Source of the DNA: a virus
Virus record (IMG/VR): IMGVR_UViG_3300002835_000015
Span: 1 to 64,000 of that record
Length of the DNA: 64,000 nt
Strand: one strand, 5' to 3'
Made by a program: the position numbers and the translations under genes. Within the stretch, counting starts at the first letter, position 1. Every line of letters begins with the position of its first letter. The notes beneath the pieces are model-generated. The model did not search any database and had not been told where the DNA came from. It saw only the letters and a program-made list of their open reading frames with translations. Below are positions 1-64,000 of the stretch, one piece after another.

Positions 1-2
1 TA

Positions 3-1508
3 GAGTTAAAAGATGGTAAGTTAGCACTGTTCATGGGTATCTCAAATTATACCTTGAGTGCTGGAACATTCTTAGATACTTTTCAGTCAGGCTCACTTCC
101 CAACGATGTTCTTGATAGCTTGCCAACTGATATTAAGAAGGCATTGCTAAACAAAGAAAAAAGAATCCCACTTGATTCAGAAAGACTTTGCGTTTTTCAC
201 TATAAGAAAGATGATTGGCAGATGTGGGCAAATCCCATGATCTATGCTATCTTAGATGATATTATTATGTTAGAAAAAATGAGATTAGCAGATATGTCCG
301 CTTTGGATGGTGCTATTTCTAATATTCGTTTATGGACACTTGGCAATCTTGAACATAAAATTTTACCAAACAAAACAGCTATTAACAAGTTGCGAGATAT
401 TCTAGCCAGTAATGTTGGTGGCGGCACGATGGAACTAGTTTGGGGGCCAGAACTATCCTTCAAAGAATCTAGCAGCGAAGTATACAAATTCCTTGGTTCT
501 GAAAAATATACTTCGGTACTCAATAGTATATATGCTGGGTTGGGTGTTCCTCCAACATTAACTGGTATGGCTACTGGCGGTGGCGGCTTTACTAATAACT
601 TCATTTCGCTCAAAACTCTAGTAGAAAGACTTCAGTATGGTAGAGATCAGTTAACTAGATTTTGGGAAAAAGAAATTGAAATGGTTAGACAGGCTATGGG
701 TTTTAGATACAAAGCCTATATTCAGTTTGATCAAATGACCTTATCTGATGAAGCCGCAGAGAAAGCTCTTCTATTACAACTTGTGGATAGAGATATTATA
801 AGTCAAGAAACTGTTCTTGAAAGATTTAAGGAGATTCCTCAGATCGAAAAGATTAGACTACAAAGAGAATTTGATGAGAGGCAGGGCGAAGATACTCCAG
901 ATAAAGCTGGACCATTCCATAACGCTAATCATAAAATGGATTTGGAAAAGATTGCCTTACAGTCAGGAAAAGTAAATCCACAAGACGTTGGTTTAAAAAC
1001 AAGTGTACCAAAAGATATATTGATGCCAAAACCACCAGCACCCGGTGGTGGTCTTCCAAATGCCCCTAAACCTAGTAATCCAAATGGGCGACCGCTTTTT
1101 AAGCAAGATACCGGACCAAGAAAACAAAGGGTGGCAACTCCAAAAAAGAAACCGGGAGTAGCTGAGTTTGTATATTGGGCAGAAGAAAGCTGGAAAGAAA
1201 TTTCAGACGTTCTTACTAATGCATATTTAAATTCTAAGTCTAAGAAGAACTTAAGGCAGCTAACAAAGTCAGAAGTAAAAGAACTTGAAAAATTTAAAGT
1301 AGATGTTCTTACTAATCTAGACATTATGTCTGAGGTAAATGCTACTTCAATAAGAGATATACTTAGTGAAAATAGAAAAACTCCTACAGCGTTTGCCAGC
1401 GTTCTACAAGAAGAAAGCATTAATCCAGAGTCAATGAATATAGACAAATACAGAATGCGCGTTATAAGTTTATATATCCAATCACAATTAGCAGAAATGG
1501 AAGAATAA
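3..1508 (+). CDS. Portal protein, C-terminal part (5'-truncated by the window edge)
   Basis: The frame is open from base 3, upstream of the track's ATG at 33. Portal-like motifs (IYAGLGVPPTLTG, LQLVDRDIISQETVLERF) are followed by a Pro/Lys-rich tail. It lies upstream of protease and capsid genes. Confidence 0.75.
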   Translation, partial: ELKDGKLALFMGISNYTLSAGTFLDTFQSGSLPNDVLDSLPTDIKKALLNKEKRIPLDSERLCVFHYKKDDWQMWANPMIYAILDDIIMLEKMRLADMSALDGAISNIRLWTLGNLEHKILPNKTAINKLRDILASNVGGGTMELVWGPELSFKESSSEVYKFLGSEKYTSVLNSIYAGLGVPPTLTGMATGGGGFTNNFISLKTLVERLQYGRDQLTRFWEKEIEMVRQAMGFRYKAYIQFDQMTLSDEAAEKALLLQLVDRDIISQETVLERFKEIPQIEKIRLQREFDERQGEDTPDKAGPFHNANHKMDLEKIALQSGKVNPQDVGLKTSVPKDILMPKPPAPGGGLPNAPKPSNPNGRPLFKQDTGPRKQRVATPKKKPGVAEFVYWAEESWKEISDVLTNAYLNSKSKKNLRQLTKSEVKELEKFKVDVLTNLDIMSEVNATSIRDILSENRKTPTAFASVLQEESINPESMNIDKYRMRVISLYIQSQLAEMEE

Positions 1509-1509
1509 A

Positions 1510-1905
1510 ATGGCAGCTGCAAAATATGATTTTGATGTTGAACAGGGTTCTTCTTATAACTTGACATTCATTTATAAAAATAATGCAGGCACAGCAATTA
1601 ATATTACTGATTGGTGCGCTAGGATTTTAATTACGACCAGTGATAATCAAACAATAACTTACACTTCTGGAAATTCTAATTCAGACTACCAAATGTCTAT
1701 AGATGGAGTCAATGGTAAGATAACTCTTATGTTACCAGCTTCTACTACTAATAACTTTGCATTCAAAACAGCAAAATATGATTTTGAGTTAGAATCAAAT
1801 GATATCTTCTATACTAACGGCGGTCGGTATACTACAAGAGTATTATTTGGCCTTATAACAATCATAAAAAGAAATAGCAAAAATTCTACCCAAATGGAGT
1901 GCTAA
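1510..1905 (+). CDS. BppU-N-like fibre-attachment/adaptor protein
   Basis: YDFDVEQGSSYNLTFIYK..G..INITDW.AR...G.I.L.L....T......AKYDFEL pattern typical of BppU-like Ig adaptors. Directly precedes a long fibre gene. Confidence 0.6.
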   Translation: MAAAKYDFDVEQGSSYNLTFIYKNNAGTAINITDWCARILITTSDNQTITYTSGNSNSDYQMSIDGVNGKITLMLPASTTNNFAFKTAKYDFELESNDIFYTNGGRYTTRVLFGLITIIKRNSKNSTQMEC

Positions 1906-4900
1906 ATGAGCAACTACACTATAGAAGTTACTGAAAATGTAGTTAATCTTGATGTTCTCAAAGATCATGATATTATCATAGAGATAAAATCTTCTGATAA
2001 CTTTATTACATTTGACACTCCCAGTGGCTACCCTATATTATTTACTAGCGGAATTCTTCCCGTCAGTAGAGTTGGTAGTGGATACTTAATTGAAAATTTA
2101 ACTAGTGGCAACACTATAGTTAGAACATTTGGTAATCAATCAATAAGTGGAATCAAATTATTTAATGATAATGTTATAATATCTGGCTATTTAGCAACTA
2201 GATCTGAAGCCTCAAATATTGGAGCTTCTCATTTTCCGGTATTTATATCTGATCCATCTACATTTGCCCGTAATATTCATACTAGAACACCTTCACAATT
2301 CAAATCAGACCTTGCTATAAATAATGTTCAAAACATTGCGTTAACTGGCGTAAATTTTTCTGCTGGTAGCGGCTTAATTGGTGGCGGTAATTTATCAGCT
2401 AATAGAAGCTTTGACATTGGACAGGGCGACGGTTTAGTTGTAAGTGCTGATAATATTGCTGTTGATTCTACCGTTGTAAGAACAACTGGTGAACAAACTC
2501 TCTCTGGCGGTAAAACTTTCAGTGGAACTGGAATAAAAATAACAACTGGTGCAATAGGAATAAATCGTAAAGATATTATTTTAAAAGGTAATACAGGAAC
2601 ATTATTTAATAATACTATAACTATTACTCCAACAAATAATCTTTATACTGATAGAGTTTACTATCTTCCAGAGGCTGGTGTTGATGCAGACTTTGTTATG
2701 ACCGCTGGAAGTCAAATCATTACTGGACAAAAAACTTTTACTAGTACAGTTATATTTAATAGTGGCACTTTTCAATCTCTTAAACTTGGTGGTATTGATG
2801 TTTCTGTTAGCGGCCATACTCATACCTCCTCAAGCATAACTGATTTCAATAGTAGTGTTAGTGGATTATTACCAATAACATTATTAACCGCTGGTAGTGG
2901 TATTGGTATATCTGGCGTTGGTTCTAATTATACAATATCTACTACTGGAACATTTGGTTTAACTCAAACTCAAGTAGATTCTAGAGTAAATACTTTAACT
3001 AGTGGAATTTATGCTCCTCTCACTGGGGCTGTTTTTACTGGTATCATTAGTGGACCAAGTGGTAGTTTTACATCTTTAAAAGTATCTAATGTCGATGTTT
3101 CTGTTAGTGGACATACTCACAATATAGCTGATATTACGTCACTTCAAACAACTCTTGACAATAAACAACCTTCTGGAAATTACGCACTTAGTTCTCACAC
3201 TCATGCGTCTAGCAATATTACAGATTTCAATAGTAGTGTAAGTGGGCTAGTGAATGGCATATATGCCCCATTAAGTAGTCCATCGTTCAGCGGAGTTCCA
3301 TTAACTCCAACAGCAACTGCTGGAACTAATAGTACTCAAATTGCTAGTACAGCATTTGTTCGCACAGAAATAAGTAATTTAGTGGCTTCTGCTCCAACTG
3401 CACTAGATACTCTCAACGAATTAGCAACTGCTTTAGGTAATGATGCTAATTTCTCTACCACCGTCACAAATAATCTTGCTGGAAAAGCTAATCTAAGTGG
3501 TGCAACATTTACTGGAAGTATTAGTGGCCCCAGCGGAAACTTTACTTCACTAAAAGTTAACAATGTTGATGTTAGTGCTAATGGTCATACTCACACTATA
3601 TCTGATATTACTAACCTCCAAACCGCGCTTGATGGAAAGCAACCCTCTGGTAATTATGCAGCAAGTTCCCACACTCATACTAGCTCTAATATAACAGATT
3701 TTAATTCTTCCGTTAGTGGTTTATTACCAGTTAAAAATATTCTTGCTGGTTATGATATTAATATTACTAATAATAGCGGCGTTTATACCGTTGCTTCTAC
3801 AAACTTAGTTCACGTTGACAGTCAACAGCCTCAAGGATTTGTCAATAGAACTGATAGTAGAATTAGTGTTAGTGGTAACATATTTAGAATAGAACCCACA
3901 GGAAGTTCATATAGTTATTACAATAAAGGCATCAAAGTTGTTAAAACTAGTGGTGATAGTTTAACTATACCTAATCTTACTCAAATTAATTATATTCATT
4001 TTGATACTGTTAATAATCAAATATCAAATAAAACTACAAGCTTTGATTTTAGTAGTGATATTCCTATCGCATATGTAGCTTGGAACAGTGGAGTTGGTCC
4101 TAGTGGACAAATGACTTTTTTTGCTGAAGAACGTCACGGTATTGTGATGGATACTAGCACTCACAAGTGGATTCATAATACTTTTGGCTCACAATATGTT
4201 GGCGGTTTGAGCATTGGTAATTACTCTACTAGCGGAAATGGAAATAGCAATAGCGATGCTACAATAGCGATTGGTAATGGTACTCTTTATCAAGAAGATA
4301 TTGAGATAAATATTACTAATAGTCCTAGCACTGATCCGTTCTGTCAAGAGTTAAGTCCGATTGCTCAAATTCCAGTTTATTATCACCAAGGAAACACTGG
4401 TCAGTGGGTTAAGAATACCGCCACAAATTATCCAGTAAAGTATGGAGTTAATGGTCCACAGTATAACTTATTAAGCGGTGGAACTTGGACAACTCCAGAT
4501 GTTAGTCCCGGTGGAGCAACAAGATATTTCGCAGTATGGATTCTTGCAACTAATCAGATTGATGATCCTATAATTAGTATTATGGGTCAGAGAGTAGACA
4601 GCAATCCCGGCTCTGCTGAAAGTAATAACTCTTGGAGTGATGTTAATCTTACTAATCTTCCATTAAGCGAAGTTAAACCTCTTTATCGACTAATATTTGC
4701 TGGTGATAGTGATTTTACTAACACTCCAAAATGCTATTTATATAGTATTCTTGATATACGAGTATCTGTGATTAGTACTATTGCTGGAGTTTCTCAGAAT
4801 GATCACGGCAGCTTATTCGGATTAGGTGATGATGATCACTCTCAATATTTACATGTTGATAATGCACGAACGGTTAATGCAATTCATAACTTCGTTAATG

Positions 4901-6675
4901 GATTAACCGTTAATGGTACTAGTGTAAGCGTTAGCGGCCATACTCATACATCATCAAATATTACTGATTTCAATAGTAGCGTAAGTGGACTACTACCGGT
5001 AGGGACTGCTAATTATTTAAGCAAGTTTGGAACTGGTGGTAGCGGACTAGGTAATAGTTTAATTTATGATAATGGTACTAATGTTGGTATTGGAACAAGT
5101 GTACCACAAGCGGGATACAAATTAGATGTTAATGGATCAGCAGTAATAAGAGGTAGTATTCTCACTAATGCTACAATTACAGAGTTTGGAAATTCTAGGT
5201 ATCAGTTACATAGCGGAGCATCAACTAATCAAGTATCTTATGTTTGTAATGGAGGCGGAAGATTTGGTGTTGGTTTTACCGCACCTAGCGGTTTAGTAGC
5301 AATTAGTGGTGGAGTATCTATAGGATCAGCATATAATGTAACTTCTCCAACTAATGGTTTGATTGTAGAGGGAAACGTTGGTATTGGAACCACCACTCCA
5401 AGCGGAGCTTTGCATGTTGTTGGAGATACTTATATTGATAATAGTGCTAAACTCTATATTGTAGGAAGCGGAACATCAAAAACTAGAAATTTTATTTGGA
5501 GTGGTACTAACGGTAATCTAGAAATTAATGCTAATGGTCCTAGTGTAGTATTTTCTCCAGATGGTGGCTATGTTGATCTTGGAAGAACGGTATCTCAATA
5601 TATTAATATAGGACATGGATATCTTAATGCGGGAGCAAATAATCAGCATGTAAGATTCACTCCCGGCGGCGTTGAACTAATGAGGATGACTAATTCTGGT
5701 ACTATTGGTATTGGAACAACAAGCCCACTTGGCACATGCAGATTAACTATTGCTGGTTCTGGATCAACAAGTGCTAGTTCAGCACTTAATGTGGTCAATA
5801 GTGGAAACAGCCCATTATTATTTGTTAGAAACGATGGTAATGTTGGTATAGGTAATAATAATCCATCCTATCGCTTAGATGTTACTGGTAGCGGTAGATT
5901 TATAGGAACTGGATCTTCTTTAATTTTGAATGCCGATGGAAATGTCGCTGGATCTCCATCAATAGAAGCCACAAGCACATATTCAGATATAAACATTAAG
6001 GTTGGTGGTCAAAATATTTTTAGAGGTTTAGATGGCTGGACAGGAACATGGGCTGACTCTGTTGCAACCACATATTTTCAAGTTGGTCGAGCCGCTGGTA
6101 ATACAATATTTACATCTTTAGTGGGAAATAACTTTAATAGATTAGCATTTGCTTCATCAAAAACACTATTTACTAATTCTACATCTAGCATAGCAATACC
6201 ATCTGGCTACTTCAATATAGTTAGAAATTCTAATAGTTTGTTCAATGTGATGGATGATGGTAAAGTTGGCATTGGAACTCAAACTCCAAGTGCTCAACTA
6301 CACGTTATAGGTAGTGGAGTAATTAGTAGTGGATTAATTGTCAATGGTAATCTTACTTTTGATAGTTTCACAGAAAGCGTTGTGGCTATTGGAAATAGTA
6401 GCACATCTCAAACAATAAGCTTAACTAGTGGAACTGTTCAAACATGCACACTAACTGGTAATTGTACATTTACCATGCCAACAGCAACTGCTGGCAAGAG
6501 TTTTAGTTTGTTTCTTAATAGTGGCTCTGGAAATTATACTGCCACTTTTACTGGAGTAAGATGGGCCGATAGTGCCATTCCAACAGCAACAATTACCGCT
6601 AGTAAAGTTGATATATATAGTTTTATTAGTGATGGAACCTATTGGTACGGCAGCTTCTCTCAAAACTATGGGTGA
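1906..6675 (+). CDS. Long trimeric fibre protein (tail or head fibre), 1589 aa
   Basis: Classic fibre repeat (SPSFSGVPLTPTATAGTNSTQIASTAFV...APTALDTLNELATALGNDANF), six HTH knots, several (N/K)VGIGTxxP repeats, S/T/G/N-rich. Confidence 0.85.
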   Translation: MSNYTIEVTENVVNLDVLKDHDIIIEIKSSDNFITFDTPSGYPILFTSGILPVSRVGSGYLIENLTSGNTIVRTFGNQSISGIKLFNDNVIISGYLATRSEASNIGASHFPVFISDPSTFARNIHTRTPSQFKSDLAINNVQNIALTGVNFSAGSGLIGGGNLSANRSFDIGQGDGLVVSADNIAVDSTVVRTTGEQTLSGGKTFSGTGIKITTGAIGINRKDIILKGNTGTLFNNTITITPTNNLYTDRVYYLPEAGVDADFVMTAGSQIITGQKTFTSTVIFNSGTFQSLKLGGIDVSVSGHTHTSSSITDFNSSVSGLLPITLLTAGSGIGISGVGSNYTISTTGTFGLTQTQVDSRVNTLTSGIYAPLTGAVFTGIISGPSGSFTSLKVSNVDVSVSGHTHNIADITSLQTTLDNKQPSGNYALSSHTHASSNITDFNSSVSGLVNGIYAPLSSPSFSGVPLTPTATAGTNSTQIASTAFVRTEISNLVASAPTALDTLNELATALGNDANFSTTVTNNLAGKANLSGATFTGSISGPSGNFTSLKVNNVDVSANGHTHTISDITNLQTALDGKQPSGNYAASSHTHTSSNITDFNSSVSGLLPVKNILAGYDINITNNSGVYTVASTNLVHVDSQQPQGFVNRTDSRISVSGNIFRIEPTGSSYSYYNKGIKVVKTSGDSLTIPNLTQINYIHFDTVNNQISNKTTSFDFSSDIPIAYVAWNSGVGPSGQMTFFAEERHGIVMDTSTHKWIHNTFGSQYVGGLSIGNYSTSGNGNSNSDATIAIGNGTLYQEDIEINITNSPSTDPFCQELSPIAQIPVYYHQGNTGQWVKNTATNYPVKYGVNGPQYNLLSGGTWTTPDVSPGGATRYFAVWILATNQIDDPIISIMGQRVDSNPGSAESNNSWSDVNLTNLPLSEVKPLYRLIFAGDSDFTNTPKCYLYSILDIRVSVISTIAGVSQNDHGSLFGLGDDDHSQYLHVDNARTVNAIHNFVNGLTVNGTSVSVSGHTHTSSNITDFNSSVSGLLPVGTANYLSKFGTGGSGLGNSLIYDNGTNVGIGTSVPQAGYKLDVNGSAVIRGSILTNATITEFGNSRYQLHSGASTNQVSYVCNGGGRFGVGFTAPSGLVAISGGVSIGSAYNVTSPTNGLIVEGNVGIGTTTPSGALHVVGDTYIDNSAKLYIVGSGTSKTRNFIWSGTNGNLEINANGPSVVFSPDGGYVDLGRTVSQYINIGHGYLNAGANNQHVRFTPGGVELMRMTNSGTIGIGTTSPLGTCRLTIAGSGSTSASSALNVVNSGNSPLLFVRNDGNVGIGNNNPSYRLDVTGSGRFIGTGSSLILNADGNVAGSPSIEATSTYSDINIKVGGQNIFRGLDGWTGTWADSVATTYFQVGRAAGNTIFTSLVGNNFNRLAFASSKTLFTNSTSSIAIPSGYFNIVRNSNSLFNVMDDGKVGIGTQTPSAQLHVIGSGVISSGLIVNGNLTFDSFTESVVAIGNSSTSQTISLTSGTVQTCTLTGNCTFTMPTATAGKSFSLFLNSGSGNYTATFTGVRWADSAIPTATITASKVDIYSFISDGTYWYGSFSQNYG
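2797..4998 (+). repeat. Dispersed intragenic repeats encoding VSVSGHTHTSSNITDFNSSVSGLLP-type units
   Basis: Copies near 2800-2874, 3097-3250, 3571-3729 and 4924-4998. The two middle copies are double units joined by ITxLQTxLDxKQPSGNYA. Confidence 0.85.
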
Positions 6676-6678
6676 TAA

Positions 6679-7755
6679 ATGTTTAGTATAAGACAAAATA
6701 CATTCCAAAGATCAACACGACTTCCTAAAAAAAGTCAATTATTGACTATGGATGTTATTTATAAAGGTCAGCCGTTTGTAGAAGTTGTTGCAACTAATAG
6801 TGATGCACTTAGTCTTGATATTATAAAGCAGGCCCAACCCTTCATTCCCGCATTCGATAATACCAAAAAATCATCTCAGTTAATATTAAGTGGTAATAAT
6901 CATCCAGATGTTCAGCTATGGCTAAATAATGTTCAAGCCAATGGTGGAAGTGCTAGTGCTGGAACAATTACGGCTTTAAACACTTTTTGCAATAGCATAG
7001 ATAGTGCTGGGTTGAGGAGCAAATTTTATAGACTTAATTTATTTTGTGGAGATAATTTAAATTCTGCACTAGTGCCAATATATTTATCTACAAATTGGTT
7101 ATCTCCATCCTATGGTTTTGGCAAAGACATTAACTACAATTTTGTTAGTGGAGATTATTCAGAAACTGGCAGTAATGCTGGATTAACTTCTAGTGGAGCT
7201 GATCCCACCCAGCAAAATGTTGGAACTAAGTATTTAGATACTGGATTTTCTCCTTCTATGGTTGGAGCTATTGGTTCACTAATAGATAATTTACATATAG
7301 CAGCTACTGTTTCCACAACAGCAATATCTGCGGCTGGACAAACTATAGTTTATTCTACATCTTCATATGTTGATGTATGGATATTATCAATTCAATTACT
7401 AAGCGGATATGCCAATGTAAGATCCACAATAACCCAGAATGGTATAAATGCTCAATTAAGTCCACTGTCAACAGGTCTAGTATCTCCAGCGACTCATTTA
7501 ATTAATTCTAGATTAACAACAACAGATTCTAGAGTCTATCAAGGTGGATCACAGATTGGAAGTACTAACACCACACCAGTTACTGCCACCTTAACGCGAT
7601 TTACTCCAACATTTTTGCTATTTAGACAAAGTGCTGGATATTATAGTAATCTACGATTAAGTGACTATTCATTGGGACAAGGATTGACAATATCAGAAGC
7701 TTCATCATACAACAGTATATTACAAACATTTAAAAATTCATTAAATAGGACTTGA
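6679..7755 (+). CDS. Virion accessory protein with C-terminal beta-sandwich (LamG/lectin-like)
   Basis: N-terminal duplicated LD/MD..K.QPF motif, a helical DVQLWLNNVQANGG..ALNTFC..IDSAGL segment, and a beta-rich C-terminus. Located in the fibre cassette. Confidence 0.5.
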   Translation: MFSIRQNTFQRSTRLPKKSQLLTMDVIYKGQPFVEVVATNSDALSLDIIKQAQPFIPAFDNTKKSSQLILSGNNHPDVQLWLNNVQANGGSASAGTITALNTFCNSIDSAGLRSKFYRLNLFCGDNLNSALVPIYLSTNWLSPSYGFGKDINYNFVSGDYSETGSNAGLTSSGADPTQQNVGTKYLDTGFSPSMVGAIGSLIDNLHIAATVSTTAISAAGQTIVYSTSSYVDVWILSIQLLSGYANVRSTITQNGINAQLSPLSTGLVSPATHLINSRLTTTDSRVYQGGSQIGSTNTTPVTATLTRFTPTFLLFRQSAGYYSNLRLSDYSLGQGLTISEASSYNSILQTFKNSLNRT

Positions 7756-7756
7756 T

Positions 7757-10700
7757 ATGCCAACATTCTTTTTAGACAGTGAAAATGGTGATGATAACTT
7801 TAGTGGAACTAGCTTTGCTCTTTTGGCTAGTGGTACAGACGGAGCTTTAGCTGCTGGATCTAGTAACGTTTTTGGCATATTAACATCAGCAAGCGCAAAT
7901 TTTCCAAATAATAATACTATAGCTCCTACCAAAAATCTTGCTTGGTATAGTAATTGTTTGTATCTTAACGGCGGATTAACAGCAGCAAAAATTGGTAAAG
8001 AATCCATAGCTGGTCCAAGTGGAATTGATGCTACCGTTTATAAATTGTCAGAAGCCGCTCCACTCACAAATAATATGAGATTTTGGCAAGCAACAAGTTT
8101 GTATACTCCATGGAATACTGGAAGTCAGTATACTATCTCTGTTTATGTTAAAGCTGCGGAAAAAATTAAGGTATTATTGAGACTTGCTAGTGATTCTAAA
8201 ACCGCTAGATATAATCTTAGCACAGGAGTTGTTGAAGCCACAGGTGCTGATCCTTCTGTGTCTTCTAACATAGTAAATGCTGGCAATGGATGGTATAGAT
8301 TATTATTAACAGCAAATACTAGCGGAAGTATTGGTTCTTTGGCCGCAGATACTTTAGAAATAGCTCTACTTCCAAGTTCATCTACCGCTTTAAATTTGGC
8401 TGGCTATGAAGGAAATGATGTTGATGGTGTTTATATCTGTGGCCTTCAGATAGAAGCAGGATCATCTGCTACGTCATACGAAAAACCTCCAGAACAACTT
8501 TTAAATATATTCAATGGTACTAATTATACTCCACTTAATATAACACAAAGAATAGATTCTACTAATTTAAGAGTAGTAATAGTAAATGGTGCGGGTCTTA
8601 ACGTTTCTACTCAAACTAATAGACAATATTATATTGGAGGAAGATGCAAAACATTCACAACTGTTACTAATGCTAATGGTATTGCGCCAGCAAAATTAAT
8701 ACCCGGTGACACAGTTAGAATTATGGGAAGTCCAGCACCAACTATAGTTGGAAGTGGAACATGGTCAACCCTTAGCGGTAGAGTTGGAGCAGGAACTAGC
8801 AATGTGGTTACTGCCACAAATGCTAGCCCCATAAGAGTAACTTGTGCTAGCACAATGGCTTCTTTGGGTATAGGTGACGGAGATACAGTTTTAGTTAATC
8901 TCGTTACTTCAACTGGTGGAAATACTAATGCTAATGGAGTGTGGACAGTTTCAAATGTCAGTGGCAGCAGTTGCGATCTTGTGGGATCTAGTGGTAATTT
9001 TAATCAAACAGCTAGTAATGGTATCTTAAGAAAGATGACTCATAGGGTTGTTACATTAAATAGTGCTGTTACAGCAAATATAGCTAGTTGTGGCAATAGA
9101 GGAACAGCATCTAATCCAAGAACAGTATGGACAGCTGCTACTAATGTCACAACTTCGTTATCTACTATAGATGTTGCTGCTGGAGATTCTAAAGAAGGAG
9201 ACTGTTCTGATAGTATTGCTATTGGGGCAGCATTTGTCACCGGTAAGGCCGCATACAAATCAACGGGAACCCTTAATCTAAGCGGCTATCAACAGCTTAG
9301 TTTTTATATTAAACAAACTGCTGGTACTTCAACTGTAAATGGCGATATTAGTCTACGATTATGCTCTGATGCAACTGGAGATACTACAGTACATACATTT
9401 AATATTCCAGCAATAGTTGTTAACAATAACTGGATTCCTTTTACAATTGATCTTGGATCATCGATGAGTAGTACCATTAATAGTATTGCTTTATATGTTG
9501 ACACTGATCGTGGCGCACAGACATTTTTACTTAGTAATATAATTGCTTGCAAAGCTCCATCCTTACCAGATAGTTTAAATCTTCAATCTTTGATTAGCAA
9601 AAATACTACTGATGAGTTATGGTATCCTATTATGAGCATTAACGGAACTAGAGTAATGATTGGTCAAGGGGCCAATCTTGGTATCAATACTTCAAGTACC
9701 ACACATAGAGGAGGTTATTATGGAGTTACAGAAAATGTTACTACATATAAACGAGAAAGTATAAAAACTCCAATATTAAATACCGTTTCAACTGTTAATC
9801 AAAGTTTTGCCGAAGGTGGATTTGTCGGAAATTATATTAATTATGAATTTGGATGGGATAGAACCAACATGAGTGTTCAAAATCTTGATACATTCTATGA
9901 TGGTCTTAACGGTTTTGGATATTGTTTTGCTTCCAGTAATTTCAATTATATACGAATAAACAAATTAGGAATGGTAAGATATCAAAGACCACTGAGACTA
10001 GCCGGATGTGCTTTTGGCAATCATGGAACAATAGAATCCGTTGGTTCTTCTGAATATTCTTTTGATATTACTGGCGGTACTAGTGAAAATATATTTGACG
10101 TTTTAAAGAGTTCTAGCTCGTCTTCGCAGGGACTTGCATTGAGTTTTGGTTGTAATGGAAATATATTTAACAAATTTATAGGTACTAATCATGCTAATAA
10201 TTCAATATTTATGACTCAGGGTTGTGGATATAATAGATTTAATTATATATTGTCAGCACATAATAATTATAGTATTTTTATAGATGGTGGTTCTAATAAT
10301 ACTTTCATAAATGGTAACTTTATTCAAAATGCTGGTGACGCAGTAAGATACTATGTTGCAGATAATGAAAATTATGTTAACTGTACAACCACTAACAATG
10401 GAAGTACCTATGGAATGTATTTATTTAATGGCGAAATATTCTTAAAAAATTGCACTATAAATGACAGTTTAGAATTCGGTTGTTATACTTGGGGAAATAG
10501 TAGAATATATAGTTCTAATCATGATAATACTAGCGGCAATTATTTAATAACAACAGATGCCGGAATTATACGCGCACAAACAAATGTTAGAAAAACTAAT
10601 TCTGGATACTCATGGAGTTTGGCCCCAACAAGCACTACTTTTAGAGGATCTTTTTATCCATTAGATTTTAAGATAGCTACAGTAGCAGTTAATGCAAACG

Positions 10701-10954
10701 CTTTGGTTACAATAAAAGCATGGATGAGAAGAAATAATGATTTGCTAAACTTGGGACTAAGAATTAAGGGTGGACAAATAGCTGGCGTTCCTAATGATAT
10801 TACAAGTTATGTGACATCAACTTTGGACACTTGGCAGCAAGTTACTCTAACTTTTACTCCTACCGAAGTTGGAGTAGTAGACATATCAGCAGAATGTTGG
10901 GGTGGTTCATCTTATACTGGATACGTAGACGATCTCACTATAATACAAGCATAG
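7757..10954 (+). CDS. Multi-domain spike/adhesin with carbohydrate-binding-like domains and a C-terminal beta-helix
   Basis: YTISVYVKA...NAGNGWYRL...GLQIEAGSSATSY CBM-like motif, Asn/Gly-periodic beta-helix-like repeats around aa 740-910, and a C-terminal WQQVTLTFTP...YVDDL CBM-like domain. Confidence 0.6.
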   Translation: MPTFFLDSENGDDNFSGTSFALLASGTDGALAAGSSNVFGILTSASANFPNNNTIAPTKNLAWYSNCLYLNGGLTAAKIGKESIAGPSGIDATVYKLSEAAPLTNNMRFWQATSLYTPWNTGSQYTISVYVKAAEKIKVLLRLASDSKTARYNLSTGVVEATGADPSVSSNIVNAGNGWYRLLLTANTSGSIGSLAADTLEIALLPSSSTALNLAGYEGNDVDGVYICGLQIEAGSSATSYEKPPEQLLNIFNGTNYTPLNITQRIDSTNLRVVIVNGAGLNVSTQTNRQYYIGGRCKTFTTVTNANGIAPAKLIPGDTVRIMGSPAPTIVGSGTWSTLSGRVGAGTSNVVTATNASPIRVTCASTMASLGIGDGDTVLVNLVTSTGGNTNANGVWTVSNVSGSSCDLVGSSGNFNQTASNGILRKMTHRVVTLNSAVTANIASCGNRGTASNPRTVWTAATNVTTSLSTIDVAAGDSKEGDCSDSIAIGAAFVTGKAAYKSTGTLNLSGYQQLSFYIKQTAGTSTVNGDISLRLCSDATGDTTVHTFNIPAIVVNNNWIPFTIDLGSSMSSTINSIALYVDTDRGAQTFLLSNIIACKAPSLPDSLNLQSLISKNTTDELWYPIMSINGTRVMIGQGANLGINTSSTTHRGGYYGVTENVTTYKRESIKTPILNTVSTVNQSFAEGGFVGNYINYEFGWDRTNMSVQNLDTFYDGLNGFGYCFASSNFNYIRINKLGMVRYQRPLRLAGCAFGNHGTIESVGSSEYSFDITGGTSENIFDVLKSSSSSSQGLALSFGCNGNIFNKFIGTNHANNSIFMTQGCGYNRFNYILSAHNNYSIFIDGGSNNTFINGNFIQNAGDAVRYYVADNENYVNCTTTNNGSTYGMYLFNGEIFLKNCTINDSLEFGCYTWGNSRIYSSNHDNTSGNYLITTDAGIIRAQTNVRKTNSGYSWSLAPTSTTFRGSFYPLDFKIATVAVNANALVTIKAWMRRNNDLLNLGLRIKGGQIAGVPNDITSYVTSTLDTWQQVTLTFTPTEVGVVDISAECWGGSSYTGYVDDLTIIQA

Positions 10955-10961
10955 GTGAAAT

Positions 10962-11138
10962 ATGAATTATACTATTACCGAAGTCTTTCTTGATCCCGCG
11001 AATAAATATAGGGCGAGAGTTGCTATTGATGAAAATTCAACTCAATTTTTCAAATTTGATCATTATCCAACTCAAGAAGAAGTTAACGAAGTTGTTATAA
11101 ACTACATATCAAGCATAAATAATGGAGAAATAATATGA
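10962..11138 (+). CDS. Small hypothetical protein, 58 aa, absent from the ORF track (MNYTITEVFLDPANKYRARVAID...)
   Basis: Fills the intergenic gap exactly, has an AGGTG RBS upstream, and its stop overlaps the next start as ATGA at 11135-11138. Confidence 0.75.
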   Translation: MNYTITEVFLDPANKYRARVAIDENSTQFFKFDHYPTQEEVNEVVINYISSINNGEII

Positions 11139-11515
11139 GTATTTTAGATGGTAACGTTCAGCCAAACCTAGCAGAACAGTCCGCTAAACAAATCATTAAT
11201 CAAGCCCGTCAGACTTTTCATCAAATAACTGACTCTTTTAATGATGGTACGGTCTTATTTTGGAGCAATCCTTATGGATTAAAACCATCAGAAATTGCTG
11301 AAGCCCTTGGACCAAACGCCGTGGAAGTATTTAAATTACACTATGCTTTAGGCCAATTTATTGCTAGTATAAAGCCCGAAGCAATATATAATTCATTATC
11401 TTTAGTTGGTCAATTTACTATGAATGAAGATGGAACTGTAACAGTTATCGATAATGATAACCTCCCGCCGGTTACTCCTCAAGATTTTAATGCCTCACTA
11501 ACTGGTGATCGTTAA
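11135..11515 (+). CDS. Hypothetical protein, possibly a fibre assembly chaperone
   Basis: GGAG RBS, coupled to the upstream ORF, last gene of the fibre cassette. Confidence 0.6.
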   Translation: MSILDGNVQPNLAEQSAKQIINQARQTFHQITDSFNDGTVLFWSNPYGLKPSEIAEALGPNAVEVFKLHYALGQFIASIKPEAIYNSLSLVGQFTMNEDGTVTVIDNDNLPPVTPQDFNASLTGDR

Positions 11516-11546
11516 GTAATCAATTTAATATGTTTATACGATTTTT

Positions 11547-11556
11547 GTGTATATTA
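11547..11556 (+). promoter_or_regulatory. Putative late promoter GTGTATATTA
   Basis: Intergenic, 25 nt before the protease ATG. The motif recurs before other gene blocks. Confidence 0.7.
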
Positions 11557-11581
11557 TCTTGAGAGACACCAAGGAAAAAAT

Positions 11582-12997
11582 ATGAAGATATATGCACAAG
11601 AAATAGCTGACGGAGTATCAGAACGTATCAAAAGTGATACGACTGTAGCTTATTGTTCGCAAGCTGTGTTAACAACCGAAACAAATTCAATTAAGCGATT
11701 GATTGATAAAGTAAAGGCTTCTAGCAATCCTAATCAAATTGATCTTTACTATATCAAATCAATTCTTGTTTCTACTGGGTGGAATAAAAACGACGATGTT
11801 TTCGATCCGCAGCAAACTTGGGCGGCTCGTAGTACCCCAGAAGATAAACAATTCAACTTAATGCATAATGAAAATGACATCATAGGACATATCACTGGAA
11901 GTTATGTTGTTGATCAAGATGGCAATAAAATCGGCGCAACTGAAAATGATGACGCCCCATCTCAGTTCGATATCGTAACCGAAGCTGTAATTTATAACAG
12001 CTGGACTAATCCAGAGAACAGAGAGAGGATGAGTAAGATTATATCAGAGATAGAGCAAGGCAAGTGGTTCGTTTCGATGGAATGTTTATTCGCCGGTTTT
12101 GATTACTCCGTTAAAGACACCTCTGGTCAAACCAAGGTTATAGCACGAAGTGAAGACTCGGCATTTTTAACAAAACATCTTAGAGCATACGGTGGAACCG
12201 GAGAATACGAAGGCTATCAAATTGGTAGATTATTGAGAGATATTTCTTTTTCTGGTAAGGGTTTAGTATCCAGACCAGCAAATCCTAGAAGTATAATTCT
12301 TGATTCTAGCAAGGCTTTCTCTGTTAATGAAGAACAAACTATTTCCAATGTTTCAGAAGGAGAAGTTAATATGTCAGAAAACATCGAAGAGAAGCAGCTA
12401 GATACTGCCCCAGTGGTAGAAGAAGCTGTACAAGTTGTAGCTGTAGCCGAAGAAGTCAAGGTTGAAAATAATACTTCAGAATTAGAGGCCGCTTTAGCTG
12501 CTAAAGATACTGAAATTCAAGCTTATGCTTCAAAGGTAACAACATTAGAAGAGACTATTGCTAACTTACAAAAAGATTTAGCAGCAGTGAACAAGGATAT
12601 GGAAGAAATGAAGAAAAAGGAAAAAGATCGTAGCCGTAAAGAAAAATTAGTTATGGCCGGTTTTGAAGATGCAGAAGCCGACGAATCGCTCTCGCTATAT
12701 GACGCATTAAGTGACGAAGCTTTTGAAGCTGTTGTTGCTGCAATGAAGAAGAAGTGGGGAGCAATGAAGGACAAGATGATGAAAGAAGATAAAGAAGAAA
12801 AGAAGGAAATGGCTTCAGAAGTCGCTGCTACAGAAGAAAAGACTGAAGTAGCAGAAGAGTCAACTGCTCAACTTTTTGAAGAAGTTAAATCAACAGAAGC
12901 CACTCTCGTAGATGCTTCTGATGAAGGTGAAGAAATAGAGGCCACAAGAGCTAGTGTGGCAGAGTGGCTAACAAACAACGTTTTACGTAATAAGTGA
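11582..12997 (+). CDS. Prohead (capsid maturation) protease with C-terminal scaffold domain
   Basis: Motifs LVSTGWNKNDDVF, FNLMHNENDIIGH, VSMEC and G.GLV.RPANPRS, then an acidic coiled-coil C-terminal half. Lies immediately upstream of decoration and capsid genes. Confidence 0.75.
   Translation: MKIYAQEIADGVSERIKSDTTVAYCSQAVLTTETNSIKRLIDKVKASSNPNQIDLYYIKSILVSTGWNKNDDVFDPQQTWAARSTPEDKQFNLMHNENDIIGHITGSYVVDQDGNKIGATENDDAPSQFDIVTEAVIYNSWTNPENRERMSKIISEIEQGKWFVSMECLFAGFDYSVKDTSGQTKVIARSEDSAFLTKHLRAYGGTGEYEGYQIGRLLRDISFSGKGLVSRPANPRSIILDSSKAFSVNEEQTISNVSEGEVNMSENIEEKQLDTAPVVEEAVQVVAVAEEVKVENNTSELEAALAAKDTEIQAYASKVTTLEETIANLQKDLAAVNKDMEEMKKKEKDRSRKEKLVMAGFEDAEADESLSLYDALSDEAFEAVVAAMKKKWGAMKDKMMKEDKEEKKEMASEVAATEEKTEVAEESTAQLFEEVKSTEATLVDASDEGEEIEATRASVAEWLTNNVLRNK
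12371..12997 (+). CDS. Nested in-frame scaffolding protein (internal start), 208 aa
   Basis: Strong AAGGAG RBS at 12357-12362, 8 nt before the in-frame ATG at 12371, at the protease/coiled-coil boundary. Confidence 0.6.
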   Translation: MSENIEEKQLDTAPVVEEAVQVVAVAEEVKVENNTSELEAALAAKDTEIQAYASKVTTLEETIANLQKDLAAVNKDMEEMKKKEKDRSRKEKLVMAGFEDAEADESLSLYDALSDEAFEAVVAAMKKKWGAMKDKMMKEDKEEKKEMASEVAATEEKTEVAEESTAQLFEEVKSTEATLVDASDEGEEIEATRASVAEWLTNNVLRNK

Positions 12998-13013
12998 TAA
13001 AAGGAGAAAAACT

Positions 13014-13460
13014 ATGGCCCTAAAAGCAGATAGATATGAGCTTCAAACTGATATCAGTTTCTTCTACAATGCCGGGACAGCAACTCGCGGCGGTGTAGTA
13101 TGTCATGATACAGCTGGTTCGGGTGCAGCTATGGATCAAGGTGTTAACCTTGTTAAGTATGCTACATCAGGCGTTCCAGTTGGCGTTTTATTAAATGATG
13201 TAGTAAATAAGGATCTAACCCGTACTCATCTTAATCAGTATAAGGATGAAGTTCAGAAGGGTGGTAAGGTTACAGTACTCCGCAAGGGTTATGTTGTAAC
13301 TAACAGCGTCACTGGAACACCTAGTGCCGGTGCAACAGCTTATCGCTGCACAGTAACTGCTGGAAATTTCAGCACAGTTGCTAGCGGCAATGCTGTTGGT
13401 GGATTCATGACCAGCAAAGATGCTGACGGTTATGCCAAAGTCGAAGTAAACCTTCCCTGA
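13014..13460 (+). CDS. Capsid decoration/cement protein
   Basis: 148-aa Gly/Val-rich beta protein between scaffold and major capsid genes, with an AAGGAG RBS. Confidence 0.7.
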   Translation: MALKADRYELQTDISFFYNAGTATRGGVVCHDTAGSGAAMDQGVNLVKYATSGVPVGVLLNDVVNKDLTRTHLNQYKDEVQKGGKVTVLRKGYVVTNSVTGTPSAGATAYRCTVTAGNFSTVASGNAVGGFMTSKDADGYAKVEVNLP

Positions 13461-13485
13461 CTAATATAAACAAGGAGAATTAAAC

Positions 13486-14496
13486 ATGCCAATAACAGAA
13501 AGACCCAGCGATGATTTTATCGCTCTCCTACGTAAGTCAGGGGATGCCGATATCAATGTGGCTATGGCCGCTCAACGTGAGTTTGCCAAAGCACTAGAAC
13601 TCCCACTCCGTAAGGGCGTTTTAGTCGGTAATGTACTCGGTAATATTTTCGAAACCATCAATGTAGAAGCCGGTTCAACAACCGAATTCCCTCTTGATCT
13701 TATCTCCCCCGGCCTTGAAGGTGAGCATGTTGCTTACACCAATCCCGGTCACGGTAGAATTCCAGAGCGTTCGGTCGAAGGCGACTACGTGATGATTCCC
13801 ACCTACACAATCGCTTCATCGGTTGACTATCTTCTTCGCTTTGCCCGCGAAGCCAGATGGGATATCGTTGGTCGTGCAATGCAGGTGATGGAAGCCGGTT
13901 TCACCAAGAAGATGAACGATGACGGCTGGCACACTCTTCTCGCCGCTGGCGTTGATCGTAACATCCTCGTCTATGATGCTGATGCAACAGCTGGTCTATT
14001 CTCAAAGAGATTAGTATCACTTATGCAGACAGTTATGCGTAGAAACTCGGGTGGTAACTCGGCATCAGTTGGTCGTGGCCGTCTAACCGATATGTATCTA
14101 TCGCCAGAAGCTTTAGAAGACATTCGTAACTGGGGTCTAGATCAAGTTGATGATGTTACTCGTCGTGAAATCTATAATGCTGATCCAGCTGCGGCTGTTA
14201 TCACCAGAATCTTTGGCGTTAACCTACATGACCTAGACGAACTAGGCGAAGGTCAACAGTACCAGAGCTTCTTTTCAACTGACCTCGGCGGTGCATTAGC
14301 AACAGGCGGTGACGTTGAACTCGTAGTTGGTCTTGATCAGTCGAGTAATGATAGCTTTGTAATGCCCGTTAAGCAGCAGCTACAGGTATTCGAAGATCCA
14401 ACCCTACATCGTCAGCAACGCGCTGGCTATTACGGCTGGGCTGAACTCGGCTTTGGTGTTCTAGATAATCGTAGAGTGATCCTTGGCTCATTCTAA
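13486..14496 (+). CDS. Major capsid protein (HK97 fold expected)
   Basis: 336 aa, strong RBS, C-ending codon bias suggesting high expression, C-terminal G.YGWAE.GFGVLD.R.V motif, followed by a terminator. Confidence 0.85.
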   Translation: MPITERPSDDFIALLRKSGDADINVAMAAQREFAKALELPLRKGVLVGNVLGNIFETINVEAGSTTEFPLDLISPGLEGEHVAYTNPGHGRIPERSVEGDYVMIPTYTIASSVDYLLRFAREARWDIVGRAMQVMEAGFTKKMNDDGWHTLLAAGVDRNILVYDADATAGLFSKRLVSLMQTVMRRNSGGNSASVGRGRLTDMYLSPEALEDIRNWGLDQVDDVTRREIYNADPAAAVITRIFGVNLHDLDELGEGQQYQSFFSTDLGGALATGGDVELVVGLDQSSNDSFVMPVKQQLQVFEDPTLHRQQRAGYYGWAELGFGVLDNRRVILGSF

Positions 14497-14526
14497 TCTA
14501 GATATCTAAAGATATCGGTCGCAATC

Positions 14527-14560
14527 AAGCCATCCTCAAGCGATTGGGGGTGGCTTTTTT
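14527..14560 (+). terminator. Rho-independent terminator after the major capsid gene
   Basis: 13-bp stem AAGCCATCCTCAA/TTGGGGGTGGCTT (two G-U pairs), GCGA GNRA tetraloop, and a T-run. Confidence 0.9.
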
Positions 14561-14570
14561 GTGTATAATA
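14561..14570 (+). promoter_or_regulatory. Putative late promoter GTGTATAATA
   Basis: Abuts the terminator T-run, about 40 nt upstream of ATG 14612. Confidence 0.7.
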
Positions 14571-14611
14571 ACTTAGATAACGTTATCCAAGGATATGAAT
14601 AGGAGAAAAAT

Positions 14612-15313
14612 ATGGCCGCACTATCGGATTATCTTGAGTCTGGATTATTGAGTCACATATTTAGAGATACAGCTTTCCCCAGACCTTCTACCATAGCAAT
14701 TGCCTTAACTAGCGGTGTTCCACTTGATTCCGACACTGGGTTAACAATCCCAGAACTACCGTCTGGAGTAAGGAGTGGCTTAAACTTTGTTCCAACAAAT
14801 TATAGTCGAATTGTTTTAGGCCCACCAGCTACTAGTGGTGATAGGGCATGGAATTCTGTTGGATTAGATACTCTAACTGCCTATACTGTCTCTGGAACCA
14901 GACATGACAATACACCGGGATATTTTTATCCACTATATTTAACATCTACTGCGGCAAATAGTAATAGTACAGCCGGTGGCGGTAATGGCAGTAGTCTGTC
15001 TATAATATTTAAAGAATTTCCATCTGTGATGTTCTTTGCTCCAGTTGGAGGAAACATATTTCAGTCTGGTGTTTCAGTGCAGTCAAGTTATCAGTCATAT
15101 GAAGGTAATGGATTTATTAAAAATAAAAATCAAATGATATTTAATACTGCTATCACTGAGTGGGGTTGGGTTTCTGGCATAGCTATTTTAGATCATGAGT
15201 CCGTTGGTTCTGGTAATCTTCTAATGTATGCTAAGTTAAATAATCCGCGATACGTTTACCTTGGAGATAATATAAGATTTGATGCTAATTCATTAGAAAT
15301 AAGCCTAAAATAG
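14612..15313 (+). CDS. Conserved virion structural protein with a central insertion
   Basis: SDYLE..LL.HIFR...NYSRI...F..A..EWG.V.GIAI.D....GNLL.YA.L pattern common in phage structural modules. Confidence 0.6.
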   Translation: MAALSDYLESGLLSHIFRDTAFPRPSTIAIALTSGVPLDSDTGLTIPELPSGVRSGLNFVPTNYSRIVLGPPATSGDRAWNSVGLDTLTAYTVSGTRHDNTPGYFYPLYLTSTAANSNSTAGGGNGSSLSIIFKEFPSVMFFAPVGGNIFQSGVSVQSSYQSYEGNGFIKNKNQMIFNTAITEWGWVSGIAILDHESVGSGNLLMYAKLNNPRYVYLGDNIRFDANSLEISLK

Positions 15314-15328
15314 TAACTGGAGCTTAAT

Positions 15329-18300
15329 ATGATATTAAGCAAGTCTCAACTTGTAAATAATATTAATAGTGATATATCTGATCAATCATATGGTCAAATA
15401 TCGCCCTATGACATTAGACATAATTTATTAGATATAATAGATTCTGTACATAACCTTACCTTTTCTCAAGAATTAAAATCTCTTAATTTAGCTACATTTC
15501 CATCTGGAAATACAAAGCTTGGCCAGTTAACTCTAGAGAATATTAATTTAGATGGTTATAATAGTCAAGACAATACAGCAATTGGATATTCTGTATTAAA
15601 ATCTAACTATCAAGGCATTAGAAATACAGCCGTTGGCTCTTACTCTTTATCTTGCAATATATATGGAGAGGGTAATGTTGCTTTAGGTTATAATGCGTTA
15701 GCGGGCAATACTGTTGGTAATTTGAATATTGGGCTTGGTAGCTACACTCTTCATAACAATAAATCTGGAAATGGTAATGTAGCAATTGGGCATGGTGCTG
15801 GATACTACATTGGTAAAAATACTAGCAACAAATTATTTATTGCTCATCACGCTGTTGACGGAGATTATATCTGCAATAATCCCAATGGAACCGGCTTGAC
15901 ACCATTGTTACAAGGCGATTTTTCTAGTTTGCAATTAGGAGTTGGAGTAAAAACCCTTCACGCATTTGGCGCACTCCAAGTTGGTGGCGATTTAACGCCT
16001 TCTGGTAATAATGTATTAAACATTGGACACCAATTATATAATTGGAAGAGTTTATATCTTTCAAGCTCTTTAAATTTTGCTAATAATTCTTCAATAAGTG
16101 CATATAGTCCAACCGGAATTCTAGTTAGTGGATCATTATTTGTACCCATTAATAATCACTATGAGCTTGGATCTTCTACAAATAAATGGAAACGTGGTTA
16201 TTTTCAAAATCTTACAGTTGACGGTACGGCTAACATAGGAACTGTAACATACAATGATACTCAAGTGTATAATGGTATTAAAATCTATTTAGCAACAGAC
16301 TCTAATTTACAACCACAATATTCTGATGCAAACTTATTAGGTGGCGGATTATTTATAAAGTCTTCTGACAATAGAGAATATTCTTTAAGTTACTTTCCGC
16401 CAAGCTCTGGTATGCCATGCTTTACTGATAGTTATGATAAATCTACATTTAGAAGTAACATTAGCTTCCAAGTTCCAAGTTCATCTTACATAAAAACTAA
16501 TAGTATAATTTCGTATAGTTCAGATGCATTTAATGATAGTGACTGTTATGGCCTATTCTTCAATAGTGGTATAACATATATATCAAGAAAAAATGTTTTA
16601 AATGTTAATCCCGGCTTGCCAAATGGTCATATTGCTGGTATAGGAAATGTAAATTTTATATCCAACTCTGGGGAAGTACAAAACTATAGTGTTTCAATAT
16701 CTTCGTTAGAGTCTGGCGTGAGCGTTAGTCAAAGATTCTTATCTGGAACAAAGTCAAGACAAAAAGACGTTGTGACTAACAAAGATAAACTTTCTGGATT
16801 TGAGCTTAAATATATCAATGACACTAATAACAATGATCTTGATGATCGTTTAGTCATTGGTTCTTATAATAAAACCCCCAATTTTGTTAACGGTATGATT
16901 CTTATGAAAGAGTCTACCGGCGGGTCTGTTATGTCTATTACCAATATACCAGAAGTTACAGAAAATGTGTTACCAAACACTATTTTCAATGTCAGATCTA
17001 AGAATGATTGTATTGCTAGATTTACTTCTGAAAATAACGCATATTATAAATCAGCCATTCAGCTTCTTGGATCTGCTAACTGTGAGGCTAGCGGTTTAGA
17101 AATTTCTTATCTAAACAATAGCGGTGTTGCCGATGTAACAGTTTATAGGGACTCTAATCCTATCAACTTCATTAGAATGAAAGACACCAAAGAGATTGGA
17201 ATACTTTCTAGTGGAATTATCAATGCAACTATTACAATTGGAAACAGCGGAACAGCCAAGCTTCCGGTTATAAGCATAAAAGATAATCTATGGGTTGGAA
17301 ATTCTATAGTAGCTCCTTCAGTTGGGTATGGAAAATTATACAACTTTAGAGCTGAAAAAGGATTTGCTGATCAGTATAATTCACTATATTTTATGGATGG
17401 TTCTGGCAATTCTACTGATTTAGTAGTAAATAAACTTGATAACGTAGACGCTAGAGCTATTTATACAGATGGAAGTGGAAATACTTTTGCTGGATATTTA
17501 TCTCCATCTGGCAGAAAAACTATAACTGGGGCAGCTAAAAACAATATTTCCTATGGCTACAAAGCACTTTATAGTATTTCATCTGGCTCTGGCAACCTAG
17601 CAATAGGATACAGCCCCCTTTATGATTTAGTCTTAGGAAATAACAATATTGTAATTGGCGATTCATCTGCCAGTGGATTAGTTAATACATCCAGCAATAT
17701 CATAATTGGTAATCAATCATTCAACAAGACTTCTGATCTAGCCAACACTAGTGGTAATATAGTAATTGGTCATAATATTGGTGCTAGTAACAGTGGTTCA
17801 CACAACTTCTTGGTTGGGAATAATGGCTTAGTTCTATTAGATGGTAAGCTTGGCCCAACTAATTCTGATAAAAGATTAACTCTTCCTAGCGGCGGAAGAT
17901 TATACATTAATAATGCTAATGATACTGATAGTTTGTGCTTAAAATCTAATGTTATAGAAATTATTGATAGTGGCGGCAATAACTATCCAGATAATACTTT
18001 AACTTTTAGATTTATTGGAAATAATTCAGCAGACCTTTTAATTCTAAGTCACGACTCACTTGGACCATCAGATTATATTGCTACTTGGGGCTACCCAAAG
18101 ACATTCAATAATCTTAATTATTATAATGATGAATATTGGTTTCCAACCGTTGGTCTTTCTGGAGAAGTTACTCCTAATGCCATTAGCAATAAAGAGCCAA
18201 AACCTTATTCACAGCTAAATGGAAATTTTAAGCTAAAAGGCAATATACAATTTGGCGATGGCACATATCTTGGTAGCTCCAAGCCCATAATCAAAAATAC

Positions 18301-18625
18301 TTTACTTGCAAATAGCGGCATAGCACTTGGAAATAGTGGCATATCTCTTGCCAATAGCGGAATATCAAGAATAAATAGTGCTATTATTGAAGGATTCATG
18401 CCCGATGGCTTACAAGCTCCAGCCAATGCCTCTACTAAGACTAGCGGCATCTTAATACTAAAAGACAGTAATTGGGCAAATTCTGGAGACATTTTTGTTA
18501 TTAATAGAGACACTACATCAGTAATACATTCTGGAGCTTATGTGATAGCTGCTAGGATAAATAATGAATATAAACCCATTTGGATTAGTGCAAGTAGTAC
18601 GCCATGCACATGCTGTAACAATTAA
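15329..18625 (+). CDS. Fibre/adhesin-like virion protein with beta-roll repeats
   Basis: Two blocks of NTAIGY.AL/GN.AIG/NI.IG repeats (YadA-head-like). N-terminal module shared with 26068. Ends in PCTCCNN. Confidence 0.65.
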   Translation: MILSKSQLVNNINSDISDQSYGQISPYDIRHNLLDIIDSVHNLTFSQELKSLNLATFPSGNTKLGQLTLENINLDGYNSQDNTAIGYSVLKSNYQGIRNTAVGSYSLSCNIYGEGNVALGYNALAGNTVGNLNIGLGSYTLHNNKSGNGNVAIGHGAGYYIGKNTSNKLFIAHHAVDGDYICNNPNGTGLTPLLQGDFSSLQLGVGVKTLHAFGALQVGGDLTPSGNNVLNIGHQLYNWKSLYLSSSLNFANNSSISAYSPTGILVSGSLFVPINNHYELGSSTNKWKRGYFQNLTVDGTANIGTVTYNDTQVYNGIKIYLATDSNLQPQYSDANLLGGGLFIKSSDNREYSLSYFPPSSGMPCFTDSYDKSTFRSNISFQVPSSSYIKTNSIISYSSDAFNDSDCYGLFFNSGITYISRKNVLNVNPGLPNGHIAGIGNVNFISNSGEVQNYSVSISSLESGVSVSQRFLSGTKSRQKDVVTNKDKLSGFELKYINDTNNNDLDDRLVIGSYNKTPNFVNGMILMKESTGGSVMSITNIPEVTENVLPNTIFNVRSKNDCIARFTSENNAYYKSAIQLLGSANCEASGLEISYLNNSGVADVTVYRDSNPINFIRMKDTKEIGILSSGIINATITIGNSGTAKLPVISIKDNLWVGNSIVAPSVGYGKLYNFRAEKGFADQYNSLYFMDGSGNSTDLVVNKLDNVDARAIYTDGSGNTFAGYLSPSGRKTITGAAKNNISYGYKALYSISSGSGNLAIGYSPLYDLVLGNNNIVIGDSSASGLVNTSSNIIIGNQSFNKTSDLANTSGNIVIGHNIGASNSGSHNFLVGNNGLVLLDGKLGPTNSDKRLTLPSGGRLYINNANDTDSLCLKSNVIEIIDSGGNNYPDNTLTFRFIGNNSADLLILSHDSLGPSDYIATWGYPKTFNNLNYYNDEYWFPTVGLSGEVTPNAISNKEPKPYSQLNGNFKLKGNIQFGDGTYLGSSKPIIKNTLLANSGIALGNSGISLANSGISRINSAIIEGFMPDGLQAPANASTKTSGILILKDSNWANSGDIFVINRDTTSVIHSGAYVIAARINNEYKPIWISASSTPCTCCNN

Positions 18626-18636
18626 AGGGCTTCCAT

Positions 18637-19194
18637 ATGGGAAAACCATTTAACCCATGCTTCAAGAATCCATCTCCATATATTGTATATACTCAGCCGG
18701 GATTAACAACTCTACCGCCACAAGCAGAAGATTTTTTTGCACTGTCAGATTCTTATCATGAATGTGTTCAAGTTTCAGACAGCAAAATTAGAAATTTTCA
18801 CGAAAAATCTGATACTTTAACTTCTACATCAATAAAAGTTTCTGATATAAGTATTAATGATTTTGGATGTGATGATTTCTATTTGTCTGTGTCTGGTGTA
18901 AATAATGACTTTTTCAAAATAAATAACAATAAGTTATATTTTGACTATCTTTATTCAACAAAAAATAAATATGAAGCTTATGTAAATACTGTCAATATAA
19001 ATGGAGAACTCTTAAATTCAACTTTATTTACTCTGAATGTAGAACCCCCCTGTTATTATTGTGTAGATTTATACGATGGTTATTATTGTGTTGATGTAGA
19101 TGGATACTACTGTGTAGAAATAGATGATGGTTATTACTGCGTAGAAACCCCCAACCCAGATCCTTACTACTGTGTAAGAATCAAAGATTCTTAA
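18637..19194 (+). CDS. Cadherin/Ig-like protein with five C-terminal YYCV repeats
   Basis: LSVSG.NNDFF.I....L.F......K.YE..V....F.LNVE cadherin-like pattern, with YYCV x5 at 19054-19176. Confidence 0.55.
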   Translation: MGKPFNPCFKNPSPYIVYTQPGLTTLPPQAEDFFALSDSYHECVQVSDSKIRNFHEKSDTLTSTSIKVSDISINDFGCDDFYLSVSGVNNDFFKINNNKLYFDYLYSTKNKYEAYVNTVNINGELLNSTLFTLNVEPPCYYCVDLYDGYYCVDVDGYYCVEIDDGYYCVETPNPDPYYCVRIKDS

Positions 19195-19203
19195 GGAGAA
19201 AAC

Positions 19204-20034
19204 ATGAGAACTTGCATACATAGTTCAGCATATAATCCATCTGTACACACTATACTTGGTGGTCCATATTCATCCACAAGTCAGTGTGAATCTGTGTGTA
19301 GTTCACCGTCTACTACATTACCCCCTATTACAACAACACCCAATCCAAACTTTACATTATTACCTCCAATAGTTCCTTTTATGAATGGAAGTAATTTATT
19401 TAACATTAACAATGTTCCAGTTAGGGTATTTACACAATATGCTCCAGATAATCAAACTTTAGGTTCATATACTGATTTTCCAAGCTTTACGATGGATGCT
19501 AAAAGTAATTATGATTTAATGTCTTTGTTTGCAGATACTGACCCAACTCTACTAACCCCATCTCAAATAAAGCCTTTTAGTGTGAATTCACAAACTTTTG
19601 TGATTGACCGGGGTGGAATAATTAAAGCTAGATTTATTTATGTTGGGTCTAATTCTAGTCAAATCAGTGCTTATTCTCTTACTTCTTACGCTGGTACTAT
19701 TACTAATACTCCTGTATATCCAACTTACTCAAATACTGATAATATACTATCCCCTATTTTTAGCAATAAAAAGATATATAATCCAAATTACTTTACTGTT
19801 ATTGCTCTTATTGAATATGCGTATTATTATTCAACTCCTAATTTATTGACACAGGAAAGAAATTGGACAAATTATCGTTTGTCTCCAGTAGTTATTGGGG
19901 CAAATTCATTTTCAAATGACATAACTACACTCAGTAATAATGTCAGTATAGTTTCCAAACCATTACGTGCCAGATTTGTGAGAAATGACCTTACTAATAC
20001 GTCTGTGAGTAGCTACGGTAACAATTATGCCTAG
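19204..20034 (+). CDS. Hypothetical protein with 3-Cys N-terminal module and short P/T linker
   Basis: AAGGAG RBS. The N-terminus aligns with that of 20027. Confidence 0.7.
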   Translation: MRTCIHSSAYNPSVHTILGGPYSSTSQCESVCSSPSTTLPPITTTPNPNFTLLPPIVPFMNGSNLFNINNVPVRVFTQYAPDNQTLGSYTDFPSFTMDAKSNYDLMSLFADTDPTLLTPSQIKPFSVNSQTFVIDRGGIIKARFIYVGSNSSQISAYSLTSYAGTITNTPVYPTYSNTDNILSPIFSNKKIYNPNYFTVIALIEYAYYYSTPNLLTQERNWTNYRLSPVVIGANSFSNDITTLSNNVSIVSKPLRARFVRNDLTNTSVSSYGNNYA

Positions 20035-21235
20035 TTATGTTTGTTTAAAATCTTCTCAGATTAACCTATCTTTACATGAGATAGTGAGCGGGCCATATGA
20101 TGAGCCACCTTGTGGTGGTTTGTGCTATGAGCCTCCCACAACCACTAACACCACTATACCGCCAACCACAACTGTAGCACCAACTACCACCACGGTAGCA
20201 CCAACTACCACCACGGTAGCACCAACTACCACTACTGTAGCACCAACTACCACTACTGTAGCACCAACTACCACAACTGTAGCACCAACTACCACCACGG
20301 TAGCACCAACTACCACTACTGTAGCACCAACTACCACTACTGTAGCACCAACTACCACAACTGTAGCACCAACTACCACCACGGTAGCACCAACTACCAC
20401 CACGGTAGCACCAACTACCACTACTGTAGCACCAACTACCACTACTGTAGCACCAACTACCACTACTGTAGCACCAACTACCACCACGGTAGCACCAACT
20501 ACCACTACTCCCAATATTACAACTACCCCTCAAGCTACCACAACTCCAGTTGCTACTACTACTGAGCCACCAATTGATCCGTGCGCAATAGCCAAAATGG
20601 CGCAGGTTGGAGTTACGCCAGACGGCAAACCCATATGCTGTGCAATAGGATGGAGTTACGACCCACAAAATGGTTGTTGCCCATCCGAAGGACTATGTGA
20701 GCCTCCATATATTATTTCTAATTTTGCATCTGTAACTTTGCCACAAAATGAACTATTCGGTGCTACCCAAGAGATAACTACAAAAAAAATAATAGAAGAA
20801 ATGATTAATAGCGGTGTTAACATGGTATTAGTTGGTGGATATGCACTGAAGATGTATCATATAAATGATAATCCTAGAGATTTAGATTTTGTTTATGAAG
20901 CATCTGATGAAAACATAAGTAAAATAATAGACATTCTTGTTAACTTTGGATACGAAGAAGAAAATCTTCAAAAGATGTACAAATATAAAGATTCAAGCTT
21001 TAGACTGAAAGTTATTGTGGGCAATGATATGAGTATTGACTTTATATCTAACATTCTTAACGAAATTGATTATTATTCATTAATAAACGGGACAGTCAAG
21101 TGCAATATATTAGATGATATTAATGTAAATCTTATAAGCAAAAATGACTTGTTGAATGCATTTGAAGTTGCCTCCAAGTATAGACCACATAAGTATCAAA
21201 AATTAATTACAATCTTGAAAGATTTGTTAAAATGA
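20027..21235 (+). CDS. 3-Cys module, mucin-like stalk, Cys-rich knot and nucleotidyltransferase (Pol-beta superfamily) domain
   Basis: VLVGGYAL...PRDLDFV...SIDFI motif in the last ~150 aa, preceded by 16 VAPTTTT repeats. Confidence 0.7.
   Translation: MPSYVCLKSSQINLSLHEIVSGPYDEPPCGGLCYEPPTTTNTTIPPTTTVAPTTTTVAPTTTTVAPTTTTVAPTTTTVAPTTTTVAPTTTTVAPTTTTVAPTTTTVAPTTTTVAPTTTTVAPTTTTVAPTTTTVAPTTTTVAPTTTTVAPTTTTVAPTTTTPNITTTPQATTTPVATTTEPPIDPCAIAKMAQVGVTPDGKPICCAIGWSYDPQNGCCPSEGLCEPPYIISNFASVTLPQNELFGATQEITTKKIIEEMINSGVNMVLVGGYALKMYHINDNPRDLDFVYEASDENISKIIDILVNFGYEEENLQKMYKYKDSSFRLKVIVGNDMSIDFISNILNEIDYYSLINGTVKCNILDDINVNLISKNDLLNAFEVASKYRPHKYQKLITILKDLLK
20174..20509 (+). repeat. 16 x 21-bp coding tandem repeat GTAGCACCAACTACCACHACK (VAPTTTT)
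   Basis: Counted directly: 336 bp, with three synonymous unit variants. Confidence 0.95.
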
Positions 21236-24200
21236 GCTGTATATGCGGATCAATATCTATTCCGGTTGGAACCAAATACAATAAAAATGGATTTGGACTA
21301 AGAGCTTTGCATAACAGCGGCTTTACGGACTTAGAGTTAGTTCATAGTATTGATTGTGTAGTAAATAATGGAAAGAGATTTGTAACCACCTCTAAAAAGC
21401 AAAACTTTAGTAACAATATTATTGGATTTGAGATATATTGGGGTGATGGATCATTACCACTCATTCAAGATAATGTACAACTTTCTATATATGATTATAT
21501 TACAAATGAAAATTTTGGATTTATAAATATTGCATCATTAAATGAAAATGTTATATTCATACCAGTATTAATTACATCTGGATCTGATAAAAAGTTTGCA
21601 GTATCTGTTAAAAGTTTGTGCAACATTGAAACTCCAGAATGTTGTTCAAATCCAATAATAACTTTAAATCCATCAATTAACACTATTACTGTTCCATGTA
21701 TAACTGAGCGAGGACTTGTATTTCCTACTCCAGTACCAACTACTACTAGCACCAGCACATCCACTAGCACCAGTACATCCACTAGCACCAGTACCTCGAC
21801 TAGCACCAGTACCTCGACTAGCACCAGTACCTCGACTAGCACTTCTACTTCTACTAGTACTAGCACCTCGACTAGCACCACTGCTGTACCCAATTTAAAT
21901 TCTGCAAATTTTAATAGTTGTGCTGATTGGAATATTCTTAATGGTAATGTTACTACTGTTGGAAGTAATGGTCGTTCTAGTTATTATGGTACATTCGACC
22001 AAGGTGGTAATGTGTGGCAGTGGACCGATACACTTGGTAATACGACAGGTCGTTACGGAAATATTAATATTTATCTTCGCGGCGGCAGCTGGAATCTTAA
22101 TGCGTTCTACTTGACATCATCCAGTAGGAACGTGGACGATCCTTATTTCAAGCAAAGCGACATCGGTTTTCGCATTGCAAGCTCCTTCTCTACTCCTAAC
22201 CCTTTAAATTTACCTAATTTTGTTACTATAGCAAATACTGATAATAATAATGATATTACAGGTTATGGAGCTGTAAACTATATTTATAGTATAGGAAAAT
22301 ATACTGTAACCAATTGTGAATATGTTGAGTTTTTGAATGCTGTAGGCACTAATGATACTTATGATATCTACAACTCAGATATGTCAGATGATCCTAGAGG
22401 TGGTATATATAGAAATGGTATTGCTGGTAGTTGGAGGTATAGTTTTAAAACTGATATGGGCAATAAGCCTGCTGTTCATGTTACATGGTTTAATTGTGCA
22501 AGATATTGCAATTGGCTTCATAATGGTAAGTTATCTGGACCTCAAGATAGTACCACAACAGAAAATGGAGCATATCCCCTTAACGGGAGAGTTAACGGAG
22601 ATTCTGTAGCAAAAAATATAAACGCCAAATACCATATTCCCACAGAAAATGAATGGTATAAGGCGGCATACTACAGCCCGATAAAAGGAGGAGTTAATTC
22701 CCCCGGATATTATTCTTACGCCACTCAGAGCGATATTGCTCCAACTTGTGTAACAGCAAATTCTACTGGAGATGGGAGTGCTAGAACTAGCGACTATGTA
22801 TGTCCCACTACAACCACAACTAGCACTTCGACTTCAACTTCTACCAGTACAAGTACCTCTACTAGTACTTCAACCTCAACTAGCACTACTACTACCGTAG
22901 ATCCATCTACATGCACAGATAACTATTTAGTTGGAAAGTATCCATTTACCAACGCCGTAGAGTTTACTACTTCAAGTGGAGCATTATTATTTGATATATA
23001 TCTTGGTGGAACAAACTATCTTGATAATATAAACTATGTAAATAGTACAATATTGCAGCCGTGCAGTAATGTAGGAAATAGATATTATGATACAACTACT
23101 GGTAAGTGGCAAGTTAGTTTAAGACCAATATTAAGAGGCGATACAAACCATCCCCTACATATCACTATGTTTAGCTCCCCTCAAGTATTAACACTACCAG
23201 TGGGTCAAGAACAAGTTAATTATCAATATTTAATCAAAGTTTCTGGAGGCATATTTGAAATTCCAAACAATTTTATCGCACCCCAAATAAATAGTCAAAA
23301 TTATGATATATCTCTGTTCAAACCCACTGATAGTATCGCGGCAGCATTATTATTAAAGACGCAAAGCGATGTTTATGGTTTAAAATTACCACCAAGTGAT
23401 GGCTATTTTGGAAATATTACTAAACCAAATTACTATACAATATCCAAAGTGGTTGGGAATGTGCTTCCCGGTATAAGCGAAAGCACACTGTCTTCATGGA
23501 CAAATAAATTATCTACTGACAATACTAATTCTGGAGTACTTTATTTAAAGTGTTCTTCTCAAGATCCATTTCTATGCTGTTGGGACAATCCTAGTAATAA
23601 TTATTTTTCAAACTCAAGTAGTGATTGCGGTAAAACTTATTATCCACCATACAATCTTTCAAGAACAAATTCTGTTGATGTTCCTCATAATCCATATATA
23701 TATCCAAATGTAATCAATTATGCACCCCCATCAGCATCTGGAAAAATATGCCCTTACGATAGTGACTATCAGCCCGTCAATCTTTCCAATAGAATAAAAA
23801 TTACAATACCTAACGACCCAGTATTTAGCGGTGTATACGTATTTGATAAATTTGGTAGTAATCTAGATTGGAGATTAAATACTACGGATAGTACTACAAA
23901 TCCATATACTATAAGTTTTCAAGAATTTACGCTTGGTGATAGTAAATATAGAGAATACTTCTATGCTGATGGATCAAATCTTTCTTCGACATATGCTTTT
24001 CCCGCCAAATTTCTTATGACACTTCACCTATCTCCAGTAAATGATAGCGTAGTTGGAACTGGACATAGGGCTGCTGTTGGATTCACACTACCCATACGCT
24101 ATAGAAAACCATATCAAGATTGGGTTGTTGTAGATAGAGTATCACATGGAATTTATGGAAATGATAAAAATTATGGCTATATAAATACTGCCGGAAATGA

Positions 24201-24861
24201 TATAGAACTTATTGGTGATGAAGTCTGTAGTGGCATACCAGAGTTTGGTTTTGGTTATAGGGTTTCTGCTCTAGGGTTGGGATGGAATAATGTATCTAGA
24301 TTTATCGGTCCTGACATATTTATAGGATATGAAGGATACTATACAGATCCAACATATCCAGAAGCTCCGTTTTATGAACCAAAGATACCAATGCTAGCAG
24401 ATGTAGAGTTTGTATATTCTTGCCGACCCAATAATTGTTCAAGTTATGTAAGTCTTCCAGATGCTACATACTCTTCAGCAGTATTTAGTGATAACCCATT
24501 ATGCGGGTGTACAATTAGTAACTTTGTTGATTGCAACGGTAATGTTGATAGCGACACTATTTATGACAATATCAATGTATATGCAATATTTAATTCTAAT
24601 GCTGGCTATCAATACTATCGATTTTCTTTAAATAGAATATCTATTCCACCAATATCAGAAACATCTAAAGTTTTAGTATATAGTGTTAATTCTTCTAATA
24701 GTAGTACAGATAATAGAGTCATAAATGCAATATCTCAAACAATACAAAATAATTTTCAATATGGCTCTACTTACCCAGATCCCATAAATATAGATATATA
24801 TTTACAAGCAAATGGTAATAACTTAGATGTATTTATTTATCCCTCAGATGAAGATCAATAA
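21232..24861 (+). CDS. Modular adhesin-like protein with an FGE-sulfatase/C-type-lectin-fold domain between two Ser/Thr stalks
   Basis: Motifs YGTFDQGGNVWQW, RGGSW, IGFRIA, IGKYTVTN..Y.EFLN, V.WF..ARYCNWL and IPTENEWYKAA. (TS)n tracts flank the domain, and the rest is Cys-rich. Confidence 0.75.
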   Translation: MSCICGSISIPVGTKYNKNGFGLRALHNSGFTDLELVHSIDCVVNNGKRFVTTSKKQNFSNNIIGFEIYWGDGSLPLIQDNVQLSIYDYITNENFGFINIASLNENVIFIPVLITSGSDKKFAVSVKSLCNIETPECCSNPIITLNPSINTITVPCITERGLVFPTPVPTTTSTSTSTSTSTSTSTSTSTSTSTSTSTSTSTSTSTSTSTSTSTSTTAVPNLNSANFNSCADWNILNGNVTTVGSNGRSSYYGTFDQGGNVWQWTDTLGNTTGRYGNINIYLRGGSWNLNAFYLTSSSRNVDDPYFKQSDIGFRIASSFSTPNPLNLPNFVTIANTDNNNDITGYGAVNYIYSIGKYTVTNCEYVEFLNAVGTNDTYDIYNSDMSDDPRGGIYRNGIAGSWRYSFKTDMGNKPAVHVTWFNCARYCNWLHNGKLSGPQDSTTTENGAYPLNGRVNGDSVAKNINAKYHIPTENEWYKAAYYSPIKGGVNSPGYYSYATQSDIAPTCVTANSTGDGSARTSDYVCPTTTTTSTSTSTSTSTSTSTSTSTSTSTTTTVDPSTCTDNYLVGKYPFTNAVEFTTSSGALLFDIYLGGTNYLDNINYVNSTILQPCSNVGNRYYDTTTGKWQVSLRPILRGDTNHPLHITMFSSPQVLTLPVGQEQVNYQYLIKVSGGIFEIPNNFIAPQINSQNYDISLFKPTDSIAAALLLKTQSDVYGLKLPPSDGYFGNITKPNYYTISKVVGNVLPGISESTLSSWTNKLSTDNTNSGVLYLKCSSQDPFLCCWDNPSNNYFSNSSSDCGKTYYPPYNLSRTNSVDVPHNPYIYPNVINYAPPSASGKICPYDSDYQPVNLSNRIKITIPNDPVFSGVYVFDKFGSNLDWRLNTTDSTTNPYTISFQEFTLGDSKYREYFYADGSNLSSTYAFPAKFLMTLHLSPVNDSVVGTGHRAAVGFTLPIRYRKPYQDWVVVDRVSHGIYGNDKNYGYINTAGNDIELIGDEVCSGIPEFGFGYRVSALGLGWNNVSRFIGPDIFIGYEGYYTDPTYPEAPFYEPKIPMLADVEFVYSCRPNNCSSYVSLPDATYSSAVFSDNPLCGCTISNFVDCNGNVDSDTIYDNINVYAIFNSNAGYQYYRFSLNRISIPPISETSKVLVYSVNSSNSSTDNRVINAISQTIQNNFQYGSTYPDPINIDIYLQANGNNLDVFIYPSDEDQ
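21739..21882 (+). repeat. (Thr-Ser)n coding repeat, 6/18-bp period
   Basis: ACTAGCACCAGTACCTCG-type units. Confidence 0.9.
22807..22896 (+). repeat. Second (Thr-Ser)n coding tract
   Basis: Encodes TTTTTSTSTST...TTTT, more degenerate at the DNA level than the first tract. Confidence 0.85.
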
Positions 24862-24882
24862 TAAATTAGGAAAGGACTAAAC

Positions 24883-25482
24883 ATGATACTACCAAATACA
24901 ATTACTATACAACCACCCCCATACTCAGACAATTCTGGCAGGGTGATTCATCCCCCAGAAGTTCATTTAAATGAACTAAATTTTGTTTTTACTGATAATC
25001 CACTTTATAAAAGAATTTCTGCACAAATCATATCTCTACCGGTAAATATAACTATATGGAGCGGTTCAGATTATGACTTAATAGGCGATTGGACTAAATC
25101 TCAAGCGGAGCAAAAAATATTGACTTTGCTTGGAGATAACCCGGCTTCATACATACGATCTTTGTACGCAAAAACTCTGGAAGAGTACCCCAATCACCCC
25201 GGCACTATTTTGTCTAAAATGATTAAAAGTGTTGGAATTCAGATGACTGATAGTTGTTCATGTAAGGCCCATGCCCTAGAAATGAATGAAAAGAACAATG
25301 ATTGGTGTGAGCAAAATATAGACACTATTGTTGGATGGCTTCGTGAAGAAGCTAGTAGAAGGGGTCTTCCATTTATGGATGCTTTAGGTAAGTTATTAGT
25401 GGGTCGAGCCATTAAAAAGTCTCGCAAATTACTAGCAAATGAGCCGGTCCCAGATAATGACGAAGATCTAGATACTATCTAG
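24883..25482 (+). CDS. Two-domain hypothetical protein with a C-terminal CxC...WC helical domain
   Basis: PGT.L..MI...GI....SCSC..HA.EMN....WCEQN.DTIV.WLREEA.RRGLPF motif, with an AGGA RBS. Confidence 0.65.
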   Translation: MILPNTITIQPPPYSDNSGRVIHPPEVHLNELNFVFTDNPLYKRISAQIISLPVNITIWSGSDYDLIGDWTKSQAEQKILTLLGDNPASYIRSLYAKTLEEYPNHPGTILSKMIKSVGIQMTDSCSCKAHALEMNEKNNDWCEQNIDTIVGWLREEASRRGLPFMDALGKLLVGRAIKKSRKLLANEPVPDNDEDLDTI

Positions 25483-25487
25483 TTTTA

Positions 25488-25497
25488 GTGTATATTA
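25488..25497 (+). promoter_or_regulatory. Putative late promoter GTGTATATTA
   Basis: Intergenic, 36 nt before ATG 25534. Confidence 0.7.
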
Positions 25498-25533
25498 CAT
25501 AGAGAAGCCTAAAAACAAAAACGGGGACTTTTT

Positions 25534-26055
25534 ATGTCTTGGAGAAGCCAGATACCGTTAATGGTCAGGCATTTAATCAATGACCTAGAACCATCTAATT
25601 ACAAATATTCTGATGACAGGATAGAAACATCCGTTCTTGTTAGCGCACAAATGCTAACTATAGAAACAGATTTTCCTAATTCCTATTCTATAGACATTGC
25701 TAATGGTCAACTATCTCCAGATCCCACTATTGGTGATATAAAAGATAACGCATTTATTAATTTAACTGCTTTAAAAACAGCCTGTATTATAGTCGGAAGT
25801 GAGTTAAAGACCGAAGCTTCAAATGCAATCTCTATCAAAGACGGACCCTCTGCTATAGACTTAAGGGGAGTAGCCTCTACCCTGTCAGTTCTATACAGAG
25901 ATCTCTCTGATAAATATGCTAAACTACTACTAGATTACCGTGCTGGTGGTAGCATAGTTGGACATGCTATTCTTGGTCCCTATAGTCCAGCTAGTGACTA
26001 CGTTGTTAGAACCCACGGTGATTATGACTCTAGAGGCGGCTATTTTAGATATTAA
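25534..26055 (+). CDS. Putative head-tail adaptor (connector)
   Basis: VRHLINDL....Y.YSDDRI motif typical of adaptors. Size and position also fit. Confidence 0.6.
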   Translation: MSWRSQIPLMVRHLINDLEPSNYKYSDDRIETSVLVSAQMLTIETDFPNSYSIDIANGQLSPDPTIGDIKDNAFINLTALKTACIIVGSELKTEASNAISIKDGPSAIDLRGVASTLSVLYRDLSDKYAKLLLDYRAGGSIVGHAILGPYSPASDYVVRTHGDYDSRGGYFRY

Positions 26056-26067
26056 TGGAGGATTACA

Positions 26068-26994
26068 ATGCCAGTTAGAAATAGTGGTGAATTAGTTAGT
26101 CGTATAAATCTCGCAATTCCAGACAACAATGCTGGACAAATATCTGCCGCCGATGTGAGAAACAGTATTATTGACACAGTTGATTCTATTGTTTCTATAG
26201 TAGCAAGTGGAGATTTGACTCAAACTCCATTTGTAAAGAACGTAACAATAAAGAAAACAGACGGTAATGATAATACCGGACAATTAATTGTTGAGTCTGG
26301 TGTTAAATTTCCGGGTGGTTTACAACTTGTTCCATATCCCGGCCCTCAGTCCATAAGCCACAATGATTTAATTGGTAGAGACATTGGAGATCCACATTTT
26401 CAATATATTCCAGTTAGTGGCATAAGAGCATTGAGAGGCAATCTAGGAATTGGAAATAATTGGATAAATTCTAGCGGTAATTCTATTATTCAATCTACTA
26501 ATGGTAAAGGCTTACAGTTTGCCTATTCTACAGATCCCACTAAAGAAACAATTAATGTTGGAAGTGGCACACAATTTACTTTCCTAAAAGATAAATCAGT
26601 TCTTAATTCTGCTAGAGGTGTTGCCAAAGCTTGGATAAATTTTGATGCAAGCGGAGCAATACCAGTTGTTAATGATGCTTATAATGTTTCTGGATTAATA
26701 AAAGAGAGTGCTGGACACTTTCTTGTTATTATTCACTCTGGTGTTTTAAAGGATAATAATTATGTTGCTGTCGGTAACAGCAATGCCAGTAGTACTAATG
26801 ATAATGCATTCTTCCAGAAAAATACTGTAGGCTTATCTAAGAGACTAACTAGAGCAGATGGAACTCAGTCAATTACATTTTATGTTATGGATGATGGTGG
26901 TCAGTTCTGCAATGCCAAGGTAAATGACTTAGTTATCTATGGTACAGAGCCGCTTGGTTCCGGCAATCCGCCAGTTACAGTAACAGTACTATAA
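26068..26994 (+). CDS. Short fibre/collar-type virion protein
   Basis: IPDNNAGQISAADVRN N-terminal module and a C-terminal AKAWINFD....YNVS.L.....G.F fibre-tip motif. Confidence 0.6.
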   Translation: MPVRNSGELVSRINLAIPDNNAGQISAADVRNSIIDTVDSIVSIVASGDLTQTPFVKNVTIKKTDGNDNTGQLIVESGVKFPGGLQLVPYPGPQSISHNDLIGRDIGDPHFQYIPVSGIRALRGNLGIGNNWINSSGNSIIQSTNGKGLQFAYSTDPTKETINVGSGTQFTFLKDKSVLNSARGVAKAWINFDASGAIPVVNDAYNVSGLIKESAGHFLVIIHSGVLKDNNYVAVGNSNASSTNDNAFFQKNTVGLSKRLTRADGTQSITFYVMDDGGQFCNAKVNDLVIYGTEPLGSGNPPVTVTVL

Positions 26995-28682
26995 TGATAA
27001 ATATATACGATAGAATAAAAGAAATATCCTACACTATAGGTACTAACAACATCGCTCTTGGCGGTGCTGTTAAGGGTTTTTCTACATTCTCATCTGTATA
27101 TTCTAACAATGATGAATTATTTTATGCTATAACTGACGGTACTAATTATGAAATAGGCTCTGGGCTTTACATATCTTCTAGCAATCAAATTAAAAGATTT
27201 CCTGTCAAAAGTACAAATAGTAATAACTTAGTAAATTTTCCAGAAGGATTAAAAGAAATTTATGTAAATTATCCAGCTACCAATGCTGTATTTAATACAT
27301 CCGGTTTGTCTGCGGTTCCTCAAAATAGCGGATTACCATTTTGGACTTCTTCTAATTCTCTATCTTACAGCAATAAGTTTGTAGTAGATTCTGGCAATGG
27401 GCGTATCGGTATAAATAAAAATAATCCTACAGCATCAATTGATATTGGTGGTTCAAGTTCCGCTTCAAACATAAAAGCATCTGGCTTTATTGTTGGTAAT
27501 TCTGGCATATACTTTCCATCTGGTAATAATGGATTGTCATCTTATTCTGGTGGTTTACAACTTACTCATTTTGAAATGAACCAAACAGATACTTACTCTG
27601 CCTCTGTAATACAGTTGAGTGGTATTGTTAATCAAAATATATTGTTAAAAAAACAAAATGCTGGCACTTTTTTTGCTGGCCCTCCTAGCGGTTGTTCTCC
27701 ACCCTGTGATCCAGCCTATCCAAATTTTAGACCACTAACAGTAGAAGATATACCAGATTTATCTAGTCTGTATGGTGATTATAATACAATAAATTTTACT
27801 CTATTATCTCAGTTTAGAATATCAACATCCACAACTGACCCACTCGCTGAAGGAGTTTCTACAACTATATATTTACATCCATATCTTGGCAATATAATCT
27901 CTCTTTTCAATGGATCTACTTGGGAAGAAAAACAATTCTCTAGTACATTGGCGTTGAATGCGACCTCTGTTAATGCTAACACAAACTATGATATTTTTGC
28001 TTATCTAAATGGAAGCACACTTTCATTTGAAAGCATTGCGTGGAGTAACAATACATCTAGAGGTACTGAAATATCATTACAAGATGGGGTTTATTGTAAA
28101 ATCAATGATAAAACTAGAAGATATCTAGGAAGTGTACGAAAGATTAGTTCCAACTTTTATAATGATTATAGTCGTAGATTAGTATTTAATGCTTATAATA
28201 GAGTTAAAAGATTAAGTATGACAGTAACACATGGTCATAACTGGTCACTCACCCCTTCATACGACTATACCATTGTTAACACCGGCCTAGTGCCTACTAT
28301 AAGATTTTTACATGGATTGCCAGAAATGATCGATGCTAATATTAATTTACTTGTTGAATTGCCGGGAGCTAGATCATCATATCAATTAATTTTATTAGAC
28401 CAGCCTTATTCTGAATATACTATAGGAAACAACAATATTTTTGATGGTGCAGAAATATTTTATGATTCTAATTCTAAAATTAATGCCATTGGTCAAGGCT
28501 TTTATATAGACGGTGACTATACTGATTTTATTAAGACTGTAGCTCATGCTGGCATGACAACGGAATTAACTGGCTATTTAGAATTATTAGCGGTAGAGCG
28601 AGTTACAATCGGAGTTTCTCCAACAATAGGCACTAATGCGTATGTCGGAGCAGTTGGATACAATGCCACTTCATATCAATAG
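26994..28682 (+). CDS. Fibre protein
   Basis: N-terminal DRIKE...IGT..IAL.GA..GF.TF...YAITDG..YEIG.G...STN.N.LVNF fibre anchor domain, a GRIGINKNNP repeat, and a TRRYLGS tip domain. Confidence 0.7.
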   Translation: MINIYDRIKEISYTIGTNNIALGGAVKGFSTFSSVYSNNDELFYAITDGTNYEIGSGLYISSSNQIKRFPVKSTNSNNLVNFPEGLKEIYVNYPATNAVFNTSGLSAVPQNSGLPFWTSSNSLSYSNKFVVDSGNGRIGINKNNPTASIDIGGSSSASNIKASGFIVGNSGIYFPSGNNGLSSYSGGLQLTHFEMNQTDTYSASVIQLSGIVNQNILLKKQNAGTFFAGPPSGCSPPCDPAYPNFRPLTVEDIPDLSSLYGDYNTINFTLLSQFRISTSTTDPLAEGVSTTIYLHPYLGNIISLFNGSTWEEKQFSSTLALNATSVNANTNYDIFAYLNGSTLSFESIAWSNNTSRGTEISLQDGVYCKINDKTRRYLGSVRKISSNFYNDYSRRLVFNAYNRVKRLSMTVTHGHNWSLTPSYDYTIVNTGLVPTIRFLHGLPEMIDANINLLVELPGARSSYQLILLDQPYSEYTIGNNNIFDGAEIFYDSNSKINAIGQGFYIDGDYTDFIKTVAHAGMTTELTGYLELLAVERVTIGVSPTIGTNAYVGAVGYNATSYQ

Positions 28683-28691
28683 GTTATAAAC

Positions 28692-29198
28692 ATGTTATAT
28701 AAATTAGTTCAAGAGATAAATAACGTGCTTCCAATAGCTGGGGTATCAGAATCAAATGGTTCTACCTCCGTCATGTATGTTGATCAGCCAACAGAATTGC
28801 AACTGGAAGCAATAAATGAAATACTAAACAATTGGCCTTTAAAAAAACTTAAATCAGAAAAACTTAAACAATTAGATATAGTTTGGGCCGAAACTGTCAA
28901 AGCTGGCTGGACAACCCAAGCTGGATATAAACTTGGAATAGATATTCAAGATATTACATTATTAACCGGTGCATTCACATTAGCTAAAGAAGCCAACAAT
29001 ATTGGGCTTACTGATCCATCATATATAGTTGATACCGAAGGTAATTCTCATGGATTATCATTACCAGAATTTACTCAATTAATGTTACAATATGGTCAAG
29101 CCAGAGCAACCTTAAGCAATTCATACGCTACACTAAAACAATCTATTAATGAGTCTACGACACCAGAAGAACTAAACGCTATCAATTTAACAATATAG
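28692..29198 (+). CDS. Putative fibre assembly chaperone (DUF4376-like)
   Basis: Follows a fibre gene. LKSEKL..L, D.EGN.H.LS..EF and terminal INE.TT.EEL.AI patterns. Confidence 0.55.
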   Translation: MLYKLVQEINNVLPIAGVSESNGSTSVMYVDQPTELQLEAINEILNNWPLKKLKSEKLKQLDIVWAETVKAGWTTQAGYKLGIDIQDITLLTGAFTLAKEANNIGLTDPSYIVDTEGNSHGLSLPEFTQLMLQYGQARATLSNSYATLKQSINESTTPEELNAINLTI

Positions 29199-29205
29199 GT
29201 GACTT

Positions 29206-29688
29206 ATGCCAGTAAATGTGCCAGAGAGCGTTTTTGCCAAATATTATGACGTAATAGATTCTACCTTCGATATTTTTGGCGTAATGTGCAAACTTGTGTC
29301 TACTAATAGAATAGAAGAAACTGTATATAATCCAAACAATAATATTCCAGAAAAAAATTCTATAAATGTTCATCGTCTGAATAATCCAGATTATGAGCGA
29401 GGCAATAAAATTATAAGAGAAGTAGAAGTACTTACAGAAATCAAATTAAAAGTTTATTGGAATCCAAAAGAGTGGATTAACGTTGCTGGTGATATACAAG
29501 TTCCAAATAATGTTATACAGACTATTGGTTTTATGAAAGACTTACCACAAATACTAAAAGCCAAAGCACTCATAGTTCACAAGGATATACAGGACTATAA
29601 AGAAATGAGATTTGAGAGAATGGGGGAGCATATACCAATGGGACTTAGGCAAAATAGGTATTTTTCTTGCCTTTGGAATAGAGTATGA
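29206..29688 (+). CDS. Putative head-closure (stopper) protein
   Basis: Size, beta-rich character and position in the neck cluster. Confidence 0.45.
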   Translation: MPVNVPESVFAKYYDVIDSTFDIFGVMCKLVSTNRIEETVYNPNNNIPEKNSINVHRLNNPDYERGNKIIREVEVLTEIKLKVYWNPKEWINVAGDIQVPNNVIQTIGFMKDLPQILKAKALIVHKDIQDYKEMRFERMGEHIPMGLRQNRYFSCLWNRV

Positions 29689-30323
29689 CGATAACATTGA
29701 AATTACTTGAGCCAGTTGATCAGATAGAAAATAATATACTATCTGCTTTGGCTACTCAATTTAATTCTTCAATGAAATCAAATGCTTCAAAAATTCTAAA
29801 TAGTATTAAACTACTAATTCCATCTTGGATATCAAATCAACCCGAAATGCAATCCTTATTGTCTGGTAATACTCAGTCATTAGTAGGCCAGTTTGGTATA
29901 ACAATCTCACCATCTACTATAGTTAATACTATAATAACATCTATTGTAAATTCATGCTCCGTATCAATAGTTCCATATAATAACAAACTCAAAAATGGCG
30001 GTATTGAAATAAATATTCAGCCCGATGATTTCTCTAATTTATTGAGTTTGCCACAAGGTCATTCCGTATATAGAGATGGAGATTTACATTGGCTAGATTG
30101 GTTACTCAACAAAGGTGATCAAGTTATAATAGTTGGATATGAATACAATCCCCAAACTGGTTTAGGCAGATCAAAACTTGGCAACATGAAATCTGGAGGA
30201 TCATTCAGAGTTCCACCTGAGTTTTCTGGAACTTCAGATAATAATTTTGTTACTCGCTCTTTAGTTGGCTCATCTCAAGAAAAAGAAATAGCTAACATTC
30301 TTCAAAAAATATTAGGTACATAA
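29685..30323 (+). CDS. Putative neck/tail-completion protein
   Basis: LHWLDWLL..G and FRVPP.FSGT..NNFVTR motifs, located between the closure and terminator genes. Confidence 0.45.
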   Translation: MTITLKLLEPVDQIENNILSALATQFNSSMKSNASKILNSIKLLIPSWISNQPEMQSLLSGNTQSLVGQFGITISPSTIVNTIITSIVNSCSVSIVPYNNKLKNGGIEINIQPDDFSNLLSLPQGHSVYRDGDLHWLDWLLNKGDQVIIVGYEYNPQTGLGRSKLGNMKSGGSFRVPPEFSGTSDNNFVTRSLVGSSQEKEIANILQKILGT

Positions 30324-31294
30324 TGAACTATTTAAACCTAAAAGGATTTGATAGCGTATTTGATACTACGCTAAATAATGAATTACAAGACAACATAGTT
30401 GAATTCTTGGAGTGGTCGCTTTTAGAAAAAGGCAACTACATGAATGTCTCTTTAGGAGAATTATCTCCAGAGGGTATAGACTATAGTAAATTAAGATTAT
30501 CTTCCAACCCGTCTTTTCCAAGTGGCAAAGCTTGGGAGGGATTTAGGAAAAACTGGATTTGGCAAAGCGGAGTTTCATATTCACCACCGCCAATTATTGG
30601 TACTAATAATGCTAAACCGGGAATTTCTGGAGTATACGTAAATAATACTTTTTATCCATCCAGTACTAGTGGAACATATGCTCATAAGGTTGATTATTTC
30701 AATGGGCGTATTATATTTAATAATTCTATTCCTACAAATAGCATAGTAAAAGCGGAATATAGTTATAGATATATCAATGTGGTATATGCTAATAGTTTAC
30801 CTTGGTTGGCAGAAATTCAGTATTCATCCCTAAACTTGGGCGAAGACTTCAATAATCTCAATAAGGGTAAATATGATCTACCAACAGAAGCTAGAATCCA
30901 ATTACCATCCATAGCTATTGAAATTGTTCCAAGACGCACAATGAAGGGTTATCAATTAGGAGGCGGTCAATGGGTAGATACTGACGTTTTATTCCACTGT
31001 TTAGCTGAAGATGAATATACTCGTAATAAATTAGTAGATATTATCTCATTACAAAACGATAAAACCATATATATGTTTGATAGTAACTCTATTGCCAGAA
31101 GTGGAGCATTTCCCCTAGATTATAACGGTTTTCCAGTGTCTGGAGCTTTACGATATCCAGATTTAATAGAAAACTACTATCGTGGAAACTTAAGATTGAA
31201 AAATTCTAACGTTCAGAACATGAAGTTAATAAATAGTAATTTTTACGCTGGCATTGTTAGGATGACCCTTGAAACAATCGAAACATCAGTATAA
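30323..31294 (+). CDS. Putative tail terminator with an inserted beta domain
   Basis: IQLPSIAIE...GYQLGGG....DVLFH.LAE....RNKL.DI motif, immediately upstream of the major tail gene. Confidence 0.55.
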   Translation: MNYLNLKGFDSVFDTTLNNELQDNIVEFLEWSLLEKGNYMNVSLGELSPEGIDYSKLRLSSNPSFPSGKAWEGFRKNWIWQSGVSYSPPPIIGTNNAKPGISGVYVNNTFYPSSTSGTYAHKVDYFNGRIIFNNSIPTNSIVKAEYSYRYINVVYANSLPWLAEIQYSSLNLGEDFNNLNKGKYDLPTEARIQLPSIAIEIVPRRTMKGYQLGGGQWVDTDVLFHCLAEDEYTRNKLVDIISLQNDKTIYMFDSNSIARSGAFPLDYNGFPVSGALRYPDLIENYYRGNLRLKNSNVQNMKLINSNFYAGIVRMTLETIETSV

Positions 31295-31299
31295 TTTTA

Positions 31300-31309
31300 G
31301 TGTATAACT
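31300..31309 (+). promoter_or_regulatory. Putative late promoter GTGTATAACT
   Basis: Intergenic, 35 nt before the major tail protein ATG. Confidence 0.65.
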
Positions 31310-31344
31310 AACTAGAGCTTACCATCTTAAAATAGGAGAGAATT

Positions 31345-32628
31345 ATGCCACTTTCAAATAATGCTAGAATTTTCTACGCTTGTCAGGCTGTAGCACTTGA
31401 GCCACTAAATTCTGTCACTGCTACTGGCGTGACAACACTTTCAACTGTAAATCCAACTAATTCGAATGCAAAACATAGTCAAGGTGTACAGATATTACAC
31501 GGCGTTCAGAGCGTTGGCATCAACACAACATTCAATCTAGAACAAGTCTTTGAACTCGGTCAAATCCACATTTATGAAAATATTGAAGGCGTACCCGATA
31601 TTGAAGTCACCTTAGAAAAGGTTCTTGATGGTTACCCCTTAATGTATCATGTGGCATCTACTGCTGTTCAAGCTGACAACTCGTTAACAACTCCAGCCGC
31701 TAAAGCAGCTCTTGTAGCAAGAACCAAACAGCGTTGCAATGCTATTTTAGGTATTTATTCTGATACAGTTTCTCATATTGGGGATGGTAATACAGCCACT
31801 AATGACACAGTAGAAGTTTTGATGAGTGGTATGTATATTAGTAGTATTGGATATACAATCCCTGTAGATGGCAATGCGACCGAATCTCTCACACTTGTTG
31901 GTAATCACAAGCAGTGGAATTTGACTCCAAGTAAGTTTAATCCAACTTTAGCTCGACAGTTAACTTCTGGCAATGCTCCTGCGGCTCCGTTTGAAGATGG
32001 GCCGGGTAATTTTAATAGTACAGCTTTTAGAGGCGGTGTACAAAGAAGAGAAAACGTTGCGTTAAATAAGTCTATTCTACCACAGTCAATCAACGGTGTT
32101 AGGCAGAATACTAGTCCCGGTAACGCTTGGTCAACTACACTAAATGTCACAGGCGTACCACTTGTGCATCTTCAGAATGTTAATATCAGTTGCTCTCTTA
32201 ATAGAGAAAGTGTTCAAGAACTTGGAAGAAAAGCTCCATATACTCGTTATGCCAACTTCCCAGTAGAAGTTACTTGTGAAATTGAAGCAATAACAACTTC
32301 TGGAGACTTTGTTCAAGCTTTAGAAGAAGGTCTAAAGGCCAATCCGCCGGGAGATCCTAATGGTCAATTTAATGTTGGTCAAGCAAATTATGGCAACAAT
32401 ACTAAGAATGAAAGAATTAGAATTGTTTTACATGATGGAACCATAATAGACCTTGGTAGTAAAAATAGACTATCATCTATTAATTATACTGGCGGTGACG
32501 CTGGCGGTGGTAATGCTACTGTAACTTATAGTTATAGTACATATAACTCCCTAAGTGTTCTTCATCCAAATGATCCAGCAAATGTTGCAGCAACTGATTT
32601 TGGTGGATTTTTCTATAATGGTCAATAA
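31345..32628 (+). CDS. Major tail (tube) protein
   Basis: Own promoter motif and AGGAG RBS. Internal two-fold similarity (LEQVFELGQ vs RESVQELGR). Located before the chaperones and tape measure. Confidence 0.7.
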   Translation: MPLSNNARIFYACQAVALEPLNSVTATGVTTLSTVNPTNSNAKHSQGVQILHGVQSVGINTTFNLEQVFELGQIHIYENIEGVPDIEVTLEKVLDGYPLMYHVASTAVQADNSLTTPAAKAALVARTKQRCNAILGIYSDTVSHIGDGNTATNDTVEVLMSGMYISSIGYTIPVDGNATESLTLVGNHKQWNLTPSKFNPTLARQLTSGNAPAAPFEDGPGNFNSTAFRGGVQRRENVALNKSILPQSINGVRQNTSPGNAWSTTLNVTGVPLVHLQNVNISCSLNRESVQELGRKAPYTRYANFPVEVTCEIEAITTSGDFVQALEEGLKANPPGDPNGQFNVGQANYGNNTKNERIRIVLHDGTIIDLGSKNRLSSINYTGGDAGGGNATVTYSYSTYNSLSVLHPNDPANVAATDFGGFFYNGQ

Positions 32629-32666
32629 TCAATAGTATTTATTTTTAGGATTTTTAAGGAAACAAA

Positions 32667-32720
32667 ATGAAACTCCCGCTTGTGAGAAAGCTGTATGAAG
32701 CATCATGAGCGGGAGTTTTT
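32667..32720 (+). promoter_or_regulatory. Leader ORF (13 aa) overlapping a hairpin that encloses the next start codon; terminator/attenuator-like
   Basis: AAACTCCCGCT (32670-32680) and AGCGGGAGTTT (32708-32718) form a perfect inverted repeat ending in a T-run. A uORF at 32667-32708 has an AAGGA RBS. Confidence 0.6.
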
Positions 32721-33726
32721 CGTTTCTATGATAAGGTCTGGCAAAGTATTCATAAGTCATAAGGATATAGATTTAGAAATATACCCACTAACACTTGATC
32801 AATCTTTCAAATCTTGCCAAGTATATCAGAAAGCCTACGATAAAGCATATTCTGAAGAAATAATGACAGAAGAGGATATGGATCAATGGATGATGGAAAA
32901 TGAACTTTGGACACTGCACGATGATAAGAAGGAGGAAGGACTCAAAAAAGACATTGAAAGACTAAAAGTAGAAATCTACAACGCTAGAGATAATGCTATG
33001 CTAGCTAGTAATTTAAGAAAATATATACGGGCGGGCGAAGCTCAAATAACATCTCACCTAAATAAAAAGTATATATATCATCAAAATACTTGCGAAGGCA
33101 TTGCTTCTTCTGAAAGGTTAGCTTGGATAATAAAAAATACGACATACTTCAATGGTAAGCTCTATAATTTTGAAGAATTGTCGTTGCAATACGTTGTAGA
33201 TGAATGGCAGTCGCACTTTATTTCAGAAAGTAAATCTAGAGAATTAGCTAGAAATGACCCTTGGAAATCGTTATGGGTCACTAGAGAAAGTTCTGGCTTT
33301 ACACTTTTTGCAAATCCGCCAAATACCGAATTAACTTATAACCAAAAGAATATTTTAATTTGGTCACAAATGTATGATAATATTCAAGAGTCTATGGAAT
33401 GTCCAAACAAAGAAGTTATAGAAGATGACGATATGCTAGACGGTTGGTTTATTATTCAGCATAAGAAGAGAGAGAAGGACAGGGTAGAAAAAGAATTCGA
33501 AAATAGCACTAAAAACGAAAAAATTAAGAATGCACCAGAGGTATTTGTTGTTGCCAGCAAAGAAAAAGCAGAAAAAATTAATGATATGAATGACATGAAT
33601 GCTAAGATGATAAAGCACCAAAGAAAACTCGCCCTTGATCGTTATGGATCTTTAGACGAGCAAAATCTACCGGATCAAAGAAGAAACATACAGGCCATGG
33701 CTAATAATCAAAACAGAGGAAAATAG
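32695..33726 (+). CDS. Tail assembly chaperone-like protein, long paralogue
   Basis: Between the tube and tape measure genes. Its N-terminal ~160 aa align with 34085. Confidence 0.55.
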   Translation: MKHHEREFFVSMIRSGKVFISHKDIDLEIYPLTLDQSFKSCQVYQKAYDKAYSEEIMTEEDMDQWMMENELWTLHDDKKEEGLKKDIERLKVEIYNARDNAMLASNLRKYIRAGEAQITSHLNKKYIYHQNTCEGIASSERLAWIIKNTTYFNGKLYNFEELSLQYVVDEWQSHFISESKSRELARNDPWKSLWVTRESSGFTLFANPPNTELTYNQKNILIWSQMYDNIQESMECPNKEVIEDDDMLDGWFIIQHKKREKDRVEKEFENSTKNEKIKNAPEVFVVASKEKAEKINDMNDMNAKMIKHQRKLALDRYGSLDEQNLPDQRRNIQAMANNQNRGK

Positions 33727-33736
33727 GAGGATAAAT

Positions 33737-34069
33737 ATGGAACCAGACTATAAAAAGGTTAGAGAATCAAAATACAAAGCCGACTCAAAAGATAGGTTGT
33801 CCAAAATTCTTAAAAAGAAAATACAGACTACTATGATTGGTGCTTTGAGTACTTTAGAAGAAAATTTTAGTTTTTTGTGGACTAATGAATCTGGAGAACC
33901 CTTATCAAAAGATCAAGAAGTCATGAAGAGCTTATACAATAAAGTAAGGTCAGAAATACTTGACCGAGGAAATAATCAAGCAAGAAATATTGACGCAGAA
34001 TTGGCTCAATATGAAGTTGAGTGGACAAGATATCAAATGAAAATACCCGTAATCAATCCTAATAACTAA
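33737..34069 (+). CDS. Hypothetical helical protein in the tail chaperone region
   Basis: AGGAGG RBS, 110 aa. Confidence 0.65.
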   Translation: MEPDYKKVRESKYKADSKDRLSKILKKKIQTTMIGALSTLEENFSFLWTNESGEPLSKDQEVMKSLYNKVRSEILDRGNNQARNIDAELAQYEVEWTRYQMKIPVINPNN

Positions 34070-34084
34070 TAACTGGAGGAAACC

Positions 34085-34963
34085 ATGTCGCAGGATAAGG
34101 AAAAGATCGTTGATGTTAAAACTACAAGAGATGGTAAAGAAGAAACAACTAAAATAGTTGTAAAACGCCCAAGTAGTTCAGTAATTTCTCAGGCGCAAAG
34201 AGTCGGAGCCAAAGCTTGGACTGATTGCGTTCGTGATGGGATTATGACTAAAAAGGAACTAGAAAAGTTTATGAAAGAACAAGGTATTTGGGACGAAGGC
34301 AAAGACGAAGAACAAAAGAAGGTAATTCAAGAGATTGCAAATCTTGAAAGAAGTCTATATGTGAGTGGAAATGCAGGGAAAAAGCTTAAGGCTTCTGAAG
34401 GCAAAAACATTGCTATTCAGATGAGAATTAAGAGAAATGAGCTTAGAGACTTAATTGCTGAGAAAATGAGCCTTGAGCAAAATACCGCAGAATCCATTTC
34501 TGATAACGTAAGATTTGACTACCTTGTTGCTAGTTGCACTTATTATGAAAATGGTCAGAAAGTGTATAATGATCTAGATGACTATAAGGAAAGATCTGAT
34601 GATCAGATCGCTTTTAGCGCAGCTTCTAGTCTAGCATCCATGATGTATTCTGTAGATAAGGATTTTGAGGCCAAACTGCCAGAAAACAAATTCCTTAAAA
34701 TGTTCCATTTTGTGGATGATAATCTAAGCTTGGTAAATGATAAGGGCGAAACAGTAGATACAGACGGTAAGAGAATAGATAAGCAAGGATATTGGCTTAA
34801 TGATGAAGGCAAGAGAGTAGATAAAGATGGCAATGTTCTTGATGAAAATGGCAATTATGTCCCTACCGTAACATATGTAGACGACGAGGATAAAGAAGTA
34901 AAAGTAGAAGAAACAGAAAAACCCGCTAAGAAAAAGAAGTCAACAGCAACGGATAGTGAATGA
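34085..34963 (+). CDS. Tail assembly chaperone-like protein with C-terminal (D/N)xxG hairpin repeats
   Basis: GGAGG RBS, paralogue of 32695, with the repeat tract VNDKGETVDTDGKRIDKQGYWLNDEGKRVDKDGNVLDENG. Confidence 0.6.
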   Translation: MSQDKEKIVDVKTTRDGKEETTKIVVKRPSSSVISQAQRVGAKAWTDCVRDGIMTKKELEKFMKEQGIWDEGKDEEQKKVIQEIANLERSLYVSGNAGKKLKASEGKNIAIQMRIKRNELRDLIAEKMSLEQNTAESISDNVRFDYLVASCTYYENGQKVYNDLDDYKERSDDQIAFSAASSLASMMYSVDKDFEAKLPENKFLKMFHFVDDNLSLVNDKGETVDTDGKRIDKQGYWLNDEGKRVDKDGNVLDENGNYVPTVTYVDDEDKEVKVEETEKPAKKKKSTATDSE

Positions 34964-34996
34964 GATAGAGTTGTGTGGCATCAGTAAAGGAGAATT

Positions 34997-37900
34997 ATGT
35001 CCAAATTCGTACTGACCGCACAATTACAGCTACAAGCCCCGAATAATGTTAAGCAAGTTGTACAACAAATACAAACCCAGTTAAATGGCGTTAGTGTTAA
35101 CATACAAGTCCAGAATGCTGGACAAGCTCAAAAACAAATTCAGCAAGTAGCTCAAGCAACTAATCAAGCAACAACAGCAGCAGAACGCATGGGTAAAGCA
35201 TTTGCTCTATCTATTAGGCGTTTTGCTGCCTTTTCTATTGCCACGCGGGCGGTTGGCTTATTCACCAGTACTCTTGGTGATGCTGTTCAAGCATCCATTG
35301 ACTTTGAGAGGCAATTGATTAAAGTCTCTCAGGTCACTGGAAAAAGCATAGGTCAGCTTCGTGGACTAACTAAGCAAATTACTGATTTGTCTACTGGATT
35401 TGGTGTTGCATCTTCTGATTTACTTAATGTTTCTACAATTTTAGCACAAGCCGGTTTAAGTGCTGAAGACACATCGGCAGCATTAAGAACGTTAGCAAAA
35501 GCTGCTCTTGCCCCTAACTTTGATAGCATAACAGAAACGGCAGAAGGTGCTATTGCTATCTTAGCACAATTTGGTCAAGGCGTTGGAGCATTAGAAAAGC
35601 AGCTTGGTTCTATTAACGCTGTAGCCGGTGCATTCGCCGTAGAAGCCAGTGACTTAATTGACGTTGTTCGTAGAACGGGTGGTGTATTCAAATCTTCTGG
35701 TGGTAATCTTAATGAACTTTTAGCACTATTTACTAGCGTAAGAGCCACAACCCGAGAGAGTGCTGAAAGTATTGGTACTGGCTTACGTACAATCTTCACA
35801 CGTATCCAGCGACCAAAGACCATTGAATACTTAAAACAGTTTGGTGTTGAACTAACAGACTTAGATGGTAAGTTTGTTGGCCCATACGAAGCCATTAAAA
35901 GGCTAAGTGAGGCATTAGCTGGACTTGGCGATGGTGATGTTACATTTATTAGAATTGCTGAAGAGCTTGGTGGATTCCGACAAATTGGTAAAGTTCTTCC
36001 ACTATTACAGCAATTCTCTACTGCTCAGTCTGCGCTTAATGTCGCAATGAAAGCGGGCGATTCTTTAACTCAAGATGCTGCATCGGCACAGGCGGCACTT
36101 GCTGTTAGAATTATGAAAGTCAAAGAAGAATTTTTGGCATTAATTCGTAGTATTACTGAAACTTCTACTTTTCAGATAATGGCAAATACTGCGCTATCAT
36201 TAGCTTCAGCTTTAATCAAAATTGGAGATTCTATTAAACCACTACTACCAATGCTTGCTGCTTTAGCAACTTTTAGATTAGCTAAAGGATTGGGTGGTTT
36301 TTTTGGTGGCATGATGAGTGGTGCTGCTTCTGGACGAACTTATAATAAAGGTGGTAAAGTTCTTGGGTTTGCTAGAGGTGGTTTAGTTCCCGGTACTGGG
36401 AACGGAGATACTGTTCCTGCGATGTTAGCTCCCGGTGAATTTGTTATACGCAAAAGTAGCGTCAACAAGATGGGTGCTGGAAGACTAGCAGCGATGAATG
36501 AAAATCGATATGCGGCTGGTGGAATCACAAAAGCAAAACAAATGGGCATGTCTACGGCTGATGTTTTATCATCCTCTCGCGCTTCCATTAAATCTCCTAG
36601 ATTTTCAAGAGAATCTTCTGTTGGTATAGCCACTACTTCTTATCTACCGCAACCTGCTTCTTCTAATATTTCTATCGATAGAGATTCTGATGTTATTAAT
36701 CAAGTTATAGGAGGCGTTGGATATAGTTTATCTTCTAAATTTGGTCCAAAAAATTCTTTAGAGGCAATACAAAGTTTATTCAAGGGTAAGAAAAATTTTG
36801 CATTTGGAGCTACCATAGAGGGTGTTGGCAGAGATGAAGAATCTCAATTTGCTAATATAATTAATCAATCTATTTCAACAGCTATTGACACATCTGCAAA
36901 TAGATTCGCTACAGAGGTAATGAAAACATCACCACCCGGATCGGTGAAAAAATTATCATCTTTTTATAATACTTTAGACCAAGGTTTTCGTGGTCAATTA
37001 TTTGAAAATACTATTTCAGCATTAGCTGGCAAACCCCTATCTGGACAAGATTCAAGAAGACCATTTGACTTCACAAGAGGTATTGGCAAGTTTAGAAGTA
37101 TCTATGGTAATCTTGGCATGGATTATATAGATGCTAAAATTACAAAATCATCAGCTGGTTTAGGAACAACAGGTTTATTGACTAGTCCCGGTGAGGACGC
37201 TTTAAAATCTAAAGTCTCTGGTCAACTTGCCCTAGAAAGTTTGCCATTCATTCAATCTATTATTGGATCTGCTAAAAAAAGATATTTTGGTGGACTTATC
37301 CAAAAGTTTGCAGAAGGTGGTGAAGTATTAGAAAGAGGAACACAAAAATATTTAATCTCCGACGTTGTTAAGGGGATGAGAGAATTACAGGGCAATTCAG
37401 CATTAAGCGAGAAAGACGCTATTGCTTTATTTAACTCCAAAGATGCCCGTGGAGATTTTATTTATACTAACTTTGGTGGACCGGGAAGTGTAAAACTACC
37501 AAAGTGGATGGGAACTTATAGGCCACAATCGGCAGCTTATGGGGCATTTCAGAAAGCCCAAGCCGATAAACAAAATAGAATATCTGATGCAATGAGAAGG
37601 CAGGGCAAATCTATGCGAGATTATGAAACTCGCCGTGAATTTGCTACCGGCGGTGGAGTTGGTACTGATACCGTTCCCGCCCTATTAACTCCCGGTGAGT
37701 TTGTTGTTAATCGTAAGTCTGCACAGCGTATTGGTTATGGTTCGTTAAATAGGATGAACAAGGTTGGAAAATATGCGAATGGTGGAGTTGTTCAACACTT
37801 TGCGGCTGGATCTTCTGGTTCTGGAGTTAAAGCCCCCGGCGACTTAGCCGCTAGTGGAGCAAGAGTTACAGATGCAATAATGGGCAAATTAAGTCCTAAA

Positions 37901-40900
37901 GATGCAGCTTTAGTCAAAGATTCGATGAAAAAGAATTCTGACACATTTGATAAACTTACTAAAGAGATGCAGGACTTACTCTTTATGGAAGAAGAAGTAA
38001 CAGCTGCATATAAAGCATTAGCTAGAGCTTTAAAATCTGGAGTATCAGCAGAAGAAGCTCATCGTCAAGCATTAGCTGCCGCTGATGCGCAATTAAATGC
38101 TGGCAAAGGTGGAACAGGAATACCAGCTAGTAGTAGCGGCGTTTTAAGAGAAGCATCAATGACGGCAGAAGCAGAGGATGCAAAGGCAAGAACAAAGGTT
38201 GGACAATATAAAAGCGAAACAGGACCGTTAGGTAGAACTTTTGCTACTGAACAGGAAAAAAATGTAGCACTTCTTGAAAATAAAGCTAAAAAAGGACAAG
38301 TAACGGCAGAAGACCTTGGCAAAGGTCTAGGTGATGGTTTAAGTCAATCTCAAGCAAAAGCAATTGCCGCAACAAATGCCCAAGCAATAGCATCTCAAAA
38401 AGCTGCTCAGTCTAATATGACAGAAGCTGCCGCTTCAGATAAAGCAGCAAAAGCTGATGCAGCAGAAGCTGTAAGTAGTTCTAAAGCTTCTGGTATGGAT
38501 TTTGGCAATGTAGCAATGGGACTTTCTATGGTTAGTGGAACAATTCAGTCTATGCTGCCACCATTAGATGAAAATGCTAGCTTACTTACACAAATGTCTC
38601 ATGGTGTTCTTGGAGTTATAACAACTATAACTGGTTTAGCTTTTGCTGCATCTGCATTTGGTATTACTTTGAATGCTTCTACAGTTGCTTCTATGGCATC
38701 CACAGCGGCTAGTTTTTTGATGGGTACTGCCGGTGCCGCTGCTAGCACAGCAACATTAACATTAGCTGGTTCTGCTACATTAGCTGCTGCTGGAACTACT
38801 GGATTTGCTGCGGCAGCATTTACGGCTGCGGCAGGATTATTGACGGCGATGGCACCATTTATAGCTGCCGCCGTTGCTGTTGCTGGACCATTATTGTTAA
38901 TAGTTGGCATTGCATACGCTGTAACTAAAGCGTTTAATTTTATGATTGGTGCTTTTTATGATAAGTCTAAAGAATTAAAGAAAGCGACAGAAGAAGGTAA
39001 AGTACAAGAAGCTTCTAAATTAGCTGGACAACAATATGATTTAGAAGCTGCTAATAGCACTAGAGCTTTATATGGTACAATGGGTGCTGGTATTGGTGCA
39101 TTTTTTGGTGGTCCATTTGGAGCATTAATTGGTGCAGCTATAGGAAATCTTGGAGGAACGTTACTGGCTTATATTGCACCCGATTTTACAGAAGGTATCA
39201 ATGTTTTATTTGGTGGAAATACTAGAGCTAGTGCTGTTGCATTAGCCGCAGCCCAAGCTGGAGCAGTTAAGACTCAAAAATCCTTAGATGAAGCTCAAAA
39301 AATAGCTGCTAAAGCTATGGATGATTTTAAAAATGGAACCATATCTGCTTCTGATGCTCTAGCAAAGATTAGAGCTAAAAGTGGTGAAGCGGCATCTCAA
39401 GTGGGAAGAGCAGCTTCACTTGCAAAAGAAAATAGTAAAAATAGATCTACTGGGGCATTGAGCTATGGTCGAGAAACTATGGCCTATTTAAGTTTAGGTT
39501 ATGTTGACTCGGCAAAAGAAAGAAATGATAAGTTAAGCACTCAAAATGTAGAACAAATTAATAATGCATCCAAACAACAACAAGAAGCTTTTAATGTTGA
39601 AAGTCCTGCTAGGCAAGCTGCTATTAGATCTGGCTTAGCGAGGGGTGGCAATGCAAAAGATATCAGAACACAAGCGATGGGTAGTCTTCGAAGTCAGCGA
39701 GAAGAAGCTTTAAAAACCGCTCAATCTGCTGCAAAATCTGGAGATGATACAACTTATGATGCTGCTATAGCTCAAGCCAAGCAAATAGCTGATCAAATGG
39801 AGCAAGTAGATAAAGAAATAGAGAATATTGAGAAAGAGGTTAAGCGTCAAAAAGAATTGTATAATGCTATGAATCTTGGTTTGCGTTCTGCGGTTGCGAC
39901 TGCTACCGCATTATCAGCTAACATGAATAATTTTTCTGCCGGTCTAGAGGTTGGTGGATCAGCATTCGTAAATGATGTTGAATTTTTACAGCAAGCTATG
40001 AGTAGTTCTGCTCAAGCTATGGACCCCGCAGAAATTCAGAATGCTGTTAAGGGTGTATCAGATAATCTTAGACAGTTTGGATCTTCTGAGCAGTATATTA
40101 AGAAATTTGAAGGTAATGTTGCCGCATTTACTCAAGCTCAAGCCGGTTATAACACAGCTTTCAATAATATTAAGAAGTCAATGTCTGATGCCGATTTTAA
40201 GAATTTAAGTCCAGACGATCTAAAAAAGAAATTTGCAGAAGAATTAACTAAGGGTATGGGTCCAGATGTTTCCGAAGATGCCAAAAAGAATCTAAAATCA
40301 GTTATTGAAGGAATGGAATTAGATACCGGAGAAGTAGATAAAATACTTGCTGGAGATTTAAGCGTATTTGGAGATAAACTATCTGAATCTCAAAAGAAAA
40401 TGCTTGAAGATGTTCAGAAAATTGCTGCCGAAAGAGCAAAAGCTGAACAAGTATTAATTGACTTTACTAAGAAGAGAATTGATGCTGAAAGAAATCTAGT
40501 TCAAGCACAGCAAGAAGCTCTTGACTTGACTATGGAGGGTCGTGAAATTCAAGGTAAATATGGTGGCAAAGCCGTTACCGGACAAGAAAGAAGAAACAAC
40601 TTATTAGCCAAGTCTAATGCCGAAAGCGGTAGGCTAGGTCTAACAAATATGAGAACTGGCAGCATAGGAGAGTTAAGACAAAGAAATACTGAAATTAAGA
40701 ATAGTTTTGCCGCTATAGAAGCCAAAAGAAGTCAAAAGGGTGGAATGTCAGGAAAATCTGGCGTAGAAGCTGATGAAACTCAAAAAGACTTACAGAAAGC
40801 CTATAAGACACAAATTGATACAATAAGAGGATTAATCAAACTAGAAGAAGAGCAGCTTAAAATTACTCAAGAGAAAAACAAGCTTGAAAAAGATTCTATG

Positions 40901-41920
40901 GAGTCTTTAATCAAGGGAGATGTTGAAGATTTCTTTAAGAAACAATCTGCTGTTGGTGCTACTGCCGCTATAGCAAGCGGAGATAGTAGATTACAAAACT
41001 TTTATGGTGCTGATGCTCTTGGGATGGCATATCAAGATATTCAACGTCAACAAGATGCTGGCGTCCAAGAATTATATGGTCAACAACTCGCTGGCCCCGG
41101 CGGTTTAACAGAAGCTGCCGCTGGTTCTGCTCTATCAGCAAGAGGTGTAACTGATATGAGAGCAGCACAAGTAATGGCTGGAACAACAGCCGAAGAAGAA
41201 GCTAGTAAATCAAGGCTTCGTGAGCTAGGCGGAATGTTAGGAGAAACTGGACAAGTTGGAACAGAAATAGCAGAAATGCAAGTAAAAACATCCGTTGTTA
41301 ATTTAACAGCAGCACAAGTTACATTTGACAAAACTATGGAAAGGGGCAATGAAAAAGCTAAAGAAGCTCAAGCAATAGAAAATCAACGAGCAATGTCTAG
41401 GGGTGGCGTTGTATATGCAAGTCGTGGTATATTTGTACCCAGAGGGACTGACACTGTTCCAGCCATGTTAACACCGGGTGAATTTGTAGTTAATAGAGGC
41501 GCAGTCCAACGTGGTAATAATTTACAACTGCTACACGCAATGAATAACAATAACAGCGTAGGGGCTGTTAGCTCAGATGGTAGTGCCGTTGGTATGGCAA
41601 GAGGTGGTAGGGTTCAATACTTTTCTGAAGGTGGACAAGCTGGCGGTGGCGGATTCTTCTCTGGAATGTTTGATGGATTATCAAAGTTCGCTACCACGTT
41701 TGGTGCTGAAATATCTTCAGCCGTAGAAAAACTTAAAGGAATTAATATAAGTATTAAATTAGACTCTACAAATGTCAATGTTAACTTAAATGATGGAGGG
41801 TTATTAAAAGCCCTTACTGGCGAAGTTCAAACAAAGATATTTGAGTCTATAGAGTCACAGTTTAGAGTAGTAGAGGGTGGAAAACTAAAAAGAGATAGTA
41901 AGGTCTTAGGAAATAGATAA
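34997..41920 (+). CDS. Tail tape measure protein with internal cargo domains, 2307 aa
   Basis: N-terminal TP901-type tape measure core (FERQLIKVSQVTG...TRESAESIGTGLRTIFTRI), Ala-rich helices, a hydrophobic block at about 38495-39180, and three DTVPAxLxPGEFV modules. Confidence 0.9.
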   Translation: MSKFVLTAQLQLQAPNNVKQVVQQIQTQLNGVSVNIQVQNAGQAQKQIQQVAQATNQATTAAERMGKAFALSIRRFAAFSIATRAVGLFTSTLGDAVQASIDFERQLIKVSQVTGKSIGQLRGLTKQITDLSTGFGVASSDLLNVSTILAQAGLSAEDTSAALRTLAKAALAPNFDSITETAEGAIAILAQFGQGVGALEKQLGSINAVAGAFAVEASDLIDVVRRTGGVFKSSGGNLNELLALFTSVRATTRESAESIGTGLRTIFTRIQRPKTIEYLKQFGVELTDLDGKFVGPYEAIKRLSEALAGLGDGDVTFIRIAEELGGFRQIGKVLPLLQQFSTAQSALNVAMKAGDSLTQDAASAQAALAVRIMKVKEEFLALIRSITETSTFQIMANTALSLASALIKIGDSIKPLLPMLAALATFRLAKGLGGFFGGMMSGAASGRTYNKGGKVLGFARGGLVPGTGNGDTVPAMLAPGEFVIRKSSVNKMGAGRLAAMNENRYAAGGITKAKQMGMSTADVLSSSRASIKSPRFSRESSVGIATTSYLPQPASSNISIDRDSDVINQVIGGVGYSLSSKFGPKNSLEAIQSLFKGKKNFAFGATIEGVGRDEESQFANIINQSISTAIDTSANRFATEVMKTSPPGSVKKLSSFYNTLDQGFRGQLFENTISALAGKPLSGQDSRRPFDFTRGIGKFRSIYGNLGMDYIDAKITKSSAGLGTTGLLTSPGEDALKSKVSGQLALESLPFIQSIIGSAKKRYFGGLIQKFAEGGEVLERGTQKYLISDVVKGMRELQGNSALSEKDAIALFNSKDARGDFIYTNFGGPGSVKLPKWMGTYRPQSAAYGAFQKAQADKQNRISDAMRRQGKSMRDYETRREFATGGGVGTDTVPALLTPGEFVVNRKSAQRIGYGSLNRMNKVGKYANGGVVQHFAAGSSGSGVKAPGDLAASGARVTDAIMGKLSPKDAALVKDSMKKNSDTFDKLTKEMQDLLFMEEEVTAAYKALARALKSGVSAEEAHRQALAAADAQLNAGKGGTGIPASSSGVLREASMTAEAEDAKARTKVGQYKSETGPLGRTFATEQEKNVALLENKAKKGQVTAEDLGKGLGDGLSQSQAKAIAATNAQAIASQKAAQSNMTEAAASDKAAKADAAEAVSSSKASGMDFGNVAMGLSMVSGTIQSMLPPLDENASLLTQMSHGVLGVITTITGLAFAASAFGITLNASTVASMASTAASFLMGTAGAAASTATLTLAGSATLAAAGTTGFAAAAFTAAAGLLTAMAPFIAAAVAVAGPLLLIVGIAYAVTKAFNFMIGAFYDKSKELKKATEEGKVQEASKLAGQQYDLEAANSTRALYGTMGAGIGAFFGGPFGALIGAAIGNLGGTLLAYIAPDFTEGINVLFGGNTRASAVALAAAQAGAVKTQKSLDEAQKIAAKAMDDFKNGTISASDALAKIRAKSGEAASQVGRAASLAKENSKNRSTGALSYGRETMAYLSLGYVDSAKERNDKLSTQNVEQINNASKQQQEAFNVESPARQAAIRSGLARGGNAKDIRTQAMGSLRSQREEALKTAQSAAKSGDDTTYDAAIAQAKQIADQMEQVDKEIENIEKEVKRQKELYNAMNLGLRSAVATATALSANMNNFSAGLEVGGSAFVNDVEFLQQAMSSSAQAMDPAEIQNAVKGVSDNLRQFGSSEQYIKKFEGNVAAFTQAQAGYNTAFNNIKKSMSDADFKNLSPDDLKKKFAEELTKGMGPDVSEDAKKNLKSVIEGMELDTGEVDKILAGDLSVFGDKLSESQKKMLEDVQKIAAERAKAEQVLIDFTKKRIDAERNLVQAQQEALDLTMEGREIQGKYGGKAVTGQERRNNLLAKSNAESGRLGLTNMRTGSIGELRQRNTEIKNSFAAIEAKRSQKGGMSGKSGVEADETQKDLQKAYKTQIDTIRGLIKLEEEQLKITQEKNKLEKDSMESLIKGDVEDFFKKQSAVGATAAIASGDSRLQNFYGADALGMAYQDIQRQQDAGVQELYGQQLAGPGGLTEAAAGSALSARGVTDMRAAQVMAGTTAEEEASKSRLRELGGMLGETGQVGTEIAEMQVKTSVVNLTAAQVTFDKTMERGNEKAKEAQAIENQRAMSRGGVVYASRGIFVPRGTDTVPAMLTPGEFVVNRGAVQRGNNLQLLHAMNNNNSVGAVSSDGSAVGMARGGRVQYFSEGGQAGGGGFFSGMFDGLSKFATTFGAEISSAVEKLKGINISIKLDSTNVNVNLNDGGLLKALTGEVQTKIFESIESQFRVVEGGKLKRDSKVLGNR

Positions 41921-44900
41921 TGACTTGTTCTTCATGCGTTATAAATACTAATACTGTATTGCTTTCAGATAGTAAATTATCTGCTAAGATTTCCTCTGTT
42001 AGCAATGGTGCGTCATCAAGAATTTCATCCACATCTGCATTAAGAGAAAATGTTAGTGTATACCGAAATTTTTCAGCGAGACTATCATCTGTATGTTCTA
42101 TCGCTCCGAAAGAAAATGTAGATTTTTCTCTAAAAAAAGATCTATCTCAATCAGCTGTTGGAAATATATCATCTTACACTTCAGCACTTCTAGCTATTAA
42201 TCAAAAACTATTTGGATCTGGAAGTCTTAAGACAAAGAAACCAGACAAGTTCGCTGGATATAAACCCAGCTTTAGGGCTTCTGAAAAACTATATCCAATT
42301 CAAGATATATCTTTCAAAAGCAAACCATCAAATCAAAATATAACTGTATATAAAATTGAGAATAATATTATAAGATCTACTGCGATTTACTCTAGTATAG
42401 ATGACGGGGTTTTCACTCAAGACTATGTGGACAATGGAAAAGTTGGCTCTATTATATCAGATGATTCACAATCTTTTGGCTTTACTTATAGAGTTTTTGC
42501 TAGCGGGGATATAGAATATAAATTTGCTGTTACAACACCTCTTTCTGTCGCAAAGTTAAGTTATTTAGCAGTTAGGGCTTCAGCACCTTTCAGTAGCTAT
42601 ATCAACAAAAAGCCAGAACAGTATAGGCTATATGATATAAAGTTTGAAGACCCAAATGGAAAATTGATAATTCAATATGAAGACATTCTTATTCGCGGAG
42701 AGGGTGAGTCACAATTTACCACTTATATATCTAAACCTCTAATAAATAATTTGTTATTACCAACTTGGGACGCAAATTATCCATCAATGGATATTTCTGG
42801 ACCATATACACTAAGAACTAGTTTTGCATATGATTGTAGTTCTTCTCCATTTAATGTCAATTTTGATTCTGGATATGAACAAACATGTATAATTAATTCA
42901 AATGTTTTAAATCCAAATCCATTTATTGGTTTAAATATCTCTGCCTTAGAAATTGGCAATAGTGGCGGGGTTGGTATACAGAAAGATAATTATCTAAACT
43001 TTTTCACCCAAGTAAGATCAAAGTCTGAGCGTACTAAAAAAATAGTATTGCCTAACCAATTATTACTTACTGACTTCAATAATAAGATATATCCAGAAGC
43101 CAGCAGCGTGTGGAGAACCCCAGATGGCATTTATACAAATACCACCGATTTACAATCTAATGCATTGCTTCAAAAAGTACAAAGCACTAATGTAGATTAT
43201 GGAGATTATATTAATCTTATTTATTCTACCCCTAGTATCGATAGTGGAAGACTAGTTTTGAGATTTGGAACCAATCGGGATAGGATGAATACCTATACTG
43301 ATGGAGCATTCAACTTTGGCGGGAATAAAAGTTTTAATGATGCTATACTTTCAGAATATCAATATGAAGATTATTTTGATGTAGACTACGTTGAACTTAA
43401 AGTAATAGCTAAGAAAAATGCAAATAGTCCCGATTACCCAATAGACGTTGTAGGCTATAGTGATGATAAATTATTGTATGGCACTTCCCCAATTGGTGGA
43501 TTTTTACAGAATGGTGGTACACTAGGATTTAATGAAAACAATGTGCCAAATGTATCTGGATATAATACCTTTAACTTTGGTATGTCTAATAGCTCCCTAT
43601 CTGATCAATCCGAATACTTTAGCAATGACATATCCCCACTTGGTGATCACTATATAATTAACAACTCGGTTGTTGTAAACAGCACAAGCTTTAAAGAGTA
43701 TATAGTACCACTAGAGATTTATTCTGATCCAAGAAAGCTAGGAAATACCAGATATTCTCTTAGTCCATATTTTGAAAATTTATATGTAGACATTTGCCCA
43801 ATACCAAGCGGGGCTTCCATTGCGCATGTTAGTTTGATTTTGTACTATAAGCCCGCCAATGCTCTTTCAATGCATACTCTTGGTAGTCCATCTGATAAAA
43901 ATGCTACTAGAAAAAATATAACACTATTACCATCTTTAAGTGGAACTATTAGTAATCCTAATCTTTCTGGTGGTTCTATAGTTGGATTTACTAATCCATC
44001 TAATTTAAACACAAATTATTCAAGAAGATGGAGGGGAAACACTGGAGAAATAATAATAGGTGGTGATTTTAAGAAGATGGAATTTGATTTCTCGTTTAAT
44101 CATAAGCAAGCAAATAGTCCCTTCTTGAACACTTATATTGATTTTAATAACAAGGTTACCGATAGTAATATATACTCTGACGATGGTGCTTTGGTAGCTC
44201 AACTATCTAATGGCAATGTATCAAGCCATTTACTGTCTAATGTTGGCTGGAGATATTCTTCAGAGCAGCTATTTGGTAGCGTAAGTACTCCATATAAATC
44301 AATCAAATGGGCTAACAATATCGATGACACCTTTGATAAAGCCTTAAGATTATCTGGATCTTCAAGATATTTAAAAGTTTTTTCTACTCCATCCAACAAT
44401 TCATTTTGTATCTTTTTAAGATTTACTCCAGATTATGCAACAAGTTTTCAAACAAAGAACTTACTAGAAGTAGTTTCTCCATCAAATTTAGCCTCCCCCA
44501 AGCTAGTACTATCATATAATAGTGGATCTGATTTGAGACTTGCTACTAATAGTGCTATTATAAATGCAACATCATTTTTTAATCAAAAGTTTCCATTGTC
44601 TTTATTAATTACATATAATGACGATGGAACAAATAGATTAAAGATGTATATTAATAATTCATCAGATGTATATATATCGACACAAGTAAATAACCTTTTT
44701 GCTGGCGATGAAATAATTACTGTAGGAAATTCTATGCCTAGTACCTTCCTTGATCTTCCTATTTTCTTGCATGAATTTGGAATTTCAAAAGATAGTTGCA
44801 ATATAGTAGAGTCTAATCCAGATAGATCTAAAAATCAAATTTCTGTATCTGAATTTTTTGATTCATATAATGTTCCCGCCTCCTATATTGATGATGATAT

Positions 44901-46410
44901 ATCTCAGTGGAAATTAGGAGCTTTTAAGGTTTGTCAATTCTCACCAGATTTCGATTTTTTTACTAAAAGAATTGGTAAGGACTTTATAACATTCAACTTG
45001 AGTCATAACGGATCTGGATATTATCAAACAACAAATCTTACTTTACCAAACAATATAAATCTATCCGGGGTAGCTTATCACACTCAAATTGAAAATGACT
45101 TTTTGAGATTTGATCTATCAGATATACCACAAGTTGATCAAGATAGATTCTTTGCTATTTCTCCTAGAATATCTAAAAATTTGCCCAAGGGATATAATTT
45201 TTATGATCAAGCACTATGTGTTGATACTATCTTAGAGCATGATACATACAATAATATCATGTGGTCAAATGGAAAAGTTGGCCCCAAATTCATCGTCAGT
45301 TTATATGCTAAAACTCAAGACTCACTTGAAAGACCAAGTAAACAATTTGGACTAGTAAATAGATCAATACATCACTTAGAACCTTCTGGGTGTGTAAGGA
45401 AAATTACTAGTAAATTTACATTCGATGACATTTTAGATACGTCTGAACCTTGGGCTTCTTTTGATGTTGAGTCTTATTCAAAAGAATTTAAAGAAAAATA
45501 TTTTCTTAATGATATAAATCAGATGTTTTTACAATATGATTTGGTTTATCCTTCTGGTGAACAATTCTCATCTAAAATTAAAATTCATAGTTCTAACATA
45601 AGATCAGATAATGCAATATATTTAAGCGCAACAAAAGATGACACAATGCCTTTATATGTAAGTGGATCACCATACCAGTTTGCATTTTTAAACCTTTTTG
45701 CCCCAGAAAATGGTACATCTATTAATGGTGGATATTTTAATTTGTATGCCAATTCAAACCCACCAGTACAAATACATGAGAGCGGACTAAAACTTTTTGT
45801 TGATAGTAGTGGATATTTTGTTAATCCAGAAATCTGCAACTTGTATACTATAGCAAATGGATCTCTTGATACATCCCAACAAACATTTTCTAGCATGTTT
45901 GGATCAAGTCCAATTAATGGCTTAAATTTATTTGTTAGTGGAAAATTCATTAGAGAAGATGTGATGCCGCTTCATGCAATAGGAAGCGGCTATTATGCAG
46001 ACAATTCATTAAATTGTATGACATTTGGACCGGTGGGATCAGAATTTATAAATGAACAACTACCAATGAGGGTGCGTGGAATAAGTCAGTCTTTTAATGC
46101 CTACCCCTCTTCAGTAATGTCACTCCATACATTTAATGATCAACAGATTATTAATAATTCTAGTTCATCTTTTAATCTGTTTTTATCAGCTTTTAATGCT
46201 ACAATATTTGATACTTCCGGCAATTTACCGCTAATTACTCTAAATTATCCAATATCGGACTCATTAGCATCTAAAAGTGCCACAATCACATGGGACAGTA
46301 ATAATGTCGGTCAGGGTATAACATCTGTAGATAATGTCTATGCTTATGTTGATGCGGATGATAACATAAGAGGAGTCAATTTGGCCTGTTACGGAGACTG
46401 CAACACATGA
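41920..46410 (+). CDS. Large tail-tip/baseplate protein with a LamG-like domain and C-terminal short beta repeats
   Basis: Follows the tape measure. FCIFLRFTP...LLITYN...LKMYIN..ITVGN..LHEFGIS LamG-like pattern, then repeated [ML][NP]L[FY]xxG units. Confidence 0.55.
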   Translation: MTCSSCVINTNTVLLSDSKLSAKISSVSNGASSRISSTSALRENVSVYRNFSARLSSVCSIAPKENVDFSLKKDLSQSAVGNISSYTSALLAINQKLFGSGSLKTKKPDKFAGYKPSFRASEKLYPIQDISFKSKPSNQNITVYKIENNIIRSTAIYSSIDDGVFTQDYVDNGKVGSIISDDSQSFGFTYRVFASGDIEYKFAVTTPLSVAKLSYLAVRASAPFSSYINKKPEQYRLYDIKFEDPNGKLIIQYEDILIRGEGESQFTTYISKPLINNLLLPTWDANYPSMDISGPYTLRTSFAYDCSSSPFNVNFDSGYEQTCIINSNVLNPNPFIGLNISALEIGNSGGVGIQKDNYLNFFTQVRSKSERTKKIVLPNQLLLTDFNNKIYPEASSVWRTPDGIYTNTTDLQSNALLQKVQSTNVDYGDYINLIYSTPSIDSGRLVLRFGTNRDRMNTYTDGAFNFGGNKSFNDAILSEYQYEDYFDVDYVELKVIAKKNANSPDYPIDVVGYSDDKLLYGTSPIGGFLQNGGTLGFNENNVPNVSGYNTFNFGMSNSSLSDQSEYFSNDISPLGDHYIINNSVVVNSTSFKEYIVPLEIYSDPRKLGNTRYSLSPYFENLYVDICPIPSGASIAHVSLILYYKPANALSMHTLGSPSDKNATRKNITLLPSLSGTISNPNLSGGSIVGFTNPSNLNTNYSRRWRGNTGEIIIGGDFKKMEFDFSFNHKQANSPFLNTYIDFNNKVTDSNIYSDDGALVAQLSNGNVSSHLLSNVGWRYSSEQLFGSVSTPYKSIKWANNIDDTFDKALRLSGSSRYLKVFSTPSNNSFCIFLRFTPDYATSFQTKNLLEVVSPSNLASPKLVLSYNSGSDLRLATNSAIINATSFFNQKFPLSLLITYNDDGTNRLKMYINNSSDVYISTQVNNLFAGDEIITVGNSMPSTFLDLPIFLHEFGISKDSCNIVESNPDRSKNQISVSEFFDSYNVPASYIDDDISQWKLGAFKVCQFSPDFDFFTKRIGKDFITFNLSHNGSGYYQTTNLTLPNNINLSGVAYHTQIENDFLRFDLSDIPQVDQDRFFAISPRISKNLPKGYNFYDQALCVDTILEHDTYNNIMWSNGKVGPKFIVSLYAKTQDSLERPSKQFGLVNRSIHHLEPSGCVRKITSKFTFDDILDTSEPWASFDVESYSKEFKEKYFLNDINQMFLQYDLVYPSGEQFSSKIKIHSSNIRSDNAIYLSATKDDTMPLYVSGSPYQFAFLNLFAPENGTSINGGYFNLYANSNPPVQIHESGLKLFVDSSGYFVNPEICNLYTIANGSLDTSQQTFSSMFGSSPINGLNLFVSGKFIREDVMPLHAIGSGYYADNSLNCMTFGPVGSEFINEQLPMRVRGISQSFNAYPSSVMSLHTFNDQQIINNSSSSFNLFLSAFNATIFDTSGNLPLITLNYPISDSLASKSATITWDSNNVGQGITSVDNVYAYVDADDNIRGVNLACYGDCNT

Positions 46411-49400
46411 ATCGTTGTACAGAAGCTATAGTGGATATTCACGGCATTAGGTGGTATTATCCAGAAATTTGTGTAGACGGTGGCGTATTTAGAGCTAAAA
46501 ATACATATACCAACTTGACATTTCCAAGCGGTTCATTTAAGCATACTCTCACTTCTGTCAATTATATAAGTACAGAAGATGGATTATCTGTTTCTACAGA
46601 AGATAACAATCCTATTCGTACTGAATTACTTGATGTAAGTTACAACCCCATGCCATATAGTGGTCATTTCTATGGGATTAGAAAATATACAGGACTAGCC
46701 CCAAATTTGCCATATACAATTAACATAACGGGCAAGTCTGGATCATCTAGCGCAATAAATATTCCAACAGAAATTATAGAGATGGAATATAACAAAAATG
46801 AAAATTATGGAATTACTAATGACTATGCCGGTTTTAGATTAGCTGATAATATTGAGAGTAGTGGACAGTTTGGTAAATCAATAGCTTCTAAAAGTGATTT
46901 ACTAGCCATTGGGTGTCCCAAGTTATCTATAACATCGCAAAATATAACTTACAAAGACGCTGGTTCTGTTTTCTTATATAGAAGAAATCCTAGACCTTTT
47001 ACTATTGATTGGCCAATAAACAATTATAAATCTGATTGGGTTTTAGAAACACAGCTTACTCTTCCGTCTGGATTCATTGGAGATTATTACAAAAAAGAAG
47101 AAGTGGGGATTGGTGGATTATCATCAGATTTTAAAGGTATCAGAACTTCATGGTTTGTTGGACAAAACGGAAGGCAATTCGGACATTCTTTAGATCTATC
47201 AGTAAATAATAGCAGAAAATCACTTGGCGAAAATAAGCAAGAAATTCTTGTTGTTGGCGGCGTTGGTGCTAAATGGGATAGAACCTTTGAGGAAATACCA
47301 ATATCTGGAGTGTCCGTTGGATTATTTATTTTTACTGATGAATTTGAAAGTGTTATTCCAGCACCAGTGCCTGATAATCCATTAAGAAAAATAACATATC
47401 AAGATATACTATTACATATATATGGTAAAGATGAGGTATTTTATTATTTTTCTGACCCAAGGGTGAAATTTGATGTTAAAATAATGATTTGTGTGCCAAC
47501 GCTAGGATTAGATGCAGACGATCCAGTATTCCCCGACAAACCAGATTTCATAACTTTAAAACGTATAAGTAAAAACTATGGTTATCCGGTATCAGAAGAA
47601 TCTATTTCTGGTACTTTAGATGGTATAAGATCAGCTTTTTTAGAGGCTTTTCCATATTCGAACAATTTGAACAGTGGTATTCCTCCGATGATAGGAATGT
47701 GTATTGATGGCAGTCTTTCCATGGGCGGTAGAGAAGCTTTAGAGCCAGCGATTGATAGATTTATTGATTTTTACAAAAGTTATAGTTTTGCCAGTGGCCT
47801 TAAGGATTTTTATAATGTTCCATCATCTGGCTTTGTTTATGAAATAATATCCGAAAACTCTGATAGCAACTGGATTAATATGTCTAAGTCTATCTTAAAT
47901 GAGGTATTAGATACTGGCAATTTATTCAAAAATGATCAAGTAAGATTTTTTTCCAACAGTGTTGGAACATTCAATGGAAATGATAAAGATTTCAACATTC
48001 CTCCAGATAGTGGCGGTAAAGTATTCATCTTTGAAAAAGAGAGTGGATGCTGGAATTTAATACAAGCCATAAATTCACCAAATGTAACCCGTGAATATAA
48101 TGATAGATTTGGTCATGATGTTGCAATTAGTGATAATGGCGAAGTTATTGTTATAGGATCACCTTATATCAATCAAGCTGTTATGGCCTATGAAAGAAAT
48201 TATGCGGCTAGAGATATGTTCTATTATGGGCTTCCAGCGTGGATACAATCCAATCGTTCAGAAAAATATGCAATACCATTAGAAAAATATTACAAATCAC
48301 CTTCCAGATTAGATGATATAAAAGCTCTTTATTTATCTATAGATCAAGATGATAAATTTCAATCTAGACTAGATATGGGGATAGAAGAATATCAAAATAT
48401 ATATACATATGAACATAGCTCAATGCAACCGGTAGGATCATGGTCATTCATAGCCGCTGAACATGCTCCAACACCCAGACTTGGTTATAGTGTGGCTACT
48501 AATGAGGATGGTAGTGTTATTGTAGCTGGTGCGCCAACCGATAGTTTAAATTTTTACAACGATGCAGATGTATATTATGCATATAACTCTAGCTTCAAAG
48601 GTAAATATTATGGAACTGGATATGTTGATCCAAGTGGACTTATAACTGGTCCAGTAAACTCATCGTGGTCTTCTAGTTTATATGCTGGATCTGCTCATGT
48701 ATTTGAATCTAGAAAATATTATCCACATAATCGCGCTATTGAGTACGGTAGATTTGGAAACCTACATGAAAATATTAGCAATAACACAGCCGACTCTGGA
48801 CATTTTCATTATATATCACAAATTTTTTCTGATAAAAACTTTACTAAGACTGATTTTGATAACTCTGAAATTCCGAATGATGCGGGTTTAGTTTTTATTA
48901 TTACCCCAGCAGTAAATGCGTTGAGTGATGAAGTTGTAAATAATATCAAGAATTGGTTAGCACTTGGTGATAGAAATTTAGTTCTTGTGGCAAATGATCC
49001 TATATGGGAAGCAAGTGGGATTTACGGTAAGTCTAATGAAATTTTAAATAATTTGTTGGACAGGCTTCAGTCTAGGATGAGGATAGTTCCAGCAAGAAAT
49101 CACTATGAATCGCTGCCAAGTGGATATACATCATTCAACAATATTGTTCCATCAGTTATTCCACAGGGATCTACATATACTTATGTTAATAGATCACCAG
49201 CAAGGGCGAGCGGCGTTGCAGATATAAAAGTATTTTTTAGTTATGATGAGCAAATGTCTTGCAAACCAGTTCCGGGTTGTAGTTTAGAATTGGAGTCGCA
49301 GCAAATTCAAACACGATGCGAAATGCCACTAAGAAATTATGGAGATTTAAGAGCATCTTGGAATGAGTTGTGCTGTAAATCAACACCAAATGGTACATTG

Positions 49401-52400
49401 GTTCCAGTTATATATTCTCATAATTGGCCTCTTATTTTTGGTTCTTATACGCCAGACTGTGATGACGTAGCTTTTGAATCTAAACCAACAAAAAATCAAG
49501 AGCCAATTCCAATACTAGTCGCCGCAGAAAAAGTAAGACAAGAAATTATATATCCAGCAGTACCGGCATCTTCGGGATATGAAATTATATATGAAGATAT
49601 TTCTTCTAACTCTATCATACATGAATTTGGTAGTCCAGATGATGGTGCTGAAACTAGTTTTTCTTATGGTCTAAATAGTCAAGAAGGGATTGACTATAAT
49701 TCTATAGAGTACAATATAACTAATAGGCAAAATACTGAATTATTCTATAAACCATTAGATGATCTTGGTGGATTATTGCAAGCTAAAGGTATTGCAAAGA
49801 TAGATGTAGTTCCATATTTATACAAAGAGCAAATCTCAGATAGGGGCTATTTTGCTGTAGAATATTCTTACAAGAAACAAACATCTTCTAAGATAGATAT
49901 TATAGCAAATTTTGAAATTGAATCTAAGTTTGCAGAGGGTGCTGGAGATGCCAATATTTTGTTTTATCAAAATTTAGCATCATCTTCTGAGACTAGGTTC
50001 AAAGAATCTAAGATAGCTCAATTGAATTGGAATGGTAGGCAATTTTTCTCTGATGCATACCCATATTCTCAGGCAAAAGGTGCTTTACAAATTGGAAATA
50101 ATCTTGAACAAAATGTATCTGTATTAAATAGCACATACAATGTAGCTTTTCTTCCGGGCATCAATGGGCAACCATCAAGTGACAATATGCAAAATTTAAC
50201 TGAATGGTTATCATTTGGGAATAAACGCTTGATTATAACGTGTGAAAATACTCTGTCTAGCATAAAAGAAGCCCAAAAGCTATGTGAAACTTTAGAAATA
50301 AATTTAGAGTTACTTACCAATTATTACAACGATAATATTTCTGTCGGTTTTGGATCTTTAACCATAAATCAAAATCACAGAATTGGTGGTAATAATTTTA
50401 CAAATGTAAGAACGATTTTTAGAAATATCGAAGATCCAAACCCCAAATTAATTACGAGTTTATCATCATTTAATTGTGGCGGTCTTTCGTTTTATGCATT
50501 TAAGCTTAATGAAAATGCTATCCCTTTAGCATATCTTGACAGTCCAATTTATGATTACATTCCTAAAGAATATAACAATAATAATTGGGATGTTAATGCC
50601 GGTATAGTAAAATTAAATGTTCCAGTTTTACCGGGATCGGGATATAGATTATTTATCAACTCTGAAGCTCTAGATACTTCAGAAACAGTAAATTTAACAA
50701 TAGATGTAGAAAATGCTTCTTTGTTCCCAAAGATGCCGTATCCAGATTTATCATCCGCATTTATACCAGAGCTAGATAGTAATAGAGAAACATTCGACTC
50801 CAAAAATATTACTACCTCATTTTATAGTTTGAAATGTAACTCTCCAATTTTTAAAGATATTCAAGTTGGTGATACTAATAATATTAACATTTATATTTCA
50901 TGTGTGTCACCTAGACTGAAAAGTGATTATGTTCCAAAGAGCGTAAGATTATTAGGTATATCTGGCGTACCAATTCCAGTATATGAAAAAATTACTACAT
51001 CCACTGTTCAAATACCAGTTGGAGGATTTCTTTATAGAATATCTGACCCAATAGATGAAAGTAGAGAGATAATAGATGTTGTTAGAACAATAAGTACAGA
51101 TAATACAAAATACTGTAAATCTGGATGTGAGTTTTTAGGTAATCAATTAATAGAAGATGGTCCAGTAGTAGCGGCCCAAGAGCTAGAAATATTTTCATCT
51201 TTTGAAGCCGGATTTGCAAGATCAAGAGTCACTGTAATAACAGATTCTAGTATTGTGCAGGGTAGATATTTAATTGATGAAAATGAAACAATAGTAAAGA
51301 GTACTTACGATTTTATTAGAAGTTTGTATCCAGAGACTTATTTTTTCTCAGAAAGATCTGGAAGACAAGTTGATGTCTATAATAAACTTATATCTCCAGA
51401 ACGCGGAAGCCCAACTAAATATCATTCCCGAGCAACAAATCTTGGATTAAATAAGAATTTTGGTAATTTTATTAATGCTCCTTCTGCGCCTATAAATGGT
51501 AATGAATCAAAATATATTCCTAAATATGTTACTAGACCCAAACTTCCTTGGGAAGATGAAATAGATCCTAAGAAAGTAGAAGAAATTAAAAATCAATTTA
51601 TAAGTGGATTTTTACCACAACAATTTCAACACTCTGCTGTATCAAGAATAAGTGGTATTATAGATGGGGTTTCTTACTCTGATGCTACTGTAATAGGTGG
51701 AGTTCCTCAAATCTTGAAAGACAAAGGTTATGATTATCTTGATCTTGATAAATTTCCATCTGGATACCCCGGAGATTTATTTGGATATTCCATTGCCGTA
51801 AAAGGAAAAAAGATTTTAGTTGGCTCCCCATTTTCTGCATTTAATTCAGAAACAATAACACCGTGGAGTAATAATGTTTCATTACGTTTAGGATCAGATG
51901 GTGGTGCTGGTGCTGTTTATATGTTTGAAAAGTCTTCTGATAGTAAATGGGTTAATTCTAATAAATTTAGACCACAATCACTCATGGGACAGTTAAGTGG
52001 AGTAGGAATTTATTCTGACCAGTTTGGCCATTCGGTAGATATACAGAATGATGTTATAGTGGTTGGCTCACCTAATCACAGTTATGGAAATTACTATGAT
52101 TTTATTTATAACAATGGATCATTTTCTAGAAAGAACTTTAATCCACAATTTGATATTCCAGACTTGAAAGTTTATGATCTTGGATATTCTGGAGTTAGAA
52201 ATAGCTTGAATGTAAATAATGCTTATAATAAAAACGCTGGAGCAGTTTACGTTTATGAGAATAAGATTACAGATTGGGAAAATAAAAAACAATCTTGGAC
52301 TCTTGTAGAAAAACTTGTATCTAATCCATCTAATCCAAACGTAGCAAAATACTTTAATGGAAGTGGAGAGAGATTTGGAAATAATGTATATATTACTAGG

Positions 52401-53048
52401 CCATACAGAACTGATGCTGATTATTGTATATTTGCTGGATGTGGATTTGCATCTGGAGTTTCCAAAATTAATGTAGGGGCATCGTATGCAAAAGATATCA
52501 TGCTTAGATCACAAAAGCCTTCTATACCAAGTAGTTCTGCTTGGATATCTGCCAAAGTGTTTGGTAATAGGGATGCTAATGGAGATCCAACAGTCACATT
52601 AGATTTTAATAATATTGGAGATAGTAAAAAATATTATGCAAGTGGCATTGTTATTGCAAATGAAAATGGAACTTTATTTATAGAAGTTTCTGGTCAAGAC
52701 CCGTCAACAAAAGGCTTCATATCTCATAGACCATATATTGAATCTGTTTATGGGTATTACCAATACGGCAAGCTTATGGAGGTTGCTACACCTCTGTATG
52801 TTAGCGGCGGATATATATCCCCAAGCTCTCAAATGCCATTAACTATAAATGTGGAAAATTCTGCATATGTGTATAATACTGTAGGATTGTATAGTGAGGT
52901 AAAATCTGGTGATATTTCTACATATCCATCTGGATTGCCTCTATTTATAGAACCCCCATCCGGGGTATCTCTTGAGTACTTGAATTTGTATTCTAGCGGG
53001 ACAGGAAGTCAAAACGACAATCTTAACTTAAGTATAAGAGGTAAATAA
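46407..53048 (+). CDS. Giant tail-associated protein with a dispersed seven-repeat FG-GAP beta-propeller and inserted domains
   Basis: FG-GAP-like starts at about 46869, 47178, 48108, 48480, 51780, 52023 and 52374. DxSxS motif at 47706-47720. Confidence 0.7.
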   Translation: MNRCTEAIVDIHGIRWYYPEICVDGGVFRAKNTYTNLTFPSGSFKHTLTSVNYISTEDGLSVSTEDNNPIRTELLDVSYNPMPYSGHFYGIRKYTGLAPNLPYTINITGKSGSSSAINIPTEIIEMEYNKNENYGITNDYAGFRLADNIESSGQFGKSIASKSDLLAIGCPKLSITSQNITYKDAGSVFLYRRNPRPFTIDWPINNYKSDWVLETQLTLPSGFIGDYYKKEEVGIGGLSSDFKGIRTSWFVGQNGRQFGHSLDLSVNNSRKSLGENKQEILVVGGVGAKWDRTFEEIPISGVSVGLFIFTDEFESVIPAPVPDNPLRKITYQDILLHIYGKDEVFYYFSDPRVKFDVKIMICVPTLGLDADDPVFPDKPDFITLKRISKNYGYPVSEESISGTLDGIRSAFLEAFPYSNNLNSGIPPMIGMCIDGSLSMGGREALEPAIDRFIDFYKSYSFASGLKDFYNVPSSGFVYEIISENSDSNWINMSKSILNEVLDTGNLFKNDQVRFFSNSVGTFNGNDKDFNIPPDSGGKVFIFEKESGCWNLIQAINSPNVTREYNDRFGHDVAISDNGEVIVIGSPYINQAVMAYERNYAARDMFYYGLPAWIQSNRSEKYAIPLEKYYKSPSRLDDIKALYLSIDQDDKFQSRLDMGIEEYQNIYTYEHSSMQPVGSWSFIAAEHAPTPRLGYSVATNEDGSVIVAGAPTDSLNFYNDADVYYAYNSSFKGKYYGTGYVDPSGLITGPVNSSWSSSLYAGSAHVFESRKYYPHNRAIEYGRFGNLHENISNNTADSGHFHYISQIFSDKNFTKTDFDNSEIPNDAGLVFIITPAVNALSDEVVNNIKNWLALGDRNLVLVANDPIWEASGIYGKSNEILNNLLDRLQSRMRIVPARNHYESLPSGYTSFNNIVPSVIPQGSTYTYVNRSPARASGVADIKVFFSYDEQMSCKPVPGCSLELESQQIQTRCEMPLRNYGDLRASWNELCCKSTPNGTLVPVIYSHNWPLIFGSYTPDCDDVAFESKPTKNQEPIPILVAAEKVRQEIIYPAVPASSGYEIIYEDISSNSIIHEFGSPDDGAETSFSYGLNSQEGIDYNSIEYNITNRQNTELFYKPLDDLGGLLQAKGIAKIDVVPYLYKEQISDRGYFAVEYSYKKQTSSKIDIIANFEIESKFAEGAGDANILFYQNLASSSETRFKESKIAQLNWNGRQFFSDAYPYSQAKGALQIGNNLEQNVSVLNSTYNVAFLPGINGQPSSDNMQNLTEWLSFGNKRLIITCENTLSSIKEAQKLCETLEINLELLTNYYNDNISVGFGSLTINQNHRIGGNNFTNVRTIFRNIEDPNPKLITSLSSFNCGGLSFYAFKLNENAIPLAYLDSPIYDYIPKEYNNNNWDVNAGIVKLNVPVLPGSGYRLFINSEALDTSETVNLTIDVENASLFPKMPYPDLSSAFIPELDSNRETFDSKNITTSFYSLKCNSPIFKDIQVGDTNNINIYISCVSPRLKSDYVPKSVRLLGISGVPIPVYEKITTSTVQIPVGGFLYRISDPIDESREIIDVVRTISTDNTKYCKSGCEFLGNQLIEDGPVVAAQELEIFSSFEAGFARSRVTVITDSSIVQGRYLIDENETIVKSTYDFIRSLYPETYFFSERSGRQVDVYNKLISPERGSPTKYHSRATNLGLNKNFGNFINAPSAPINGNESKYIPKYVTRPKLPWEDEIDPKKVEEIKNQFISGFLPQQFQHSAVSRISGIIDGVSYSDATVIGGVPQILKDKGYDYLDLDKFPSGYPGDLFGYSIAVKGKKILVGSPFSAFNSETITPWSNNVSLRLGSDGGAGAVYMFEKSSDSKWVNSNKFRPQSLMGQLSGVGIYSDQFGHSVDIQNDVIVVGSPNHSYGNYYDFIYNNGSFSRKNFNPQFDIPDLKVYDLGYSGVRNSLNVNNAYNKNAGAVYVYENKITDWENKKQSWTLVEKLVSNPSNPNVAKYFNGSGERFGNNVYITRPYRTDADYCIFAGCGFASGVSKINVGASYAKDIMLRSQKPSIPSSSAWISAKVFGNRDANGDPTVTLDFNNIGDSKKYYASGIVIANENGTLFIEVSGQDPSTKGFISHRPYIESVYGYYQYGKLMEVATPLYVSGGYISPSSQMPLTINVENSAYVYNTVGLYSEVKSGDISTYPSGLPLFIEPPSGVSLEYLNLYSSGTGSQNDNLNLSIRGK
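52869..52878 (+). promoter_or_regulatory. Possible intragenic late promoter GTGTATAATA for the downstream tail-tip genes
   Basis: Exact motif match about 170 nt upstream of 53048, where overlapping genes leave no intergenic space. Confidence 0.4.
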
Positions 53049-54898
53049 TGCTAGCTATTTATTATGATGAAGCTACAGCCTGCATTCTTAGGCCCACTCC
53101 GCTTATTTCTATAACTCAAAATGTTATTAGGAATAAGGCTGGTATGCTTGGTAGTTATTACGATATCACTTTAAATGGCACTATTCTCCCAGACGAAGGT
53201 TCCCCGTTTTATGTAACTGGCGGCGGTTCTGCAAACCACAACTCTCCAGCTACAGTACAGTCGGCGTTTTCTTCACTCTACTCAACGCCGCCAAAAGAAG
53301 CAGTACATTTTGATAATTATATGAGTTCTATTATTCATAAGCAGAATTTACTTAGAGAGTTGTTTAAGCGTGACGGTCAACTTGTTGAATTATTACCAGT
53401 TAGTGTAAGAACCGAATCAGACAGTGCAATGACGGATAATCCCGTTTTGAAGTTTCACCCCACAGTACAGTCTATTTCTTTTGAAGAAGGTATTTATGTT
53501 ACCAATTGCAAATATACTATTAATTTACGTGCAGAAGTATTATTAGACAACTCTAACAATATAATATCAGACGGTATTACCAATTCTACAATATGGCCAA
53601 CGGGTTCGGATAGAATTCCAATAAGAGCCAATGATAGAAATTTGAAAATTGTAAATGCGTTAAATGCCAGCGGTTTTGTTGAAGACTATAGCGAAAGTTG
53701 GTCTATAGAAGTAGAGGAAGGCAACGGAACAACTAATACCGCCGCCCCAATTACGACAGCTTTACCAACTAATCATATAGGATCACTCAGAACATATAGA
53801 GTGACTCGTAATATAACCGCAACTGGCCGCACAATGTATTATTCAGAAAATGGTTCAAAGGTAATTAAAAGAAGAGAGGCTTGGGAGCAAGCAAAGCAAT
53901 ACATATATAATACAGTTTTAAAAGATCAAGATAATATTTCAACAAACAACTCTACTGGATATGAACAATTTCCAGAATATACTTTAGGCCCATATTTTGG
54001 AAGTGGATATCTTAATATTGCTAAAGATATTTGGGGAGGATATAATCATTTAAGAACTGAATCTATAGATACCACGGCTGGAACTGTTACCATAAATGAT
54101 ACTTGGTTAATGTCAAGTGGCAATGCTTATGAAAACTATAATCTATCAGTATCAAAAAGTTATGATAACGCATTACATAAAGTTAGCATAGACGGAAAAA
54201 TAAAGGGCTTGTCTAGCGTACATGCTGGATCAACACAATACGGCGGCTCTAATACAAGCACAGCAACTCAATATGGAAACGCTCCACTAAACACCGCTCA
54301 CGAAAATGCAAGATACAAATGGAATCAAGTGAGTAATACTGGAGTTTATGGGCCAAACTGTTATTTATTTAGACGCGCACAAGCCTTAATGCACTTGCCG
54401 CTGAATTATATACCTTTATCAATATCATTATCTTCTAATGAATTCACGGGTGAAATAGATTACAATGTTGAATATGACACAAGACTTCAAAATGTAGTAA
54501 GTGGCACTTTATCAGAAAGTATAACTTGCAGCGACACATATCCGGGTGATGTTTTTGCTGTTATACCAGTTATTGGAAGACAACACGGGCCAGTATTACA
54601 ATATGTCGGCGGAAGAACAGAGTATCAAAGAAATTTAAGTATAGAATTGGTGATGGACAAATATTATACTTCTGGAAATGGCTCTTTAGTTAATAGGATA
54701 AGACAACAATCCGTTTTATCAAAACCAAGTTTAAACGAACCTTTTAAGGGTCAAATTAATTCTATCATTCATGCGTATAGTCCAGTACAAGAAGCTAATA
54801 TAAGAAAATATTTCGTTAGCCCGCCATCAGAAACTTGGGATCCAAGCACCGGAAGATATTCATTACAAATCAATTGGACTTATGAGGTAGGTAGGTAA
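53048..54898 (+). CDS. Putative distal-tail/hub-type structural protein
   Basis: Beta-rich repeated tube-fold-like segments (YDITLNGT, ESWSIE, VSIDGKIKGL, ETWDP.TGRYS.QINWTYE), located in the tail-tip cluster. Confidence 0.45.
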   Translation: MLAIYYDEATACILRPTPLISITQNVIRNKAGMLGSYYDITLNGTILPDEGSPFYVTGGGSANHNSPATVQSAFSSLYSTPPKEAVHFDNYMSSIIHKQNLLRELFKRDGQLVELLPVSVRTESDSAMTDNPVLKFHPTVQSISFEEGIYVTNCKYTINLRAEVLLDNSNNIISDGITNSTIWPTGSDRIPIRANDRNLKIVNALNASGFVEDYSESWSIEVEEGNGTTNTAAPITTALPTNHIGSLRTYRVTRNITATGRTMYYSENGSKVIKRREAWEQAKQYIYNTVLKDQDNISTNNSTGYEQFPEYTLGPYFGSGYLNIAKDIWGGYNHLRTESIDTTAGTVTINDTWLMSSGNAYENYNLSVSKSYDNALHKVSIDGKIKGLSSVHAGSTQYGGSNTSTATQYGNAPLNTAHENARYKWNQVSNTGVYGPNCYLFRRAQALMHLPLNYIPLSISLSSNEFTGEIDYNVEYDTRLQNVVSGTLSESITCSDTYPGDVFAVIPVIGRQHGPVLQYVGGRTEYQRNLSIELVMDKYYTSGNGSLVNRIRQQSVLSKPSLNEPFKGQINSIIHAYSPVQEANIRKYFVSPPSETWDPSTGRYSLQINWTYEVGR

Positions 54899-54902
54899 TA
54901 AA

Positions 54903-55316
54903 ATGCCAACAAGATCTGAAAATACTAATATAAATCCATCTGAACTTGTACCCGCAGGAGATAGAAAAATATCTCGGCAATTGATGGATAATATATCTGG
55001 TGTGACTCATGGATATACATATGATAGTGTATCAGTAACTAGACCTCCAAGCCCTCTAACTCCAAACGGATTAATTTTTGCTACTACTGGAGTATCAAAT
55101 GGCTATGCTTCTACTGTTAGCGGTATAACTAATTTTACTGCTTACAATGACTATATACATTATGCTCCTGTTGGTGCTGGTGGTAGCCTTGGTGGAGCTT
55201 TAACTGGGGCGGGTATAACTAATGTTGTATCACCACCAGCTAGATTTAATGTATTTAACAATTTAGTCAAAGCAAATTTTAGATTTGAAATTTATACTAG
55301 GCAATATAGAACATGA
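54903..55316 (+). CDS. Hypothetical virion protein
   Basis: AGGT RBS, with an ATGA overlap to the next gene. Confidence 0.6.
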   Translation: MPTRSENTNINPSELVPAGDRKISRQLMDNISGVTHGYTYDSVSVTRPPSPLTPNGLIFATTGVSNGYASTVSGITNFTAYNDYIHYAPVGAGGSLGGALTGAGITNVVSPPARFNVFNNLVKANFRFEIYTRQYRT

Positions 55317-58300
55317 CTACTAGATCAGAATTAACATCGGGGATTTACGGGAATCCAAATCCAGTGCCAAGGGTACAGGCTGGAATTTTAAATCCTACTG
55401 ACACTTCTAAAGTTTCTTCTATCATTCCATCTAGTGGATGGTACGGAGTTAATTGGCCCCGATATAGTGGTAGTGTTATACCACAAGGTATTTCAACTGG
55501 AGGTTGGGTTTTAGACCCTACGACTAAGGATACATATGATAGGGGATATCCTCAACAAACATTTCTTGGAGCTTCTATATGTAATTTTAGTATGAATGGT
55601 GGCTTTGGTGATAGTAGCTCAACATTGTCGTTAGATCTAGTTGCTGATGAATATAATAACTCTGATAATACCGCGCAGGGGGCGGGAGATGATGTTTATC
55701 ATAGTGGACTTGGTGATAGATTTGTACCACCTATGGCTGGCAGTCCAGTATTTTTTAAATTTGGGCAAAACTTTGCTACGGTAGAAGAAGCTTATAGATA
55801 TACCTTTGATACTATATACAGAACTAACACCATTCAACCAGCATCTATAACTCAGGGCGGAACTTTCAACAAAGATAACTTTACATCTTTGGGAGCAAAT
55901 CAATATGTTAATTTGTCTAATAATGGTATCTATAATTTTACTCAGGCTGTTACTAATCAATATGTAAGAGGATCTGGCCACATAGTATTTGGTGGTATCC
56001 TGCAATCCTATATACAAAACCGTGGCCCCGGTGGGAGTCCAACATATTCTGTGCAAGTCACAGACCCAAGAGAGATACTATCAAATGTAACAGTAATTTT
56101 GAACAACTATGCCGGAAGTACATTCAATACAAAAAATATCTTTAATGTCTATGGATTTTTAGAACATAATGTTTCGACTACACTTTCTGGACAATTAATG
56201 GGATATTTTGGTGGATTTAATCTGTTAAAAAAGTTTGTAAATCCGACAAATGGATTTGTTAGTTATAGTGGCGAACAATATCCAAAAGATTTTGTTGATT
56301 GTTGGGTTGGTAATGCACCATTCCCAGCCTTTGGTGCTACCAAGTCAGCATTTCCTTTTACTGGCACTGGCATGTCTAGAAGAGGATCTCAGGGTATTCC
56401 ATATTATCGCCTTGCTCAAGCGATGAATGCATTAATGTCTATTCAATATCCTTTACCGCAAGAATATATTAAAAAAGGATTTGGTGGTACTATAAATTTT
56501 CGTGGATATAATTATGTTGTTGATTTTAGTGGACTCCCTAATTTACCACCTTTATACTATTTAGATTTTGATCAAATAAATCTACTAGACTTAGCACTTG
56601 AGGTTTGTGAGGTCGCTAGCAGAGACTTGTTTGTTTCTTTGCTGCCAGTAATAAATCATCCTGCGTGTCAACATTTATATAATAGCCAACAAGGTGGTTC
56701 ATTTACTGGTCTAAATGCTATACCCAGTGGTTTAATAGCTGGAATTATAAGACTAGATAGTATTGATAGATCCTCGCCCCCAAATTATGGTGCAATTAAA
56801 CGATACATAGATAACTTATCTAATGCTGGAATATATGTAGAAAATCAAGATATTGGTTATGAGCTTTCTAACGTTACAACTGATAAGTTTGTTACTGGCG
56901 CACAAGAAGTTGATATGTATTGTTTTTCTACTAATTCTGATAGAGGAATAGTGAACGCTAGGAGTAGACGTAGCGGTGGTGAGGGTAACGATGCTGATTG
57001 GCAACAATGGACACTTGAAAAACAAGTTGAACAACAGATTTTACCCTATTATGGAACTTTAGGTCAAAGTGCTGTGACTATTCCCAAAGGTTGGGGTGCT
57101 TATCAACAAGTATTATTAGATGCTACAACATTAAATGCTAAAGGTGTTGGAGCATACTATGTAACAACAGAAATGGAGCTACGATGTGCTTCAGTATCGT
57201 ATGAATGCTGGAAGAATTTTTTACAACAATATAATGATACATATTTAGAATCTATAGAAGACGATGATACATTTGAGGGAGCCGCCCTTAATCAGACCCC
57301 TAATTTTGGTGGAGTTCCAGCGCGCTCAATAGCTACAAATTATGCCGTTACAGTTCCACGTTCCGTATTTGATACTTACACTGCTTCTGGCTCACGGTTT
57401 GGTCAAGATAATTTGCCTGCTAGTCCATGCAATCCTCCATATGGATATCCACTATATTATAAAAGAATGACTAAGTTAGGAATACCAGAAGGAGGATTAA
57501 CAAAATTACAATCCCGGTTAACTGGATTTATTACTGCCGCCGCGACTATTAGAGGTGCAGATGCAGATAGTTGGGAAGATATTAGAAATTCTGTATTAGC
57601 AGAATTAGAACAGATTAATTATGGTGAGTTGACTCAGCAAGAACAAACTTTTTATACTACCATTAAAAACGAGTTACAAAAAAATCCTCCAAATTTAGAA
57701 ATGTTGAATGGCATAGATGAAGGATTGCATAAAATTGGCGCGGTTTTACCAAGATTAGCAAAGAAGGGGACAGAAAATGCATTAAAAGTATATGAGTTTT
57801 TGAAAAAAATAGCTGATGAAAATTTAGGTAAAAAATTCTTAATAAAAATTCCTAGCAAGGTTAACTTTTTTTATGATGAAAATATAACTTGGAATAGTAG
57901 TTCAAATGGCGGTGAATATTTGACCGGCCCATTTGGTTTCAAGCCTAGGCCGGTTACATCTGGAATATATGAAGAGTTCTCCGCAGATTTTAAAAATGGA
58001 TATATTGCAAAAAGAGATAATTCAAAAAATTCTATTAATTCATTTTTGACCAGCGGCATCGATACAAAACAAGATGATTATGTAGGGGCTTTGAAAGTCA
58101 ATTTTAATCCCATAGCTGATAAATATGAATTCAATTATTCTCCTAGTAATTTAGGTGGATACTTTCCATTTGATTTATATACTAATACTTTAAGCTATAA
58201 AGATATACAGAAATTACCACCGAGTGTTCAACCAAAGGCTGTTTTTCAACAATTGATTCCACAGGATGCTAGTAATTTCATAGATGAAAATGGTAGGCTT

Positions 58301-60067
58301 TCAGCATATGTAAGGTTTGATCACAGTCAACATTTGACACTCAATTCTATGAACGCAGAAGATTTTACTCAACAGCTTATTACTGCTAGAGGTATGATTC
58401 CAGATCTATGTGAATTTTTAGATAATGTTGGCGAAGATGTATGGACATCTTTTAACGACGCAGATGCTAGCCGCAGAGACAATAACCCATCAGCTTCAAA
58501 GCAGTGCTTGTTTGTAAAGTGCAATGTTGATGAAAAGTTTTATTTAGCACCAAAGTTAGGATTTCGCCCAATACAAATATTCGGAGGTAGCACAACACAA
58601 AAATCAAAAGTATCTCGTCCAAGAAAAATTTTCATACCATGCTCTGGCTGGAAGGCTGGATCTTCGCCACAAACTAGAACTCGCTCAGATTTAATTCCCG
58701 GTACTGGATGTTATATAGACAGTTACAATTTTATTGAATATAATTATTCTCCAACAATTGCCGGTGGAGATACTATTAATAGATTGGATTATGATAGGCC
58801 ATATTCAACAGAATTAAATAGTCATATAGTAAATACTTCTCTAGAATCATTAGACACTAGATTTGTTTATGCTCTGATTACATTACCAAATAAAGTGTTA
58901 CCTACAAAAGATTCAAGATATAGGGATGCTGTGGGTCAAGAGGGTGATACTAAAAGCGTCAAACATTATTTAACTATGGACGTTGTTAAAGGTTTGCCAG
59001 AATTCGGTGATATAGCATATGCCAACGAAGCAACGCAGGGTGCAAACAATATCACAGCATTCCCATCTGAAATTGCTAGCAGGGCGTGGTTAGCTGCTAA
59101 AAAAGCAAAGTATGCTATGCAATTTGGTTTTCCATATCAAATCCAAATGTCAGCACCGTCGCCAGTTTATCCAGATTTAGTTGTTTTGCCGCTAATGTCT
59201 CATGAAAGATGTTATGGTCCTTGGATTTCATCTCAAGTAGATCCACAGTCAAATGCATATGTAAATGTTGGTGGTAGAGTAGAGTTCATTAAAGATGAAA
59301 ATTTAGCACCTTGGAATTACTCTGGATACGAATTGATGAATGGTGCAGGAATATTACAAGCTCAATTTGCTAATAGCTTATTATTATTTTCAGAACGTGG
59401 AGGATTTACTTTTCCCGGCATTCCAAATAGATCACTTTGTCAAGCACTGGAAAATGGTGGACCATTAGTTACAAATATATCTGTTGATGTATCTAGTGCT
59501 GGATTAAAAACAACTTATAAATTAGATCTTTACACATCTAGTTTTGGTAAATTACAAAAACAAAAACAAGATATGATTTCTAAAATTAGTAGAGAACGCC
59601 AAAAGCTTAGAGATGAGAGAAATGCATTAATTAGAAAAGGAATCGGAAAATCACAATCTAGCATTAATACTGTCGGAGCTGCAAATTTATTTGGTAATAA
59701 TGGAACCCCAATGAGAACTCCCCAAATGAATAATTACATAGTAGCATCTGTAAATGAATATGAGAGTCAAGTATATGCTCCACTATTACAAAACTATAGC
59801 AATTTTGGTGATGGCCCTTCATCTCAAGGCGAGGGGGTTGTAGATCATGGATTTGCAGTTGGAAATACATCCGAAACAGACTTATTAGATTCAATGAATT
59901 ATTTTGCTGGAGAAAAAGGGAATTTATTATATAACAATCGCTCTTACAAAACCGGCGGGGCTTCTTACGATCAAATATTTAGTCCATATTCTGAAGAATA
60001 CAATCCAAACATGCCAAACTTTTTAAATATTAATCCAAATACAAGAAGAGGATTTTACGAGAGTTGA
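55313..60067 (+). CDS. Putative baseplate hub/tail-tip (Tal-like) protein
   Basis: QQTFLGASI..FS...GFG...STLSLDLV, FGGILQSY and YSV.VTDPREIL N-terminal hub-like motifs; C-terminal VTNISVDVS..GLKTTY; 1584 aa. Confidence 0.55.
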   Translation: MTTRSELTSGIYGNPNPVPRVQAGILNPTDTSKVSSIIPSSGWYGVNWPRYSGSVIPQGISTGGWVLDPTTKDTYDRGYPQQTFLGASICNFSMNGGFGDSSSTLSLDLVADEYNNSDNTAQGAGDDVYHSGLGDRFVPPMAGSPVFFKFGQNFATVEEAYRYTFDTIYRTNTIQPASITQGGTFNKDNFTSLGANQYVNLSNNGIYNFTQAVTNQYVRGSGHIVFGGILQSYIQNRGPGGSPTYSVQVTDPREILSNVTVILNNYAGSTFNTKNIFNVYGFLEHNVSTTLSGQLMGYFGGFNLLKKFVNPTNGFVSYSGEQYPKDFVDCWVGNAPFPAFGATKSAFPFTGTGMSRRGSQGIPYYRLAQAMNALMSIQYPLPQEYIKKGFGGTINFRGYNYVVDFSGLPNLPPLYYLDFDQINLLDLALEVCEVASRDLFVSLLPVINHPACQHLYNSQQGGSFTGLNAIPSGLIAGIIRLDSIDRSSPPNYGAIKRYIDNLSNAGIYVENQDIGYELSNVTTDKFVTGAQEVDMYCFSTNSDRGIVNARSRRSGGEGNDADWQQWTLEKQVEQQILPYYGTLGQSAVTIPKGWGAYQQVLLDATTLNAKGVGAYYVTTEMELRCASVSYECWKNFLQQYNDTYLESIEDDDTFEGAALNQTPNFGGVPARSIATNYAVTVPRSVFDTYTASGSRFGQDNLPASPCNPPYGYPLYYKRMTKLGIPEGGLTKLQSRLTGFITAAATIRGADADSWEDIRNSVLAELEQINYGELTQQEQTFYTTIKNELQKNPPNLEMLNGIDEGLHKIGAVLPRLAKKGTENALKVYEFLKKIADENLGKKFLIKIPSKVNFFYDENITWNSSSNGGEYLTGPFGFKPRPVTSGIYEEFSADFKNGYIAKRDNSKNSINSFLTSGIDTKQDDYVGALKVNFNPIADKYEFNYSPSNLGGYFPFDLYTNTLSYKDIQKLPPSVQPKAVFQQLIPQDASNFIDENGRLSAYVRFDHSQHLTLNSMNAEDFTQQLITARGMIPDLCEFLDNVGEDVWTSFNDADASRRDNNPSASKQCLFVKCNVDEKFYLAPKLGFRPIQIFGGSTTQKSKVSRPRKIFIPCSGWKAGSSPQTRTRSDLIPGTGCYIDSYNFIEYNYSPTIAGGDTINRLDYDRPYSTELNSHIVNTSLESLDTRFVYALITLPNKVLPTKDSRYRDAVGQEGDTKSVKHYLTMDVVKGLPEFGDIAYANEATQGANNITAFPSEIASRAWLAAKKAKYAMQFGFPYQIQMSAPSPVYPDLVVLPLMSHERCYGPWISSQVDPQSNAYVNVGGRVEFIKDENLAPWNYSGYELMNGAGILQAQFANSLLLFSERGGFTFPGIPNRSLCQALENGGPLVTNISVDVSSAGLKTTYKLDLYTSSFGKLQKQKQDMISKISRERQKLRDERNALIRKGIGKSQSSINTVGAANLFGNNGTPMRTPQMNNYIVASVNEYESQVYAPLLQNYSNFGDGPSSQGEGVVDHGFAVGNTSETDLLDSMNYFAGEKGNLLYNNRSYKTGGASYDQIFSPYSEEYNPNMPNFLNINPNTRRGFYES

Positions 60068-60082
60068 AACAAAGGAAAATAT

Positions 60083-63000
60083 ATGACTAATTTTTTTAAT
60101 TCAAGATCTGGATCTATTGTAAAGACTTATCACTATTATGTTACTTCTGATAAAAAGTTGCATGATATAGGATTAGCATCTTATACTAGAAATAGTTTAG
60201 AAAAGTTTGGTAAAAGGAAAAAAAACGGAGTAGAACAAAATGATCCAGATATTAGTGAATATTTAACCGGCGGTGTTGATAGCATCAAGCCAATACTTCG
60301 CGGTGATGGTAGAACACTAATTGTTTATAGATTTGACAAAGATACAAAAAGATATTTGTATACAACCAATAGTGCTACTGGTGAAGACAATATTTTTTGG
60401 ACCCCTAGTGGAGATATAGTATATACAAACCTAAAAACATTTCAAGAAAAATTTGATTTATATCAAAAGGGTTGGATCACAAATGATACAGAAGCTTTTA
60501 ATATTTCATATATTTGGTCAAAAATAAATACAAGCTTGTCTGGATGCATTAGTTTTCAAGCAAATGGATATAGTATTTTATCCCAAGCATCTAGCGGTAT
60601 TGTAAATATGTTTCTACAGTCTAAGGGAGATGGAAGTAACAGAGGGGTAGCTTTTCAAACACCAGTTATTGCTGGAGTTGCATCAACGGCTGGTGGTATA
60701 CAACACGCTTTTGGTATAAGCGAAACATTACCGCCGGGAGCTTTTTCTGCCCCAGATGTTGGCGGTGCTAAAAATCCAAATAATACAGTTGCTGGCCCGT
60801 TAAATTTACATCTTAATCGTGGAACCGGCAAGTGGGAATCTGGAACTACCCAAACATATTGTCAGATATTAGATGATGTGCCGGGAGTTCCATTGTCAGA
60901 CTTGCCTAGTAATGTAGATAATATAGACAATGAAACTTTAAAGTTACCATTTACAAGTGGTATTGCTATGGTAATGGAAACAGAAAAGGGCAATCCTCAT
61001 CTTTGTGTGCCATGTTCTATGGGGTGTAGCGTATCTGAAAAACACAAAATAACTGTAGTGAACAGAACCCCCAGAGCTTTTGTGAAAGGCGAAGTTATAT
61101 TAGCTAGTCAAATTAATGGAGATTGGGTTCCAGTACCATTGACTAATGGTGTATCGGTAGCGAAAAAATTAGTTTTTGAATGGTCACAAATACAAAAATA
61201 TATAGTAAATGCAAAAGGATTTTTTAGGAATATTAATGATGCCGGCCAGTTTATGGACAGAGAAGTATATACCGATACTATGAGAGCAAGATTTTATAAT
61301 ACTCTTCCAAGTACATCTTTTACCGATAATGCCCAATATAATAATTTGAGTAATTTAAGACTTCTTAACCTTGCTAAAGCAGAATCTGATAAATATGAAA
61401 TAACAAGTGGTGGCAGTATAAATATGAATGGAATAGATGACGCATCTTTGAACTCTCTTGGATTACAAACCTTACTAAATAACAGAGTTAGTTATAATTA
61501 CATGCAATTTTTTGATGCTGATATTATTGGTAAAGACTTGGGTGGAAACAATCTTGGAACTAAATTAAAGAATACGGTGATAGCAAAAACAGAACCAACT
61601 AGCTCAGATGGAGTTTCATCTGCAAGTGTGCCGACTAGTTGGGGCTTGTATTTTCCAGATGGATACTCAACAGCTAGTGTGGGAAGAACAATAACTAATA
61701 CCACTAGCGTTTCTCATTATAGCAGCTTAAACATTTATACTTCCTCAAGTCTTAATTTTGCAAAATATAGAAATACTGTACAAACAGATCAATTCAATCT
61801 AAAAGATATGTATTTTTATCATATGCCAGCACAAATGGCACTGAATGGTTCTGGAAATCAAAGTATAGATTACCAATTTTTTCCAATGACCTCTTCTTTT
61901 ACAAATGATGGTTTTTGTGATAAGATGATAAGATATATACAAAATCCAGTTAAGGGAGATTGGTTAAAAACTTCAACTGGTAAAAATTTATATGGATTGA
62001 CCCCCATAAATTCTACATCTGTTCAATTTACACCGCTATCATTAGAATTAGCATTATCTTCTACCAAAATCTTGGATAACGGACTTGGTGCTGTAATATA
62101 TCCAAATAATGGAGGATATAAAAAATTAAAAACTAATTTAAACAATATTAAAGCATATGGAATATATGCTACAGATGATTCATTTTTTGGTAAAGCTTGG
62201 GATCGTCTTCAAATTTCTGATGTTAATCTAGAATCAGACGGTTCAGTACTTGCAAAAATATCATTTGGAGACAGGTTAACAAATTTGGGATGGGGAAAAG
62301 AGAACTACGGTAAACTTGAGAATATAGGTAAGCCATTCCGTGGAGATAGACCAGACGGTGGACCAGATCTAATACCAACACAGGGAAACAGCATGGAAAG
62401 TTCTAATGTAGTAGGAATTATTGCTGCCAAAGCTACATTTTCACTTACTGCCGGTGGAGCAATAGAGTTAAAGACTAATAATAAATTCGGAATGCTTGCA
62501 TATAAACAGTCCACTATGGCAAATAGTAGTTTTTCAACTGTGTTCGGTGGTATAGCTGGTCTTTTTATTCAAGATAATAGTGGTCTTTCTAAAACATCTG
62601 ATAATGTTCAGTGGGGAGGAAGTCTTGGGGATGAAAAAGTACAAGATTTAGGAACAACTGCACTCTGGTGTGCCGTATATGATCACTGTCCAAATACCAT
62701 ATATGATGGAAGATATTTTGCACCACTTCAATTTAATCCTTCTGGCGCATCTGTAGACTTTGATGAAGTTAATCTTTCTGTTGGTCAAATTGTTGGTTTA
62801 GCTAATAAAACTATTCCAACAATTAAAAATAAAATTAGAAGAAACATGTTATTATCAAACGGTGGATTTGCATATGTTAAGAAAGTCATATCGGCTAATC
62901 CAGCTTCAATAAATATTAAAAAGGCTGGACGGGGTTACAGTGAAGGGGATAAAGTAGTTTTTAAAATTGGTGGTAAAGAAGCAGTATTTTTGGTATCACA

Positions 63001-63460
63001 AACTTCTGGTGGTGGTGGCATAGGAGGTTTAATTCCAGATCCAGACCTTGGAGTTGACGCATATGGCGAAACCGCTGATGGAGGAACTAGTAATCCATTT
63101 AAATCTGGAGTCATAAACGGAGTTATAACATCAAATAATGTTGATCCCGACCCCGACGCAAAAGCTGTAATAGAATTAAGTTCTGGTAAAGTCATAGAAA
63201 AACTATTAGTTGATAAGTTACAGTTTCATGGCTACAAAAAAGTTACCCCGTCTGATGCAAATGGAAAGGGTGATTCTGGAGGATTTGTTTATGGTAATAA
63301 AACTACAACTTTTTCATTACCAAAAAATAGTACTGGAAAATACGATTTATTCTTTTTCTTTGTAAGCGATATTGCTAATTATCCAGAAGGAGGAGTCCTT
63401 TGGGAAGGTGCTAGCGAACCGCAGGGAAGATATGTCAATCTAGAAATAACAACTATATAA
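60083..63460 (+). CDS. Large tail-associated protein (possible central spike/fibre)
   Basis: Follows the hub gene, AAGGA RBS, with an I...G.GY..GD motif near the C-terminus. Confidence 0.5.
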   Translation: MTNFFNSRSGSIVKTYHYYVTSDKKLHDIGLASYTRNSLEKFGKRKKNGVEQNDPDISEYLTGGVDSIKPILRGDGRTLIVYRFDKDTKRYLYTTNSATGEDNIFWTPSGDIVYTNLKTFQEKFDLYQKGWITNDTEAFNISYIWSKINTSLSGCISFQANGYSILSQASSGIVNMFLQSKGDGSNRGVAFQTPVIAGVASTAGGIQHAFGISETLPPGAFSAPDVGGAKNPNNTVAGPLNLHLNRGTGKWESGTTQTYCQILDDVPGVPLSDLPSNVDNIDNETLKLPFTSGIAMVMETEKGNPHLCVPCSMGCSVSEKHKITVVNRTPRAFVKGEVILASQINGDWVPVPLTNGVSVAKKLVFEWSQIQKYIVNAKGFFRNINDAGQFMDREVYTDTMRARFYNTLPSTSFTDNAQYNNLSNLRLLNLAKAESDKYEITSGGSINMNGIDDASLNSLGLQTLLNNRVSYNYMQFFDADIIGKDLGGNNLGTKLKNTVIAKTEPTSSDGVSSASVPTSWGLYFPDGYSTASVGRTITNTTSVSHYSSLNIYTSSSLNFAKYRNTVQTDQFNLKDMYFYHMPAQMALNGSGNQSIDYQFFPMTSSFTNDGFCDKMIRYIQNPVKGDWLKTSTGKNLYGLTPINSTSVQFTPLSLELALSSTKILDNGLGAVIYPNNGGYKKLKTNLNNIKAYGIYATDDSFFGKAWDRLQISDVNLESDGSVLAKISFGDRLTNLGWGKENYGKLENIGKPFRGDRPDGGPDLIPTQGNSMESSNVVGIIAAKATFSLTAGGAIELKTNNKFGMLAYKQSTMANSSFSTVFGGIAGLFIQDNSGLSKTSDNVQWGGSLGDEKVQDLGTTALWCAVYDHCPNTIYDGRYFAPLQFNPSGASVDFDEVNLSVGQIVGLANKTIPTIKNKIRRNMLLSNGGFAYVKKVISANPASINIKKAGRGYSEGDKVVFKIGGKEAVFLVSQTSGGGGIGGLIPDPDLGVDAYGETADGGTSNPFKSGVINGVITSNNVDPDPDAKAVIELSSGKVIEKLLVDKLQFHGYKKVTPSDANGKGDSGGFVYGNKTTTFSLPKNSTGKYDLFFFFVSDIANYPEGGVLWEGASEPQGRYVNLEITTI

Positions 63461-63465
63461 TAAAA

Positions 63466-63475
63466 GTGTATATTA
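63466..63475 (+). promoter_or_regulatory. Putative late promoter GTGTATATTA
   Basis: Intergenic, 31 nt before ATG 63507. Confidence 0.7.
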
Positions 63476-63506
63476 CTGTATAACCCACGAAAATAGGGAG
63501 AATTCT

Positions 63507-64000
63507 ATGGCTGAAATCAAATTTTATGGTAATTATGTAGCTTCATTGGATGAGAATCTAATAAGGCACGATTTAGGGTCTGGAATAGGATTTTATGGTC
63601 TAGACTTTGGAATTTCTGTTCCAATCGGCTCACAGCAAACATCAACTTGGATCACCAACTCTGATGGGACTGTTCCCGGCCCAAGATTGAACAATACAGC
63701 CAAAGTAGCCAGTGGTATTGGCAGCAGTAAAGGTACTGTCAGCATTAATGGTACTAATGCTATTGATTTAGATTTACTACCAAATTATTTATGCCCATTA
63801 AATATTAGATTCACTCATTCAACCCCAGTAAAAGTTCAAAATGGAAAATTAAGAATATTTGCTAGAAATGATGGAATTAGTAAGCCAGCCAGCGGAGTTA
63901 CAACTTGGGTTTATGAAGCTAGAAGACCAACATCTTCAACTAATCCAGCGTTAGGGAGTTTAAATCTCAGGGGGGTTTCAGATTTCGTGTGGGCAGAATT
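63507..64000 (+). CDS. Hypothetical structural protein, 3'-truncated (MAEIKFYGNYVASLDENLIRHDLGSGIGFYG...)
   Basis: GGGAG RBS, promoter motif upstream, and the frame stays open to the window end. Confidence 0.75.
   Translation, partial: MAEIKFYGNYVASLDENLIRHDLGSGIGFYGLDFGISVPIGSQQTSTWITNSDGTVPGPRLNNTAKVASGIGSSKGTVSINGTNAIDLDLLPNYLCPLNIRFTHSTPVKVQNGKLRIFARNDGISKPASGVTTWVYEARRPTSSTNPALGSLNLRGVSDFVWAE

What the first reader, a model, noticed from the sequence alone, without database searches (positions are those of the whole stretch)
36341..41635. Tape measure as a polyprotein: three gpH-like [FY]AxGG-DTVPAxLxPGEFV modules delimit cargo domains
Seen: the module occurs three times (36341-36523, 37640-37810, 41393-41635). 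About ten [FYM]xxGG motifs occur, often paired (YNKGG/FARGG, YAAGG, YFGG/FAEGG at 37283-37321, FATGG, YANGG/FAAG, MSRGG, MARGG/FSEGG). They partition aa ~450-940 into two non-tape-like globular inserts of about 250 and 105 aa. Known (from memory): lambda gpH carries one related FATGG...GEFV...YATGG segment near its C-terminus, is proteolytically processed near that end, and tape measures are ejected into the host. Inference: the repeated motifs are processing sites and/or recombination joints that let the phage load interchangeable effector domains into the tail lumen and release them at infection, forming a modular protein-delivery system.
Basis: partly seen in the sequence, partly recalled or inferred. 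Interest (0 to 1): 0.8.

Follow-up and report, generated by a model that had tools for sequence, protein, structure and literature searches.

The report
Tape measure protein with swappable cargo slots
The 2307-residue tail tape measure protein of an uncultured 159-kb phage carries three copies of a lambda-gpH-like module that mark where related phages swap internal domains, including ADP-ribosyltransferases, but cutting at these modules remains untested.

Summary
ORF 34997-41920 (+) is a TP901-type tape measure protein (TMP). The core D-T-V-P-A-x-L-x-P-G-E-F-V occurs exactly three times, at the stated coordinates. [FYM]xxGG occurs 9 times against 2.2 expected.

The module is homologous to lambda gpH 732-777. 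It also occurs in the TMPs of Douge (twice), JBD30, VWB and Imvubu, and in a cyanophage virion glucosaminidase.

In 121 retrieved relatives, 87 have three modules and others have up to six. Each module position has its own signature, so the copies are old paralogues.

DNA similarity to 14 related phages covers aa 1-510, stops at the end of module 1, returns only over module 2, then is nearly absent (0-1.6 of 14 loci) until about aa 1400. Sister TMPs with 99% identical N-termini differ by whole cassettes bounded by [FY]AxGG on both sides. Cassettes in relatives include ADP-ribosyltransferases and a Walker-A domain.

In this window, insert 1 is not interchangeable. It holds a family-wide domain with a conserved E...D...(D/E)xK pattern and an unresolved fold. 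Insert 2 is one of about ten or more cassette types.

"Recombination joints delimiting cargo" is well supported. "Polyprotein cleavage" is untested. I rate it a new variant of a known kind. The scan also noted this stretch in another window.

The parts
34997..41920 (+). Tape measure protein gene, 2307 aa (P0001)
   Evidence: ORF list and translation. Pfam PhageMin_Tail 6e-26. NCBIfam TIGR01760 tape_meas_TP901 6e-30. PHROG TMP families.
35372..35935 (+). PhageMin_Tail domain (aa 126-313), inside the highly conserved N-terminal block aa 1-446
   Evidence: The N-terminal 446 aa are mostly 62-98% identical in three-module relatives, with a few outliers at 45-49%. DNA aligns in all 14 loci.
36179..36340 (+). 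Hydrophobic and glycine-zipper-like stretch (GLGGFFGGMMSGAASG) just before module 1, as in lambda gpH before its module
   Evidence: Read from the sequences. The comparison with gpH is an inference.
36341..36523 (+). Module 1 (YNKGG/FARGG...DTVPAMLAPGEFV...YAAGG), aa 449-509
   Evidence: The core sits at aa ~471 in nearly all relatives.
36527..36808 (+). Variable Ser-rich linker (aa 511-604), start of hypervariable region 1
   Evidence: Aligned in only 5-33% of relatives. No DNA similarity. pLDDT below 50.
36809..37282 (+). Conserved core domain of insert 1 (aa 605-762) with G666-x2-F-E670, F-D691-F, D712-A-K714 and K739
   Evidence: Profile A3 finds 525 representative proteins. Fold unresolved.
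37283..37321 (+). Junction motif YFGGLIQKFAEGG (aa 763-775), where cassettes are inserted in relatives
   Evidence: GG-x-IQKFA-x-GG is conserved at 56-86% per residue. The P0035 insertion starts exactly after KFA.
37322..37639 (+). Variable cassette, type C2 (aa 776-881), function unknown
   Evidence: Present in 24 of 138 TMPs. Other types or none occupy the same slot. Not found in proteins under 1268 aa except a truncated copy.
37640..37810 (+). Module 2 (FATGG...DTVPALLTPGEFV...YANGG...FAAG), aa 882-938, an island of conservation between two hypervariable regions
   Evidence: DNA aligns in 14 of 14 loci, against 0-3 on either side.
37811..38596 (+). Hypervariable region 2 (aa 939-1200), Ala/Lys/Glu/Gln-rich and probably helical
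   Evidence: Aligned in only 11-43% of relatives. No DNA similarity. Composition.
38603..39178 (+). Hydrophobic and glycine-zipper segment (aa 1203-1394), candidate membrane-inserting part
   Evidence: Hydropathy peaks and an 84-residue stretch with no charged, His, Asn or Gln residues. The role is inferred from TMP literature (PMC10038345, PMC10240207).
39194..41392 (+). Long conserved, mostly helical 'ruler' part (aa 1400-2132)
   Evidence: Protein coverage in relatives is 58-80% across this stretch. DNA coverage rises from ~2-7 of 14 loci at aa 1411-1620 to 9-13 of 14 beyond aa 1620.
41393..41635 (+). Module 3 (MSRGG...FVPRGTDTVPAMLTPGEFV...MARGG/FSEGG), aa 2133-2213
   Evidence: It lies mostly 150-170 aa from the C-terminus in three-module relatives.
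41636..41917 (+). Variable C-terminal tail (aa 2214-2307), expected to dock in the tail tip
   Evidence: 22-59% identity in relatives apart from the near-identical P0002. DNA similarity in 1-4 of 14 loci. Docking is inferred from lambda, T5, JBD30 and Douge structures (PMC12617516, PMC10038345, PMC11445458, PMC13033339).

Best explanation
This is a tape measure protein built as beads on a string. A conserved N-terminal TP901-type domain and a long helical and hydrophobic ruler are interrupted by three old paralogous copies of the gpH-like module ([FY]AxGG - DTVPAxLxPGEFV - [FY]AxGG). The modules and the lone [FY]AxGG motifs are protein-level conserved joints. In the phage population, recombination products survive only when they break at these joints. 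The stretches between joints therefore behave as slots whose content is gained, lost and exchanged.

The slot between KFAxGG and module 2 holds a ~100-aa cassette of unknown function in this phage. In close relatives the same slot holds ADP-ribosyltransferase or Walker-A cassettes. Upstream of it sits a family-wide domain with an E...D...(D/E)xK pattern.

TMPs leave the tail ahead of the DNA, so these inserts are most likely carried into the host envelope or cytoplasm at infection.

Shown: the modules, their homology to gpH, their positional orthology, the mosaic breakpoints and the enzyme cassettes in relatives. Inferred: delivery into the host, activity of the cargo, and the role of the module itself. 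By analogy with the JBD30 'hook' prediction, the module may be a folding or anchoring element. Release by cleavage is possible but unproven.
For: TMP identity.

Three exact core motifs and motif excess.

Homology of the module to lambda gpH, Douge gp16 with two copies, and JBD30 gp46.

Architecture in relatives: of 121 TMPs, 87 have 3 modules, 25 have 4-6 and 9 have 1-2, with module 1 fixed at aa ~471. Each position has its own signature across relatives.

DNA similarity profile against 14 loci: 14/14 over aa 1-510, 0-3/14 over aa 511-870, 14/14 over module 2, and 0-1.6/14 over aa 961-1410.

Of 110 pairs with at least 93% identical N-termini, only 57 share a cassette type. Cassette type changes 64 times on the N-terminal tree, against ~88 in five shuffled trials printed and a minimum of ~29.

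P0033 and P0035 are identical up to ...IQKFA. P0035 then has a 171-aa Walker-A insertion ending ...AYA, after which both resume at xGGEVV. P0036/P0079 and P0053/P0114 break at the trailing [FY]AxGG of module 1 and at module 2.

ADP-ribosyltransferase (PF03496) occupies the slot in P0003 (32 bits, cut-off 23.4) and lies between two modules in P0041. STS and ExE motifs are visible in the ART-type cassettes of P0053 and P0079.

In cultured phages the module sits next to ejected enzyme domains: VWB TMP (module 790-838, SLT 959-1041), S-SCSM1 gp159 (module 605-644, glucosaminidase 697-816) and Imvubu TMP (Rpf-like domain between a weak and a strong module).

Synonymous-codon identity in the modules (~0.5) equals that of the N-terminal block, so conservation acts on the protein.
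Against: Nothing shows that this phage's own inserts are enzymes. There is no Pfam, PDB-sequence, Foldseek, VIA or Atlas match.

Insert 1's core is conserved, not exchangeable.

Hypervariability also affects regions that are plainly not cargo: the helical region after module 2 and the C-terminal tail. Fast evolution of host-contacting parts could therefore explain part of the pattern without any cargo.

Some relatives lack module 3.

The tree used for counting cassette changes is a FastTree of very similar sequences and may be poorly resolved.

The set of relatives was collected with a query spanning aa 440-945, which biases it towards proteins that carry the modules.
Confidence: 0.55

Rival explanations
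1. Polyprotein reading. The [FY]AxGG motifs or modules are proteolytic processing sites. The TMP would be cut into about four pieces (N-domain; module 1 + core + cassette; module 2 + membrane part; module 3 + plug), which would free the cargo at assembly or infection.
For: Lambda gpH is cut in its Gly-rich region just upstream of its module, to gpH* of about residues 1-710, with the module at 732-784 (PMC12617516). T5 pb2 is cut after R1127 between the hydrophobic part and its enzyme domain (PMC10038345). The JBD30 authors speculate on a cut right after the module (PMC11445458). TMP processing, even loss of an internal segment, is described as common (PMC1796659). Every cassette carries its own C-terminal [FY]AxGG, as expected for a site that must travel with the cargo. 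A cytoplasmic enzyme such as an ADP-ribosyltransferase would plausibly need release.
Against: There is no direct evidence. The exact lambda site and its protease are unknown (PMC12617516). No JAB or C39 double-glycine peptidase was found in the 159-kb genome. No relative among 11 inspected loci has the gene split at a module. T5's cleavage region is not detectably homologous to the module. The strict conservation of about 13 residues is more than a simple cleavage site needs.
Confidence: 0.25
2. Purely structural reading. The modules are periodic hooks that fold, trimerise or grip the tube or hub lumen and set the register of a very long TMP. The segments between them vary because they contact host envelope proteins, superinfection-exclusion proteins or defence sensors. 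They would not be delivered effectors.
For: The JBD30 module is predicted as a hook of two helices and a beta-hairpin and is proposed to anchor in the baseplate (PMC11445458). Module number rises with TMP length, from 3 in ~2300 aa to 5-7 in 2900-3800 aa. Conservation acts on the protein. Non-cargo regions are also hypervariable. HK97 TMP is known to depend on host inner-membrane and periplasmic proteins (cited in PMC13033339).
Against: This does not explain bona fide enzyme cassettes (ADP-ribosyltransferase, Walker-A) inserted cleanly in the slot. It also does not explain the recurrent pairing of the module with lytic enzyme domains in cultured phages.
Confidence: 0.15
3. Simple internal duplication. 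The three modules are leftovers of unit duplications that lengthened the tail and have no function as boundaries.
For: TMPs are known to evolve by unit duplication and loss (my own recollection of Belcaid et al. 2011, not checked here). Some giants in the family carry a duplicated core domain.
Against: The three copies share only 38 nt at 84% identity at DNA level and have position-specific signatures kept across relatives. Mosaic breakpoints coincide with them.
Confidence: 0.05

Closest known systems
Lambda gpH C-terminal region and gpH to gpH* processing
   Same: It has the same module (FATGG - GEFV - YATGG), preceded by a hydrophobic Gly-rich stretch and followed by a ~70-110-aa tail that docks in the tip. 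Homology was shown here.
   Different: Lambda has one module and no insert. Here there are three, two of them internal, flanking variable domains. The whole TIGR01541 model does not match. Cleavage is known in lambda and unknown here.
Actinobacteriophage TMPs with embedded peptidoglycan-hydrolase motifs (TM4 gp17, Piuri and Hatfull 2006, PMC1796659; also Douge gp16, Imvubu gp21, VWB gp47)
   Same: Enzymatic domains sit inside a TMP. The gpH-like module is present, twice in Douge, and lies next to the enzyme domain.
   Different: The cargo there is cell-wall hydrolases. Here and in relatives the cargo is a domain with an E-D-(D/E)xK pattern, ADP-ribosyltransferases, Walker-A domains and unknown cassettes. 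The module had not been described as the boundary element in the papers I read.
T5 pb2 (TMP cut into pb2* and the muralytic pb2C) and the JBD30 'hook' model
   Same: The logic is the same: a membrane-inserting part, then a boundary, then an ejected enzyme domain. The JBD30 hook is the same module.
   Different: The T5 boundary region shows no detectable homology to the module. T5 and JBD30 each have a single boundary.
Polymorphic toxins with a conserved pre-toxin motif (MuF-toxin fusions of phage heads, e.g. MuF-VIP2 in Microbacterium phages, PMC7302621; Rhs and CdiA, from my own knowledge)
   Same: A conserved delivery part is joined to exchangeable toxin-like domains that swap at a short conserved motif. 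An ADP-ribosyltransferase is among the payloads.
   Different: The carrier is the tail tape measure. The cassettes are internal rather than C-terminal and can be stacked in tandem. No immunity gene was examined. This window's own cassette has no recognised toxin family.
T4 Alt and other injected virion proteins
   Same: An ADP-ribosyltransferase is carried in the virion and delivered with the DNA (in relatives).
   Different: Alt is a separate capsid-packaged protein with a prohead-protease-cleaved targeting sequence (my own knowledge). Here the enzyme is part of the TMP chain in the tail lumen.

Membership tests
TP901-type phage tail tape measure protein (PF10145 / TIGR01760) | N-terminal PhageMin_Tail / tape_meas_TP901 domain above the curated cut-off | tested here: met
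   PF10145: 92 bits against 33.2. TIGR01760: 104 bits against 28.8.
TP901-type phage tail tape measure protein (PF10145 / TIGR01760) | Very long, largely helical protein with an internal hydrophobic segment, encoded between small tail genes and large distal-tail genes | tested here: met
   2307 aa with a hydrophobic block at aa 1203-1394. Synteny is conserved in relatives: several ORFs of roughly 280-450 aa upstream and a >1000-aa ORF downstream. The neighbours themselves have no family match.
Lambda-family TMP C-terminal domain (TIGR01541 tape_meas_lam_C) | Match to the family model | tested here: not met
   There was no hit at E<=1 for P0001, while lambda's own C-terminus scores 231 bits. 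Only the ~45-aa module is shared.
gpH-like module (no Pfam or NCBIfam entry found) | [FY]AxGG, then [DE]..P..L..GEF[VI]..[KR]..[AS], then [FY]AxGG, with significant profile similarity to gpH 732-777 | tested here: met
   hhalign probability 89%, E 2.6e-6. PDB profile hits to Douge, lambda and JBD30 TMPs. No Pfam family at E<=10.
PD-(D/E)xK nuclease superfamily (for the core of insert 1) | Conserved acidic residue in a helix, then D on a strand, then (D/E)xK on the next strand, in this order | tested here: met
   Among rows with a residue at the column, E670 and D691 are invariant. Position 712 is D 82% / E 9% of all rows, and K714 is 83%, with T in a few rows. Spacing is 21 and 21 residues. 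The model puts E670 in a helix and D691 and D712 on short strands.
PD-(D/E)xK nuclease superfamily (for the core of insert 1) | alpha-beta-beta-beta-alpha-beta restriction-endonuclease-like fold | tested here: inconclusive
   AlphaFold2 gave pLDDT 44 and 66, pTM 0.24 and 0.38. Foldseek found no match at E<=0.001, VIA best Z was 4.4 and 6.1 on helical rows, and Atlas TM was at most 0.31.
PD-(D/E)xK nuclease superfamily (for the core of insert 1) | Sequence-profile match to a known nuclease family, or nuclease activity | tested here: inconclusive
   No Pfam hit in 20 members at E<=1 and no PDB profile hit. Activity is not testable here.
Polymorphic-toxin-like modular delivery protein | Conserved carrier with exchangeable domains that swap at a short conserved motif | tested here: met
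   Cassette swaps between TMPs with 95-99.6% identical N-termini, with breakpoints at [FY]AxGG or the modules.
Polymorphic-toxin-like modular delivery protein | Payload of a recognised toxin or effector family in this protein itself | tested here: not met
   No family match for aa 511-881 of the window's TMP. ADP-ribosyltransferase is found only in relatives.
Polymorphic-toxin-like modular delivery protein | Cognate immunity gene next to the toxin | not tested
   Neighbouring genes were not examined for immunity functions. This may not apply to a lytic phage.
Viral polyprotein | Cleavage at defined sites by a viral or host protease, or by autoproteolysis | not testable with these tools
   There is only analogy to lambda and T5. 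No JAB or C39 peptidase was found in the genome, which does not exclude other proteases.

The most novel reading that the evidence does not exclude
A widespread family of ~90-166-kb uncultured phages uses the tail tape measure as a programmable injection cable. The gpH-like module and its [FY]AxGG half-sites would be both the recombination seams and the self- or tail-catalysed cleavage sites that release stacked effector cassettes (an E-D-(D/E)xK nuclease-like domain, ADP-ribosyltransferases, P-loop enzymes) into the host ahead of the DNA. The same reading would explain the long-unknown gpH to gpH* cleavage of lambda.
Probability: 0.15. Interest if true: 0.85.

Novelty: new variant of a known kind. 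Interest (0 to 1): 0.62.

Why it matters
TMPs are usually treated as rulers and channel formers, with a few carrying cell-wall hydrolase motifs. Here a short conserved module, shared with lambda gpH but with no match in Pfam or NCBIfam, marks the seams of exchangeable internal domains in a large family of environmental phages. The exchanged domains include cytoplasm-acting enzymes such as ADP-ribosyltransferases.

If the cargo is delivered, this is a tail-lumen route for injecting effectors, complementary to capsid-packaged proteins such as T4 Alt and MuF-toxin fusions. It would also offer a natural design rule for inserting payloads into phage tails. In addition, it gives a concrete, testable candidate element for the unexplained processing of lambda gpH.

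Tried and rejected
1. T5 pb2. The cleavage site FVPR|AEGG looks like module 3's FVPRGTD, but profile comparison found nothing (probability 0.3%), so I treat the likeness as anecdotal.

2. Pfam, NCBIfam and PDB sequence searches of the modules and inserts returned nothing beyond the TMP N-domain.

3. Two AlphaFold2 runs on the inserts gave low confidence: 20 sequences at pLDDT 44 and 46 sequences at pLDDT 66. Foldseek-PDB, two VIA wide searches, the Atlas shape search and the Atlas feature search gave no credible fold. A nuclease fold is therefore neither shown nor excluded.

4. I searched the phage for JAB (PF14464) and C39 (PF03412) 'after-GG' peptidases and found none.

5. I looked for relatives with the TMP gene split at a module. 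None was found in 11 loci. One locus (L026) has a 1515-aa ORF with two modules followed by other ORFs, but this is not clearly a split.

6. The window's C2 cassette was not found in proteins shorter than 1268 aa, apart from a truncated copy of the same TMP.

7. I tested whether module conservation is a DNA-level signal or recent gene conversion. Synonymous identity in the modules (~0.5) equals that in the N-terminal block, so that idea is rejected.

8. Literature searches for the motif ('GEFV' with tape measure) found no paper. Searches for TMP with ADP-ribosyltransferase or polymorphic toxin found no description of TMP-embedded ARTs. This is absence in the held library only.

9. Single-linkage clustering of cassettes at 50% coverage lumped types together, so I replaced it with a 70% mutual-coverage rule. 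Type 'C3' is an artefact that arises where the strict regex misses module 2.

Full report
**What is there.** The window is part of a 158,798-bp virus record rated complete. ORF 34997-41920 (+) encodes a 2307-aa protein. It carries the PhageMin_Tail domain (PF10145, 6e-26, aa 126-313). It also matches TIGR01760 tape_meas_TP901 (6e-30) and several PHROG tape-measure families. It has a strongly hydrophobic, glycine-zipper-like block at aa 1203-1394. It is a tape measure protein (TMP). Nine neighbouring structural ORFs have no PHROG match, and their only Pfam hits are weak, sub-threshold ones in a single ORF (34085-34963), so the phage is very divergent.

- [FYM]xxGG occurs 9 times against 2.2 expected, and no shuffle out of 2000 reached 9. 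[FY]AxGG occurs 5 times against 0.2.
- The YFGG/FAEGG pair is at aa 763-775 (nt 37283-37321).
- At DNA level the three copies share only 38 nt at 84% identity, so they are old duplicates.

**The module is widespread and unnamed.**
- A PDB sequence search finds it in the TMPs of mycobacteriophage Douge (two copies, 964-1011 and 1411-1460 of 1699), Pseudomonas phage JBD30 (1007-1070 of 1158) and lambda.
- In none of these structures is the module resolved. Only the last 30-40 residues of each TMP are seen (PMC13033339, PMC11445458, PMC12617516).
- The JBD30 authors predict residues 1022-1066 to be a hook of two helices and a beta-hairpin. They speculate that it anchors the TMP in the baseplate after a cut at residue 1066, by analogy with T5 pb2* (PMC11445458, PMC10038345).
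- Among cultured phages it also occurs in TMPs of Gordonia, Mycobacterium, Rhodococcus, Shewanella, Acinetobacter, Nitrincola, Stenotrophomonas and Nodularia phages, and in T4-like cyanophage virion proteins.
- No Pfam family (E<=10) and no NCBIfam family (E<=1) matches the module.

**Relatives.**
- A search with aa 440-945 returned 2257 proteins at E<=0.001. The listed ones are TMPs of about 1600-3800 aa, most from contigs of tens of kb to 166 kb.
- Of 121 proteins in hand, 87 carry three strict cores, 25 carry 4-6 and 9 carry 1-2. Core 1 lies at aa ~471 in nearly all. Core 2 lies anywhere from aa 745 to 1133. The last core lies mostly 150-170 aa from the end in three-module relatives.
- Each position has its own signature across relatives, so the three are orthologous position by position.
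- In larger relatives the number of modules rises to 5-7, and the core domain of insert 1 can be duplicated.

**Mosaic structure.**
- The N-terminal 446 aa are mostly 62-98% identical in three-module relatives, with a few outliers at 45-49%. The stretch between modules 1 and 2 is 199-593 aa long. It ranges from 95% identity to no detectable similarity even where the N-terminus is about 90% identical.
- Nucleotide alignments to 14 related loci cover aa 1-510 in all 14. They fall to 0-3 of 14 over aa 511-870, return to 14 of 14 over module 2 (aa 871-930), and fall to 0-1.6 of 14 over aa 961-1410. They then recover through the ruler and module 3, and fall again in the last ~110 aa.
- Among 110 pairs with at least 93% identical N-termini, only 57 share the cassette type.
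- On an N-terminal tree the cassette type changes 64 times. The five shuffled trials printed gave 86-90, and about 29 is the minimum possible.
- P0033 and P0035 (99.6% identical N-termini) are identical up to ...GGIIQKFA. P0035 then has a 171-aa insertion with a Walker-A motif (GPAGSGKTT) that ends ...AYA. Both then resume at xGGEVV. The inserted unit is therefore bounded by [FY]AxGG on both sides and sits in tandem with the window-type cassette.
- P0036 and P0079 diverge right after the trailing [FY]AxGG of module 1, re-converge at the start of module 2, and diverge again after its trailing YAKGG. P0053 and P0114 show the same block pattern.
- Synonymous-codon identity inside the modules (~0.5) equals that of the N-terminal block, so the modules are conserved as protein, not as a DNA signal.

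**What sits in the slots.** Insert 1 of this window is not a free cassette.
- After a variable Ser-rich linker (aa 511-604) it contains a domain (aa ~605-762) found in 525 representative proteins of a 1.84-billion-protein library. Nearly all are TMP-sized, with the domain at position ~600-900. The short hits look like contig-end fragments.
- Its conserved residues are G666-x2-F-E670, F-D691-F, D712-A-K714 and K739, followed by GG-x-IQKFA-x-GG.
- The order and spacing fit a PD-(D/E)xK nuclease signature. Another first-stage note on this genome made the same suggestion, which is not independent evidence.
- I could not confirm the fold. Two AlphaFold2 models were of low confidence, and Foldseek, VIA, Atlas, Pfam and PDB profile searches gave nothing credible.

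The second insert (aa 776-881) is one of many cassette types in the slot between KFAxGG and module 2. Among 138 TMPs the counts were as follows:

| Slot content | TMPs | Typical length |
|---|---|---|
| No cassette | 42 | - |
| Window type (C2) | 24 | ~95 aa |
| Type C1 | 25 | ~146 aa |
| Type C4 (ADP-ribosyltransferase) | 6 | ~230 aa |
| Further types and singletons | remainder | varied |

- The C4 assignment rests on PF03496 in P0003 at aa 878-1023 (32 bits, cut-off 23.4). STS and ExE motifs are visible in the ART-type cassettes of P0053 and P0079.
- Two further types carry a Walker-A motif.
- P0041 carries an ADP-ribosyltransferase domain between two full modules.
- The window-type cassette was not found in shorter proteins.

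**The pattern in cultured phages.** The module sits beside ejected enzyme domains.
- Streptomyces phage VWB gp47 is a TMP annotated as 'endolysin'. Its module is at 790-838 and its SLT domain at 959-1041.
- Cyanophage S-SCSM1 virion protein gp159 has the module at 605-644 and a glucosaminidase domain at 697-816.
- Mycobacteriophage Imvubu TMP has an Rpf-like domain at 1271-1344, between a weak module at 991-1049 and a strong one at 1750-1817.

This links the finding to the known class of TMPs with embedded cell-wall hydrolase motifs (PMC1796659).

**Mechanism.** I consider the following shown:
- the modules are real and homologous to gpH;
- they are positionally orthologous;
- recombinant boundaries coincide with them;
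- the bounded slots hold exchangeable domains, including recognised enzymes, in relatives.

I infer that, because TMPs are expelled ahead of the DNA (PMC10038345, PMC12617516), the inserts reach the host envelope or cytoplasm. I also infer that the module acts as a folding or anchoring joint that must be kept intact, which is why only recombinants that break at it survive.

The polyprotein idea rests on analogy. Lambda is cut just upstream of its module, by an unknown protease at an unmapped site (PMC12617516). T5 is cut between its membrane part and its enzyme domain (PMC10038345). I found no JAB or C39 peptidase in the genome and no naturally split genes. The T5 site is not homologous to the module. 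Cleavage therefore remains open, and I give it about 25%.

**Comparison and novelty.** The closest known systems are:
- lambda gpH and its processing;
- actinobacteriophage TMPs with embedded hydrolase motifs;
- T5 pb2;
- polymorphic toxins with a conserved pre-toxin motif, which are the closest in logic, including MuF-VIP2 fusions of phage heads (PMC7302621).

Four things are different here. The module is repeated and acts as the seam. The slots are internal and stackable. The payload range includes ADP-ribosyltransferases, Walker-A domains and a conserved domain with a nuclease-like pattern. The carrier is the tape measure. I found no paper describing this in the held library. I rate it a new variant of a known kind.

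**Caveats.**
- The relative set was gathered with a query that contains two modules.
- The functions of this window's own inserts are unknown.
- Host, tail type and any processing are unknown.

Noticed in passing
window 37811-38596 (aa 939-1200) and 41636-41917 (aa 2214-2307): Two further hypervariable stretches of the TMP start right after modules 2 and 3. These are an Ala/Lys/Glu-rich helical spacer and the C-terminal tail. Neither shows DNA similarity to most relatives, although the flanks are conserved.
   Followed up: partly
window 26994-34963 and 41920-55316: Nine structural-region ORFs around the TMP have no PHROG match, and the only Pfam hits are weak, sub-threshold ones in ORF 34085-34963. 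The gene order is nevertheless conserved in relatives: several ORFs of roughly 280-450 aa upstream and a >1000-aa ORF downstream.
   Followed up: partly
window 34085-34963: The 292-aa ORF just upstream of the TMP has a weak DUF3659 hit (5e-5, below cut-off). By position it may be a tail assembly chaperone. No frameshift site was looked for.
   Followed up: no
L033 (phage T5 pb2, residues ~1120-1150) against window 41432-41490: T5's mapped cleavage site FVPR|AEGG...GEHGTEVV resembles module 3's FVPRGTD...GEFVV by eye. Profile comparison gives no support.
   Followed up: yes
relatives P0035, P0039, P0117 (cassette types C7 and C10): A 150-280-aa cassette with a Walker-A motif (GPAGSGKTT) is inserted in the TMP slot. 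No Pfam family was detected.
   Followed up: partly
relatives P0142, P0148, P0171, P0188 (3192-5555 aa): Giant TMPs carry two copies of the conserved core domain and up to 5555 residues. This implies extremely long tails or large non-ruler content.
   Followed up: no
loci L010, L017, L020, L031: Full-length relatives (2565-2837 aa) lack module 3 altogether, so the C-terminal module is not universal in the family.
   Followed up: partly
L035 (Streptomyces phage VWB gp47) and related SF1/SF3 records: Proteins annotated 'endolysin' are in fact tape measure proteins with an embedded SLT domain (PhageMin_Tail at 116-317). The annotation is probably wrong.
   Followed up: yes
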